A stretch of 64,000 nucleotides of DNA from Stegostoma tigrinum. Taxonomy: Eukaryota. The stretch covers positions 25,547,078 through 25,611,077 of the forward strand of contig NC_081370.1 in assembly GCF_030684315.1 (NCBI RefSeq), in the 5' to 3' direction. Numbering within the stretch: position 1 is the first letter of the stretch; every line of letters starts with the position of its first letter. The translations under genes and the position numbers were made by a program. This document shows positions 1-64,000 of the stretch, in pieces. The notes beneath the pieces are model-generated. The model saw only the letters and a program-made list of their open reading frames with translations. It did no database searches and was not told where the DNA came from.

Positions 1-79
1 TGCCAGATTTAAATCAAGTCCCATTCAACTGTGCTTACTGATCGATACTGGTTCCTAGACTTATAAACTCTGATTAATT

Positions 80-420
80 CTCACTTTTGTTTTCAGATTC
101 ATTCAAGACCTCATCCCTCCGTATCTCTTCAACATTCTTTGGTTCTACAATCAAAACATTCTTCCATTTCTCATCACTTATCCATTCCCAAATTTCTTCT
201 TTTCACCATGGCTGCCCAGACCGTTAAGATCTAGAATTCCCTCTCTAAACTCCATGCGCCTCTTTTAAAATGATCTTGTAAACTTACATCTTTAACCAAG
301 TTTTTGGTCATCTGTTTCTTTATGTAGCACAGTATCAAATTTTATTTGATAATCTCTTTTGCAAAGTTCTATGAAACATTGATGATGTTAAAGATACAAT
401 ATAAATGCAATCATTGTAGT
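80..420 (+). mobile_element. Degenerate L2-type LINE 3' end
   Basis: tctagaattccctctctaaac...tctttaaccaagtttttggtcatctg...gttaaagatacaatataaatgcaa resembles the recalled fish/shark L2 3' tail. Confidence 0.55.
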
Positions 421-635
421 CATCAGAAAACAAACCACTGCCATATTTCCCAAAATGACTGGACTTTGTGCAGTGCAGCTCCACTGTTTCAATTATGTAA
501 ATTTGCTTTGCTGTGTTTAGGTTTTAACTGTCCTTAAGTGTTTTGCTGCATTGATTCACATAAATTCATAATCTGAAAGAAATTTCAAGCAAACTAAAAT
601 AACTAAATTACCAGGAAGGAACTGTGTATGAATTA

Positions 636-878
<243 letters not shown>

Positions 879-1228
879 TCAAATATCATACAAAATTAAG
901 ACCTTTAGCCTTCAAAGGTAATGACAATATTATTCACTTAAGTAACTCTTTCTGGGGAAATTTATCCATGAGTTGCCAAATTCCCATTCACTGCAAAGGA
1001 CCAACTCATCTAGCTTCACTTCCCTTTACAGTCAAAGCCTAACAAGCAATAAGATAATTTAGATTTTGTCTATACATCTGATCACGCAATTCAGAGCGGC
1101 TAAATATGAAAAGGTGCACAATGGTATTTAGTCCGAGTTTAGTGCCTGAATACTGGGGAATACCACCCTTGAAAATGGGGTATCTCACCCGACTTTGTCC
1201 TGTCATCAAGTATTATTGGCTTTGCAGC

Positions 1229-1360
1229 AGAGATAATGGGAACTGCAGATGCTGGAGAATCAAAGATAACAAAGTGAGGGGCGGGAAGAACACAGCAGGC
1301 CAAGCAGCATCTCAGGAGCACAAAAGCTGCTGTTTTGGGCCTAGACCCTTCATCAGAAAA
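1229..1360 (-). mobile_element. Solo Neptune-type PLE terminal repeat (pLTR) with mutated hammerhead core
   Basis: Matches the 3' ends of the PLEs at 44110-44240 and 57763-57895; minus strand reads CTGATGA-agggtctaggccc-AAAAC. Confidence 0.85.
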
Positions 1361-3351
1361 GGCTTTTACAAAAACAAACTTAAACTGGAATCACTTCACA
1401 TGGAAAATAAATAAATAAATAGTCTAATTATATCCAAAAGAAAATAGCTAGTAACTGAAGGATACAAATCCAAATATCATACAGGGACCTAGGGACCTCA
1501 CAGGAGTCATGATGTTAGTTATAATCATTTCCTGAAAAACATTTACCCATCTCTCAACTACTATGAGTGATTGAAAGGCCAGCCATTATTTCTAACATCT
1601 AAGAAATGGGTCATACACATGCAACTCTCCAGACTCAACATCTCCACTGACTCATTAAATATTTGCCCTGACCCTTTATCAAAAACTGTGATGAGTTAAC
1701 TGGTTGAGACCATTTGTTCAGTTATCATCTCTGCTGGCTCTCCGCAATCTCTTGTGGCATCCTACCCATTAAAGACCCAAATCAGTACACCTTTGTAAAT
1801 CACTACTCACATTACTCTTAAGATTAAGATTACTTTTAGGAGACAGAACCTGTGCCCTTAACTCCATTTCCACTAAATTACAGGCTTCACTATCAACATT
1901 CCCTTTAAGTTGCCAGAAGTTGCACACCTGTGAATCAACATGCCAACTCATTTTTGCCATGTCCAAAAGCTGCTGCTGTGCATTGATTTCAGAAGTCTGT
2001 GTAGCAGAAAGAAAAAAAACACTAACAAAAATTAATGGTCCACTATCCTTCCAGGTCCACACGCTAGCCGATATCGTAAATTATTCCAACTGCTCCAGCA
2101 CTATCCCTTTCTTTCCCAAAAAAAGTCATCTCCTCATTTGTAAACAAAAAACAACAGTTTGATTGCTCTGTTCTTGCAACCTACAATCCACCTTTAATTG
2201 CATTTGCCTCTCATAAGATTTGACACAGGCACTGCCTTCCAAATTCCTTAGGCCAACAAACAATTGTTTCTCTTTCAGGACATTCCTTAAAATCCAACCC
2301 CTCTGAAGCAGCTTTTGGTCACCCCAAGTGTCTCATTCTTTGGCTACACTGCTGTTAAAAGTCTTGCTAACAACATTATATTAAAGCTAGCTGCTGTTGT
2401 TGTATATTTGACGTTATTTTAAGTTCCAACTTCTACTTAACCAATTCTCCATATTTATTATATAATGCACATTCATGATCGCAACGACAAAAATCAATTT
2501 ATAAGCCAAGATCTTAAGCTCACACAGTCTTGCTTCAGTGACCTTTGTTCAATGGGAGTTTATTGTGGCAGATTTTCCACACTCCCTTCTTCCCCTTGCA
2601 CACTGCCACAATCTTTTTAAATTTTTGACTGTGAGACAATCATTTGTCTTGCACTAAAGTAAGTTTTATACTTAATTCACTTCTGTTATCCATCTCATCA
2701 CAGAAGTCTTTATTACTCTTTACCTGTACACCACTCCTCCCATACCAATCCGTTCCTACTGGCTCTACACTTTAAACTATTTGTCTGATTTCACTTCTGA
2801 CGATACATGAACCAGAAAAGTTAACTACCCTACCTGTTCAGTCTTTACCTGTTTTATGTGGTTATCAATCTGTTAGAAAGGAATCAGCTTGTCCTTTTAA
2901 AAGCAGAAAGTCTATTTACACACACTCCCAACTTTGTGAAAGCTACTGTTTCCATCCTGCAAAGCACGACAATCTAGTTCTTATGAATTGAAACATTCTT
3001 TCCACGCCTCAAAAAAAACCACTATCTACATTAGTTATGGTTCCTAATGTCTGTCTTTATTGAATCACAGGCCCTTTTCCGTGCTGTAGATCTCTTTGGC
3101 CCATTGGGTCTGACCCAAACACCAACCAACTGATGCAATTCCATTTCACATCATTTGACCTGCAGCCTTGGACAACTTAGCATCATAAGTGAACATCTAA
3201 ACAATTGAATGTTGGAGGGTTTCTGCATCTACCAGGCTTAGAAACAGTGAGTTCTAAATTGCCATTACCTCTCCACAAACATGGATTTGCTATACCATTT
3301 GACCACAAATTTCATCACAAAACTATTACCTACAATTGGTCCAATTCTTAC

Positions 3352-3461
3352 CATTCCCTGGTTGCAACTATCTTGGCTCCATTTTTCTCCGATGAATAAC
3401 GATTACAAGGCAAGAGTTCAAATCCACTTTCCGCTGCAAACATTCTCAGATAAATGAAAAC
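3352..3461 (-). CDS. KMT5B: KMT5B coding exon ([37 protein letters not shown])
   Basis: Not in the ORF track, translated by hand; 110 bp, ggcag|G acceptor, TG|gtaag donor; phase joins 5773 (phase 0) to 867 (phase 2). Confidence 0.97.
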
Positions 3462-3635
3462 CTGCCCAAAATATATTAAAACACTTTGTAGGTATAATTC
3501 TTAACATGTCTATTGTAATCTTAAACAGTTGAGCTTGAGGAATAAAGTTGTATTAAATAAACTTCCTATAAAATAGATTCAAATGTTGGTTTGCTGGATT
3601 ACTGAACCATAACCTAGCACTTCAGTGAACTTGTT

Positions 3636-3722
3636 ACAGAGGTAGTAGGAACTGCCAATGCTGGAAAATCTGAGATAACAAGGTGTAGAACTGGATGAAC
3701 ACAGCAGGCTAAGCACCTTGTT
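3636..3722 (-). mobile_element. Short PLE pLTR-derived insertion with 17-bp TSD
   Basis: TSD acttcagtgaa(c/t)ttgtt at 3619-3635 and 3723-3739; pLTR tail plus a short inverted piece caccttgtta. Confidence 0.85.
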
Positions 3723-5772
3723 ACTTCAGTGAATTTGTTGACTTTTAATGTGGTCTAATAATTTATTTTTCCACAGGGAATTGACCACATCATTATTTTC
3801 TCTAATTGAATGAAAAAAAACTGGTCTGATTTTCTTAAAAGATGTGCGTGTCATGCGGTGGAACAGTGAACATGTGAATTACGGTAACTAATCCCACCCT
3901 GCAGTTACTTTCATTGTGCAGGTGCTCATATTTAGATACCTAGAGTAAATAACCAATTAAGACTCTTTTAGTACATCATGCTCATGGTTAAATAACGCAA
4001 TATAGTGCTCTTCATTGATTGGACTATATAGGGAATTTACAGGCACTTATCTCTTGCAATCTTCCACTCAAAATATTCAGTGGGTTGTGGAACCACTGGC
4101 TTAGCCAACGTTTGTTATTTAAGACTTGTAACCATTGAACCTAATAGTTTTCAGCCATTTCATTGGGCAGTTCAGTCAACCACATGACCAGGGGTCTGCA
4201 GTCACATCTGCACCATGTTTCTTTGCCCAAAAATTTAAAAAAAAGTGGCGAATGAGAGTTTAAAAATACATGATAGGTGGTCTGGTCAACATTAACATTA
4301 GCTCTTATATTCCAGAACTATTCACTGAATTTAAATTTCTAGGGGTCACGGTGAGATTTGAAACTCTGTCCCCACTACAACAGCCTAAGGCCCAGGATTA
4401 CTCGTCCAGCAACATTTATATTGTGCCACTCTCTCTTCCATAAAATTAATTGCAAATGGTAAGAATTGCAGAAAGCTATGTCAGGAAACACAACAAATCC
4501 AGCTGGGTCATTTAGGGACAAGATAAGATTTCACTGGAGTTATAAAAACTATTTTGTAAGGGTATAAGCACACAATTTTAAGATTGATTTTAAGACTGCA
4601 CCTTCTTTAAAGTAGTCTTGAATAAACCATGTGCACAGCTTGAAGAGGTAACAAAATTATTTGACCTACAAGCGAGATTATTTGCAACTGCAAGCGTACA
4701 TATAGGCAATCCATCCCTTAAAGTTTTGACTCAGACTGCATGTATACAAACGTTCATGGCAGTTGGTCAACGTAACTGATGCAAAACAAAGCTTTAAGTC
4801 AGCTCAGCTTGCACAAATATTTTCCTTTTCAATAGAATCAATGATTAGAGTACAGAAGGAAGCCATTCCACCTATCACTTGCAAGACAGCTCTTGCAAGA
4901 GCAACTTAGCTTATCCCACACCCGTCTTATTTCCCCAGTGACCTGCAGTTTTATTCTCCTCTACCTATTAATCATTTCCCTCTTCAAAGTCACAAGTGAA
5001 TCCGCTTCCACTACACACAGATCCTAAACATTCAATTCTCAATTTTTTGACTAATGGGAAAAGTTTCTGTCCAAATTAATTTTAACACCTTGAACAAATT
5101 TCCTCTCAGCCTTTGCTTTTCCAAGGATGGCAGATCTGGCTAAACTAATCTATCCACACAACTGAAATAGTGTATCTCCAGAACTACTACTGTAAACTGC
5201 TTTTCAAACAAACAATGTCCTCCAATATTTTCATGTTCTTTGGTAATGTATGATGCGCATATCTGGATACAATATTGGGGATAAATCAGTGTTTCACAGA
5301 GATTCACCAGAGTTTCCTTCTGAACACCACACCTTAATTTCTAAGCATCAACAGTTCCTATATGCCTTATATACTCTCATACTCGTCCAAATCCTGTCCT
5401 AAAATATAGAAATATAGGCCCCATCTACCAGAAGGAGCTAGAGTAAATAAGGTCAGATGGAAAATGCAGAACAGCAGGCTATACGATCATAGAACATTTT
5501 ATTATTCCAATAGCAAAACAAAAAAAGCACACAAATTTTACACAGATTTCCAAAACTATCCTTGTGGAATTGAACAGGAGGTTTATACTCAAGATGCAGA
5601 AAAGCTTGAAAGGTTTGGAATGCTTTCATACTTCATATGTTTGTTAAATTTGATCAAAATAATGCTTTGGAGAGTTGGAGCACTTGGTTTGAATCACTTA
5701 GACCCTCAAGTATACACTGAGCTCTCCTAGAAAATGTTTCACAGTTAAAAAACAAAAAAAAGCACCACGTAC

Positions 5773-5938
5773 ATGCTCCTTAAACAACTTTTCCTGAATT
5801 TTGTTTTTGTTGAGGAAATAGTGTCGCGCCCATTCTCCTGTTGTTAATGCTTTGAAGGCTTTTTCCAAATTCTCCTTCTTCTTGAAATCTTCTATTACTT
5901 CCTTGAGGTCTTCCTGTCTTCCTTTTATGGGTCGAAAT
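5773..5938 (-). CDS. KMT5B: KMT5B coding exon ([56 protein letters not shown])
   Basis: 166 bp; tttttaag|A acceptor, CAT|gtacgt donor; SUV420H1 peptide. Confidence 0.97.
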
Positions 5939-6071
5939 CTTAAAAACAAAAAAGATGTTGCACAATAAATTCTATGCCCAATATAATTTTGTACACAACA
6001 GCAACAATATACTAATTAAAAACCTCCTGAAAGATATTAAGATCAACTGGTTCATATGTGCTGTGAACTGA

Positions 6072-6180
6072 TCTTGTGGTGCAGTGATAGTGTCCCTACC
6101 TCTGAGCCAGGGACCCAGGTTCAAGTTCCACTTGCTCCAGAGATATGTAATAACATCACTGAACAAGTAGATTTGAGAAC
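6072..6180 (+). mobile_element. Short tRNA-derived SINE (same family as the tandem copies at 53.3-53.7 kb)
   Basis: A-box-like tggtgcagtgat and B-box-like ggttcaagt; reverse complement matches the 53288-53680 units. Confidence 0.7.
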
Positions 6181-6379
6181 AGATACACAAAAGTGCTGGA
6201 TCACTTTGTACTGTATACAATCTTAAAAATTTAGTTCAAGGTAGACTTCAACATAAAAACAAACATTGATCTGAGGATTAGGGCAGAAGGATGAAGGGAA
6301 TTGAGAAGGCACCGGCCACAACATTCCAATTTCCTTAGAAGGGCAGAGTGTCAGAGGAATAAAGAATTCTACAATTTTA

Positions 6380-7450
6380 TACTTTCCTTCAAGAGAATTG
6401 CCCAAGTTGAAAAACAGCTGGCCAGGCAATTTAGACAATCAAAAGAAGTCCCAAAATGAAAACAATCTTCACTTGGAAAAATCCAGATTAAGGAATGACA
6501 GCATGGATTTGTTAAAAGATGAATCATATTTAACTGACTTGATTGAGTTTTTTGAATTAACAAAGAGGGGTATGCAGCTGATGCTGTGGACATGGAATTC
6601 CAAAACATTGACGATGAAGTGCCACATTTGTCAGCCAAGTTGAAACTAAATTCATATCCAGACTCCCACTGTCAAAGTGACAGGAAACCGTGTGGAGAGA
6701 GAAAATATTTAGTAGAGATTGCTGGGAGTTTATGTTAGGACTGTTTCTTTTGACATACAGAGACCAACAGGCGTGCAGGGCGTAATTTCAAAATTTACAG
6801 ATGACATCTGGAAATATTGTGTACAGAGGTGAATAGCAATAAACCACGCAAGGAAATAAGACAGGCTAGTGGAATGAGAGAGGAGACTAACTAAACTTGA
6901 TGCAAGTGCTTCATTTTCGTAGGAAGAATTAGGCAGCAACATGAAACAAATAAAATGCAATTCTCAAGGAAACATGCATAAAGCACAAAAGGCAGCAGGA
7001 CATACTGGGAAAGCAGTTTAGAAGGGACAGAGAGTGCAAATATTGAAAATAACTAAGTTGGAGCATCAAATTTAGGCTGGATATGAAAACTTTAAATGGT
7101 TGCTCGGATGAGCATCCAGTGGGGTCATTCTCTGTATAGAAAAGGAGTGAGCATGGCAGCGTTCAAGGTCAGCATGGAGCTAAACCTCGCAGATGGAGTG
7201 AAAAGATACCATTGGCAAAATATGCCTAAAAACACAAGTGACTGTCAGCAGTGACAAGGAAAACAGTTTTCACACAGTAAGTGGTTAGGATATGGATTGC
7301 ACAGGAGGTGATGAGATCAGATTTGAGTGAGGGCTTCAAGAGTGAATTGGATAATTACCTGTAGGCCTATGTGGAAAAATGTGGGGGAATGAGCCAGATT
7401 AAGTCAACTTGAAAGAGGGACACCACAGATCAAGTGGCCTTCTTCTGTAT
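6380..7450 (+). mobile_element. Degenerate CR1 LINE RT and 3' fragment
   Basis: SYLTDLIEFFE motif in ORF 6398-6643; aaatttacagatgac (KFxDD relic); similar to 35.7-38.5 kb. Confidence 0.75.
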
Positions 7451-8856
7451 TACAATCATCGTTTCACTCGAATCATACTATAACAATGGTCATGGGCTGA
7501 AGTTAAAATAGTCTAATTAAAAAGATGACACATAAAATTTGAAATAAAGATTTTAAGAAGTCTGTTCTAGCATTCATAATGTGAAACTTGATAGTTAAAT
7601 TTTAAAATTAATGCAATAATCCTCTAAGCTGCATGGCCACAAACCCAAAAGTTGCCACACAATTTGTTCCCGAGCAGGCCCTGCTATTTAAAATGTGCAC
7701 GCAGGGCCATTCTACAAGTTTAAAAGGGTCTGAAATTTACAAAAAAATACTTAGTGTCTTCTGATCAGGTGTGGCTAGAAACCTCAGTGACCTCAATTAG
7801 CTTGTTGTTTAAAATCTTCCATATTCAAATAAATACAAAATCATGCAACCAAATCACAATTTAGCCCTTTCAGCCAGGTATAATGCTGATTCATCAGAAT
7901 TAAACAACCCCTACAAGCCAACAGATCATTCTTGAGTTGCAGTACCTAGACTGAATTGAGCGCACTGGAATCTAACTAGAGATGTACCTAAATAAATCAT
8001 AATATCCAGCCTTGAATTACAAATAGCCATACAGTCACCAAAATGCCAAACTATTGTTTGATGGCATTCAGTACAAAAATGAGACAAAACAGATGCCTGA
8101 TCATAAGCATTCAGTGCACAGCCCATCAAGATTCTGCTTCTGAACTTCCCCTGCAATAAACTGGCTGGGATGCAAAAAGTGGTCCAAATGATGACAGACT
8201 CAGAACTGATCTTGGCATTAACATAAAAAAAGGTTTCTGCAAACAGAGTGAGAGTTAAGAAATAACTGAGTCCAAAATCTTCAATTGAAAATGTGAGAAA
8301 TAGCACAAGAAAATAGCTGAGGCAGGGTCATCACCCACTTTCATGCTTAATTCCACTAATACCTTGACAAGTTCCTTTTGAGGGTATGTCACAGAGGTAG
8401 GTCCCGACGATAGTTTCAGAAAGACTAACTAAACATTGTTTCACCAGGGTGATAATTAACTATTTAGTGATTTCTGTGTATGAAATTTCCTTCTCTTCTT
8501 CACTAATAGGATTAGTTCGTGGTAGGTGGCAGTGCCACCAGTGACTGTCCTTAGTACCATCCCTAAGTGGCCATTCTCAACACTGACATAACTTGAGTCA
8601 AGCAGATTTTACTTTTAACAGGATGACCAACATCGGTTAATTCTCTTCTCCACATGGGGTTTCAAAGCAATTTTCTAGAAACTGGGACCATACATTCTGC
8701 ATAGATCAGTTTCCTCCAAATGTCAGATCAAAAGAAGTTGTATCATGCAAAATTTATCCACTTCCATATCTCATTCGCATTAGAATTATAAAGTCACTGA
8801 AAGCCATGGACAAAGCCTAACAGTGAGTCTAGACAATTATTAAAAGGCTTTGCATT

Positions 8857-9200
8857 GGGTGGCACTGTGGCGCAGTCGTTAACACTGCTGCCTCACAGCA
8901 TCAGGGATCTGGGTTCAATTCCATCCTCTAGTGACTGTCTGTGCAGAGTGTGCACATTCTTACTGTGACCGCACGGGTTTCCTCTGGGTACTTACTTCAG
9001 TGTCCCTCCACAGTCCAAAGACACGTAGGTTAGGTGGACTGGCCATGCTAAACTGTCTATACATGGGACATACAGGTTGGGTGAATCTGCCATAGGAAGT
9101 GCACGGATAGAGGAATATGGCATGGCAGAGGTGTGTGGCTGGGTGGGATGCTCTTCAGACGGATGGCCTGCTCCCTACTGCAGCGATTCCATTATGTTTT
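8857..9200 (+). mobile_element. HE1-type V-SINE (tRNA head, V domain, CR1-derived tail)
   Basis: gggtggcactgtggcgcagt...gggttcaattcc head; tgcacattct...ccacagtccaaagac V-domain; related copies at 28.4 and 48.0 kb. Confidence 0.8.
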
Positions 9201-10250
9201 CTGTTCTAGATTGCCATTTAAATATTTGCAGATTCTACTGACAGCGGAGAAAGAATTTTTTTTGACAACAAGGCAATGCTATCTTCTTGCTTGTGTGCGA
9301 GTGTCTCATTTGAAATGCTTTCTACTTTCTGGAAGAACTAATAAATACCAGCTTTCATACTTAATTCCATTAATGTTATTTTTAAATAAACAGACTACTC
9401 CACAGAACACAGAGGCAAAATGATCAGGTTGGCACTGCACGAACAGAAGCAAATCTTTCAGCCAAAGCACTCAAGTGAGCTGGCTGCATTTTCATATACC
9501 ATCAGTTTTTCCCCACATCCATCTCAATACAGGAGTTGCAATGCCACATACAAGAGTTAACAAGGATTCTCATTCAGTTGTTTAATCTCTAATGGGAGCA
9601 CAATCAGCACACCGAAAATAAAGAACTCACCAGGCAAGAAAACACCATAGTGCTTTCTTTCTGTCACAATGACATACATTGCAATAACAGCTTTGACTTA
9701 CCGTTTGTTTTACTTATCTGATGACCCCAGGTATTCTTTTTGTAAATTATCACCAGCGAACCTTCGTTGTTGTGGGACACTGCATATTAAGTTTGTCCCA
9801 ATTTGAGCAAAATCAGACACATTTTAATTTGAATATTTTCTTCACAAGTTTTTAAGAATTAAATTTGTGATCTCATCATCTTTTACCCCAAAATGATAGA
9901 AGTTTTCTACCTGTTCAATCCTGTTGAATATTCGTTGACATGTTTGATGGATACGAGCCTTAACTTATTTTTTCAAAAACACTGGGAAGAAAATAGTCAA
10001 ATCTGTTTCACTTATAGTATAGATGGAATATTTTGCTACCCATCATTTTCAACAATTGACATAAAGAAAAATTACCAGAACAAAAAAAAAACAAACAAAA
10101 AAGTGGGCTAGGTACTTAACAGGTACCTTTCAATTGTTTAAATTTGTAAAAAAGCTTGGCTTTTAAAACAATAAAGAGGAGGGGGAAAATGACTTTGATT
10201 TTGGAAGAGGACTGAACCTACATACATTTTAAGTCATACAGCCCTATACA

Positions 10251-10584
10251 GCACTCGCCTCCCAATTAGGAGGTCACAGGTTCGAGTCCCAGGACTGCCT
10301 GCTACTTGAATCCCCCTACCTCAAATCGGGTCAGTTTGGTCAGTTCTTGGCAAGGCTGCAAGAGCGTCGCGCAGAAGCGAGGCGTTCCATCTCGGGGGAG
10401 GTAGGAGGAACTGACATCGTCAGGCTCACCCCATTTCAGTCACACCTGCCTGCCAAACACGGAGCGTTATTGATGGCGGTCATCGAGAGGTCCGCGGCCC
10501 AAACCATCCCACCCTCCTGGTTGGAGGAGGATGTGAGGTGGTGAGCAACCTACAACAGGAGAAAAATGGGAGAAAAAAAAAAAA
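10251..10584 (+). mobile_element. CpG-rich tRNA-derived SINE-like element with A tail, antisense to KMT5B
   Basis: Hairpin cctcc-caatta-ggagg, B box GGTTCGAGTCC (10279-10289), A-rich tail 10573-10584; single copy in the window. Confidence 0.7.
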
Positions 10585-10685
10585 TAATTTGTGTCGCATC
10601 CACAAATAGATTACAATTTACCGCTAATGCATTGGCAATCTATTCAGATTTGAAAACTGGAGTGGATGATACTTGCCTGACATAC

Positions 10686-10830
10686 CTGGTGTTCATTTTG
10701 TGTGTCTGGAAACCCAGGTAGGGATCAAGGACTAAGCTTGTTGCTAGATCATCATTTTCACACAGCTCTTTGGCTGTCATTCCAGTGGAAGGTACGTATC
10801 GAGAGCCTTGACCCTCAAAACCCATCATGC
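10686..10830 (-). CDS. KMT5B: KMT5B coding exon ([47 protein letters not shown])
   Basis: 145 bp; tttttag|G acceptor, AG|gtatg donor; SUV420 N-terminal motif [13 protein letters not shown]. Confidence 0.97.
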
Positions 10831-11589
10831 CTAAAAAGAGACACATTTTATGTTGGTTGTGCCTTAATTGGCATTTAGATCAAAAAAGGAACCAGCATTT
10901 GTATAGCATTTGGTGACCTGCAGGCGTTCCAAAGTGCTTCACAAAAGTATTTTTGAATGAAAAACACTTGGAATCATCTCAAATCCTAACTATCCAGTTC
11001 AATTTGCCACTGAAACATGTTGCAACAAAAAATCCTTATCCAGCAAGCAAGTATATTTCTTCATGTTCACATTCAACACTTCCACCTTCAATATCACTCC
11101 TTGAATCAGCCTTCAAGTAGATGACATGTAAATAAGTTGGACTAAAAAAGGTGCTCCAAATGATACAATGATCCATTAAAGTCAAATGGACCAGGAGGCC
11201 TGGGTTTAGACCCCACCTGCTCAGAAGTGTGGACTATCAGCCTGATTAGGAAAACAAAAAGAGAGAGTTTCCATTTGACTATCAAGTCAAGAATCAAATC
11301 ACACGTGTTTAAGTGATAACTGTCATTCATCTCTGTCTTAAATTATTTAGTCCCACATAATGTCAATCTTCTAAACGTTTAGATCGTTAACATAGATTTA
11401 CCCGAAGTTATAGAAAGGACAAGTAGTTTCATAAAATGAATGATACATCTACAAAAGGTCAACTATCATACAGATTGCGCCTAAAACTTCACTGCTTCAA
11501 AATTAAAAAACAAAAAAAACTATGCTTCCAAGTTCAAAACAGTACTGGCCAATAAACACTAGATTAAAAATCTCAGATTGCAACCGCTC

Positions 11590-13250
11590 TATCACCAATG
11601 TCACTGGCTAAGCCAGCATATGCTGCTCAATGAAAATTGCCTTTCAAAAGGTGGTTGTGGTTGAACTGCTGCTGGTCATTCTATTTTGCTGTTTTTAGGA
11701 ACTGAGCTCCAGAACTTTTGAGCAACACGTTAAGCAGCAGCATTATAGTTTAAAAGCAGGATGTTGTATCTTTGAAGGCAATATGCAACAAGTGATAGTC
11801 CACGTTTGCCAATTTTGGCCACTTCAGTGGCCAAAGTTCTGAACTTAGAAGACAATTTTGAAGCTGCTTTGGAGAACTGTTACTATGTATTTTGTATATA
11901 CAGCACACACTGCTGCCATCGAGAGTTGGTTATGGAGGAACTGAAGGTTTAAGTTGTCAGATAGTACATTTGATCACATCCTATGTCTTTGATACTGTCA
12001 AGTTGAAATCACCGATCTGAACAAGTGGAGAGAATTCCATTATACTGTACCTTTGCCACAGTGAACAGGCTTTGGGGAAAATCAGAAGACATTATTCATC
12101 TCTATGTTTTCATTGACTAGGTCATGTAGCCAGAGTTTTTACTGGGCAGTCCAGTTCAGTTTACCTTCTAACAGTACCCCCCCCCCGCCCAACAACGATA
12201 ATGCAAAGTTTTCACTCAATGCTGCTGACCCCAATTTTGCACAGGATCCCTAATTCCAATGTTAAACAGGCAGTCACTCATCTTGTGTGTCCATGTTTGG
12301 ACCAAGGCTGTAATGACATCTGAAGCACAGTAACCTCGGGGAATCTCAAAGTGAGGTTTCTGTTGACCAAGTACTGCTCGATAGTTCTGTTGCTGACATC
12401 ATCCATCACTTTTCTGATGATCATGTGCACGACTCAGGGGGTGGTAGCTGACAGATTTTGTGGAAGGCAATACTTGGGCAATTTACATATTGTTGGGTAG
12501 ATGCTAAATGTTGTAGATATACTGGGACAGCTTGGCAAGAGATCTGAAAGACAAGTCTTTAGTCTAATTCAGGATGCCAGCCATGGTCTTTCAAATATTC
12601 AGGGCCGCCTGTTGATTCTTGATATCACAGCAAATCAAATTATTGGTGACGATGGGCAACTCAGGAAGACCCCAAAGTAGATCATCCACTCTGCATTCCA
12701 GCCTCAATAATGACTGAAAATGCTTCAGCATAGTCTTGTGTTATGTTTCCCATCAGTGGGAACAAAGTCTTTGGGTCACCTCCTTCAACCAGCGTTTTCA
12801 CTGTCCACTAGTCACAACTGGATGCGAAAGAACTCAGTTTTGATCCGATCCATTAGCTGTGACATTACTTAGCTGTCTGTCACATGTCGCTGCTGATGTT
12901 TGTTATACAAACAAACAGTCCTTTGTTGCTGCTTCACCAGTTGATACCTCAATTATGTTATGCCTTATGCTGCTCCCGGCAATGACTTACTGCACTGTTC
13001 ATTCAAGCACAGTTGTCCCTAGGTTTGATGGCAAAAGTAAAGCATGGAATGCAGAGCCAGGCAATAAGATTACAGTTGAATAATTCTCCTGCTGCTGATG
13101 GTCCACAGCACCTAATGAACGCTCAGTTTTGATATGTTAGTTGTGTTTTGAATCCATTTTATTTACCATGTTGGCAATGGCACACATTGGAGGCTATGCT
13201 CTGTGAGAAGATGGGCATTTTTTTTTTCTTCAAAGACTGCAGACATGACT
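11590..13250 (-). mobile_element. Highly degenerate CR1/L2-group LINE (family of 44.8-45.9 kb)
   Basis: Shares the 3' region (cactggctaagccagcat, ttgaactgctgc) with 44830-45940. Confidence 0.5.
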
Positions 13251-13541
13251 CCTAGCTCAATTGTCATTGACAGTGGTCAAGCTAGACACATTGTATAAAT
13301 GGGTGATGACAGTCTAGCAGTGGCTAGTTATGCTTGTAAAAACCACTTTATCTTACAGGGGAAGCCAAAATTTTGTATGGTCAACTGCCTTAAAAAAAAT
13401 CACAGCTCTGAAGAACTTGCAAGTCTTTCATCACTAATTCAAACTCTAAATTGCAGTCAAAGTATGAACACATTATTACAACTGACTGCTTTGGTTTTGT
13501 TAAATTCCTAAACTAGACACAAAAAAAATTAAGTCACTTAC

Positions 13542-13701
13542 GAGTGGTACGTTTTCCAAGTGCGACTCTTGTGTTGGCCCTTGAATTTCCCTTTCCAGAG
13601 CACTGTAGTTTGGTTTGACTCTGATGTTCATTGGACAACTTTCCTGCATTTTTCCTGCTGCCATTTACAAACATATTCCTGGTTTCTCCCAACCACTTCA
13701 T
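13542..13701 (-). CDS. KMT5B: KMT5B first coding exon ([53 protein letters not shown]); exon extends into the 5'UTR to about 13784
   Basis: Not in the ORF track; ATG at 13701, 160 coding bp, donor C|gtaagt, acceptor ttttaacag at 13785; N-terminus MKWLGE matches human KMT5B. Confidence 0.95.
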
Positions 13702-14169
13702 GCCCACAGACGTCTTGAAACTGTTGCATTTAGTCTACATCAGAACAAGGCAGCTCTTCTTCCGAATAAATTCTGATCTTCTCTCTGTTAAAAGAAATAA
13801 ATTGTACTAATGTTACTACAGACAGAATAGCCTGATGTTCTGCTATTCCAGTTTTACAATCTGTTAAAAGACTATTAAAAGTTGCACAAATTATTGTACG
13901 AGTTATGAACTGTCTCAAAGACATTCAGTGCTTTTCACGACTAAAGTAGCTTTGTCAAAAGCAGCCATGTCCAGTTTTAACGTCCACGTGCAATTTTAGT
14001 TTTCTTCTGTCAAAAAGCAGTATATCAAATTGCCTCAACACTATGTATTTACAACTCGACGTTTACTAAGGATTGAATATTGCTGTATGAAATTTATTCA
14101 AAGTAATGTATCTGACAATGAACTTATCAAGTACCTACTGCATATCTGCTTTTCCAACAGCGAAAGAAA

Positions 14170-14600
14170 GTAAAAATTAGGAACTGGCAGAATGGAAAAG
14201 GAAAATGAAGTGCTAACTATTGGACAGGCCAGACTTGTAGCCACTGGAATTTAGAAGAGCAAGAGGCAAATTGATTGAAACAAACGAGATCTTGACAAGG
14301 TGGATGTGGATAGAACGTTGCCTCATGGTAGAATCTAGAACTTGGGGTATTACCTTAAAATAAGTCACCCCTTTGAGACAAATGAGGAAAAGAGAAGAGA
14401 AATTTTCTTCTCAGGAGGGTCTCGAGCCTTTGGAACAGACTTCCTCAAAGACAAGAAGCAGAGTCAGAATCTCTTTAAAGATAAGTCAGGTAGAGGCCTG
14501 AGAGGCTAGGTAGTGAAAGGTTAGCAGAGGTAGATGGAAATATGGAACAAACAGATCAGACATGTTAGTGATTGAAAGAACAGATTTGAGGGGCCTAGGC
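14170..14600 (+). mobile_element. Degenerate CR1 3' fragment
   Basis: ggaatttagaagag...cttgacaaggtggatgtgga...gaatctagaac, typical of the CR1 ORF2 end and 3'UTR. Confidence 0.6.
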
Positions 14601-15289
14601 CTAATTCACATGATTGTACATTGTATACATTAATAAAGAGCAGATTTAAAAGGAAAAGCAAGTAGTAAAAGGGATGACTTGGAAATTCAGCATGCAAGTC
14701 CTGAAATGTTATAACTTATTAAAACTGCCATCATCAGCAATGACCAAAACCTTACTGTTCAAGATGCCAGCATACAACTAAAACCGACCTGGCCAAAGTG
14801 TACTATTTTTATATAAGAAAATAATCACCGAGTACATCATTGATCCTATTTCTCATGCATAAAATGGTTTGGATTCGTCAGGTGGCGGTCAGCTCCTGTA
14901 TCTCTCATATTACTTTAAGGTTCAAGATGAAATGCAGACATGAAATCTTGCAGTATCCTCCCCCCCACCCCATCTCTCTTTTCAAAAAAATGGAACAAAA
15001 AAGGTTTCCAGTGAGTCAGTTGCCAACATAACTCTTTAAATGGAGCAAAGGTGCACCAGTCATGGTCAGCCCCTACGGTTGAGGTCAAGCAACAAGTGAC
15101 ACACTGTCCCAAACTAACAAGTCTCTATGACAGCAAAGTTACATATGTTATTATTTGAGCTGTTATGTCTGCCAAGCAGATTTGAAATGAACATAAGCAA
15201 TGGAGTGACATAATATTCTTGGAAAAATATATGTCACTCATATACAAATAACTTTTTGAATTAAGTAATAAAATCTTGATTGATGCTCT

Positions 15290-15660
15290 TGTGCAGTACT
15301 GAGGAACTACAGCACTCTTGGAGATAGAGTATTTTAGATCAAGTATTTTATTCAGCAGAAGTACATACCCAGAGCAAACTATGGCATCATTTGCTGAGTT
15401 TAAAAGGTGATTAGCCCATCACTTAATCTGTAGATGGGATAGTGCTTGGTGACATTCAGCATTGCTTCTAGCTCTACACCGAAAAATGTTTGTACAGAAG
15501 CCACAGCAGTGAACATTAAAATGTTTTCTTCCACCCTTGGGCGATTTGAAAATATCCCATGCCCTATTTTGAAGAGATGGGGAATTCTCTCCATTAACAT
15601 GCCCAACATTTATCCATCAACCAATCTTGAAGTGAGCATATTGATTGCATATTTTTCCTT
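15290..15660 (+). mobile_element. Old Deu-domain SINE relic (SacSINE1/AmnSINE-like); similar minus-strand relics near 22.6-22.9 and 24.2-24.3 kb
   Basis: gtgcagtactgagg...atcccatgccctattttgaagag...caacatttatccatcaacc resembles the Deu domain as recalled. Confidence 0.55.
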
Positions 15661-15814
15661 TCCTGCAAGAGCCTGCCATGAAAATTCTTTTCATGATCTA
15701 ATCCTTCTAACTTCCAATCATTCTGGTTTCTGAATAATCAAAAATATCCTTATTGTAATTTGATGATCAGAATTTGAACACCTACTGTGAGAATAACAGA
15801 GGCGGCCATTTTTG

Positions 15815-16000
15815 GATCTCTTTCTGCTGGGTACTCCGATTTCCTTCCACAGTCCAAAGACATGCAGGCTTGGTGGACTTGTCATGGGGAATGCAGGGTT
15901 GGAGGGATAACATATAGGAATGGGTCCAGGTGCCATGCTCTTTGGAGGGTTGGTGTGGTCTTGATGAGCTAAATGGCCCGCTTCCACTCTATGAGATTCC
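15815..16000 (+). mobile_element. 5'-truncated HE1-type SINE
   Basis: ttccttccacagtccaaagacatgcagg...ctctttggagggttggtgtgg, as in the 8857 and 47987 copies. Confidence 0.7.
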
Positions 16001-16113
16001 AGGTGTCAATTTGCACCTCCCAAATCCATATTATTTTTAAAACTCCAAACAAGAACCCCTTCAAGTTTCCAAAAGGTACTAAAATGCGCTCAATCACAAA
16101 TGATAGCCAGTGA

Positions 16114-16327
16114 AGTAACAAGATGTGGAGCTGGATGAACACAGCAGGCCAAGCAGCATCTTAGAACCAGGAAAGCTGACGTTTCGGGCCTAGACCATTT
16201 CTGATGAAAGATCTCGGCCCAGAACGTCAGCTTTCCTGCTCCTAAGATGCTGCTTGGCCTGCTGTGTTCATCCAGCTCTACATCTTGTTATCTCGGATTC
16301 TCCAGCATCTGCAGTTCCTATTATCTC
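16114..16327 (+). mobile_element. Fold-back PLE pLTR element with hammerhead motif and 13-bp TSD
   Basis: ~80-bp inverted arms (16116-16196 vs 16210-16290); CTGATGA at 16201; TSD tg(a/g)tagccagtga at 16101-16113 and 16328-16340. Confidence 0.9.
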
Positions 16328-18379
16328 TGGTAGCCAGTGAGAGACTGCTAAAGATAAACAATTCCTCTTTGTCCTTACAATCTGTCTGCAACCTTTAACA
16401 TCACTATTTTTCTCTTATGTCACTCCACGGACGTCCAGCTGAGCGAGACTGCATCTACCCAATTCCATTCTTATTTATCTATCTAATCACAGCCAAAAAA
16501 CCTATCAAGTTTCTCTTGCACCTCCTTCACCATTAACTCCGGTGATCCACCCTCAGCCTCTCAGTTTTCTCATCTTCACACTACACCTTAACCAAAAGCC
16601 CAGTGTTGGTTTTCACATGTATGCAAGCAACAGAAACACGACTCACCTTGCATCAGTCCACCATTATCAAATTCAGCCGACTGATCCAACTTCTAGTGCT
16701 GACTGATCATGAATATCCTCTAATTAAACATCAGGAAAATTGACGTATCGCTTTTGGTCCAGAATTCCATTTCCTAGCGAATCGATCATTCTCCCTGACT
16801 ACTGTCTGGAGCTGAATTAAATTGTTCGCACCCTTAGGTATGTATAAAAACCCAAGTCGAGATTCCAACCACAGAACTGCAATCACCAAGGCTGCTCATT
16901 TTCACCTGCGGAACGGTTGCTTTGTTCAACTCATCTCCTGCTGAAATCTTCATCCATGTCTTTGTTACCTTCAGGCTTGACTATTTCAAGTCAGTCACGG
17001 CTATCTTCCTACAGTCTATCCTCCAAAAACCTGATGTCAGTTAAAACTGTACCAATAATGGTCTTTAACAAAGCAAGTCTTGCCCATCATCCACATGCCC
17101 AAAGACATACACAGACCATCATTCAAACTATCCCTCAACTTTTTCCAATTTCACAAGTTCATTTTCAAGTCAGTCCTTAGACCCATTCCTTATTATCCTT
17201 AAATCTCTCAGAACAACCATAATCCTCACCACTGTTCAGAATAAAATACTTGTTAAAAAACAAACAGCAGACAGAAATCCTGCACTACCTGCCTGCCGCT
17301 CCTAATCTGTTTGATCGTTACCATTTGCCATCTGTTGACAATTTTAAGCGGTAGGGTGGCCAGCTCCTGAAAAATGCTATCATGTCACACTTAGCCTCAA
17401 CAACATACTTGAGCAACAGGAGATGCTTCAAGGCAGGAACACCAAAACTCAAGGTCCTAAAGTACGTGGTCATTTTGGACACAAGAGATCTTGTACGAAA
17501 AGGATTACATTGGAGGGGTCCAAAAGGTGGTGTTCTGCTGGATTTCTATTTAATAGACTAACACCCAAACCTATTGGCAATATAACTGAAGACTTGAAAC
17601 ATCACATTTCATAACTCACCCTGTTCTCGCATAGCACCCACCTGTATTCTTGTAAACCACTGTACTAGGCATGTTCTCCCCGGAAATAGTATTAAAGGGA
17701 AATCCTTGGAAATTTTGAGGTAAAACTCAACCCCAACATGACAGCATTATCAGACGACATTAGCTCGCTTCAGACCAATCTCACAACAGGCAGCTGATAA
17801 ATACTCCATTTTATTGGACCAGATTTTTCTGGCATATTTATATAAACCAAGCTCACTGTTGGGCAAACTCAAAAACAACAACATCTTTAGGCTGATTCAG
17901 AGTCAAAAGTCGCAAAAGCAGAATTATGCAATGGCAATAGTGCCTGAAGGGGTCCAGGAATGCAACGGACAAATAAGTTAAAATACTTGCATTCACATAA
18001 CACCTTTCATGACTCGTGGACATCACAAAAGACTTAACAGCCAACATAGTATTTTTGGAGCACAGTCAGTGCAGTAATGCACTGGGGATTCCACACAGCA
18101 AGCTCCTATAAAGAGTACCGTGATCCTAATAAGGTCATTTCTCTTTTCAAAACGATGCTGATTAAGAAGTAAACATCAACCAGGAAACCTGAGTTCATCC
18201 TCTGGCCATTCATAATATCTACTTCCCAGCTTGATCTGTTCAGAGACACAAGTCAATCACCACAACTTGTGAAAAACATCAACACCGTCTGTGGCAGTAA
18301 GAAAAAAATCTTGCTTTTAATTACAAAGAACTTTGAAAACGAACAGTCATATAGTACATCCTCAACTTCAAGCTGTAGA

Positions 18380-19030
18380 AGTAACAATCTTATACCAAAG
18401 GTCAGCAGGATGGTGAAGGCAATATTCAGCACATTTGCCTTCATCCATCAGAACATTGAGAGTGTAGGAGTTGAGATATCATGGAGATGTTGTATAGAGC
18501 TTTGGCAAAACTACTTCTACAACACTGGTAGAATTCTAGTCACCCTTCTGTAGCAAAGTGGTTGTTAAACTTGAAACGGTGGAGAAAAGTTTTAAAGAAC
18601 GTTGCCAGGGCTGAAGTTTTTGAGCTGTAGCTAAGAGGCTGAAATAGGCTGGGGCGTTCTTCCCTGGAAACTTGGCGGCTGAGGGGCGACCTAATTGGGA
18701 TTTATAAAATCATGAAGGGCATCCACAGGATGAATAGCCAAGGTCTTTACCCTAGGAGTGGCCTGGGGTGGGGGGTCCAAAATTAGAGGTCCATGGTTTA
18801 AGGTGAGACGGGAAAGACTTTTCTAAAAAAAAAGGACCCGAGGGGTAGCTCTTTCCCACACAGGGTGATGAGTGTATGGAATGAGCTGCAAAGGAATTGG
18901 TGACCGTGGGTACAATTACAACATTTAAAGAGCCATCTGGATGGGCATACAAATAGAAAGATATGGGCCAAATGCTACCAAGTGGGACTAGGTCACATTG
19001 GAATGTCTGGTCAGCATTGCATGACTATGC
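18380..19030 (+). mobile_element. CR1 (HER1-like) 3' fragment
   Basis: ORF2 C-terminal and 3'UTR similarity to 37.8-38.4 kb and 30.0-30.6 kb. Confidence 0.8.
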
Positions 19031-19394
19031 AAGACTCATTCTAAAAAAAAACTACAGCACAACTAAAGGGAGGGGCATGCAAGGGAAAAGAAAAATAACG
19101 GCTCCCAGCTGCCCAAGACACCCTATTCTCTTCTACGTCTGGCAAACTCAATTTTCACCCCATCATTTGTCTTTCCCCATTTTCTCAGTCCTCTCAGATG
19201 AAAGAATTTGCCTACATTGTAGGCACATTTCATGACTTGGGGATGTCCCAAACCAACTTACAGTCAAAGTGCTTCACTGAAATGAAGCTGTTGTAGCAAG
19301 TCCCACCACCATGGCCTCTCCCATCAGATGCAAACTACTGAATGGTTTGCTCTGTTTACTCTTTTCCATTAAAAGCAAAACCTTACCTCTTCCA

Positions 19395-20138
19395 ATGATG
19401 CAGATTGTAGGTTGTGGAATAAAGCACTAATCAATGGTTCATTTTTAACCTCTGAACCCACCTCGCACTCCAAAATCACTTTTTCAGCTCCAAACTCTTA
19501 CATCTAACTAAGGTACTTGAACACAGTTGCCTTTTGGTCTCTCCCACAATGGCTGAATCAAACTTTCAATCCAGCTTACATCCTACTCTTGCCACTGGTA
19601 TTGTTTACAAAACAAAAAAAAAAACCCATCAATTACACTCAAGACTGCAACCACAGGACATTAATCTTTCTTGAAATACAAGTTAAAACTTCATGGACTT
19701 CTCCTCTTCCACTTTTATTCCATGCTAATTACAATTTAGAACCAGGTTCACATGCACACTGAAGACATTGATGTACACTGCTGACTTTGATGTAGACTGA
19801 CATGACTTTAGAATTTGCTGTCAAATTGCGAACTAATCAGACATTCCAACAAGCAAAAAAATAAAACAAGTCACAGCCAATAATCCTTGGCCAAATCAAA
19901 AACTTACACCTTTGTCAGCAGCTTGGTTCCCTATCTCAAGAATGAAGAATTTTGTTTTACTTCATCGCTCACCATTCTAAACTCTAGGGAATAACTCACT
20001 CATTCCAGAAATCAGTCCAGAGAACCATTATCAGACTCCCTTGAAAGCACACATCGCCTAAGTGTAAGGAGGTGAAAACGACAACTAGTAGGATACCATT
20101 GATTAGTGCTTTATTCCACAACCTACAATCTGCATCAT
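19395..20138. repeat. Perfect 44-bp inverted repeat (19395-19438 and 20095-20138) with a 656-bp spacer
   Basis: atgatgcagattgtaggttgtggaataaagcactaatcaatggt is the exact reverse complement of accattgattagtgctttattccacaacctacaatctgcatcat. Confidence 0.95.
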
Positions 20139-20717
20139 AAAAGATGAAACTTCAAGAACATGGGTTAACAGCCTTGAAGGATTGTTCACTCATTTGCAAA
20201 GATGATATTTGTTTCAGTTATTACAGCATGTCTCTTTCAATACTGCTAATAAATTTAATAAGTCAACCCACTCCTGATAATTCAAAGATCTGAAACAATG
20301 TTATAGCCCGTAATTTATATTAGGTAATATATTGCAAGGAAAGAGTTTGTAGTTGACAGCAGATTACTTGAGTCAAGTGTTTGAGTTAAACAGACTTTTA
20401 ACTGGCAAGTATAACAGAACCAAAATTACCTGAAACAATAATTTTTTCACCTTAAAAAAACTGTGGGAATAATTTATTTCAGTTAAAAAAGTGAAATAAA
20501 ACACTCGAACATGTAAATGTAGCAACTACTTGGAAATGAACTAATAACGTTATTATTTATTATGAGAACTGAAAACAGCAGTAGGAGGTTATGCTTCAGT
20601 TATTTAGAGAGTTAAAGACACCACATCCAGAGTACCAAGTACAGATTTGGTCTCCTTATGCAAGGCTGGAAGTGCAGTCAGTTTCCAGATCACAAACAGG
20701 TTCCACTTTGGAGTCTG

Positions 20718-20862
20718 AGATAACAAGGTGTAGAGCTGGATGAACACAACAGGCCAAGCAGCATCCTGCTCCTCTGATGTTGCTTGGTCTGCTGTGTTCA
20801 TCCAATTCTACACTTTGTTATCTCAGATTCTCCAGCATCTGCAGTTCCTACTATCTCTGAAG
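20718..20862 (+). mobile_element. Fold-back PLE pLTR element (hammerhead deleted) with 15-bp TSD
   Basis: Inverted arms agataacaaggtgtag.../...ctacactttgttatct; TSD cca(c/t)tttggagtctg at 20703-20717 and 20863-20877. Confidence 0.88.
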
Positions 20863-23474
20863 CCATTTTGGAGTCTGTTTGCAAGTCAGAACACCACTCA
20901 CAATGTAAAGTAAATGCTTGTATATCAGGTGTTCTAAGTTACGTCCCCCATAAGGGATTATGCCTGTTATTCAGACAACCCCTCTAACTACGTCAGAAAT
21001 ACTTCACAAAGTTAACCAAACTAATATTAGAACGGGTGAGTTGTCTGATGAAGGAACGCCAGAAAACTTAGCCTTGAAGCCATTGTAACAGAAGATGTGT
21101 GTTTGCGTGTGTGTGTATGCACACACATGGTTGGGGGGGGGGCGCGAAATCAGGATTGACATTTGTCTTAGCAGGGTAAATACAGAAAGGATATTTCTCA
21201 TGGGAGAATCTAGAAGCTCCAGAGTCACTTTCAAATTTGAGTTGCCCATTTCAGATGTGAGGAGAAACTCGAGTGTTTGGAGTTTCCTTCCTGAAACACC
21301 ACTGCAGAATTCTTGAAAATTTTACTGGCAAAGATGGATACATTGTTGAGAAGCAAACAGGTGAAAGGTGATCACTGATAGGCAAGAACATGAAGTAACA
21401 ACGTCAGCTGTTATCTTACTGAATGGCCAAGCAGGCTCAAAAAGCCAAGTGGCCCGCTCCTAATTCATCCACTTAGAAAGTATACTTTTGTACAATATAC
21501 AAGGAGCCGAAGTAATGCATGAAGCTGTAATGGGATATGAAAGATTATATAACTGATAGGACAATCAACCATGCAGTAGCTGAAGCAGAAAGCAGCATCC
21601 TCCAGCAGTGACGCAACCTTCCCAGATTATTGACAACCATGTTTAATTGACTACATAACTAACCTGCACATATTTTTGCTTTTCTGGAATTATCATGATA
21701 TACACTTCTTGTGTCAAGGTAAGGGTATCTCTCACTTCTACTTTCAACTCCAGTCAAGCTTCTCATGGTCGTATTGCTACAAATTCATGTTGTCATGAGG
21801 GTAGTCAAGTGACAAAGAAAAACCAGGTGAAAGGAGGGGTTTTTCCTTGGGTCACATTTTGTATATCTCGCACCAATGACAACCAAAAATGCACAAAAGG
21901 GATGTTCTTACATTGGCTGGTTGGAGTACGTTCTAACTACAAACACCAGAAGAAACACTCAGTTTAATTTACGCACAAATTCAGGGCCATTTTGGTATAA
22001 AATCCATAATTCAAATTCCAATTTAAAAAACATTAACTGTTTTTGTCATCAATAGTGTCACTACATTTTTCTTTATAATGTTGACAGTTGAGAACAAGCA
22101 ATTTATTGACTATTTAAACTGAACATGCGATGAAACCACTTTAAAAAACAATTATGAACAGAAACACAGGACAAGAACACAAGTTTCACATTAGAAGTCA
22201 TTCAATTCTAAAATCATTCATGAATAAAAATATTTAATCAAAAAAAACAAATCCCAGGTGACAATCAGCACAAACTATCAACTTACATGTGCTTCTAAAG
22301 CACATAGCTGTTGAAGTTACTGCAGTTGACGTTGATGCTTATGAATAATACTGAATAACCATGCATTCATTATTGTAATTTTTTTTACACAAGTTAAAAA
22401 TACAGAAACACAAATAGGACCATTCAGCCCCTCAAGCCCACTTTGCCAGCAAGGTCATGGCTGATCTGCATCTCAGCTCTATTTATCTCTCTTGGATCCT
22501 TATTTCACATTAACTTTATTCAATAAAAAACAATTAATGTTCCAATTTTAAATTAACTGAGCAAGAATTCGTGCCTATTTAAGTGTAAAAAGCAGACACT
22601 GCACTGAATTTGCACATGCAAATAAAAGCTGGTTTTCAATTATTTGTTATTTTTGATGGTGTTTGTTGAAGCTAAAAAAGTTTGCCAAGACACTGGTTTT
22701 CATTCTTCTTTGAGATGATGGAATCCTCCACTTCCATCCAAGATAGACCTCATCTGCAAATCAGCACCCATAATAATACGGGCTTGACTCAGGACTGTTA
22801 TTCTAAGGTCATCCTGTATTATAAAAGATAAAGTCAAAAGTGGGGTTTGAACACAATCTTTGAATTCAGATACAAGTGCTCCCGATTGAGCATTTTAATT
22901 TTGAAACTCAAGTCTTGGGAGCTTGTGTTTTCCAATCTGTTCAATTAGTATCCAAACCTACATTCATACCCAATGAATGCATGAAGCAAGTGTTATATCT
23001 GTTCAAAAGACTAACCAAGTCAATATAGAGAAATGCCAAACGACACTCAAAATGGCAAATAGTAACACATTACATTACAGATCAAATTTTACACAATGAT
23101 ACGTATTTAATTAAAACCCAACTGTCAATCAAGATGCAGTTTATGAAAATGACATCGCCTATTTCGAGGAATAAGAGACTCACATTAAAAAAAAGCATCT
23201 TTCACAACTTCAAAGCATCTGTAAGCATTACAACCAATAAAGAGAGTTTTTGAAGTGTGATCACTTTTGTCATGTAGTCCATTTGTGATCAACAAGAACT
23301 GAAGTAATAAGATAGTGGTCATATAAAATTGTTTTGGTGATGCTGGTTGAGATATACATATTAGTCTGGAAACCAGAATTCCCAACATTCTCCAAGTGCT
23401 GCCTTTGAACACTGACTTCCAACTGAGAGGGCATATTTGGTGGAACACTTTATGTTAAATAAAATGGGAGAGCC

Positions 23475-24178
23475 TTGGGTAGTGTCGTAGAAGAGAGACC
23501 TAGGGGTGCAGGTACATAATTCTTCAAAGTTTGTGTCACATATAGATAAGATGGTTACAAGGCATTTAGCACACTTCCTTCATTGCTCACTCCTTTCAGC
23601 ATAGGTGTTGGGACATTATGTTGAGGTTTAATGGGACATTGGTGAGGCCTCTTCTGGAATACTGTTTCCAGTTCTTATTGCCTAGTTTATAGGAGGAATA
23701 CTGTCAAGCTGGAGAGGGTTCAGAAGAAATTTACCAGGATGTTGCCAGCTATGGCAGTTCTGAGTTGAAGGAAAGGCTGGGCCTTTTTTCACTGGAATCT
23801 AGGAAGTTGACAGGTGACCTGAAAGAAGTTTATAAAATAATGAGAGGTATAGATACAGCTGATGGCGGTTGAAATTCCCCATCACAGGGAAAAGACGAGA
23901 CTGGGGCACATCTTTAAAAAGGTGAGAGGAGAGAGATTTATAAAAAAAATTCTCATGCTTTTTTTTTAAAAAGAAAGCAGTGAGGGTAGTACATGTGTGC
24001 AATGAACTTCCTGATGAAGTGATGGATGTGGGTACAATTACAACATTTCGGATGGATATATGGATAGGAAAAGTTGAGGGATACAGGCCAGGAGCAGGCA
24101 GGTTGAACTAGTTTAGTTTGGGATGATGTTCAGCATGGTCTGGTTGGACCAAACAGTCTGTTCCCATGCTATTTGACT
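23475..24178 (+). mobile_element. CR1 3' fragment
   Basis: ctggagagggttcagaagaaatttaccaggatgttgcc (LERVQKKFTRML) and CR1 3'UTR. Confidence 0.8.
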
Positions 24179-25179
24179 GCAGCATTCCCCTAGCATCGCA
24201 CTACAGTGTCAGCTTGAATGACATAGTCAAGTGTCTGAAGGGAATCTTGTACAGCTTTCTGTCCCAGGAGAATGCTATCACTGAACCAAAGCTGATAACT
24301 GATTCCAGTTTTCATACTGTATCTAGATGAAGGTGACTATTTAGTCCATCACCACTAGACTATACATAAAGATTGAAATATGACTTGCTCATCATAAACA
24401 AATATTCAGCTATTCTATAAATGGCTCAAGTAAACTCCACATGACCACTCTCGAGAAGCATGTCAGCTAAGTCCTAAGTGTACCTGTTAAAGCTGTGCAT
24501 CTACTACAGTTAATATAACGTTTAGGTTTTAGTTGTGTTCAGATTTACACATTCTATAGATTGCATAAAAAGCTGAAAACTCTTATGGTTGAAAAAAATT
24601 AAGCTGAATAGAACAAGTAGTCTGAACATGAAGCCCTGTCACAAACAGACCTGTAGCTTTGCTTGCTTAGAGTTCAGCACGCAAATGTCTCACTTTAATT
24701 TCAACTACAGGCCACAACATCAAAAAACTAAAAACGTGGTCTGACAAAAATTAAAAGTTTAAGCATGATTTTCTCACTACCTTGACCTATTATAAACTCT
24801 CCAATTTTAAATTACAGATTACATATCAGTGAATATATCATTACAAAATCTAACGTTAATCCAATTGGTGTAAAATGCATTAACCTGTCTAGTTCTATCT
24901 TTACAAATAAAAAGTACTTCAGAGAATAATCAGGAAGACTACAAAACAAAAATGCTTTTCTTTCGTAAATTTTGAAAGGAATTAGATATATACATGGTCT
25001 GGACGTATGTTTTCAACACTTGGTCAGTTGTCATATTTCTTTGTTAGGAGGAGGAGGAAGCCACATATATTCCTATTATAACAATTACTCCGATAAAAGT
25101 AGGAGAACGAAGGTCACGGGAAATTGCCTCCAAGATTCAAAGTTACCAACGACTGAAGGTAAAATGCTTCTTAACGGGC

Positions 25180-26650
25180 ATCAATTGCCTTGTTGTATAT
25201 ACAAACAGAGGTCAGACAAGATCACTGACGACACGATACTATGCCGGTACTGATACGACAGCAGGTTTGCTTTACACTTGACCTCAACACGAAGCAAAGC
25301 ATTAAGAGTTTGCACCTCTCTCTCTCTCGATAAACGATATCTCACCGCCCCCTTCCGACTAAAGTAGAAAGAGAACCCGAGCAACAAAACCTTAAAATCC
25401 AGTTTCTGGACACTTGGCCACAAGACGAAAGAAACTCAGGAAAGGCACGAAAACGCACATAGGAAATCGCATCACTTTTATGGGGGGGGGGGGGAAAAAG
25501 AGTGGAAAAAGAGAAAAAGCTAGGTTCAAGAGTAAAACAAAATGCCAAATCGAAGGAAAAAAAACGTAATTTAAGAGACGAGCAGCATTTAATCCTGAAG
25601 GACATTTCCAATTTCCTCCACCTGGCGGCGTATTTCTTTAAAATTGGTTAGTCTCTTTAAATCGCCAAAAGATAATGACTATATCTAAATGAGGTTGTAG
25701 AAATTTAAAAACTTACACCCGTCAATGTCACAAAACAGCTCTGCAAGGACAAAACAGACCGGTATAAAAAGAGCTACTGTGCAAACAAATTACGGCTAAA
25801 AGCCGATGATGGAACGTGAAGTTAAAGCCGGTTCCATTTTGTACGGCTGGCTTCAGGAGGAGGAGAAGAAAAAAAAGAGGAAAACCGTTCAGGCCGAAAG
25901 CAAAGCCTCGGCATAAACTCTCCGAAAAACAGGACGGCAGCTCCATCCCTTCGGCATCGACGTCGAAAACAATCGCCGCTTGTTCGAGGAAAGGGAGCAG
26001 AACAAAAACCCTAGTTTAAAAAAATTCCTACGAATTTTATTGTTTAAAAACACAGACACACACACAGAGGGAGGGAGAGGCAGAGAGAGAGAGAACCCCG
26101 GCCATGATTTCTCACCCCAACTTAGCTGCTTTCAGCGATCAGACGTGGGCCAACATCAATACAGAAACACCCGAGCGAGTCGTCCTTATTTTTTAAAAAA
26201 ACAAAAATACGTAAACTTCCGTCGTTGTTTTTCTTTAAAAACCCCACCCTCGCTTCGCTTCTGTCCTCAGGTCGAGCCAGGGATCGCCGTCCAAATTTGC
26301 GGGGCAATTTCTACAAAATTAACATTATAATCCAACATGGCGGCTGGCGTCGGCCGGCGGGCTGTCAGCGGCTCCCGCAGCGACTGGCAAAATAATCCCG
26401 CAGCTTCTTCCACCTCCGCCACCACCCCCCCACCCCGACTACTCCCTCACTTCTCCACCTCCCTCAACAAAAAAAAACCGGGGTGGGGAAAGAGAGAAGA
26501 ACACACTATCTCCAACCTTCAGCCGCCCGGCGAGAAACACCGATCGACCGGCGAAGGCTTTCTCTTGACTGCTTGATGTTCCGAGCCAGGGTGCGGCTGC
26601 CTTTTATTTTAATTATCAATTTAAATCCCCTCTCATCCAAAACGCGGATG
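25180..26650 (-). promoter_or_regulatory. KMT5B: CpG island / probable KMT5B promoter
   Basis: Sharp rise in CpG density in an otherwise CpG-depleted window, ~12 kb upstream of the first coding exon; YY1-like CCGCCATGTT on the minus strand at about 26334-26343. Confidence 0.8.
26116..26400 (-). other. KMT5B: Probable non-coding exon 1 of KMT5B (TSS not locatable)
   Basis: Donor GGG|gtgaga at 26115 inside the CpG island; alternative donors at about 25716 (|gtaagt) and 25345 (|gtgag). Confidence 0.5.
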
Positions 26651-28397
26651 TATACAGTAAAAAGTCCCTCCCTCCCTCTCTCTCTTCTCAAGCAATTCAT
26701 TTCCCTTTAACATCACACGATGATGATAAGATACCTCATCTTCATGCTCCTGCTCCTCTCCACTTTCCATTAATGCACACTTTCTGAATAGTTACTTACT
26801 TTTTTTCGTTTTTCTCTGAGAAAGGAAGAGCCAGGGCAGTGTTAAAGTGTCACAGCAGAACGCTTCCCTTGGCTACATTGGGAACTTATGAGTCCGGGGA
26901 ACTTGATGATGCTCTGTTTTTAATGTGTTTTTCTGGGGCATTATTTTCTCCCTGCTTCCCCACCCAGTCGTGCACGTAAAGCTGTTGGTCTCTATTGTAT
27001 TGCAAAGTAAACTAAGCAGTAATCCCATGAGCATCCCTATGCTTTGGAGGGAGAGAGAATTCAGTTACCATCTGAGTCCAAATTTGTAAGAAACTAGGGG
27101 CTTTGTCCTCACATTATCATCACAGAAAGAAAATTGTTAAGCTGTTCCACAGTCACGCAAAATTACTGTGATCAAGGAAACTCTCACACTTAGTTGACAG
27201 TAGTACAGTTCAAACTTACAGAATGGACACCATTGTAAATTTTGAAGTGATGTTGAAATATTTTCTCAACTTAGAGGCTCAAGGGTTAGAGTCTCATTTT
27301 GGCAATAATGTATTGACACCTTAAATGTAACTGGCACTTCTTTGTGGCTTCACTACAGAGTTGCTGGCACTTTCCAAAATTATATTTCATTCATTTTTTC
27401 CATAATGAGTCATGACTTAAACTGATGTTGGGTTACGATAAATTAATTATCCCTATCCTTTCTCTGCTGTACTGGAAATCATATGAAAAGTTAAGGGAAA
27501 GCAATCAATAAAAAGGTTGATCCAGATAAATAATTCAATACTTGTTTTAAGTCAATATTTATCCGGATTAGGTATACAGGTGATGAAGAGATTTATAATG
27601 TTGTGAAGAACAGAAGTAAAACCATGGATTGAGAGTTTTAGAAACGAGTAAAAGGATAAAAATATTAATAAAAACAGAAAACATAGATTGAAATTAAACT
27701 AGCCAGATATGTAAAACCTTTATAAGAATATAAAGAGGAAAGTAACTAAACATTTCTCCCTAAAACACAGGAGAAATTATCACTGGGAATGAAGAGATAA
27801 CAGAGGCCAAATGCTATACAAACACAGTTAATAAGTGTGACACATTAGGCAAAATGACTTACATATGGAAAATGAAGTGTTATCAAGGAGTGAACAACAG
27901 TGCGGAGTTTCAAATAATTAGTATCAGAACAGAAAAAAGAGTGAGAATTATAAACCACCAATTCTGATGGCCTGCACCGAGGGTTGTAAAAGTGACAGTT
28001 GCACAGGATGGATATAAGAGTTATTATTTTCCAAAAATCTCTGGATCCAAAGTTAGAAAATGTAACACCACTGTACACTAAAAAAAGTAAGGAAACAAAA
28101 ATAGGGAAATGCAGGCTACTTAGCCAGACACCAATTATTGGGAAAATCCTGGAATTTATGAATAAGTAGAACTTAATAATGTAATCTGAAAATCATGGCA
28201 TGGTTTTACAAAGTCAGCACGGTTTTACAAAAGGGAAATCATGAAGTCATAGAGTTATTAAGGCACAGAAAGAGACCCTCAGCCCATGGAATCCATGTTC
28301 CTGAGAAATCAATCAGTCCCATTACACTGTTTTATCCCCATAGACCTATAAGTTTATTTCACTCAAGTGCCCATCAAATTTCTTTTGTCATTTTTTT

Positions 28398-28712
28398 TAG
28401 AATTAGAATTAGAATTAGAATCCTTACAGTGTGGAAACAGGCCCTTTGGCCCAAAAAGTCCACACTGAACCTCAGAATATCCCACCCAGACCCATCCCCT
28501 ATAACCCACCTAATCTACACCTCCCGGAACACTATGGGCAATTTTGCATGGCCAATCCACCTACCCTGCAAATCTTTGGACCGTGGGAGGGAACCAGAGC
28601 ACCTGGAGGAACCCCACGCAAACACAGGGTTAATGTGCAAACTCCACGCAGACAGTCACCCCAGCCTGGAATCGAACCCAGATCCCTGGTGCTAACCACT
28701 GCGCCCCCACGC
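28398..28712 (-). mobile_element. HE1-type V-SINE with (TTCTAA)n tail
   Basis: B box gggttcgattcc on the minus strand; tail reads ttagaattagaattagaa on the plus strand. Confidence 0.85.
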
Positions 28713-29140
28713 CGCCTCTACTTATCCTTACTTCCACCAGCCTAGCATTAATCAAATTCCAGATCATTATCACACATTGCATAAAAAAGTTCTTTCTCAC
28801 ATCTCCTATGCATCCGTTGCTAAAAACTTAAATTTGTGTTGATTTGTACTATCAGCTAATCAAACAGCTTTTTTTTTGTCTGGCCTCTCCAAAGAAATCT
28901 ATAAATGACATAGAAGAAAACATGGAGGATAGGTAAGTTAGAAGATGATACGATGATAGGCTGGGCAGTTGACAGTGATGAAGGAGGAGGATATAAACAG
29001 TCAATAAGGTTCACATGTTCAGAAAGGAGAGATCACATCCAGAGTGAGACAGCCCAAGTGAGTATATAGTTTGGGGAATTTAGAATATGTCAGAATAGAC
29101 TGGATAGACATAGAAGTGTGACATCACAGGTAAACCATAG

Positions 29141-29340
29141 AGATAGAAGGAACTGCCAATGCTGGAGAATCTGAGATAACAAGGTGTAGAGCTGGATGAA
29201 CACAGCAGGCCAAGCAGCATCAGAGGAGCAGGAAAGCTGACATTTCAGGTCGACACCTTTCTTCAGAATTGGGTCTCAACCTGAAATGTCAGCACTGATG
29301 CTGCTCGGCCTGCTGTGTTCATCCAGCTCTACACCTTGTT
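29141..29340 (-). mobile_element. Fold-back PLE pLTR element with hammerhead motif and perfect 18-bp TSD
   Basis: TSD atcacaggtaaaccatag at 29123-29140 and 29341-29358; minus strand reads CTGAAGA-aaggtgtcgacct-GAAAT-GTC. Confidence 0.92.
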
Positions 29341-29784
29341 ATCACAGGTAAACCATAGGTGTTTTTGGTAGAAATTAACTACCAATTTGACTATCTATTA
29401 AAGATAATTTCAGATTGAAGGTAAGTAGGCAAAATATTTACATGCTGCAAACTAAAAGACCAATACAAAATTTTAAAATATCAAATTAAGAACTAAGTAA
29501 TTAAAATAGAGATGTTGGACCAGGCCATGTGTTGTAATTGCATGGTGTGCTTGCTGGTGGACCCTATTGTAGTTCATAATGATCATATTTGTCGCAAGTA
29601 TTGGTTGCTTGAGGAAATCCAGCTTAGAGTCTGAGTTTTAAACATTGCAATGCATCAAGGAGGGGAAGAGTTACCTGATCATTGTGTTTCAGGAGCCAGT
29701 CACATTCCTTAGACTATCTACCTCAAATTCAATCACGGGTCAGGGACAGGAGGATGTGACTGCAAGCACGGCAGGTAGAGGGTG

Positions 29785-30646
29785 AGAAGGTTATCTCAGA
29801 GTACAACAGGACCTTGATCAGATGGGCCAATGTTTTGAGGCATGACAGATGGAGTTTAATTTGGATAAATGCAAGTTGTCACATTTTGGTAAGGCAAATC
29901 AGGGCTGGACTAATGAACTTAACAGTAGGGTCCTGAGAAGTGTTGCCGAACAAAGAGACCTTGGAAAGTAGATTAATAGATCCTTGAAGGTGGAGTCACA
30001 GGTAGACAGGTATGAAGAAGGCGTTTGCATTGAGTGTATGAGTTAGGTTATCATGTTATGGCAGTACAGGACATTGGTTTAGGCCACTTTTGGAATCCTG
30101 CATTCAGTTCTGGCCTCCATGCAATAGGAAAGATGTTGATACACTTGAAAGAGTTGAGAAAGGATTTACAAAGATGTTGCAGGGTTGGAGGGTTTGAGCT
30201 GTAAGGAGAGGCTGAATAGGCTGGGAATGTGTTCCCTGGACTGTTGGACACTGAGAAGCAATCTTATAGAGTTTATAAAATCATGAGGGGCATGGATAGG
30301 GTGAATAGCTGAGGTCTTTTTCCCAAGGTAGGGGAGTCCAAAAAAAAACTAGAGGGCACAGGTTTAAGATTGGAGGGGAAATATTTAAAAGGGACCAAAG
30401 GGCAACTTTTCCACACACAGCTGGGTGCATGTATGGAATGAGATGTCAGAGATGGTGGTGGAGGTGGAATGAATTGCGGCATTTAAAAAACATCTGGATG
30501 GGTACATGAATACGAAGGGTCGTGAGGGATATAGGCCAAATTCTGGAAAATGGGACTGGACTAATTTAGGATATATGAATGGCATGGATGAGTTGGACTG
30601 AAGGGTTTGTTTCTGTGCTCGACAATCCTATGACTCTATGACTCTA
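29785..30646 (+). mobile_element. CR1 3' fragment nested in the older CR1
   Basis: ORF2 C-terminal motifs; ends in ctatgactctatgactct microsatellite tail. Confidence 0.85.
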
Positions 30647-31499
30647 ATGCTGAAGGAGCCTCAGCCTTCGAGCTTGCCTAACATGTTAGAGACTCTTGTT
30701 CCCTTTGTGGATGAGAGTGCGAGTTGTAGAGAGGATGAGCAAAGTGACCATAGCACCATGGTACAGGGAGTCATTCAATATGCCGAGAAAAGAGAAATGT
30801 AGTTCTAATCAAGGATAGTATAGTCAGGGAGTAGATTCCATTCTCTGTGGCCAGAATCAAAAGTCTCAAAGACTGTGTTACCAGCCTGGTGCCCAAGTTC
30901 AGAATGTCTCATCTGGACTGCAGAGGAACTTGGAGTGGTAGGGGAATGATCAAGTCATAACGGTCCGACTAGGTACCAGTGATATAGGTAAAAAGGGGAA
31001 AGGCGTTCTGCTGAGGCAGATGAGCTGTAAGAAGCTAAATTATAAAGCAGAACCAAAAAGTTAATAATCTCTGGATTAGCCACAAGCTAACTTGCACAGG
31101 GTCAACACAGAAGTAAACGTGTGGCTCAAAGACTGGTGTGGGGGGAAACAGGTTTGAAGTCATGGGACATTGGTACCAGTAGTGGGAAAGGGGAGAGGTG
31201 TTCAGATGGGACAGACTGTACCTGAAACATGTAGGAACCACAGTCCTGGCGAATCACGTAACTAAGGCAGCGGATAGGGTTTCAAACTAAGGCGAGGGGT
31301 TCCGATGCATGCAAAATTATGGAAAAAGCTAAAGGGGAGGAGGGCTCAGCAGAGGTTATTAATGTTTCCAGAGTGTGTAATAGGACAGAGAGTATGGAAA
31401 GGGTTAGGAATCTGACTTTAGGAACAGCAGGTAGGGGGACAGCTATGACAAGGAGGGTACTCAATACAGGACTGTGGGTGGTGTACTTCAATGCATGCA

Positions 31500-31590
31500 A
31501 GGTCAAAAATCACATGTCACCAGGTTATAGTCCAACAGCTTTATTTGAAAACACAAGCTTTCGGAGCCTCGCTCCTTCTACAGGCTTCAG
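31500..31590 (-). mobile_element. Third PLE pLTR family, solo, with hammerhead-like motif
   Basis: Minus strand: CTGtaGA-aggagcgaggctcc-GAAAGCTTgtg (stem ggagc/gctcc, palindromic AAGCTT). Confidence 0.6.
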
Positions 31591-31890
31591 ACCTCCACAC
31601 CAAAATTACATGCAGTATACCAAACAATGTAAATGAGCCTGTAGCACATTTTGGAATTGGCAGGTACAATGTTGTGGGACCAGGGCTTGGAACTAAGTAT
31701 CCAAGGGTACATGTCCTATTGAAAGGGCAGGGAGATGGGCAGAGGGGGCTGTGTTGCCTTGTTAGTAAGAAAGTAAATTAAATTAAAACAAGAACTTATG
31801 TATAATCGGGAGGCATAGAATCTGTGTGGGTAGAGTTCAGGAACCGCAAAGAAAAAAAGATCCTGATGCGAGTTGATTACTGCTAGCAGT

Positions 31891-32096
31891 GGTCGTAGAA
31901 GTCTTGTGGTGAGTTCTGACATGTTCCTGATGTAAGGTAGTGTGATGAGTGTGTTGGGGCGTTTAGAACCTTTCTGATGCTGTTCCTGTAAGCATCTCCT
32001 GATGCAGTTCTTTGGATATTCATTATGCTTGAACACTTGGAAGAGGTATCCCTCCTCCTCTTGGCGTAGTTCCATGTTGTTGCACTATTTAAAAGG
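31891..32096 (-). mobile_element. Internal Poseidon-type PLE fragment
   Basis: ORF 31716-32075 EEEGYLFQVF...TLPYIRNMSELTTRLLRPL is nearly identical to 32717-32944; flanked by gctagcagt duplicates. Confidence 0.8.
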
Positions 32097-32681
32097 GCTA
32101 GCAGTAATCAGGTTGTGGGGAAGAAAATGATTCAGGATTTAGAAAAGACATGTAAGAAAGGCACTATTGCAATAAGCAAGAAGACTGGGAAAATCAGGTT
32201 AGTAGTGGATCTCAAGATAAGGAATTCGTGGAATGTCTGCAAGATGGATTTTTGAAACAGCTTGTGGTAGAGCCCACTAAGGAACAGACAGTTCTGCATT
32301 TGGTGTCATGTGATGAGACAGGCTTGACTAGGGAGCTCAACATGAAAGAATCCCGAGGGGCAGTGACTATAATATGATAGAATTCACCTGCAGTTTGAGA
32401 GGGAGAAGCTGAAATAATATGTTACGGTATTAGAATTGCGTAAATACATAACATGAGGGAGGAAGTGGCCAGAGATGGTTGCAAGGGGAGCTTCGCAGAG
32501 AAGACAGTGGAGCAACAATGGCAGGAATTTCTGGGCATAATTCAGGAGGCACAGCAGAAATACATTCCAAGGAAGAAGAAATATACTAAGGGAAAGCAAA
32601 TATGTCTGACAGGGAAAGTCAGGAAAAGCATACAAGCAAAAGGAAACAACATACAATGTGGTGAAGATTAGTGGGAAGCTA

Positions 32682-33455
32682 CAGTGTGTTGTTGCCCTTT
32701 TAAATAGTGCAGCAACATGGAACTACACCAAGAGGAGGAGGGATACCTTTTCCAAGTGTTCCAGGATAATGGATACCCAAAGAACTGGGTCAGGAGATGC
32801 CTTCAGGAGCAGCATCAGAAAGATTCTACATGCCCCAACACACTCATCACTCTACCCTACATCAGAAACATGTCAGAACTCACTACAAGACTTCTACGAC
32901 CGCTGGGCATCAGAGTGGCACACAAACCCACATCAACCCTATAACAAGTGTTCACCTGAACTAAAGACCCATTCCCCGCCATGGACAGGACCAATGCCAT
33001 CTACAAGATCCCCTGCAGAGACTGTGAGAAACACTACATCAGACAAACAGGAAGGAAACTAACAACAAGAGTACATGGACACCAATTGGCTGCAAAAAGA
33101 CACGACAAATACTCACTCATCTCAATCCACATGGACAAGGAGAAACACCACTTCGGCTGGGACAACACCATGATCTGGGACAGGCAAGGCAGAGACAAGC
33201 ACGAGAATTCATGGAAGCATGGCACTCCATGAAGCAGGTTATTAATAAACACATTGAACTCGACCTCATATATATTCCACTACGGAGGAAACCTGGAAAT
33301 GAGGAAATCCATCGCGACGGACCCCAGAGTTTAAAAGCCAGGCGGGAAAACACATTGATACTTCATCAGAGGTTGCACTGAAGATGTTACCAAGCATGGT
33401 AATGAAACGTCTGCAGAACAATAAACCAGCTCAGCGAGCCAACCAACCTCAACAT
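32682..33455 (+). mobile_element. 5'-truncated Poseidon-type PLE (RT thumb, GIY-YIG, pLTR), frameshifted
   Basis: NAIYKIPCRDCEKHYIRQTGRKLTTRVHGH GIY-YIG motif; terminal hammerhead. Confidence 0.9.
33374..33415 (+). ncRNA. Minimal type I hammerhead ribozyme motif
   Basis: TGCA-CTGAAGA-t-gttacca(agca)tggtaat-GAAAC-GTC-TGCA: stem I 4 bp, stem II 7 bp, ACGT palindromic stem III. Confidence 0.8.
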
Positions 33456-33859
33456 TCCTGCCATTTCTTGTTCACAGGAAACCATCGTGCAAAAGTTCTA
33501 TATTTATCTTTAAAATGGTGTTTGCATTTCAACAGTAACTAATTGTAAAGGTCTGAGACGTACATGACAAGGTGTTGTGTAAATGAAGTTTTCTTTGTTT
33601 GCTCATGTGCGAGCTTCCATTTCATTGAGGAGCATGGTCCATCAAATAATATTTCTATTTGTCACAACAGCCATGCAGGCTTCCAAATAGGATGAGCAAT
33701 ATCTTCTTATTTCTCTTTAATTATTGGTGGTTTTATTTGTGGATGTGGTCACTGGGAATTCAGTTAATATTGTCTAAATTAATTGCATTTGGGATCGTAA
33801 CAGGTACAATTAAAGATAACATTCATCATAAGATATACATAAGATTTGTATCATTGAAA

Positions 33860-35517
33860 GCCACTGTTGAGGTGCTGTAAGACGGGAGATTGGCTAACAT
33901 GGTGTAACTAATTAAGAGAAGTAGTAAGGAAAATCCAGGGGACTATAGACCCTTGAGCTTGACATTGGTGGTGGGTACGTTGTTGAAGGGGATTCTGAGG
34001 GACAGGATTTACATGTATTTGGAAAGGCAAGGACTCATTAGGGATCGTCAACATGGCTTTGTGCATTGGAAATCATGTCTCACTAACTTGATTGAGTTTT
34101 TTGAAGAAGTAACAAAGAGGATTGATGAGGGCAGAGCAGTGAATGTGATCTATATGGACTTCAGTATGGTGTTCAACAAGGTTCCTCATGGCAGACTGGT
34201 TAGCAAGGTTAGATCTCACAGAATACAGGGAGAACAAGCCATTTGGATACAGAACTGGCTTGAAGGTAGGAGACAGAGGGTGGTAGTGGAAGGTTGCTTT
34301 TCAGATTGGAGACCAGCAGTGTACCACAAGAATCAGTGCTGGTTCCACTGCTTTTCATTATTTACACAAACAATTTGGTTATGAACATAGGAGGTATGGT
34401 TAGTAAGTTTGCAGATGACTCCAAATTGGACGTGTAGTGGACAGCAAAGAAAATGGCCTCAGAATACAATGGGATCTTGATTGAATGGGCCAATGGGCCA
34501 ATAAGTGGCAGATAGAGTTTAATTCAGACAGTTGTGAAGGGTTGTATTGTGCAAAGGCGAATCAGGGCAGGACTTGTACATGTTGCAGTTGGTTGGCTCA
34601 TCGAGCTAGCTCGTTGTACTGCAGACCGTTGAATGCCTTACTGAAGTCCATATAGATCACGCCCACTGCTCTGCCCTCATCAAGTGGCTTTGTCGGAGGC
34701 TGCACTGATGATGTTACCCAGCAGGGCAATGAAACATCTGTGGAACAACAAATCAGCTCAGCGAGCCAACCAACCTCAACGTCCAAAACCTGAGCTACAA
34801 ATCTACTACAAAACCTTACAGGATATACACACTTAATGGTGAAGTGTTGCTGAACAAAGAGACCTTGGTGTGCAAGTTCATAGTTCCTTGAAAGTGCAGT
34901 CACAGGTAGATAGGACAGTGAAGAAGGCATTTGGTATGCTTGCTTTTATTGGTCAGTGCGTTGAGCATAGGAGTTGACTGTACAGGACATTGGTTAGGCC
35001 ACTATTGGCATACTGCATGCAATTCTGGTCACCCTGCAGTAGGAAGGATGCTGTGAAACTAGAAAGGGTTCAGAAGAGATTTACGAAGATCTGGCCAGTG
35101 TTGCAAGGTTTGAGCTATAGCGAGAGGCTGAGCTGGCTGGGACTATTTTCCCTGGATTGTCGGAGACTGAGGGGTGACTCTGTCATGACGGGAACGGATA
35201 CAGTCTTTTTCCTGGGGTGTGGGAGTCCAAAACTAGAGGGCATAGGTTTAAGGTGAGATAGGAGAGATTTAAAAAGGACGTAAGGGACAACTTTTTCACG
35301 CAGAAGGTGGTGCGTGTATGAATGAGCTGCTGGGGAAGTGGTGGAATTTCAATGTTTAAAAGGCATCTGGATGGGTATGTGAGTAGGAAGGGTTGAAAGA
35401 GAAATGGGCCAAATGCTGGCAAATGGGACTAGATTTATTTAGGATATCTGGTCAGCATGGATGAGTTGGACCAAAGGGTCTGTTTCTGTGCTGTATATCT
35501 CTGTGATTCTAGACTCT
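33860..35517 (+). mobile_element. CR1 RT and 3' fragment, degenerate
   Basis: ORF 33953-34384 [24 protein letters not shown]; 34990-35256 YCMQFWSP..LERVQKRFT. Confidence 0.9.
34581..34817 (+). mobile_element. Poseidon-type pLTR insertion with inverted arm and a captured inverted CR1 segment
   Basis: pLTR with degenerate hammerhead (CTGATGA...GAAACATC) at about 34700-34740; about 34629-34683 is reverse-complement CR1 RT ([18 protein letters not shown]). Confidence 0.8.
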
Positions 35518-35738
35518 AAATGAAAAACAGCATTTGATCAGTCATAATTTATCCATCCAGGATAATTGCATTTACCATATTGCAGCATCCAATTCGTTTC
35601 TTAAATAATTCTAGGCAATTTTTTCTGCACTCCACTGCTTGGAACTGTATTGAACATTTTGGATTGTCCCATGTGTGAATTACTATTTCCTATATAAATC
35701 CTGAGATTATGTTTTACTAGTTTAAAATTGCATCACTT

Positions 35739-38472
35739 AGGCCAACTTCCGGGATTTAGATGTTTCAGTAAGAACAGAGAAGATGGTAAAAGGGGCGGAG
35801 GTGTGGCATTGTTGGTCAAGGACAGTATTACAGTTGCAGAAAGGATGTTTGGGGACTCCTCAACTGAGGTAGTATGGGCTGAGGTTAGAAACAGGAAAGG
35901 AGAGGTCACCCTGTTGGGAGTTTTCTATAGGCCTCTGAATAGTTCCAGAGATGTAGAGGAAAGGGTAGCAAAGATGATTCTCGATAGGAGTGAGAGAGAC
36001 AGGGTAGTTGTCATGGGGGACTTCAACTTTCCAGATATTGACTGGGAACACTATAGTTCGAGTACTATAGATGGGTCAGTTTTTGTCCAGAGTGTGCAGG
36101 AGGGCTTCCTGACACAGTATGTAGATAGGCCAACAAGGGGCGAAGCCACATTAGATTTGGTACTGGGTAATGTGCCCAGCCAGGTGTTAGATTTGGAAGT
36201 AGGTGAGCACTTTGGTGATAGCGATCACAATTCTGTTAGGTTTACTGTAGTGATGGAAAGGGATAGGTGTATACCACTGGGCAAGAGTTATAGCTGGGGG
36301 AAAGGCAATTACGATGAGATTAGGCAAGATTTAGGGAGCATAGAATGGGGAAGGAAACTGCAGGGGATGGGCACATTAGAAATGTGGAGCTTATTCAACA
36401 AAAAGCTCCTGGGTGTCCTAGATAAATATGTACCTGTCAGGCAGGGAGGAAGCTGTAGAGTGCGGGAGCCGTGGTTTACGAAGGAGGTGGAATCTCTGGT
36501 CAAGAGGAAGAAGAAGGCTTATGTTAGGATGAGATGTGAAGGCTCAGTTAGGGCACTTGAGGGCTACGAGGTAGCCAGGAAAGACCTCAAGAGAGAGCTC
36601 AGAAGAACCAGGAGGAGACATGAGAAGTTGTTGGCGGATAGGATCAGGGTAAACCCTAAGGCTTTCTATAGGTATTTAAGGAATAAAAGAATGACGAAAG
36701 TAAGATTAGGCCCAATCAAGGATAGTAGTGGTAAGTTGCGTGTGGAGTCAGATGAGATAGGGGAAGCGCTAAATGAATATTTTTCAACAGTATTCACTCT
36801 AGAAAACGACAATGTTGTTGAGGAGAATACTGAGATACAGCCTACTAGACTAGGTGGGATTGAGGTTCACACGGAAGAGGTATTAGAAATCCTTCAGAAG
36901 GTGAAGATAGATAAGTCCCCTGGGCCGGATGGGATTTATCCTCGGATCCTCTGGGAAGCCAGGGAGGAGATTGCCGAGCCTTTGGCATTGATCTTTAACT
37001 CATCATTGTCTACAGGAATAGTGCCAGATGACTGGAGGATAGCAAATGTGGTTCCCCTGTTCAAGAAGGGGAGTAGAGACAACCCTGGTAATTATAGACC
37101 AGTGAGCCTTACCTCAGTTGTTGGTAAAGTGTTGGAAAAGGTTATAAGGGATAGGATTTATAATCATCTAGAAAAGAATAAATTGACTAGGGATAGTCAG
37201 CACGGTTTTATGAAGGGAAGGTCGTGCCTCACAAACCTTATTGAGTTCTTTAAGAAGGTGACCAAACAGGTAGATGAGAGTAAACTGGTCGATGTGGTGT
37301 ATATGGATTTCAGCAAGGCGTTCGATAAGGTTCCCCACAATAGGCTATTGTACAAAATGTGGAGGAATGGAATTGTGGGAGATATAACAGTTTGGATCGG
37401 AAATTGGCTTGCTGAAAGAAGACAGAGGGTGGTAGTTGATGGGAAATGTTCATCCTGGAGACCAGTTACTAGTGGTGTACCGCAAGGGTCGGTGTTGGGT
37501 CCACTGCTGTTTGTCATTTTTATAAATGACCTGGATGAGGGCGTAGAAGGATGGGTTAGTAAATTTGCAGACGACACTAAGGTCGGTGGAGTTGTGGATA
37601 GTGACGAAGGATGCTGTAGGTTGCAGAGAGACATAGATAAGCTGCAGAGCTGGGCTGAGAGGTAGCAAATGGAGTTTAATGCAGACAAGTGTGAGGTGAT
37701 GCACTTTGGTAGGAGTAACCGGAAGGCAAAGTACTGGGCTAATGGTAAGATTCTTAGCAGTGTAGATGAGCAGAGAGATCTCAGTGTCCATGTACACAGA
37801 TCCTTGAAAGTTGCCACCCAGGTTGACAGGACTGTTAAGAAGGCATACAGTGTTTTAGCTTTTATTAATAGAGGGATCGAGTTCCAGAACCAAGAGGTTA
37901 TGGTGAAGCTGTACAAAACTCTGGTGCGGCCGCGCTTGGAGTATTGTGTACAGTTCTGGTCACCGCATTATAAGAAGGATGTGGAAGCTTTGGAAAGGGT
38001 GCAGAGGAGATTTACTAGGATGTTGCCTGGTATGGAGGGAAGGTCTTACGAGGAAAGGCTGAGGGACTTGAGGCTGTTTTCATTAGAGAGAAGAAGGTTG
38101 AGAGGTGACTTAATTGAAACATATAAAATAATCAGAGGGTTAGATAGGGTGGATAGGGAGAGCCTTTGTCCTAGGATGGTGACGGCAAGCACGAGGGGGC
38201 ACAGCTTTAAATTGAGGAGTGAAAGATATAGGACAGATGTCAGAGGTAGTTTCTTTACTCAGAGAGTAGTAAGGGAATGGAACGCTTTGCCTGCAACGGT
38301 AGTAGATTTGCCAACTTCAGGTACATTTAAGTCGTCATTGGACAAGAATATGGACGTACATGGAATAGTGTAGGTTAGTTGGGCTTGAGATCGGTATGAC
38401 AGGTCGGCACAACATCGAGGGCCGAAGCACCTGTACTGTGCTGTAATGTTCTATGTTCTATGTTCTATGTTC
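35739..38472 (+). mobile_element. Young CR1/HER1 LINE, 5'-truncated; ORF2 (APE part + RT) open except for one TAG at 37663-37665
   Basis: APE motifs GDFNFP and GDSDHN; RT motifs [22 protein letters not shown]; ORFs 35728-37665 and 37669-38373 in the same frame; (TTCTATG)n tail. Confidence 0.97.
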
Positions 38473-40174
38473 CTGTGTCTAAAGTAATGTGCCATAGCCA
38501 GCTGGAGTCTGATAACACATGGTAACACGATATTTGGGACCTTACTGAATCATGAAAACAAATATAAACCATCTTAATCAATGAGATTTAGAGATTGAGG
38601 AATAAACAGAGGAATGACTCAGCAAGTTAAACTAAAAAGGGCAAATTCGTAGCAAGTAATATATGAAAAGACAAATAAAGTGGGAAATGAAAGAGGGAGT
38701 GAGAGAAAATGAATGGAAAAACCAAAATGTTTACAACTTGACATTATGAACATTTGACAATTTCAACAATTCCCTACCTGAAGGAATGATAATGCGTGTG
38801 AGTTTAAGAAGCAATGTTCAAATTCTTCACTTCATGAAATTCTCAGATTAATTACAAGATATGTCATCAAAACTAACAGCAGAGGCACATAACTTCTTTA
38901 GCAACTCATGGTAATTTTCAATTCATGGGTCATCTCTTCCTGATCAAAGACTACTGGCCAATTTGCACAGTAGCAATTGCATGTATTATTTATAAGTTCT
39001 GACACAATCTACAAATTTAGATTTTCTACTTCCTTGAGCACCTTGTGTACCGCGAGAGGATGAATTAGCGGATTCTTCCATTCTAATGTCACAAGTGTAT
39101 CAACATTTTACATATTTTGTACATGAAGTTAAGATGTCTTTTAAAATAAATATGGGAAGACCTGCAAAATAGCACTTGAAAGTCAAATCACTTCACTTGT
39201 GGCTTTAATTGTAGCCAAAATAATCAGATAATCAGATTCTGTTATTTTAAGAGTCAATTGCAAGTGGTTATTAACAAATTTAAGGATTCTGGGACTGTGC
39301 ATTGAACCCTCAAAAGATGGGAGACTCAAGCTTTTGAACTGCTGAATAGGATTCAGGAAGAAGCACATCATAAGAAGTGCTGTGAACAATAACTCTTTAA
39401 AAAGTTGGTCTGATTCCAAGACATTTGAAAAGGAATGGACACACACATCTCGAGAGCACCCCTGAGAATCAGAAAGACTGGGAATGGGATTGAAAACCAT
39501 GAAATCAGGACTCGCCTGCAATTCCTAAAAATCTCCTATGTAATCTTGACTATGTGAAAATCTAAGTAGTTAAACATTTGGCTATTTGTCCACACTATCG
39601 CTAAGACTGCCTTTTTCCTCAATCCCTCAATCTGCCCCTTACTCTGCTTATCTGTTTCTGAATCCTTCAGCCACGCCTTTGTAATTTTTACGTTTGTCTT
39701 TCTCAACATAGAATTAAACAGGCACTTGCATTCCATATTCTGTACTTGTAAGAACATCGAAACCTCTGCTTGTTTTTCCTTCATGTTAATAGTGAGACAG
39801 CCATCCATTCTGCTGCCTGTGTCCTGAATCCACATTTGATGTCTTCATCAAAATTTTACTTTTCTGTAGCTTATTGAAGGCTTTAAGAAAATCCATAATT
39901 ATTTCTAGTATATTTTAATTCCGTCCCCTTTTGAATACTACTTCAAAAACATTCAACCACCACTAACTTTCCAATTGAAAATTTGACAGGAAGCTTCAAC
40001 ATGGCAAAAATCAAGACAATTTAGGAACCACTGTTTCACACTGACATGGTGGAAAGCTCAAACTTGCTTCCTTAAAAAATATGAGGTGATAAGTCAATTG
40101 AAATTTCCAGGACTCTCTGTTGTTAGATCAGGATACAGAACAAGGGCATGTAAAAGGAGCTGATATGCGTATGA

Positions 40175-40341
40175 GATAGTAAGAACTGCAGATGCTGGAG
40201 TCAGAGATAACACAGTGTGGAGCTGGAGGAACACAGCAGGCCAGTTTTCTGAAGAAGGATCCTGAGTCCAAACATCAACTTTCCTGCTCCCCTGATACTA
40301 CCTGGCCTGCTGTGTTCCTCCAGCTCCACATTGTGTTATCT
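40175..40341. mobile_element. Fold-back PLE pLTR element with perfect 15-bp TSD
   Basis: TSD ctgatatgcgtatga at 40160-40174 and 40342-40356; inverted arms; degenerate core CTGAAGA...caaacatc. Confidence 0.9.
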
Positions 40342-40530
40342 CTGATATGCGTATGAATTGTGATCAAATCAAATAGTGGAAAATACTTTTGGCACTGAAA
40401 CTTTATCTTCAATTTCAGGGTCAAATCTGACACCAAAATCTGGTTCTGTCTCAGAGAGTTCCCAGGAAGAAGAGTGGTAGCATTGGCTGAGTAGTGAAGG
40501 TCAGAGCAGGGACTGAATAGCTTGGGTCAT

Positions 40531-41432
40531 AAGAACATAAAAACAGGAGCAGGAGTAGTACATTCATCCCTTCAAATTTTCCAAACCATTAAAATCATGG
40601 CTGATCAGCCACAGGTCTCAGCTCACCTTTCATGCCAACACCTCATAGTCATTAATTCTGCAATATTACAAAAACATATCTATCTCCTCTAAATATTTTT
40701 AGTAATCCAACCTCCACAACATAGAGAATTCCAGATATTCATTATCCTCTGGGAGAAGAAATTCTTCTGCATCTCAATTTTAAACATGTGTCTCCTTACT
40801 CTATAACTCTGTCCATTGTTTTGAGACACCCACACCACTGGAAACATCTTCTCAATGTCCACCCTATCAAGACCCCTCAAAATCCTATATGTTTCACTAT
40901 GATCACCCCTCATTCTCCAAAATACAAATGAATAATGGAGCAACATGTTTAGCTTTTCTTGATAAACGAACCTTTTGTCCCAGAAATCAGCCAAGTGAAT
41001 CTCTTTTAAACTGCCTCCAAAGTTAGTATATCCTTTCATAAATACAATAACCAAAACATCACAGAGTACTCCAGGTGCAGTCTCTCCAACCTCTTGTACA
41101 GTTGTAACAAGACTTCCCCAATTTTAACTAACACACCACCAAACTGAAAAGCTCAAAATTCCATTCACCTTCTTAATTATTTCTTGCACCTTCATGCTAA
41201 CTTTTGTGTTTTATGTGCAAGTACACCCAAATCTCTCTGTGTTGCACATTCTGGTTTCTCTCCCCACATAAATAAGATTCTGCCTACCAAAGTACAAGAC
41301 ACTCTACGCAAGTACACTTTGCTCCATTAAAATCCATCTATGTTAATCTTCTCTGAATGTTCTGCTATTTCTTCCTTAATAATGGCCTCTAGCATTTTCC
41401 CAGTTCCGGATGTTCGGCTAACTGGTCTATTT

Positions 41433-41480
<48 letters not shown>

Positions 41481-42720
41481 CTCGAACAGGGGCATCACAT
41501 CAGTAGTTTTCCAATCCATCAGAACTGTTCTTAAATCTAGCGTACTTTGGAATATTTCAAAAAATGCCTACACCATATCTGCAGCCACATCTTTTGAAAC
41601 TCTCGGATGTAGGCCATCAGGTCCTGGTGACTTGTCTGTCTTCAATCCTATTGGGTGGCAATTACTTTGTTCTTTATAATAGAGACTGGTACATGACCTC
41701 TCTACCCATTAGCACCTTGCTTATCTGATATCTTTAGGATGTTTTTGGTACCCTTCACCACAAAGACCAATGCGAAATAATGGTTTAAATTACCCGTCAT
41801 TTCTCTATTCCCAATTATCAATTCCCCAGTCACATCCACCATGTGTCCCACGTTGACTGTAGCTATTCTGTTTCTATTTACACACCCATAGAAGCTCTTG
41901 TTGTTTGTTTTGTTAAATTTCTCACCAGATTACTTTCATAATCAACTTTCTCCCTTTTTATTAGCTTTTTAGTCATCCACTGTGGTTTCCTAAAAAAAAT
42001 TTTAATCTCTTTGCCTACTACTAGGTTTAGCTGCTTCATATGTCTTTGGTTTTTGATTGGACACTCTCCTCAGCCACCTTTGTTGACCTGGGTGGTTCAT
42101 TCTTCTCACTGAGTGCTTATTTTTGAATGGAATATTTTTGCCAGCATTACAAAATATCTGCTTGAAACCTGTTATATATACCCCCAAAGGATCATTAATT
42201 ATGATTTTTCTTATTTATCCTACCTCATTACATAGTATCAGATCTAAAATAGTCTGTTACTGGGGGGATTGTGCACTGTACAGCTCTTAGGTAATTCCTG
42301 ATGCACCGTACAAATTCATCTTCAATGTTACTATTGTCTACTTAATTTGTCCAGTCAACATATAGATATAAATCACCAGTGACCAAATTTATGTAATTTA
42401 TCTGAGGAGTGTGACTGGCTGTGTCCAGAAATACAGAGTCCAGGCAACTCTCTACCTTGTATGGTGTCCATTGCTCAGAAGCCTGCTCATCAACTCTGAG
42501 CCAAGGCTCCTCAAGTAGCCAACACTTGCTGCAGATGTGGCCACTATGGACTGCACTGACGTCCACCAGCTCCCACATTCTACAGCTGCAACACATTGCC
42601 TGCCCAGCCTTCTCTATTCTATTTCGTTCATTTACTTAGATGTTAACTATTTTAACAGTGAATTTTCTAACTGTATTTGTTGGCTACAATAACATCTCCT
42701 GATTTGATTTACTTTGGCCA
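40531..42720 (-). mobile_element. Degenerate long CR1 (ORF1 Zn-finger-like region through the 3' end, internally deleted)
   Basis: ORF 42342-42596 CCSCRMWE..HICSKC; ORF 40689-41054 RMRGD..ETYRILRGLDRVD. Confidence 0.8.
41432..41481. repeat. (TCTG)n(TC)n microsatellite
   Basis: Direct reading. Confidence 0.95.
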
Positions 42721-42755
42721 CTCGAAAAGATAAGGAAGGAATACCCACCAATCAC

Positions 42756-44240
42756 GCCTTGAACCCCACCTCTTCCTCCATTACATTGATGACTGTATTG
42801 GCGCCGCCTCGTGCTCCCAAGAGGAGTTCGAACAGTTCATCCACTTCACCAACACCTTTCACCCCAACCTTAAGTTCACTTTGACCATCTCCAACACATC
42901 CCTCACCTTCCTTGACCTCTCTGTCTCCATCTCAGACAACTACCGAGAAACCGACATCCATTTCACGCCCACCGACTCCCACAGCTACCTAGAATACACC
43001 TCCTCCCACCCACCTTCCTGCAAAAATTCCATCCCCTATTCCCAATTCCTTTGACTCCACCGCATCTGCTCCCAGGATGAGGCATTCCGCTCCCGCACAC
43101 CTCAGATGTCCTCGTTCTTCAAGGACCGCAACTTCCCCCTGCAGTGGTCGAGAACACCCTCGACCATGTCTCCTGCATTTCCCCCTCGTCATCACATACC
43201 ACCCCAACAATCTCTGGATACAACGCATCATCCTCCGACACTTCCACCATCTACAGTCCGACTCCACCACCAAAGACATTTTTCCATCCCCTCCCCTGTC
43301 TGCTTTCCGGAGAGACCACTCTCTCTGTGGCTCCCTTGTCCGTTCCACACTCCCCTCCAACCCCACCACACCTGGCACTTTCCCCTGCAACCGCAGGAAG
43401 TACAACACTTGCCCCCACACCTCCTCCCTCACCCGCATCCCAGGCCCCAAGTTGACTTTCCACATCAAGCAGATGTTCACCTGCACATCTGCCAATGTGG
43501 TATACTGCATCTGCTGTACCCGTTGTGGCTTCCTCTACATCAGGGAAACCAAACGGAGGCTTGGGGATTGCTTTGCAGAACATCTACGCTCAGTTCGCAA
43601 TAAACAACTGCACCTCCCAGTCACAAACCATTTCAACTCTCCCTCCCATTCCTTGGATGACATGTCCATCCTGGGCCTCCTGCAGTCCCACAACGATGCC
43701 ACCCGAAGGTTGCAGGAACAGGAACTCATATTCCACTTGGGAACCCTGCAGCCCAATGGTATCAATGTGGACTTCACAAGCTTCAAAATCTCCTCTCCCC
43801 CCACTGCATCCCAAAACCAGCCCAGCTCGTCCCCACCTCCCTAACCTGTTCCTCCCCTCACCTATCCCCTCATCCCACCTCAAACCGCACCTCCATTTCC
43901 TACCTACTAACCTAATCCTCCCCCCTTGACCTGTCCGCCCTCCCTGGGCTGATCTAACCCCTCCCTACCTCCACACCTACACTCACCTCTACAGGGTCCA
44001 ACCCGCCCGTTTAACTTGTCTGTCTCCTCTCCATCTATCTTCTCCTCTAGCCATCTTCGATCCATCTCCCCCCTCTCCCTATTTATTTCAGAACACTCTC
44101 CCCATCCGTCTTTTCTGATGAAGGGTCCAGGCCTGAAACGTCAGCTTTTGTGCTCCTGAGATGCTGCTTTGCCTGCTGTGTTCATCCAGCCCCACACTTT
44201 GTTATCTTGGATTCTCCAGCATCTGCAGTTTCCATTATCT
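42756..44240 (+). mobile_element. 5'-truncated Neptune-type PLE (RT end, Cys linker, GIY-YIG, pLTR)
   Basis: PGTFPCNRRKYNTCPH linker; NVVYCICCTRCGFLYIRETKRRLGDCFAEH; possible TSD ccaatcac at 42748-42755 and 44241-44248. Confidence 0.93.
44112..44145 (+). ncRNA. Minimal hammerhead ribozyme motif in the Neptune pLTR
   Basis: CTGATGA(44115)-agggtccaggcct-GAAAC-GTC(44142)-ag. Confidence 0.75.
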
Positions 44241-44829
44241 CCAATCACCCATCTACAATGTGGGCATCATGCTTCATCACAAACCACCATAATCAACTGA
44301 GCTAACCAAACCCCTGACTAGTAGAAACATCTCAATGAGGTTCTCTGCTACTGTTTTTATTTCTCCAATGTTGCTGCACTTCTCATACAGGTCTGCCCTC
44401 CCGAGTCTGACTCACGCGTTCTGCTGACTTGCTGCACAATCTTCACAGGTGGCTTAAGAATATTTGCTTGGAACAAATTTATACTCACCAAATACTTATG
44501 ATCAGACAAGCAGCAAAATCATTTTAAGTTAGAGGAGGGGCTGAGAGAGGTGCTAGTGGGGTGGAAACTGATGGTGTGTTTCTGCATGATGTCCCTGAGG
44601 AGCAACAGATAGGGAAAAATGAGGCTCAGGTTGGAAGGTTTTAACACGAGAGGGAATATTATGGGAATAGGAAGAGAAGTCATTGCAGGTGATTCTCTGG
44701 TTATGACTTGATAGAAAAGAAGGGATCCAGGTAAGTGCAAACCTCCCCAACTGAATGGTGAAGTAGTCAACTGCATTAAATGGAGCTCACAAGATGAAAA
44801 GGTCAGGATGAACATTCTACGTTTGGCAA

Positions 44830-45940
44830 AGTTTTTCTTCTATTCATTTGTGAGATGTGGGTGTCGCTGGCTGGGCCAGCATTTCTTGCCAATCCCTCAG
44901 TGCCCTTGAGAAGGGGGTGGGGAGCTGCCTTCTTGAACCGCTGCAGTCCTCCTGCTGTGGGTTGACCCACAAAGCTATTAGGGAGGGAATTCCAGGATTT
45001 TGACCCAGCACCAGTGAGGAAATGGCAATATATTTCCAAGTCAGGATGGTGAGTGATTTGGAGGGGAACATAGACATGGTGGTGTTTCCATGTATCTGCT
45101 ATCCTTGTCTTTCTAGATGGAAGTGGTTGTTGGTTTGGAAGGTGCTGACTGAGGACCTTTGGTGAATTTCTGCAGTGCATCTTGTAGATAGTACACACTG
45201 CTGCTATTGATTGTCAGTGGTGAAGGGAGTGAATGCTTGTGGGTGTCGTGCCAATCAAGCGAGCTGCTTTGTCCTGGATGGTGTTAAGCCTCTTGAGCGT
45301 TGTTGGGGCTTCACTCATCCAGGCGAGTAGGGAGTATTCCATCACACACCTGACTTGTGTCTTGTAAATGAGGGACAGGTTTGAGGAGTCAAGGGGTGAG
45401 TTACTCACCGCAATATTCCCAGCTTCTGACCTGCTCTTGTAGCCACTCTGTTAATCTGGAGAATCCAGTTGAGTTTCTGGTCAATGGTAACCCCCAGGAT
45501 ATTGATAGTAGGGGATTCAGAGATGGTAACACCACTAAATGTCAAGGGGTGGTGGTTACATTGTCTGATATTGGTGATGGTCACAGCCTGGCATTTGTGT
45601 GGCGTGAATGTCACTTGTCAGCCCAAACCTGGATATTGTCCAGATCTTGTTGTATGTGAACATGGACTGCTTCACTACCTGAGGAGTCACGAATGGTGCT
45701 GAACGTTGTGCGATCATCGGCGAACATCACCGCTTCTGACCTTATTTTGGAGGGAAGGTCATTGATGAAACAGCTGAAGATGGCTGGGCCTAGGACACTA
45801 CCCTGGGGAACTCCTGTAGAGATGTCCTGGAGCTGAGATGATTGACCTCCCACAACCACAACCATCTTCCTATCTGTCAGGGACGACTCCAACCACAGGA
45901 ATGTTTGCCCCTTGATGCCCATTGATTCCAGGTTTGCTAA
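44830..45940 (-). mobile_element. CR1/L2-group LINE RT and 3' end (second family)
   Basis: [26 protein letters not shown]; YKTQVRCVMEYS; related fragments at about 4.1-4.4, 49.2-49.5 and 52.9-53.8 kb. Confidence 0.9.
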
Positions 45941-46554
45941 GTTTTACTGAATGTAATTTATGACATTGATAAAAAAAAGTTTGATCCTGTGCTGAGGTGA
46001 AAATCTGATTGGAGGCACTCAAACATCAAGCTTTGGGTAAAACTGGTATGGATTTAGAAGGTGGTAGTGCATTCAAGTAATTTAGAGGAAAATGAGCTTC
46101 AAGATAGGGCAGTAGCTTGCTACGATGAAGGAGTTATGGATTGATTTATTTTAGGTGAGTGGTATTGACAATACATTTGAATGGATGGAAGACCATCTAA
46201 CCTTCTTCAGCCCAAAAGCCTTCCAAAGTATTTTCTCTTCTCTAATTCTGGCCTCATCAGCATTCCTGATTTCAGCAGTTCTACCAGTGACAGCTGAATA
46301 TTCAACTGTCACAAGGCCTCCCCAAACTTCTTTTGTTCCTTCAAGGTACCACACAGATCGAGCTTTCAGTCATCTGCCTTAATTTCATCTTGTAACTTTG
46401 TGTCAAATTTTGTTTGGTAATGCTTGTGCAAAGTATCTCAGGGTGCATGGAAGAAAGAAACAGAAGGATATATTGTTGGAGTTTTCTTAATAACAATGGT
46501 AGGAGGCTCATGTGGAGCTTAAATGTGTTGAACCTGCCTGTTTCTGTGTCACGA

Positions 46555-47580
46555 GAACATAAGAAATATGAGGAGTAGGCCATCTGGCCCATCAAGCCTG
46601 TTCTGCCATTCAATAAGAACATGACTGATCTTTTTGTGGATTTAGCTCCACTTACTCACCCACTCAACATTACCATTAACTCCTTTACTGGTCAAAAATC
46701 CATCAATCTTTACCTTAAAAACAATCAATGGCGTCGCCTCAACTACTTCACTAGGCAGGGAATTCTACAGATTCAAAGCCCTTTGGGTGAACAAGTTCCA
46801 CCTCAAATCAGTCCTAAATCTGCTCCTCCTTATTTCGAGGCTCTGCCCCCTAGTTTTAGTTTCAGCCATCTGTGGCAACAACATCCCTGCTCCTATCCTA
46901 TCTAGTCCCTTCATAATTTTGCATGTTTCTATAAGATCCCCCCTCATTCTTCTAATTTCCAATGAGTACAGTCCAATCTCTCCTCATGAGGCAACTTTCT
47001 CAATTCCGGAATCAACCGAGTGAACCTCCCCTGCTCCACCTTCGGTGCCAGTACATGTTTTCTCAAGGAAGGAATCTGAAACTATACAGGGTATTCCAGG
47101 TGTGGCCTCACAAAGTACTGTATATAGTGGCTCATAACCTCACTACTTTTTAATTCCATCCCTCTAGAAATGAAGGACAATATTCTATAAGAACCAAAAG
47201 AACTGTGGATGCTGTCAATCAGGAATAAAAACAAAGTTGCTGGAAAAGCTCAGCAGATGTGGCAGTATCTGTGAAGGAGAAAACAGAGTTAATGTTTTGG
47301 GTCTGGTGACCCTTCCTCAGAACTGATGGTAGCTGGGACAATATTCTATTTGCCTTCTTAATTACCTGCTGCACCTGTAAAACAACTTTTTGAGATTCAT
47401 GCAGAAGGACTACCAGACCCCTCTGCACAGCAGCTTGCTGTAATTTTTCACCATTTAAATAACAGCCCATTTAGCGGCTATTCTTACCAAAATGGATGAC
47501 CTCACAGTTACCAGCTTGGACTCTATCTGCCTGACCCTTACCAACTCACTTAACCTATCTTTAATCCCCTGCAGACTTTC
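46555..47580 (-). mobile_element. CR1 3' fragment
   Basis: RRMRGDLIETCKIMKGLDRI; YLNGEKLQ; agaacataagaa tail. Confidence 0.85.
47189..47335 (-). mobile_element. Fourth PLE pLTR family, solo, 14-bp TSD, inserted in a CR1
   Basis: TSD ggacaatattctat at 47175-47188 and 47336-47349; minus strand CTGAGGA-agggtcaccagaccc-AAAACATT; older copy near 60945-61040. Confidence 0.8.
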
Positions 47581-47986
47581 AGTACAATGAACAGAATGGA
47601 AAGAGGATCATAAAATCTTTGAATGTTCATTGTATAGATGACCATGATGGCAAATTAATGGTAAATAATTATGGTAACATTGAATAAATAAACAAATTGT
47701 GATGCCTGTTATTTAAGATGTCACTAGAACTGGATGTCCAAACAATTAAGTCACTGTTTAACAACGTGTGAAGGTACTGATACCATGATGGAGCTGTGGC
47801 AAATTGTACCTGTCCTCAGGTATCATGTCACATTGCTCAGTACTGTCATCCTTAGACTCCCAAAAGCAATCACACAATGGTTCTCACCTTTCAAATACTG
47901 ACAGCACTGCTGACCTGTAGAATGGAAGATTCAAGGGAGCTGCCAACTGACAAACTGTGTACAATTCTGTGCTTGTAGTCATATAT

Positions 47987-48310
47987 GGATAGCACGATGG
48001 CTCAGTAAATAACACTGCTGCCTCACAGGACCCAGGTTCGATCCCACCCTCAGGCAACTGTTTGTGTGGAGTTTGCATGTTCTCCCTGTGTCTGTGTGGG
48101 TTTGTGCCAGATGCTCCAGTTTCCTCCCACAGTACAAAGATGTGCGGGTTAGGCAGATTAGCTGCGCTAAATTGCCCATGGTGTTCAGGGATGCAGATGG
48201 AAATGCAGGATTATAGGGATGGGATGGGTCTGGGTGGGATGCTCTTAGGAGGGTTGGTGTGGACTCGTTGGACCAAATGGCCTGTCCCCAAACTGTAGGG
48301 ATACTATCGA
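47987..48310 (+). mobile_element. HE1-type V-SINE
   Basis: tggctcagtaaataacactgctgcctcacag...ggttcgatcc; tgtgtggagtttgcatgttctccc V-domain. Confidence 0.88.
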
Positions 48311-48499
48311 TATCAACTGCACATTGTGAAAATGTAGTTTCTTTTACTCATAAATATAATTGCACTGGAATTAGTGCATGTAGCGTCACAACTGCAGTCA
48401 CTTATGCCCTGCACATTTTGAAATCCTGTCATATGGTTGAAGTGGAGGGTCCCTCTGCTGCTGGCTGCTTTCCAGAGAACATTAATAAAATCAGTGGCC

Positions 48500-48690
48500 A
48501 TGATGAACTATGCTCCAATGACCTGCCTGACGAAAATGCATTCTGGCAGTTGGGAGGCGAGACAGAAATTTCCTGCACTTGTCTACAAGGAGCCTGCTGC
48601 ACAAATTTTGAATGCAGCTGTAACCTTGGCACAATTAAGAGCTAACTCTGTGTTGGAACTGCTTTCCAGCTCTAGTTATAAAAGAATACA
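48500..48690 (+). mobile_element. Possible ancient hAT transposase C-terminal (dimerisation) relic
   Basis: Two frames combine to AFW/EARQKFPAL..PAAQILNAAVT.AQ...SSYK, resembling hAT FW...FP.L...A...TSA..ERSFS. Confidence 0.35.
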
Positions 48691-49519
48691 TTGTCTTGTT
48701 ATTGTCCTTTGTGTAGGTATCCCAGGAAAGGTTGCAAGAGGCTAGCACAAAGTGTTGGCGAAATGATATACGTTGATTGTCTAAAGTGCAAACATACCCT
48801 CATGTCATACCTTAACTAATCCTCGTCCAAAACTTGTACTGGAGAAGAATGTCTGTGGAATATCATAGCTGCACATAAATAAAGGCAGCTTCTGGTAGGG
48901 TCGTGGATGAGTGATATAGCACAAGTTTAACTAGCATTTAACGAGATCTCAAAGATCTTCTCTAACTTCCCTTACTAAACACAAAATTGTGAATTTATGT
49001 GGCTGTGAAGTCTATAATGCACTTCACCAAAGTAACTACAGCAGGGGACGTTTTCTGCCTGTTGAACCAAGTTGGTTCTGACCTTGTTAGATTTCCAGGG
49101 GTCAGGATATTTGGATCGTATAGGTTTGTTGTTAGAATTAGCGCCTTTGCATTTCTGCTAAATAGTGGAGAAGGAATTATCAGCATTGTCCAGAGGCCAG
49201 TTAAGAGTCAGACACATTGCTGTAGGCCTGGAGTCACATGTTGGCTAGACCAGGTTAAAGATTACCGTTTCCTTCCCGAAATAACACTGGGGAACCAGAT
49301 GGATTTTTCCCCACATTCGACAATGGATTCATGGTCATCATCAGACTCTTAATCCCAGACTTTTTAAAAACGGAACTTCGTCAACTAACATAGTGAGATT
49401 CAAAACTAGGTCCCCAGACATTGCCTGGGTCTCCAGAAGATTAGTCTAGCGATAATATCACAAGGCCAATGCATTCCACATTATTACTAACTATGGTGTG
49501 TGTCAGAGGTCTGGCTGAA

Positions 49520-49624
49520 AAACCCTGTCTCTGATGAAGGGTCTAGGCCCGAAACGTCAGCTTTTGTGCTCCTGACTTGCTGCTTGGCCTGCTGTGTTCA
49601 TCCGGCTACACACTTTGTTATCTC
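49520..49624 (+). mobile_element. Solo Neptune pLTR lacking the tail
   Basis: Closely similar to 44112-44207; ends at ttgttatctc. Confidence 0.88.
49529..49560 (+). ncRNA. Minimal hammerhead ribozyme motif, intact core
   Basis: ct-CTGATGA(49531)-a-gggt(ctag)gccc-GAAAC-GTC(49558)-ag; G10.1-C11.1 pair retained. Confidence 0.8.
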
Positions 49625-50680
49625 ACATGTGCAAGAATGGACAGAGACAACTGAGGCCTATCAAAATCATTATGCAAAGAAAGGGACTGAAGAACCCTTC
49701 TCTGTTTCAACAGCATCTTGCCAGCTTTGACAATGGGGGGATATCAAAGCTCTTTTGTTAATATAGATTGCCTTCATTTTGTGACAGTAGTCAGCAAACA
49801 CATGATCGAAATGTCCCTTGTAAAAAGTTAAGATTACTTGTCTGCAGTTACAAGAGATTGTAACATCAAGGTGGCTTCAGGGTGGAATAAACAATAGTTC
49901 CCTCCTGACAGTTCACTGATGCTGAAATCTCGTCTCTGCTACAAGTTGGACTACTTCACAAAGCTGCAGAATTAAAAAAAATTTTTCAATTTCACTTCCT
50001 CCACCCTCTATATTAAGCTGTTTGCTTGTATGCTGATGTGCAAGCATGTGCACGTTTGTGCATATTCAGGGATGGTTTTTATTTTTGAATTTATACTTTT
50101 TACTGCGTGAGTTTTTTTAAACAACATAACGAGCTCCTCATTTGCTCGGACAAGAGGTCACGTCTGAAATATTTCTTCATAGCTTTATACAGAGAAAAAT
50201 ACATATTGAATTTGATTAGAAACACATCTATGAAAGAAACACGAACTCTGTTACATGTACGAACATCAGGACTCAAAAGAGAGGAATTTATTGTGACCTC
50301 TGTGCTTGTTGTAACATAAAGAATCCTTTATAGTTAATTCAAATAAAAGTACATAAAAGTTATGACTAAGGAACAAGGAGAATCTTGTGGCAGATACCAG
50401 GCACTCAATATGGCAGAGTCCCTAAAAGACCATAAAGAGGACAGGGGGATGGGACATAAAAATGGAGTTGGTAAAAATAAAGTAGATGAGAAAGCTTTGG
50501 TAGGAAGAATTATAAGAGCAAGGGAATAACTAGAGAAAGAGTATGGTCCATTGAAAACCATTGATGTAACCTCTGTGAGGACGTGTAAGACTAGAACAAT
50601 GGTAGCGAGTTTTGAGAAGATTTGTAGCTCAGGTTGAGGTTCTGGATGTAAGTTTGCTTGCTGAGCTGGAAGGTTCGTTT

Positions 50681-50720
50681 TCAGACGTTTCATCACCATT
50701 CTAGGTAACGTCATCAGTGA
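50681..50720 (-). ncRNA. Minimal hammerhead motif (inverted arm)
   Basis: tca-CTGATGA-cgttacctagaatggtgat-GAAAC-GTC-tga. Confidence 0.78.
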
Positions 50721-51663
50721 GCCTCCGGTGAAGCGCTGGTGTTATGTCCCGCTTTCTATTTATGTGTTTAGGTTTCCTTGGGTTGGTGATGACATTTCCT
50801 GTGTTGATGTCATTTCCTGTTCTTTTTCTCAAAGGGTGGTAGATGGGCTCCAAATCAATGTGTTTGTTGATGGAGTTCTGGTTGGAATGCCATGATTCTA
50901 GGAATTCTCGTGCGTGTCTCTGTTTGGCCTGTCCCAGGATGGATGTGTTGTCCCAATCACACAGAGGAACTACGAAGAGCAGAAGAAAATCACTGATACA
51001 GCATATTCGAAAAGAACGGGTACCCAATGAACACAGTCTGCCAATTTCTCTGCAACAAACCCAAACAAACAGACAAAACGTGCCCAGAAACCATAACCAC
51101 TCTCCCCTACATCAAAGACATCTCAGAAATGGCTGCCAGACTACTCAGACCTCTTGGCATCATGGTAGCCCACAAACCCACCAACAGACTAAAACAGCAG
51201 CTAATGAATTTAAAAGACCCTATACAGACAACAAGCAAAACGAACGTCATTTACAAAATACCTTGCAAGAACTGTGGCAAACGCTACATTGGACAAACAG
51301 GCAGAAAGCTAGCCACCAGGATACATGAACATCAACTAGCCACAAAAAGACATGACCCACTATCACTAGTGTCCTTACATACAGATGAGGAAGGACACCA
51401 CTTTGATTGGGACAACACATCCATCCTAGGACAAGCCAAACAGAGACACGCACGAGAATTCCTTGAAGCATGGCATTCCAACCGGAACTCCATCAACAAA
51501 CACATTGATTTGGAGCCCATCTACCACCCTCTGAGAAAAAGAATGGGAAATGACATCACCAGAGCAGGAAATGACATCAATACAGGAAATGACATCACCA
51601 ACCCAAGGAAACCTAAACTCATAAATAGAAAGCGGGACATAACACCAGCGCTTCACCCGAGGC

Positions 51664-51703
51664 TCACTGATGATGTTACTTAGAATGGTGATGAAACGTC
51701 TGA
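51664..51703 (+). ncRNA. Minimal hammerhead motif (direct arm)
   Basis: tca-CTGATGA(51667)-tgttacttagaatggtgat-GAAAC-GTC(51700)-tga. Confidence 0.78.
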
Positions 51704-53287
51704 AAACAAACCTTCCAGCTCAGCGAGCAAACTTACATCCAGAACTAGAACAATGTCCCCAATGAATGCTTTGCATTAGTCTTCACAATGGAAAAGGATG
51801 TTACAGATATAGACACGAGGATGGAGGATTGTGAAATATTTGAAGAAATTAACAGAGGCAGAGGTAGTACTAATGGATTAAGCAGCCTTAAAATTGTATA
51901 AATCCACAGTCCTAAATGAGATGGATCCCAAGCTGTAAGAAAGGAGATGGCATGTATTCTGGCACTAATTTTCACATCCTTTCTGGCCACAGATGAAATA
52001 CCAGAGAACTGGAGGACTTATAGCATTGTCTCATTATTAAACAAAGGCAGGAAGCAAGATATCAGGAAATTAGAATCTACCCTTTGTGGTGAGGATGTTA
52101 TTAGGAAGAATTCCATGGGACAGATTGTATCTGTACTTGGAAAGGTTCAGGTTAAACAAGAATAGTCAACATGGATTTATCAAGGGAAGATCGTGTTTGA
52201 CAAATCTGCTGAATTGCTTTTGAGGAGATGACTAGGAATGTTGATGAGGGAACTGCTCTTGTGGTCGACATGTACTCGGCAAGCCATTTAATAATTTCCA
52301 TGTGGCAGATTGGTCGAGAAAGTAAGGGTCAATGCAATCCAAGACAAATACGCACGACGGATCCAAAACATGCAGGAAGCAGAATGTGATGGTGAAGGGA
52401 TGCTTCTGTGACTGAAAGTCTGTTTTCAGTGAAGTTCCACAGGGCTCAGTGCTAGGATCCTCGCTATTTGTGGTGTACGTTCATGGTTTGGACTTGAATA
52501 TAGAGGCTATGTCCAAGAGTTGTGCGATGATATGAAAGTTGGTATGGAAGAAAACAGTGAGGAGGATGGCTATATGTATAAGATTATATAATTAGACTCA
52601 TCAGCTGGGCACAGCAGTGCAAATGGAATTCAACCCAGAAAACTACGGCAAAGCACATGGGAGGGTTAAAAATGCAGGGTAATTACACTGTGAATGGTAT
52701 CACCCTGGAAATTATTGAGGATCAGAGGGACTTTGGCATGCAGTCCCACAGCTCCCTGAACATAGGGGGGCATGCAGATAATGTGGTTAAGAAGACATAT
52801 GGGATACATGCTTTTATTGGTTGAGGCATAAAAAAACAACAGCACAGCAATTCTGCTGTAAGTGTATGGAAGGAATTCTTTAGTTAGCCTCCTCACTCCC
52901 CAAATCCTGTTCATGCTCTACAGAAAACAAGTTCTGACTGTTATGGAATATTTTTGACTAGACTGTATGCAATAACACTGAAGAAGATCAACACGATTTA
53001 TATCAAGCAACCCACTTGATTGGCAAGCCATTCATCACCTTTAGCTTTTATTCCGCCCAGCACTAATAGACAAACAAGATGTACTACAGCAACTCATCGA
53101 CGCTCCTTCAAAAGCGTATTCCAAACTCTTAACTTCTACTTCCTAGAAGGACAAAGACAGTAGACACATGACAAAACTATTACTTGCAAGTTCCCTTTCA
53201 AATCCACGTTCCCTCCTGACTTGCAGTTGATGTCACCATTCCTTTTAGGATTCGCAATCAAAATCCTTGAGGTTCCTCATTAACTTT

Positions 53288-53680
53288 TACTGTGGAGATA
53301 TTTTCTATATCAAACTGTTCAGAGATGTTATGACACACTTCTGGAGGGGGTGGGACTTGAAACCATGCCTCCTGGCTCAGCAGTAGGGACATTACCACTG
53401 CACCACAAGTGCTCTAAATAGTACTGTGGAGATATTTTCTCATCAACCTGTTAGAGATATTATTACACACCTCTGGAAGAAGTGGGGCTTATACTTGGGC
53501 CTTCTGGCTCAGCATTAGGACATTACCACTGCATCACAAGACCTCTGATACTATGTGTAGATATTTTAATCAATGTGCTCAGTGATGCAATTACATGCCT
53601 CTGGAGCAGGTGGGACTTGAACCTATGTCAGAGGTAGGGATACCACCATTGCACCACAAGAGTCCTTTAATAGTATGTGT
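53288..53680 (-). repeat. Three head-to-tail copies (~125-134 bp) of a short tRNA-derived SINE inside a LINE 3' region
   Basis: Units start at 53288, 53422 and 53549 with tact(a)tg(t)ggagatatttt-like sequence and end near accactgcaccacaag. Confidence 0.85.
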
Positions 53681-55719
53681 ATGTACCTACACTAGATGGA
53701 TTTCAGCTGTTCAAGAATACAGTCCAATTCACCTTCTCATAGGTAGTTACAGTTGAGGAATAAATAGTGACTCTCAACTATCATATTAAAAACAATGTTC
53801 AAACAGTGTAAAAAGGATAACTAGGTGTTGCAAAGAAGATCTTAGTAAAGGCTGTATTGCACTTACTTTGCTCCAGCTTTGCCAAGAATAAAAGTTTTAT
53901 CTGACATTGAAGTCATTGAGAAGACGACATTAACTTCCTCAGCCACCTTCTTCAACTGTATTTTTATTATGACACAAAATGATCTTCTCCTCCATGTACC
54001 AGAACCTTTCACACCTTACCTTCACTATTTCCATTTCAAGGTGACTGAAGTCTTGTGCTTCTCAGCCTTGAAGATATTTTTTATCCTTTAACCTGCTCTG
54101 ATAGAATGTCAATGAGAGCTGCTGAAGGATCTTAAATCATGTAGAAGCACCTCAACTTCTGCTTCTACATGCACCTATGTACACAATCACTGGCAAGTCT
54201 TTAGCAGCGGCTTGCCAGAAGTTATTTGAATAATTTACATTGGGATATTTGCCAATAACAGTAGGTTAAATGGCCAGATAGAATTACATCTATCCTCTTC
54301 TTGTTCCATAGTAAAAAAAGTCTGTATTTTTCAGTAATGTTAGTATATTGCAGGTCATAATTTCAAAGTCAAAGAAAAGTTCCTGCTTTTAAGCATATGG
54401 AAACAAGTATATGCCAATTTTAATACAATACCTGTACACTCTCAAGGCTAATGCAAGGGCCATTTTAAAACAGCTATTCTTGCTTTGATGTTATCCCCAG
54501 ACCTGAGTAGATTTCTCAAAGACTGCCACATATTCACATCACAGAAGGAGGTCCTTTGGACCATCTTATCCATGCCGACCAATAAAGATCTGCCAACACT
54601 CTTCCCATTTGCCAGCTTTTCCCCATGGTTCTTGCAAAGCAAGTGAATATTTCAATATTTTTCAAAGGTTGTGAGAGTTTCTAACAAAGCTATCCTTTCA
54701 GGCAGTGATTTCCAGACTCCCTCACCCTCAGCAGGTACAGAAGAAATGATACTTAAAAAGAACATTGATTTTCAGTCAATCTATTTTGGAATATCACCTT
54801 GCAGTTTCTAGATGACTGGGTATATGTCTCTTGTTCTGTTTTGATCATTGAAATAGCCCTTCTGTTTTTGGTCTTATTTTCTGTGTACCAAATCATTAGG
54901 AATCACCACTTATACAATTGTAAGACACTACTCCCAGTGTATAATCAGAGGCATTCGAATTTCATTTGCATTGTTGATGTATGAACATTACATTTCCAAT
55001 CTTAGATTGGCTGTGTTGTCGATGCCAAATTCCTACTGCATGTTTTTTTAAGAAAATGATGGTTACTTTACCAATCTCACTTCTTACTATCTGCTGATTT
55101 GTTCTTTAAAATGTCAGTGATATCTCTTCTATGACAGCTCATCCCTCCTACTTTGTCAACTTCATATATCTCTAAGACAATGTAGCATGAGCAGAGTAAT
55201 TTGTGCATCTGCCTAGAGTATGCACTGTCATTGATACATCTAAATATTCTCCAGAATTTATCAATTTCCTTTACCTGCAAGAACAATATATGGCTTCAAA
55301 CTAACTGTTGCTCTCTAAAATTAAAGTTCAAAATTATCATAAAAATACATTGTGCTGTTACATACTTCAAATTACAAAACTAAACTATTTTAAACAATAA
55401 TACGTCTTCTACCTCAAAGGCTTTTCACATTTATGAGCCTAAGTTTACATTAGTTTGAAGCATAAAAACAGCCACAAGAAGACCTACAGTCTTACTTTTG
55501 AGCTTGGCAGTCTAGCTAAGCTTCATATTGAAAGTATTTTACAAATACCTACAATTAATTAGAATATAATTTAGAATGTAAAATTCCAATGTTTGCTTTT
55601 CTTGATACAAAAAGACGCTGGAGAACTGCTTTAGTACCTGTGAATGTAGGTAAAGGTTTTTTTTATGAACAAAGTATACTTTTTGCAATAAAATAAAAGA
55701 TTGGTTTCCTTTGGAATGA

Positions 55720-56985
55720 ATGAAGGAAGGGCAGATGGGAGCACTGCTCCCGCTCCCTCTCTTTGTGGGTAAAAACCTGCTCATCAGTTGTGAGGTGCTC
55801 TTAGTGTTGCCGCACATGGCACACATCTGGCCTATTCCCCAATGCAGTCACCTGAGTCATCTTCTACTTCACCTGGAGGTCAAAGCTGGGCTGTGTTCAC
55901 AGAGACACCACGTACGAAGGTCTGGATAAGGGAGAAACAATGTACCAAATGCCACCCTCCTCTTGATGGCTAACTTGCATCAGTTGTGCATAGACCCTCG
56001 GTCTACAATCATCAAAGGAAACCATGTACTGAGATTCTACCTGCCCATGCTGTTACGAAGAGTACATCTGGCCTCGTTGCTGCGGAATGATCCAAGTAGT
56101 TGGACCATCCTGTATCACCTGTTCTTCTTGGAAAAATTTGTAAGGGAAATAGCTTTGACCACAGGTCCATCAAAAAGGTTTCGGCAGATACCATCCTCGA
56201 GACCCTGTGGGAAAAGGAGAGAGCGGATCCTGACAGATGGTTCCCTGAGCAGACTGTCAAAGTCATTTGGCGGAATGACACACCTGCAAAAAACAGGTGA
56301 AAAGGTCACTATTTGTAAGATCCGTCATGTACGTCCAGAGTCTCTTGGCCACCCCATTGCCCTTGAAATGCTTGCGCTGGTGAAGACACTGCTACAAGTC
56401 TACCAGTAGATCGTGCCTTTTCAAAGTAGGTCTGGAGAGGGACAATTTGGTTTTTTTTAAAGAGGCTGGTCCCGAGCAGCTCTGGGGCGCAGGTCTCTGT
56501 GCCCTATAGGCTGTTCCTGGGTCACACACTGAGACAAACATTGACTGTTCCTGGAGAACCATCAACTCAATGAAAGACACCTTTGGTCTGCCCAAAACTC
56601 ATTGCTCTTCCAATGCAAAGAGTTGGCATTGATCAAGAGTTGCAGATTGGCACATTCCAAGGCCCAGAACTCGGTGCTGAATGATGCACTATAGCTGTGG
56701 ACAACTGTCTCCAAGTAGCAGTGGGGTAAGACCACTGTTTAAGGTCTTTCTGCCAAAGTACAATGGGGATCTGTTAAGATTTGTGTCCCCCTCATTTGCC
56801 TTAAAGGAATGTAAAGTTTTCTTTCAGAATTAGAAATCCCCTTTTTTGCAACTGAATTGAAGGTGTAATGACAAATGTCAAAATTCCACTGCATTTTCTG
56901 TGAAGTCTAAAGGAACCTGAGTTGTAATAGTTTTTGACTTATAGATAATTTATGAATGAAACATATTTTTGAAATTAAAAATTCA
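55720..56985 (+). mobile_element. Degenerate Tx1/L1-clade LINE 3' portion
   Basis: LFVGKNLLISCEVLLVL (L1-type post-RT motif); WFPEQTVKVIWRN; A-rich end; a further tail-like piece at about 55560-55700. Confidence 0.6.
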
Positions 56986-57762
56986 GCTTCCTTTAGTTAA
57001 CGAGAAGCATTTTTGTATTTTGCCCAAAAATTACAGGGGAGGTATGTGTTAACTGTGCACAGTATTAACCCTTTTGCTGACCATAACATGCTATTAAAGC
57101 AGTGCATATCTGCATTACATGCTTCTTCAAAGTATTATTAGCTTCCAATTGGTGTCGTACTTATGACTTATTCAAGATGTAATGAAACATAACAAGTCAT
57201 TCCAATACAAGGTTCAAGGCCGCAAAAGTATTGCTTTGCCATATTCTGCATGTGTAGCAGGAAAGGAACATTTGTCATTCTGGAAAACGAAAGATTGTGT
57301 ATGTAAGTCCTTCCTGTTTTGAGGTATTATACAAGGTATTCCATCATATTCAGCATTACTTCAATAAGCAAACCTCACATTTTCTCCAAATCAGATTGCA
57401 TCTTTTTCTGCCCAATGTTGGGGTAAATGAGAAACAAGTGCCAACTATTTTAACAGAGAACCCTTGACCGATACACTAGCTACTGGAATATTCTCCTCTC
57501 TGAACATCAGCCAAGATAAATATTCATGCCAAATTGAAGCACAGACTTTGAGCCAATTGGTGGCTTTATTTATATAAGATAGACCAAGCAGTTCACATTA
57601 CAAATGAACTACACTACTGTACACTCCTTAGCTTTTGCACCCTCTTGATTATGGGCTTTTGGGCAGAAGATTTAGTTTACCGCATTATTTCACATTGGAT
57701 AATTATATGTAAATATCTGTAAGATTCTGGGAAAGGGAATAACACATTCAATTCTTTGAACC

Positions 57763-60452
57763 AGAGATAATGTGAACTGCAGATGCTGGAGAATCCAAGA
57801 TAACAAAGTGCGGAGCTGGATGAACACAGCAGGCCAAGCAGCATCTCAGGAGCACAAAAGCTTACTTTTCAGGCTTAGACCATTCATCAGAAAAGGGGGA
57901 TGGGGAGACGATTCTGAAATAAATATGGAGAGAGGGGGATGTGGACTGAAGATGGATAGAGGAGAAGATAGGTGGGGAGGAGAGTATGGGCGGGGAGGGA
58001 GGGAGGGGATAAGTCAGTCCGGGGAGGATGGGCAGGTCAAGGGGGCAGGATGAGGTTAGTAGGTGGGAAATGAAGTTGCGGCTTGAGGTGGGAGGAGGGG
58101 ACAGATGAGAGGAAGAACAGGTTAGGCAGGCTGGGATAAGCTGGGCTGGTTTTGGGATGCAGTTGGGGGAGGGGAGATTTTGAAGCTGATGAAATCCACA
58201 TTGATACCAACGGGCTGCAGGGTTCCCAAGCGGAATAGGAGTTCCTGTTCCTGCAACCTACAACTGGCATCATTATGGTACTACAGAAGGCCCAGGATGG
58301 ACATATCATCTAAGGAATGGGAGGGGGAGTTGAAATGGTTCGTGACTGGGAGGTGCAGTTGTTTACTGCGAATCGAGCGTAGGTGTTCTGCAAAGCGGTC
58401 CCCATGCCGCCGCTTGGTTTCCCTGATGTAAAGGAAGCCACAACGGGTACAGAAATGCAGTATACCACATTGGCAGGTGAACATCTGCTTGATGTGGAAA
58501 GTCATCTTGGGGCCTGGGATGGGGTGAGGGAGGAGGTGTGGGGGCAAGTGTAGCACTTCCTGCGGTTGCAGGGGAAAGTGCCAGGTGTGGTGGGGTTGGA
58601 GGGGAGTGTGGAGCGGACAAGGGAGTCACAGAGAGAGTGGTCTCTCCAGAAAGCAGACAAGGGTGGGGATGGTAAAATGTCTTTCGTGGTGGAGTCGGAC
58701 TGTAGATGGCGGAAGTGTCGGAGTATGATGCGTTGTATCCAGAGGTTGGTAGGGTGATATGTGAGGACTAGGGGGATTCTCTTTTGGCGGTTATTCCGAG
58801 GGTGGGGTGTGAGGGTGAGGTGCAGGAAATGCGGGAGACACGGTCGAGGGCGTTCTCGACCACTGCAGAGGGGAGTTGCGGTCCTTGAAGTACGAGGACA
58901 TCTGGGATGTGCGGGAGCGGAATGCCTCATCCTGGGAGCAGATGCGGTGGAGTCAAAGGAATTGGGAATAGGGGATGGAATTTTTACAGGAAGGTGGGTG
59001 GAAGGAGGTGTATTCCTGGTAGCTGTGGGAGTCGGTGAGCTTGAAATGGACATCGGTTTGTAGGTGGTTGCCTGAGATGGAGACAGAAAGGTCCAGGAAG
59101 GTGAGGGATGTGTTGGAGATGGTCCATGTGAACTTGAGGTTGGGGTGGAAGGTGTTGGTGAAGTGGATGAACTGTTCGAGCTCCCCTTGGGAGCATGAGA
59201 CGGTGCTGATACAGTCATCAATGTAACGGAGGAAGAGGTGGGGTATGGGGCCAGTGTAGGTGCGAAAGAGGGACTGTTCCATGTAACCTACAAAGAGGCA
59301 GGCATAGCCTGGGCCCATGTGGGTACCCATGGCCACCCCCTTGGTCTGTAGGAAGTGGGAGGAATCGAAGGAGAAGTTGTTGAGAGTGAGGACGAGTTTG
59401 GCTAGGTGGATGAGGGTGTTGGTGGAGGGAGACTGGTCGGGTCTGTGGGACAGGAAGAAGCGGATGATCTTGAGGCCATCTGCATGGGGAATGCAGGTGT
59501 ATAGGGAGTGGACGTCCATGGTGAAAATGAGGTGTTGGGGACCGGGGAATTGGAAGTTCTGGAGGAGGTGGAGGGCGAGGGTGGTGTCACGGACGTAAGT
59601 AGGGAGTTCCTGGACCAAGGGGGAGAAAATGGAGTCCAGATAGGTGGAGATAAGTTCGGTAGGGCAGGAGCAGTTGGAGACAATGGGTCGATCAGGGCAG
59701 GTGGGTTTGTGGATTTTGGGAAGGCGATAGAAGCGGGCTGTGCGGGGTTGGGGAACAGTGAGGTTAGAGGCTGTGGATGGGAGGTCACCTGAGGTAATGA
59801 GGTCATGGATGGTTTGGGACATGATGGTTTGGTGTTCGGGGGTGGGGTCATGATCAAGGGGGCAGTAGGAGGAGGTGTTGGAGAGTTGGCATCTGGCCTC
59901 AGCAATGTAAAGGTCAGAGAGCCATACTACAACTGCGCCTCCCTTGTCTGCGGGTTTGATGGTGAGGTTGGGATTGGAACGGAGGGAGCGGAGGGCTGCC
60001 CGTTCTGCAGGGGAGAGGTTGGAGTGGGTGAAAGGGGTGGAGAGGTTGAGGCAGCTAATGTCTCGACGGCAGTTGGAGATGAAGAGGCCGAGGGAGGGTA
60101 GGAGGCCTGGGGGTGGTGTCCAGAAGGAGGGCTTGTGTTGGAGGCGGGAGAAGGGGTCAGTGGAGGGAGGGTTAGGCTCCCGGTTAAAGAAGTAAGCATG
60201 GAGGCGAAGGCGGTGGAAAAACTGCTCGATGTCCATACGTGTCTGGTATTCGTTGATGTGTGGGTGGAGGGGGCCAAAGGTGAGTCCCTTGCTGAGGACT
60301 GACCGTTCATCTTCCATCAGTGGGAGATCTGGGGTGATGGTGAAGACTCGGCAGGGCTCAGTGGGGCTGTCTTCTCTGGGGTAGCTGGCTGTGGAGGCTG
60401 TGGGCGGAGCGATGTGGTCGTCGGCTGTGGGCGGGGTTGTGTTGACGGTGGT
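57763..60452 (-). mobile_element. Long Neptune-type PLE: RT ORF 58953-60317, frameshifted GIY-YIG, pLTR
   Basis: LSKGLTF, IKPADKGGAVVV, LPKIHK, GVAMGT, FLRYIDD (PLE RT); C-terminus matches 43077-43844; hammerhead core mutated. Confidence 0.95.
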
Positions 60453-60529
60453 TTTGCTTTCAATTAGATCATATCCGCATATCTAAAATCCATTTATGAG
60501 TTTTGTTTCCATATTGATTGGCATTCTTG

Positions 60530-61640
60530 CTGACAAAAATTCTATCAATCTTAATGTTAATGCCTTTAATTAATCTCATCTCAATAGATTTTTGGGAAAG
60601 AGTATTCTAGAATTTCATTATATTGTGTATGATGAAGAATTGACTTGATATCACATCTGAACAACCTAAGTGTAACATTAAAGTTATGTCCTCTCACTCT
60701 AGACTCTGGTACCAGAAGAATTAGTTTCTTTTTAGCCACGTAATTGACACCCTGACAACACTTTAATTCACTACCTAATTTATTAATCTCAAGAAAGTAT
60801 GTCTTCATTAAAAATAATCAATGAGCCAGTCTCTACTTGTCTCTGGGGAAGAGAATTCCACAGAACAATAACCCTCTACGAGGCGATTGTTCTCCTCATC
60901 TGTCTTAAATGGGAGGTTTCTTTTTAAATTGTCATCCCAAGTTTTGAAGGACGATCACTGGACCTGCAACAGTAACTGAACATCTCCACAGATGTTGCCA
61001 GACCTGCTGAGTTTTTCCAGCAATTTCTATTTCTGTTATCCCTAATTTTAGTTTCTTCCACAAAGTGATGTACTTATGACTTATTCAAGATATAATAAAA
61101 AATAGAGTCATTTCAATACAATTCCAATACAATATCCTCTCAGTGTCTATCTTGTCAATAACCATTAGGATTTAATATGCTTTAATAAGATTACCTCAGT
61201 GATTACCTCTCATTCTTCTGAATTCCCAAAGATATAGGCCAATCTGCCTCATAAGATATTACTGTGACAAAGGGGTTCAATCAAGTGAATATTATCTGAA
61301 CTGTTTCTAATGCTATCCCTTCTGAAGTAAGGAGACCCAAATTGTCCATGGGATTGTACAATTATAGCAAACTGTCTCTACTTTTATATTCCATTCCTCT
61401 TGCAAAAAATGATAAAATTCATTTGCGTCTCTAATTAATTCCTGTAACTAGAAACACATGATTTGCAATTCATGTAAAAGGATACTCAGTTACGTCTGTA
61501 CCATGGAACTTTGCAATGTTTTTCCATTTAAATATTGTGCTTGTTTTTATTCTTCCTGCCAAGGTGGACAAGTTCACATGTTCCCACATTTTACCCTACC
61601 TGCCTTTTTCCTCACTTTACTTAAACTATCTAATGTGTCA
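60530..61640 (-). mobile_element. Degenerate CR1 3' fragments
   Basis: LVPESRVRGHNF; ctggggaagagaattccacaga 3' motif. Confidence 0.6.
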
Positions 61641-61659
61641 TCCAAGATTAGGTGAATGC

Positions 61660-63000
61660 AGTGGACAAGGGGAAAATTCATTGATAGTTTCCACAGCATG
61701 ATCTACCCTCTTCTTGAAGTGAGTAATCATGGTTGCAGTCATGAAGTCTGTGAGGGGTTCTGGGAAGAGACGTGTAGGAAAGTTGTCTTTCAACCCAAAT
61801 CTATTGGTTCTATACTTAGGGCTTAGGTATGAGCAAAAGTCCACTAGCTTTGAAGACCTCAACCAGGATACTGGGGCCACAGGGTTTGTTGTTTCTCATG
61901 CATTTGATTTCTTGTTGCAATTCTCTCATGGATGGATTCTACTACCAACTACTAGGATTTTGTTGGAGCATATCAGCTGCAACAATGGAATCATGGCTCA
62001 GGAGTTTTTGAAAATGTTCTTCTCAGCATTGTCAGATGTTATTGTCATCCTTGAGAAGAAACAAATGTGAACAAAGGGGATTTTGTCTATTGGACCTTCA
62101 TCTATAGATTGCTCTGGTCACTTGTTTACAAAGTCACATATAATACACCCTTTTTTTTTAATGCACAGACCGCTGAGGTCAACGCACAACTTTGACTTCT
62201 GAAACTAGAAGTCAGTGTGTGTGCTCTGATTGTCATGTGCAGAACTGAAAACATTGGTCACATATTCCAGCTTCATTTTTGTTAAAGCAGTTTTGGTGAC
62301 AGATGCAGCTCAAACTAAGGACACAGGAACTGAGTGCAGCTGACTCTACACAACATTAATGTTCCAGAATGGTGTTGCTTCAGTATGTGGTAATTTTTCA
62401 GATTCGTCATGAGCTCTGTTTGCATTTCTTCACTTTGGCCAATCTGTTTTAGGACTCAGACATTGATCTGCTTCCTCTTGGGCACGGCGTGCTAATGTGG
62501 TTTGCAGTATTCGCAGAGTTTGGAAGTCACTGCCAAGCATCGACTTCGAAGGATTGTGTTGAAGAAGAAAAGCTAGTGGGAATGCTAATCAGGAGGTGCC
62601 AGTTCTTTGGTCTAGGGAGCCTTTGTGTAGCTTTACATGTTTATGTATATTATGCCTTTTCTCGATGAGTTACTTTGTTGGTAAACCATGAGGCTTTATG
62701 GATTGTGCTCCAAAGATCTGGAGGTCCAGGTATCATAATCCTGCGATTGCTTCATAATGCTGTAATTTTAACTGTCTTGAGAGGAAGATTTGAACTAAAT
62801 GCTGCCATAGTTCAGAGCAGTGTCTTGCAATGCTGTGTGATAAACTTCACATTTCTTATACTTTACCAAACAGTAGCTGTTCACTTATCAGAAGCTAACT
62901 GCTCTCTGCTGTGTCTATTAAATATTGCCCGGAAGGAAAACTCTTAGCCTCAGTTCATCTTCATCAAGGCTAAAATGACCCATAAGTAAGTATGACCTAC
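61660..63000. mobile_element. Ancient RTE-clade LINE relic with an inverted 5' part
   Basis: Minus strand PSMRELQQEIKCMRNNKPCGP..LVEVFKASG and CGNY-like motif; plus strand LVNHEALWIVLQRSG..ILRLLH (RTE RT-like). Confidence 0.55.
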
Positions 63001-64000
63001 TGTATGTAGATAATTAAGGAGTACAGGGCAATAGATGAATAAGATCTGAAGTAAGTTATGAATGATCACAACAAGTTTATAAGGGGCTGATGGTGGGAGG
63101 CCAATCGAGAAAGCACTGAAATAGTAAAGTCGAGATATAATGAAGGCTGAGTGACACCGTCAGCAGGAGCTGAGCCAATGCACGTTGAGTCAATTGATAT
63201 TATGAATATAATGAATATAAACACCTCTGCATTACAGAGTAACAGTCGACTAGAATCTGAGAATTTCAAATATTTCCACCACTATATAGTGGCAAATTTA
63301 ATTTTTTTTTAAAGGCAGGGAACTATTTCCACACATTTGCTGTCTGGGTATCCATGTGAACAACAAAACCTCATCCTGGCCTCTTGCACAGTCAGATTAA
63401 TCTCTGTAGCACCATGTTATCGGGGTCCTGCAGCTCATAAAAATCAAAATGGGTGCATGATGTACAAAAATACTTCCAATGTGGTGTATAAGACAATGTC
63501 TTGATAAAGGTATTGTGTATAATAACCACTGGCAACACACTAAGCAGCAGGATAATAATAGAAATCAGTGAGCAAGATTATCTCGATATCAGTGCTGCCA
63601 AATATCATGCTGCAGCCATCTGTCAGAACATCACACTTCTGAAATGACATTAAATAGAATGAAGGATTGTGAACTACCAACAAGGTTCTTGTTGAATGAT
63701 TTCATCTACCACCTTGTGGAATTGTATATATTTCTAGTGATTTCATTTTTTTGGCTAAAATTCAGATATGCTACAGGGAGTAATCTGGATAATCTCCAAG
63801 TTGTTTTCAGACATTTAAAATCTTAGCTCAGATATAGTGCTTTCAGATATAGGTGAACAGGGTATATAACGTTATGTAACATGGCAGAATGAAGAGTTAC
63901 TGTGCGAGAATCTGTAAGAAGGACATTCAACAGGCAGTCTAAGTCTTTGGGCACAACACTCTTACTTGAACTTTAAAGAAGAAGAATGCACAAGGCCTCA

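Follow-up and report, generated by a model that had tools for sequence, protein, structure and literature searches.

Features of the window

The window, i.e., the whole stretch of 64,000 nucleotides of Stegostoma tigrinum DNA which was analysed, contains KMT5B, a minus-strand gene whose coding exons lie at 13701, 10768, 3413 and 737 and whose ATG is at 13701, two truncated copies of a Penelope-like element (PLE), and several short insertions derived from the terminal repeat of this element (Table 1). The CpG island at 25001-27000 is likely to be the KMT5B promoter. A first-pass annotation of the same DNA had placed three of the insertions in KMT5B introns; this holds for the copy at 3636, but for those at 16114 and 20718 only if the island at 25-27 kb is the promoter. 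Positions within the element are numbered in nucleotides from the tail end (0), with negative values upstream of it and a natural full-length copy, L120, as reference. On this scale a second 3' end lies at -35, the predicted hammerhead cut at -100 and the start of the CUGANGA motif at -128.

Table 1. Insertions, PLE copies and sequence features in the window
Feature	Positions	Strand
Single tail arm, end -134, G before it; absent from the first-pass annotation	1230..1363	-
Insertion 3636-3722: tail arm to -76, 9-nt second arm, 17-nt duplication; KMT5B intron	3619..3739	-
Left target-site duplication of 16114 copy, 13 nt, 1 mismatch	16101..16113	+
Tail-less arm of 16114 copy, positions about -38 to -122	16114..16199	-
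Tail-bearing arm of 16114 copy, -134 to 0; few-base microhomology with other arm	16195..16327	+
Minimal hammerhead motif, mutated GAAA core, predicted to be paired away within hairpin	16201..16228	+
Right target-site duplication of 16114 copy	16328..16340	+
Insertion 20718-20862: tail-less arm to -83, tail arm to -95, 15-nt duplication; without hammerhead	20703..20877	
Insertion 29141-29340: tail arm to about -134, intact hammerhead core; tail-less arm internally deleted; 18-nt duplication	29123..29358	
Insertion 40175-40341, oldest subfamily: tail arm to -74, tail-less arm to -131; 15-nt duplication	40160..40356	
5'-truncated PLE copy: RT end, GIY-YIG endonuclease, terminal repeat with tail	42762..44241	+
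TATTTAT, predicted TATA box, 35 nt above hammerhead core; predicted RNA start near 44111	44080..44086	+
Minimal type I hammerhead (CUGAUGA, stem II, GAAAC/GUC); predicted cut after 44142 (= -100)	44115..44142	+
Single tail-less arm, end about -131, G before it, intact hammerhead core; absent from the first-pass annotation	49530..49628	+
2.7-kb PLE copy, 5'-truncated, frameshifted, with tail	57764..60451	-

All five insertions listed by the first-pass annotation (3636-3722, 16114-16327, 20718-20862, 29141-29340 and 40175-40341) were found at these coordinates, and all match the terminal repeat present in both PLE copies (42762-44241 and 57764-60451), from which they had been said to derive. They are flanked by direct repeats of 17, 13, 15, 18 and 15 nt, respectively, with 0-1 mismatch, as was expected from the reported target-site duplications of 13-18 bp; in a looser search, chance repeats of at least 13 nt were present in 3 of 300 random 200-nt spans of the window. 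The tail is carried by one arm and the other arm ends about 35 nt earlier, again as described. The build of two inverted arms was confirmed overall, but in 3636-3722 the second arm has merely about 9 nt. Part or all of a hammerhead motif had been claimed for three of the five; three copies do reach CUGANGA, but the core is intact only in the 29141 copy, the GAAA being broken in those at 16114 and 40175. Arm ends of the five copies, in the same order, are at -76/about -47, -134/-122, -95/-83, -134/about -120 and -74/-131, with none at -100.

Upon computational folding the 16114 copy would form one long hairpin (-151 kcal/mol, z -19.8) with the hammerhead paired away; the stability of the folded sense repeat was not unusual (z -0.18). 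An Rfam scan of the window yielded no hammerhead family, and four weak microRNA-like hairpin matches below threshold.

Affiliation of the element

The reference copy L120 is a unit of 3639 nt with an open reading frame of 1103 amino acids from its ATG, which begins about 39 nt past the tail. The frame contains a reverse transcriptase (match to PF00078 with E 1e-5, under the Pfam cut-off) and, C-terminal to it, a GIY-YIG endonuclease with a CCHH motif, as judged by eye in the translation; this arrangement of RT and C-terminal endonuclease in one ORF is that of EN+ PLEs. Further EN+ PLE features were partial tandems with an inverted 5'-truncated copy at the 5' end, a tail of 30-40 nt at one end only, with 3' ends clustering at 0 and about -35, and a candidate minimal type I hammerhead in the terminal repeat. 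In the latter, the variable base of CUGANGA (N7) was T in 103 and A in 52 of 166 motifs, GAAAC/GUC is present, stem II has 5 bp and is retained in the common variants, and stem I has merely 2-3 bp. Between RT and endonuclease, C-x4-C-x2-C precedes the endonuclease, which corresponds to the Neptune motif CX2-5CxxC; in the sources available in part, this motif is common to Neptune and Nematis. Judged by these motifs, the insertions belong to an EN+ PLE of Neptune type. A repeat rich in Thr, Pro, Ala and Asp is located at about residues 250-300 of the L120 frame, between an N-terminal motif and the RT; its copy number is variable and its length differs among young copies.

Genome sample and architecture of insertions

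An unselected sample of 1.4 Mb was taken, made up of 140 stretches, each 10 kb long and placed at round coordinates of the large contigs. Old subfamilies were added as 15 natural references. The sample contained 357 arms and 84 head-to-head pairs, 80 of which had exactly one tail; extrapolation to 3.2 Gb gives about 190,000 pairs per genome. For tests of length 65 pairs were used, after 19 of the 84 had been dropped (no single tail, or a duplication of less than 9 nt). Their target duplications were 9-19 nt long with a mode of 14 (19 of 65 pairs). Of all arms, 189 were left unpaired by the script; the upstream sequence was inspected in 145, and 112 had no further element sequence there.

The claim that short copies outnumber coding ones was borne out: 249 of 357 arms are not longer than 140 nt and 70 reach the ORF. 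Among 28 young pairs 17 were short and 10 long; old long pairs are under-counted, since a single long reference was used. The build is identical at all lengths, up to locus L122, which consists of a full ORF, an inverted arm and the duplication. Head-to-head arms with one tail are the PLE insertion already described, i.e., an inverted truncated copy plus a tail at one end (PMC8557442, PMC3846280 and PMC8969392, as far as their available text goes), which is present here in its shortest form. Loci L125, L126 and L123 contain internally deleted PLE units, tandemly repeated in L125, which are likely products of template jumps. A minisatellite at L174:4915-5547 is made of 39-nt units from the region of the TATA-like box just above the hammerhead. 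Of 20 single arms, 2 (L247 and L266) sit in the hammerhead region of a related PLE family, possibly a target preference.

A fixed 5' limit of short arms

Arm lengths within a pair are nearly all-or-none: in 50 of the 65 pairs both arms had at most 140 nt, in 14 both were longer, and a single pair was mixed (Fisher p 2e-13); the lengths of long arms are correlated within pairs (Spearman 0.82). The stop would therefore appear to be a property of the template and not an independent pause. Among 345 arms away from the edges of the stretches, the rate of ends per nucleotide was 0.6-1.0% between -79 and -121, 2.4% at -122 to -126, 5.3% at -127 to -135 and 0.3% at -136 to -144, and the same profile was obtained with 98 young arms. 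Exact patterns searched in the whole genome gave 255 starts at -132, compared with 12 at -109, which are under-counted because the pattern requires two intact CpGs, and 5 at -139. Neither arm reaches -122 in 13 of the 50 short pairs, so that trimming or later deletion is needed for these.

The boundary is situated just above the hammerhead and about 30 nt below a conserved TATTTAT; when 16 segments were compared between old and young arms, this one was the best preserved (0.95). The box was present above the core in 46 of 50 young, all 13 middle and 21 of 30 old long arms, and in 74 of those 80 the distance between the two was 34-35 nt. Older subfamilies have CCATTTC with the A at -132, which resembles the initiator consensus; the young subfamily has C as first base at -132 and is without a textbook initiator there.

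The first templated base is frequently preceded by a G, as was counted by hand in 69 of the first 100 of the 255 genome matches, against a background of 30% and 1 of 17 in controls; one further intended control was discarded, since the G is templated there. Local arms had this G in 19 of 29 cases. When 20 loci with G were fetched and inspected by eye, G stood alone between duplication and element in 4 single arms; 3 others had short filler, in 3 the G was common with the target, 5 were pairs and 5 unclear. An untemplated G at full-length L1 and SVA ends was ascribed to the cap (PMC3287187, in part), and start sites of Penelope and Chlamys were located inside the terminal repeat (PMC2377424 and PMC8557442, in the text available). 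These observations suggest that the boundary at -127 to -135 corresponds to the start, at about -132, of a capped RNA.

Plain 5' truncation had been named by the first-pass annotation as the counter-explanation to its own proposal. In this case two PLE copies would be truncated at random, and short products would simply be the most frequent. It would agree with the scattered stops of long arms and with the known architecture of PLE insertions; the ends are not random, however, as their rate drops 16-fold across -135, the lengths almost never mix, and the extra G would be left without a place, which makes this explanation very improbable.

At least 4 bases (4-16) of additional sequence on the ORF side were found in 10 of 26 short tail arms; the template should therefore carry the junction of repeat and ORF, as would the 5' end of an RNA derived from a tandem. 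A jump from a point between -126 and -132 to an internal site was seen in 4 of 20 loci which had been chosen for their ORF content. A subfamily artefact as cause of the pile-up at -129 was rejected, since old subfamilies align upstream, as was a splice acceptor at about -150 as the boundary, since no ends occur there. In the literature searched, which consisted largely of papers accessible without subscription, no account was found of a fixed 5' limit, an extra G or cut-site ends in PLE copies.

A minor class of ends at the predicted hammerhead cut

Starts at -100 were matched 91 times in the genome, compared with 24 at -90, the one control site on which this class rests. G preceded 14 of the 91 (against the 69 of 100 at -132; hand counts, Fisher 2e-14), the bases added at -100 being A or T. 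Of twenty fetched loci, 7 were pairs, 8 were single arms flanked by duplications, 4 showed jumps or tandems and 1 was unclear. Two loci, L228 and L229, are tandem arrays in which each unit has about 105 nt, begins at the hammerhead cut and extends slightly beyond the tail. At each of the 8 visible junctions the sequence resumes at -100 after a variable filler of 0-2 nt, which would be expected of repeated jumping from a free end of the RNA. Microhomology can inflate the counts, since the palindrome AGCT is located at -100, and 4 of the 8 single arms have first bases in common with the target. In the unselected sample no excess was found at -97 to -103 (0.77% per nt, compared with 0.75-0.84 beside it), and the ribozyme-cut class is therefore small.

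It is likely that the class at -100 records cutting of the RNA by the ribozyme in vivo. In vivo evidence for cleavage by PLE hammerheads was not at the disposal of Cervera and De la Pena (PMC4209133, available text), and for the anole PLE the portion of Frangieh et al. at hand (PMC11167929) gives no RNA reads at the hammerhead cut and uncut RNA as the main template. Ribozyme-processed templates, as proposed by the first-pass annotation, can thus be retained for a minority, which likely begin at the cut, but not as the main source, since most ends pile up about 30 nt upstream.

The boundary at -132 could also reflect a block of reverse transcription at a C-rich tract, or a cut made by a protein, with G being a general terminal addition. 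A long pyrimidine tract does begin exactly at the boundary. Yet a leaky block should yield many mixed pairs, of which 1 in 65 was seen, ends at -100 do not share the preference for G, and the TATA-like box is at the right distance; a block is thus improbable, and an RNA start is the preferred reading.

Origin of the short fold-back copies

According to the first-pass annotation, the ribozyme-processed hairpin RNA would be a retrozyme- or MITE-like non-autonomous family which the PLE protein copies as a unit. The very high copy number would be expected of such a family, as would the minority of arms which begin at the hammerhead cut. Junctions between arms are informative in this respect. They are nearly all distinct in the 65 pairs (32 with microhomologies, 27 with fillers, 6 blunt). 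One junction occurred twice in the sample, in L098 and L187, and has 89 exact copies in the genome; a control junction has 44. Such recurrence could speak for a family, but when 20 of the 89 loci were examined, the tail was on one arm in 8 and on the other arm in 12, and at least three subfamilies were represented, with the arms within each copy matching each other. The proposed family is thereby largely refuted, and a clonal burst behind this junction was rejected. Short pairs have kept the TATA-like box in none of 50 cases and an intact hammerhead core in 19 of 50, the ribozyme would be sequestered by the modelled hairpin, and long copies are built alike. A self-propagating family is on these grounds extremely unlikely; the short products, being without promoter, are likely to be dead on arrival.

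The arms diverge by a median of 5% within an insertion and 14% between insertions (61 of 65 pairs scored). For long pairs, the partner was the nearest or second-nearest arm in 8 of 12, with up to 15 rare variants in common; such variants were absent or weak in 4 of 12, and they could also stem from conversion between arms. Since arms are alike within a copy and junctions arise anew, each insertion appears to have been made afresh from one donor.

One donor would also be expected if a single cDNA, or an antisense RNA, folded back and primed its own copying, with the endonuclease trimming the copy by 35 nt; the boundary would then still be an RNA end. Both arms agree in subfamily and rare variants, junctions are palindromic, and folding back via antisense RNA was put forward for rotifer PLEs (PMC3846280, available text). 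This pathway predicts that the tail arm is always longer; it was so in 22 pairs, whereas the tail-less arm was longer in 31 and 12 were ties. Moreover, the G at -132 was found on tail-less (L249, L250, L259) or on tail arms (L257, L263) while the other arm of the copy differed, and single arms of both types exist with duplications. Self-priming is therefore considered unlikely.

Proposed mechanism

It is probable that the fold-backs are each made anew by the PLE enzyme, which would prime from both cut strands near the start of the RNA and run off its 5' end. The geometry, the boundaries, the G, the de novo junctions and the derivation of both arms from one subfamily, often from one donor, were observed directly; RNA start, cap and cleavage are deduced from genomic copies. 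Within a tandem, the RNA would start in the upstream copy, at about -132 under its TATA-like box, and would be capped. The endonuclease would make a staggered cut of about 14 nt; one target 3' end would prime where the tail ends (0 to +5), the other at a site 35 nt internal to it. Both cDNAs should run to the end of the RNA (about 100-135 nt) and be joined via microhomology or short fillers, with variable trimming. Priming at the 3' repeat, or a jump at the RNA end, could give rise to long arms, tandems and internal deletions, and a minority of RNAs cut by the hammerhead to arms which start at -100 without G. The two start sites of the anole PLE behave likewise in vitro: in the part of PMC11167929 available, two RT start sites lie a tail apart, both strands are cut and extended, and a dimer is predicted.

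More tentatively, and with somewhat less than even probability, the fold-backs could be regarded as a genome-wide fossil record of replication by a paired enzyme, which would prime both target strands, 35 nt apart, at the 5' repeat of a single capped RNA, with two strong-stop-like cDNAs and a jump obligatory for a complete copy; the copies at -100 would then be a first sign of hammerhead cutting in the germ line, and cut and uncut ends would both be jump points which spawn retrozyme-like tandems.

Comparison with known systems

Insertion units of Penelope/Poseidon, Neptune and Nematis, as described in the available text of PMC8557442, PMC3846280 and PMC8969392, have, as here, head-to-head arms, a tail on one arm, target-site duplications and a hammerhead in the repeat; relative to that text, the present copies differ in that short ones (about 100,000 by extrapolation) form a class of their own, with the fixed 5' limit, the G at this limit and the all-or-none pairing of arm lengths. 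The anole Poseidon element PAc (PMC11167929, in part) is alike in two RT starts a tail apart, internal to the RNA near the 5' repeat, and in the cutting and extension of both strands. The element here is of Neptune type, however, with the hammerhead in its 5' UTR some 170 nt before the ATG, and ends at the hammerhead cut are seen among its genomic copies, whereas the anole RNA reads showed none there.

Non-LTR retrozymes of animals (PMC7229834; bioRxiv 10.64898/2026.07.22.740005; both in part) are likewise non-coding, derived from PLE repeats and equipped with type I hammerheads, but they form head-to-tail tandems with a hammerhead in each unit, and circles. Head-to-tail tandem units were not the build of the short elements here, which are head-to-head, with a core that is often broken and no lineage.

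MITEs are short, non-coding and of high copy number, with terminal inverted repeats. In contrast to them, the fold-backs have asymmetric arms, variable duplications of 10-18 nt, continuity with RT-coding copies and no clonal junction. The sample revealed no short master with common junction, orientation and variants, as a MITE- or SINE-like family should have, nor the fixed short duplication of a DNA transposase (9-19 nt, mode 14, instead). In L1 twin priming both target strands prime, and retroviral strong-stop DNA is a short cDNA which runs off the capped 5' end and may jump. The two pieces in twin priming copy different parts of the RNA, whereas both arms of a fold-back copy the same part; and in contrast to strong-stop DNA, neither a tRNA primer nor an RNase H domain is implied here.

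As a new mobile family the finding is ordinary; its value is that of a base-exact record of PLE replication. It bears on the origin of the inverted repeats, tails and tandems of PLEs and on in vivo cutting by minimal hammerheads, and gives base-exact predictions, i.e., that a capped RNA begins at about -132, that another RNA end lies at -100 and that a single RNA is primed at two sites. By extrapolation the genome would have about 100,000-190,000 perfect hairpins, a number of which are intronic, and these could be a large source of double-stranded RNA.

Other repeats

Two loci of the sample, L132:4983-6182 and L087:6766-8434, contain head-to-head arrays of tandem units of about 310 and 450 nt, respectively. 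The units include TATA-like box, hammerhead, tail and the start of the ORF, and every unit in both arms has the same new junction and private variants. The arrays fit the outline of retrozymes and would be retrozyme-like products, perhaps from a small circular RNA. The units were rejected as source families, since their junctions occur at 2 and 1 loci in the genome, and the second locus of L132 type belongs to another subfamily.

In the window, 35698-38400 has long open frames of a LINE-like reverse transcriptase element (CR1/L2-type by look), and an open frame at 50997-51680 is similar to the thumb/GIY-YIG region of a different PLE lineage, Poseidon-like in appearance. A piece of a second, related PLE terminal-repeat family was found at 60950-61040; its hammerhead variant has another stem II and is also present in the genome sample.
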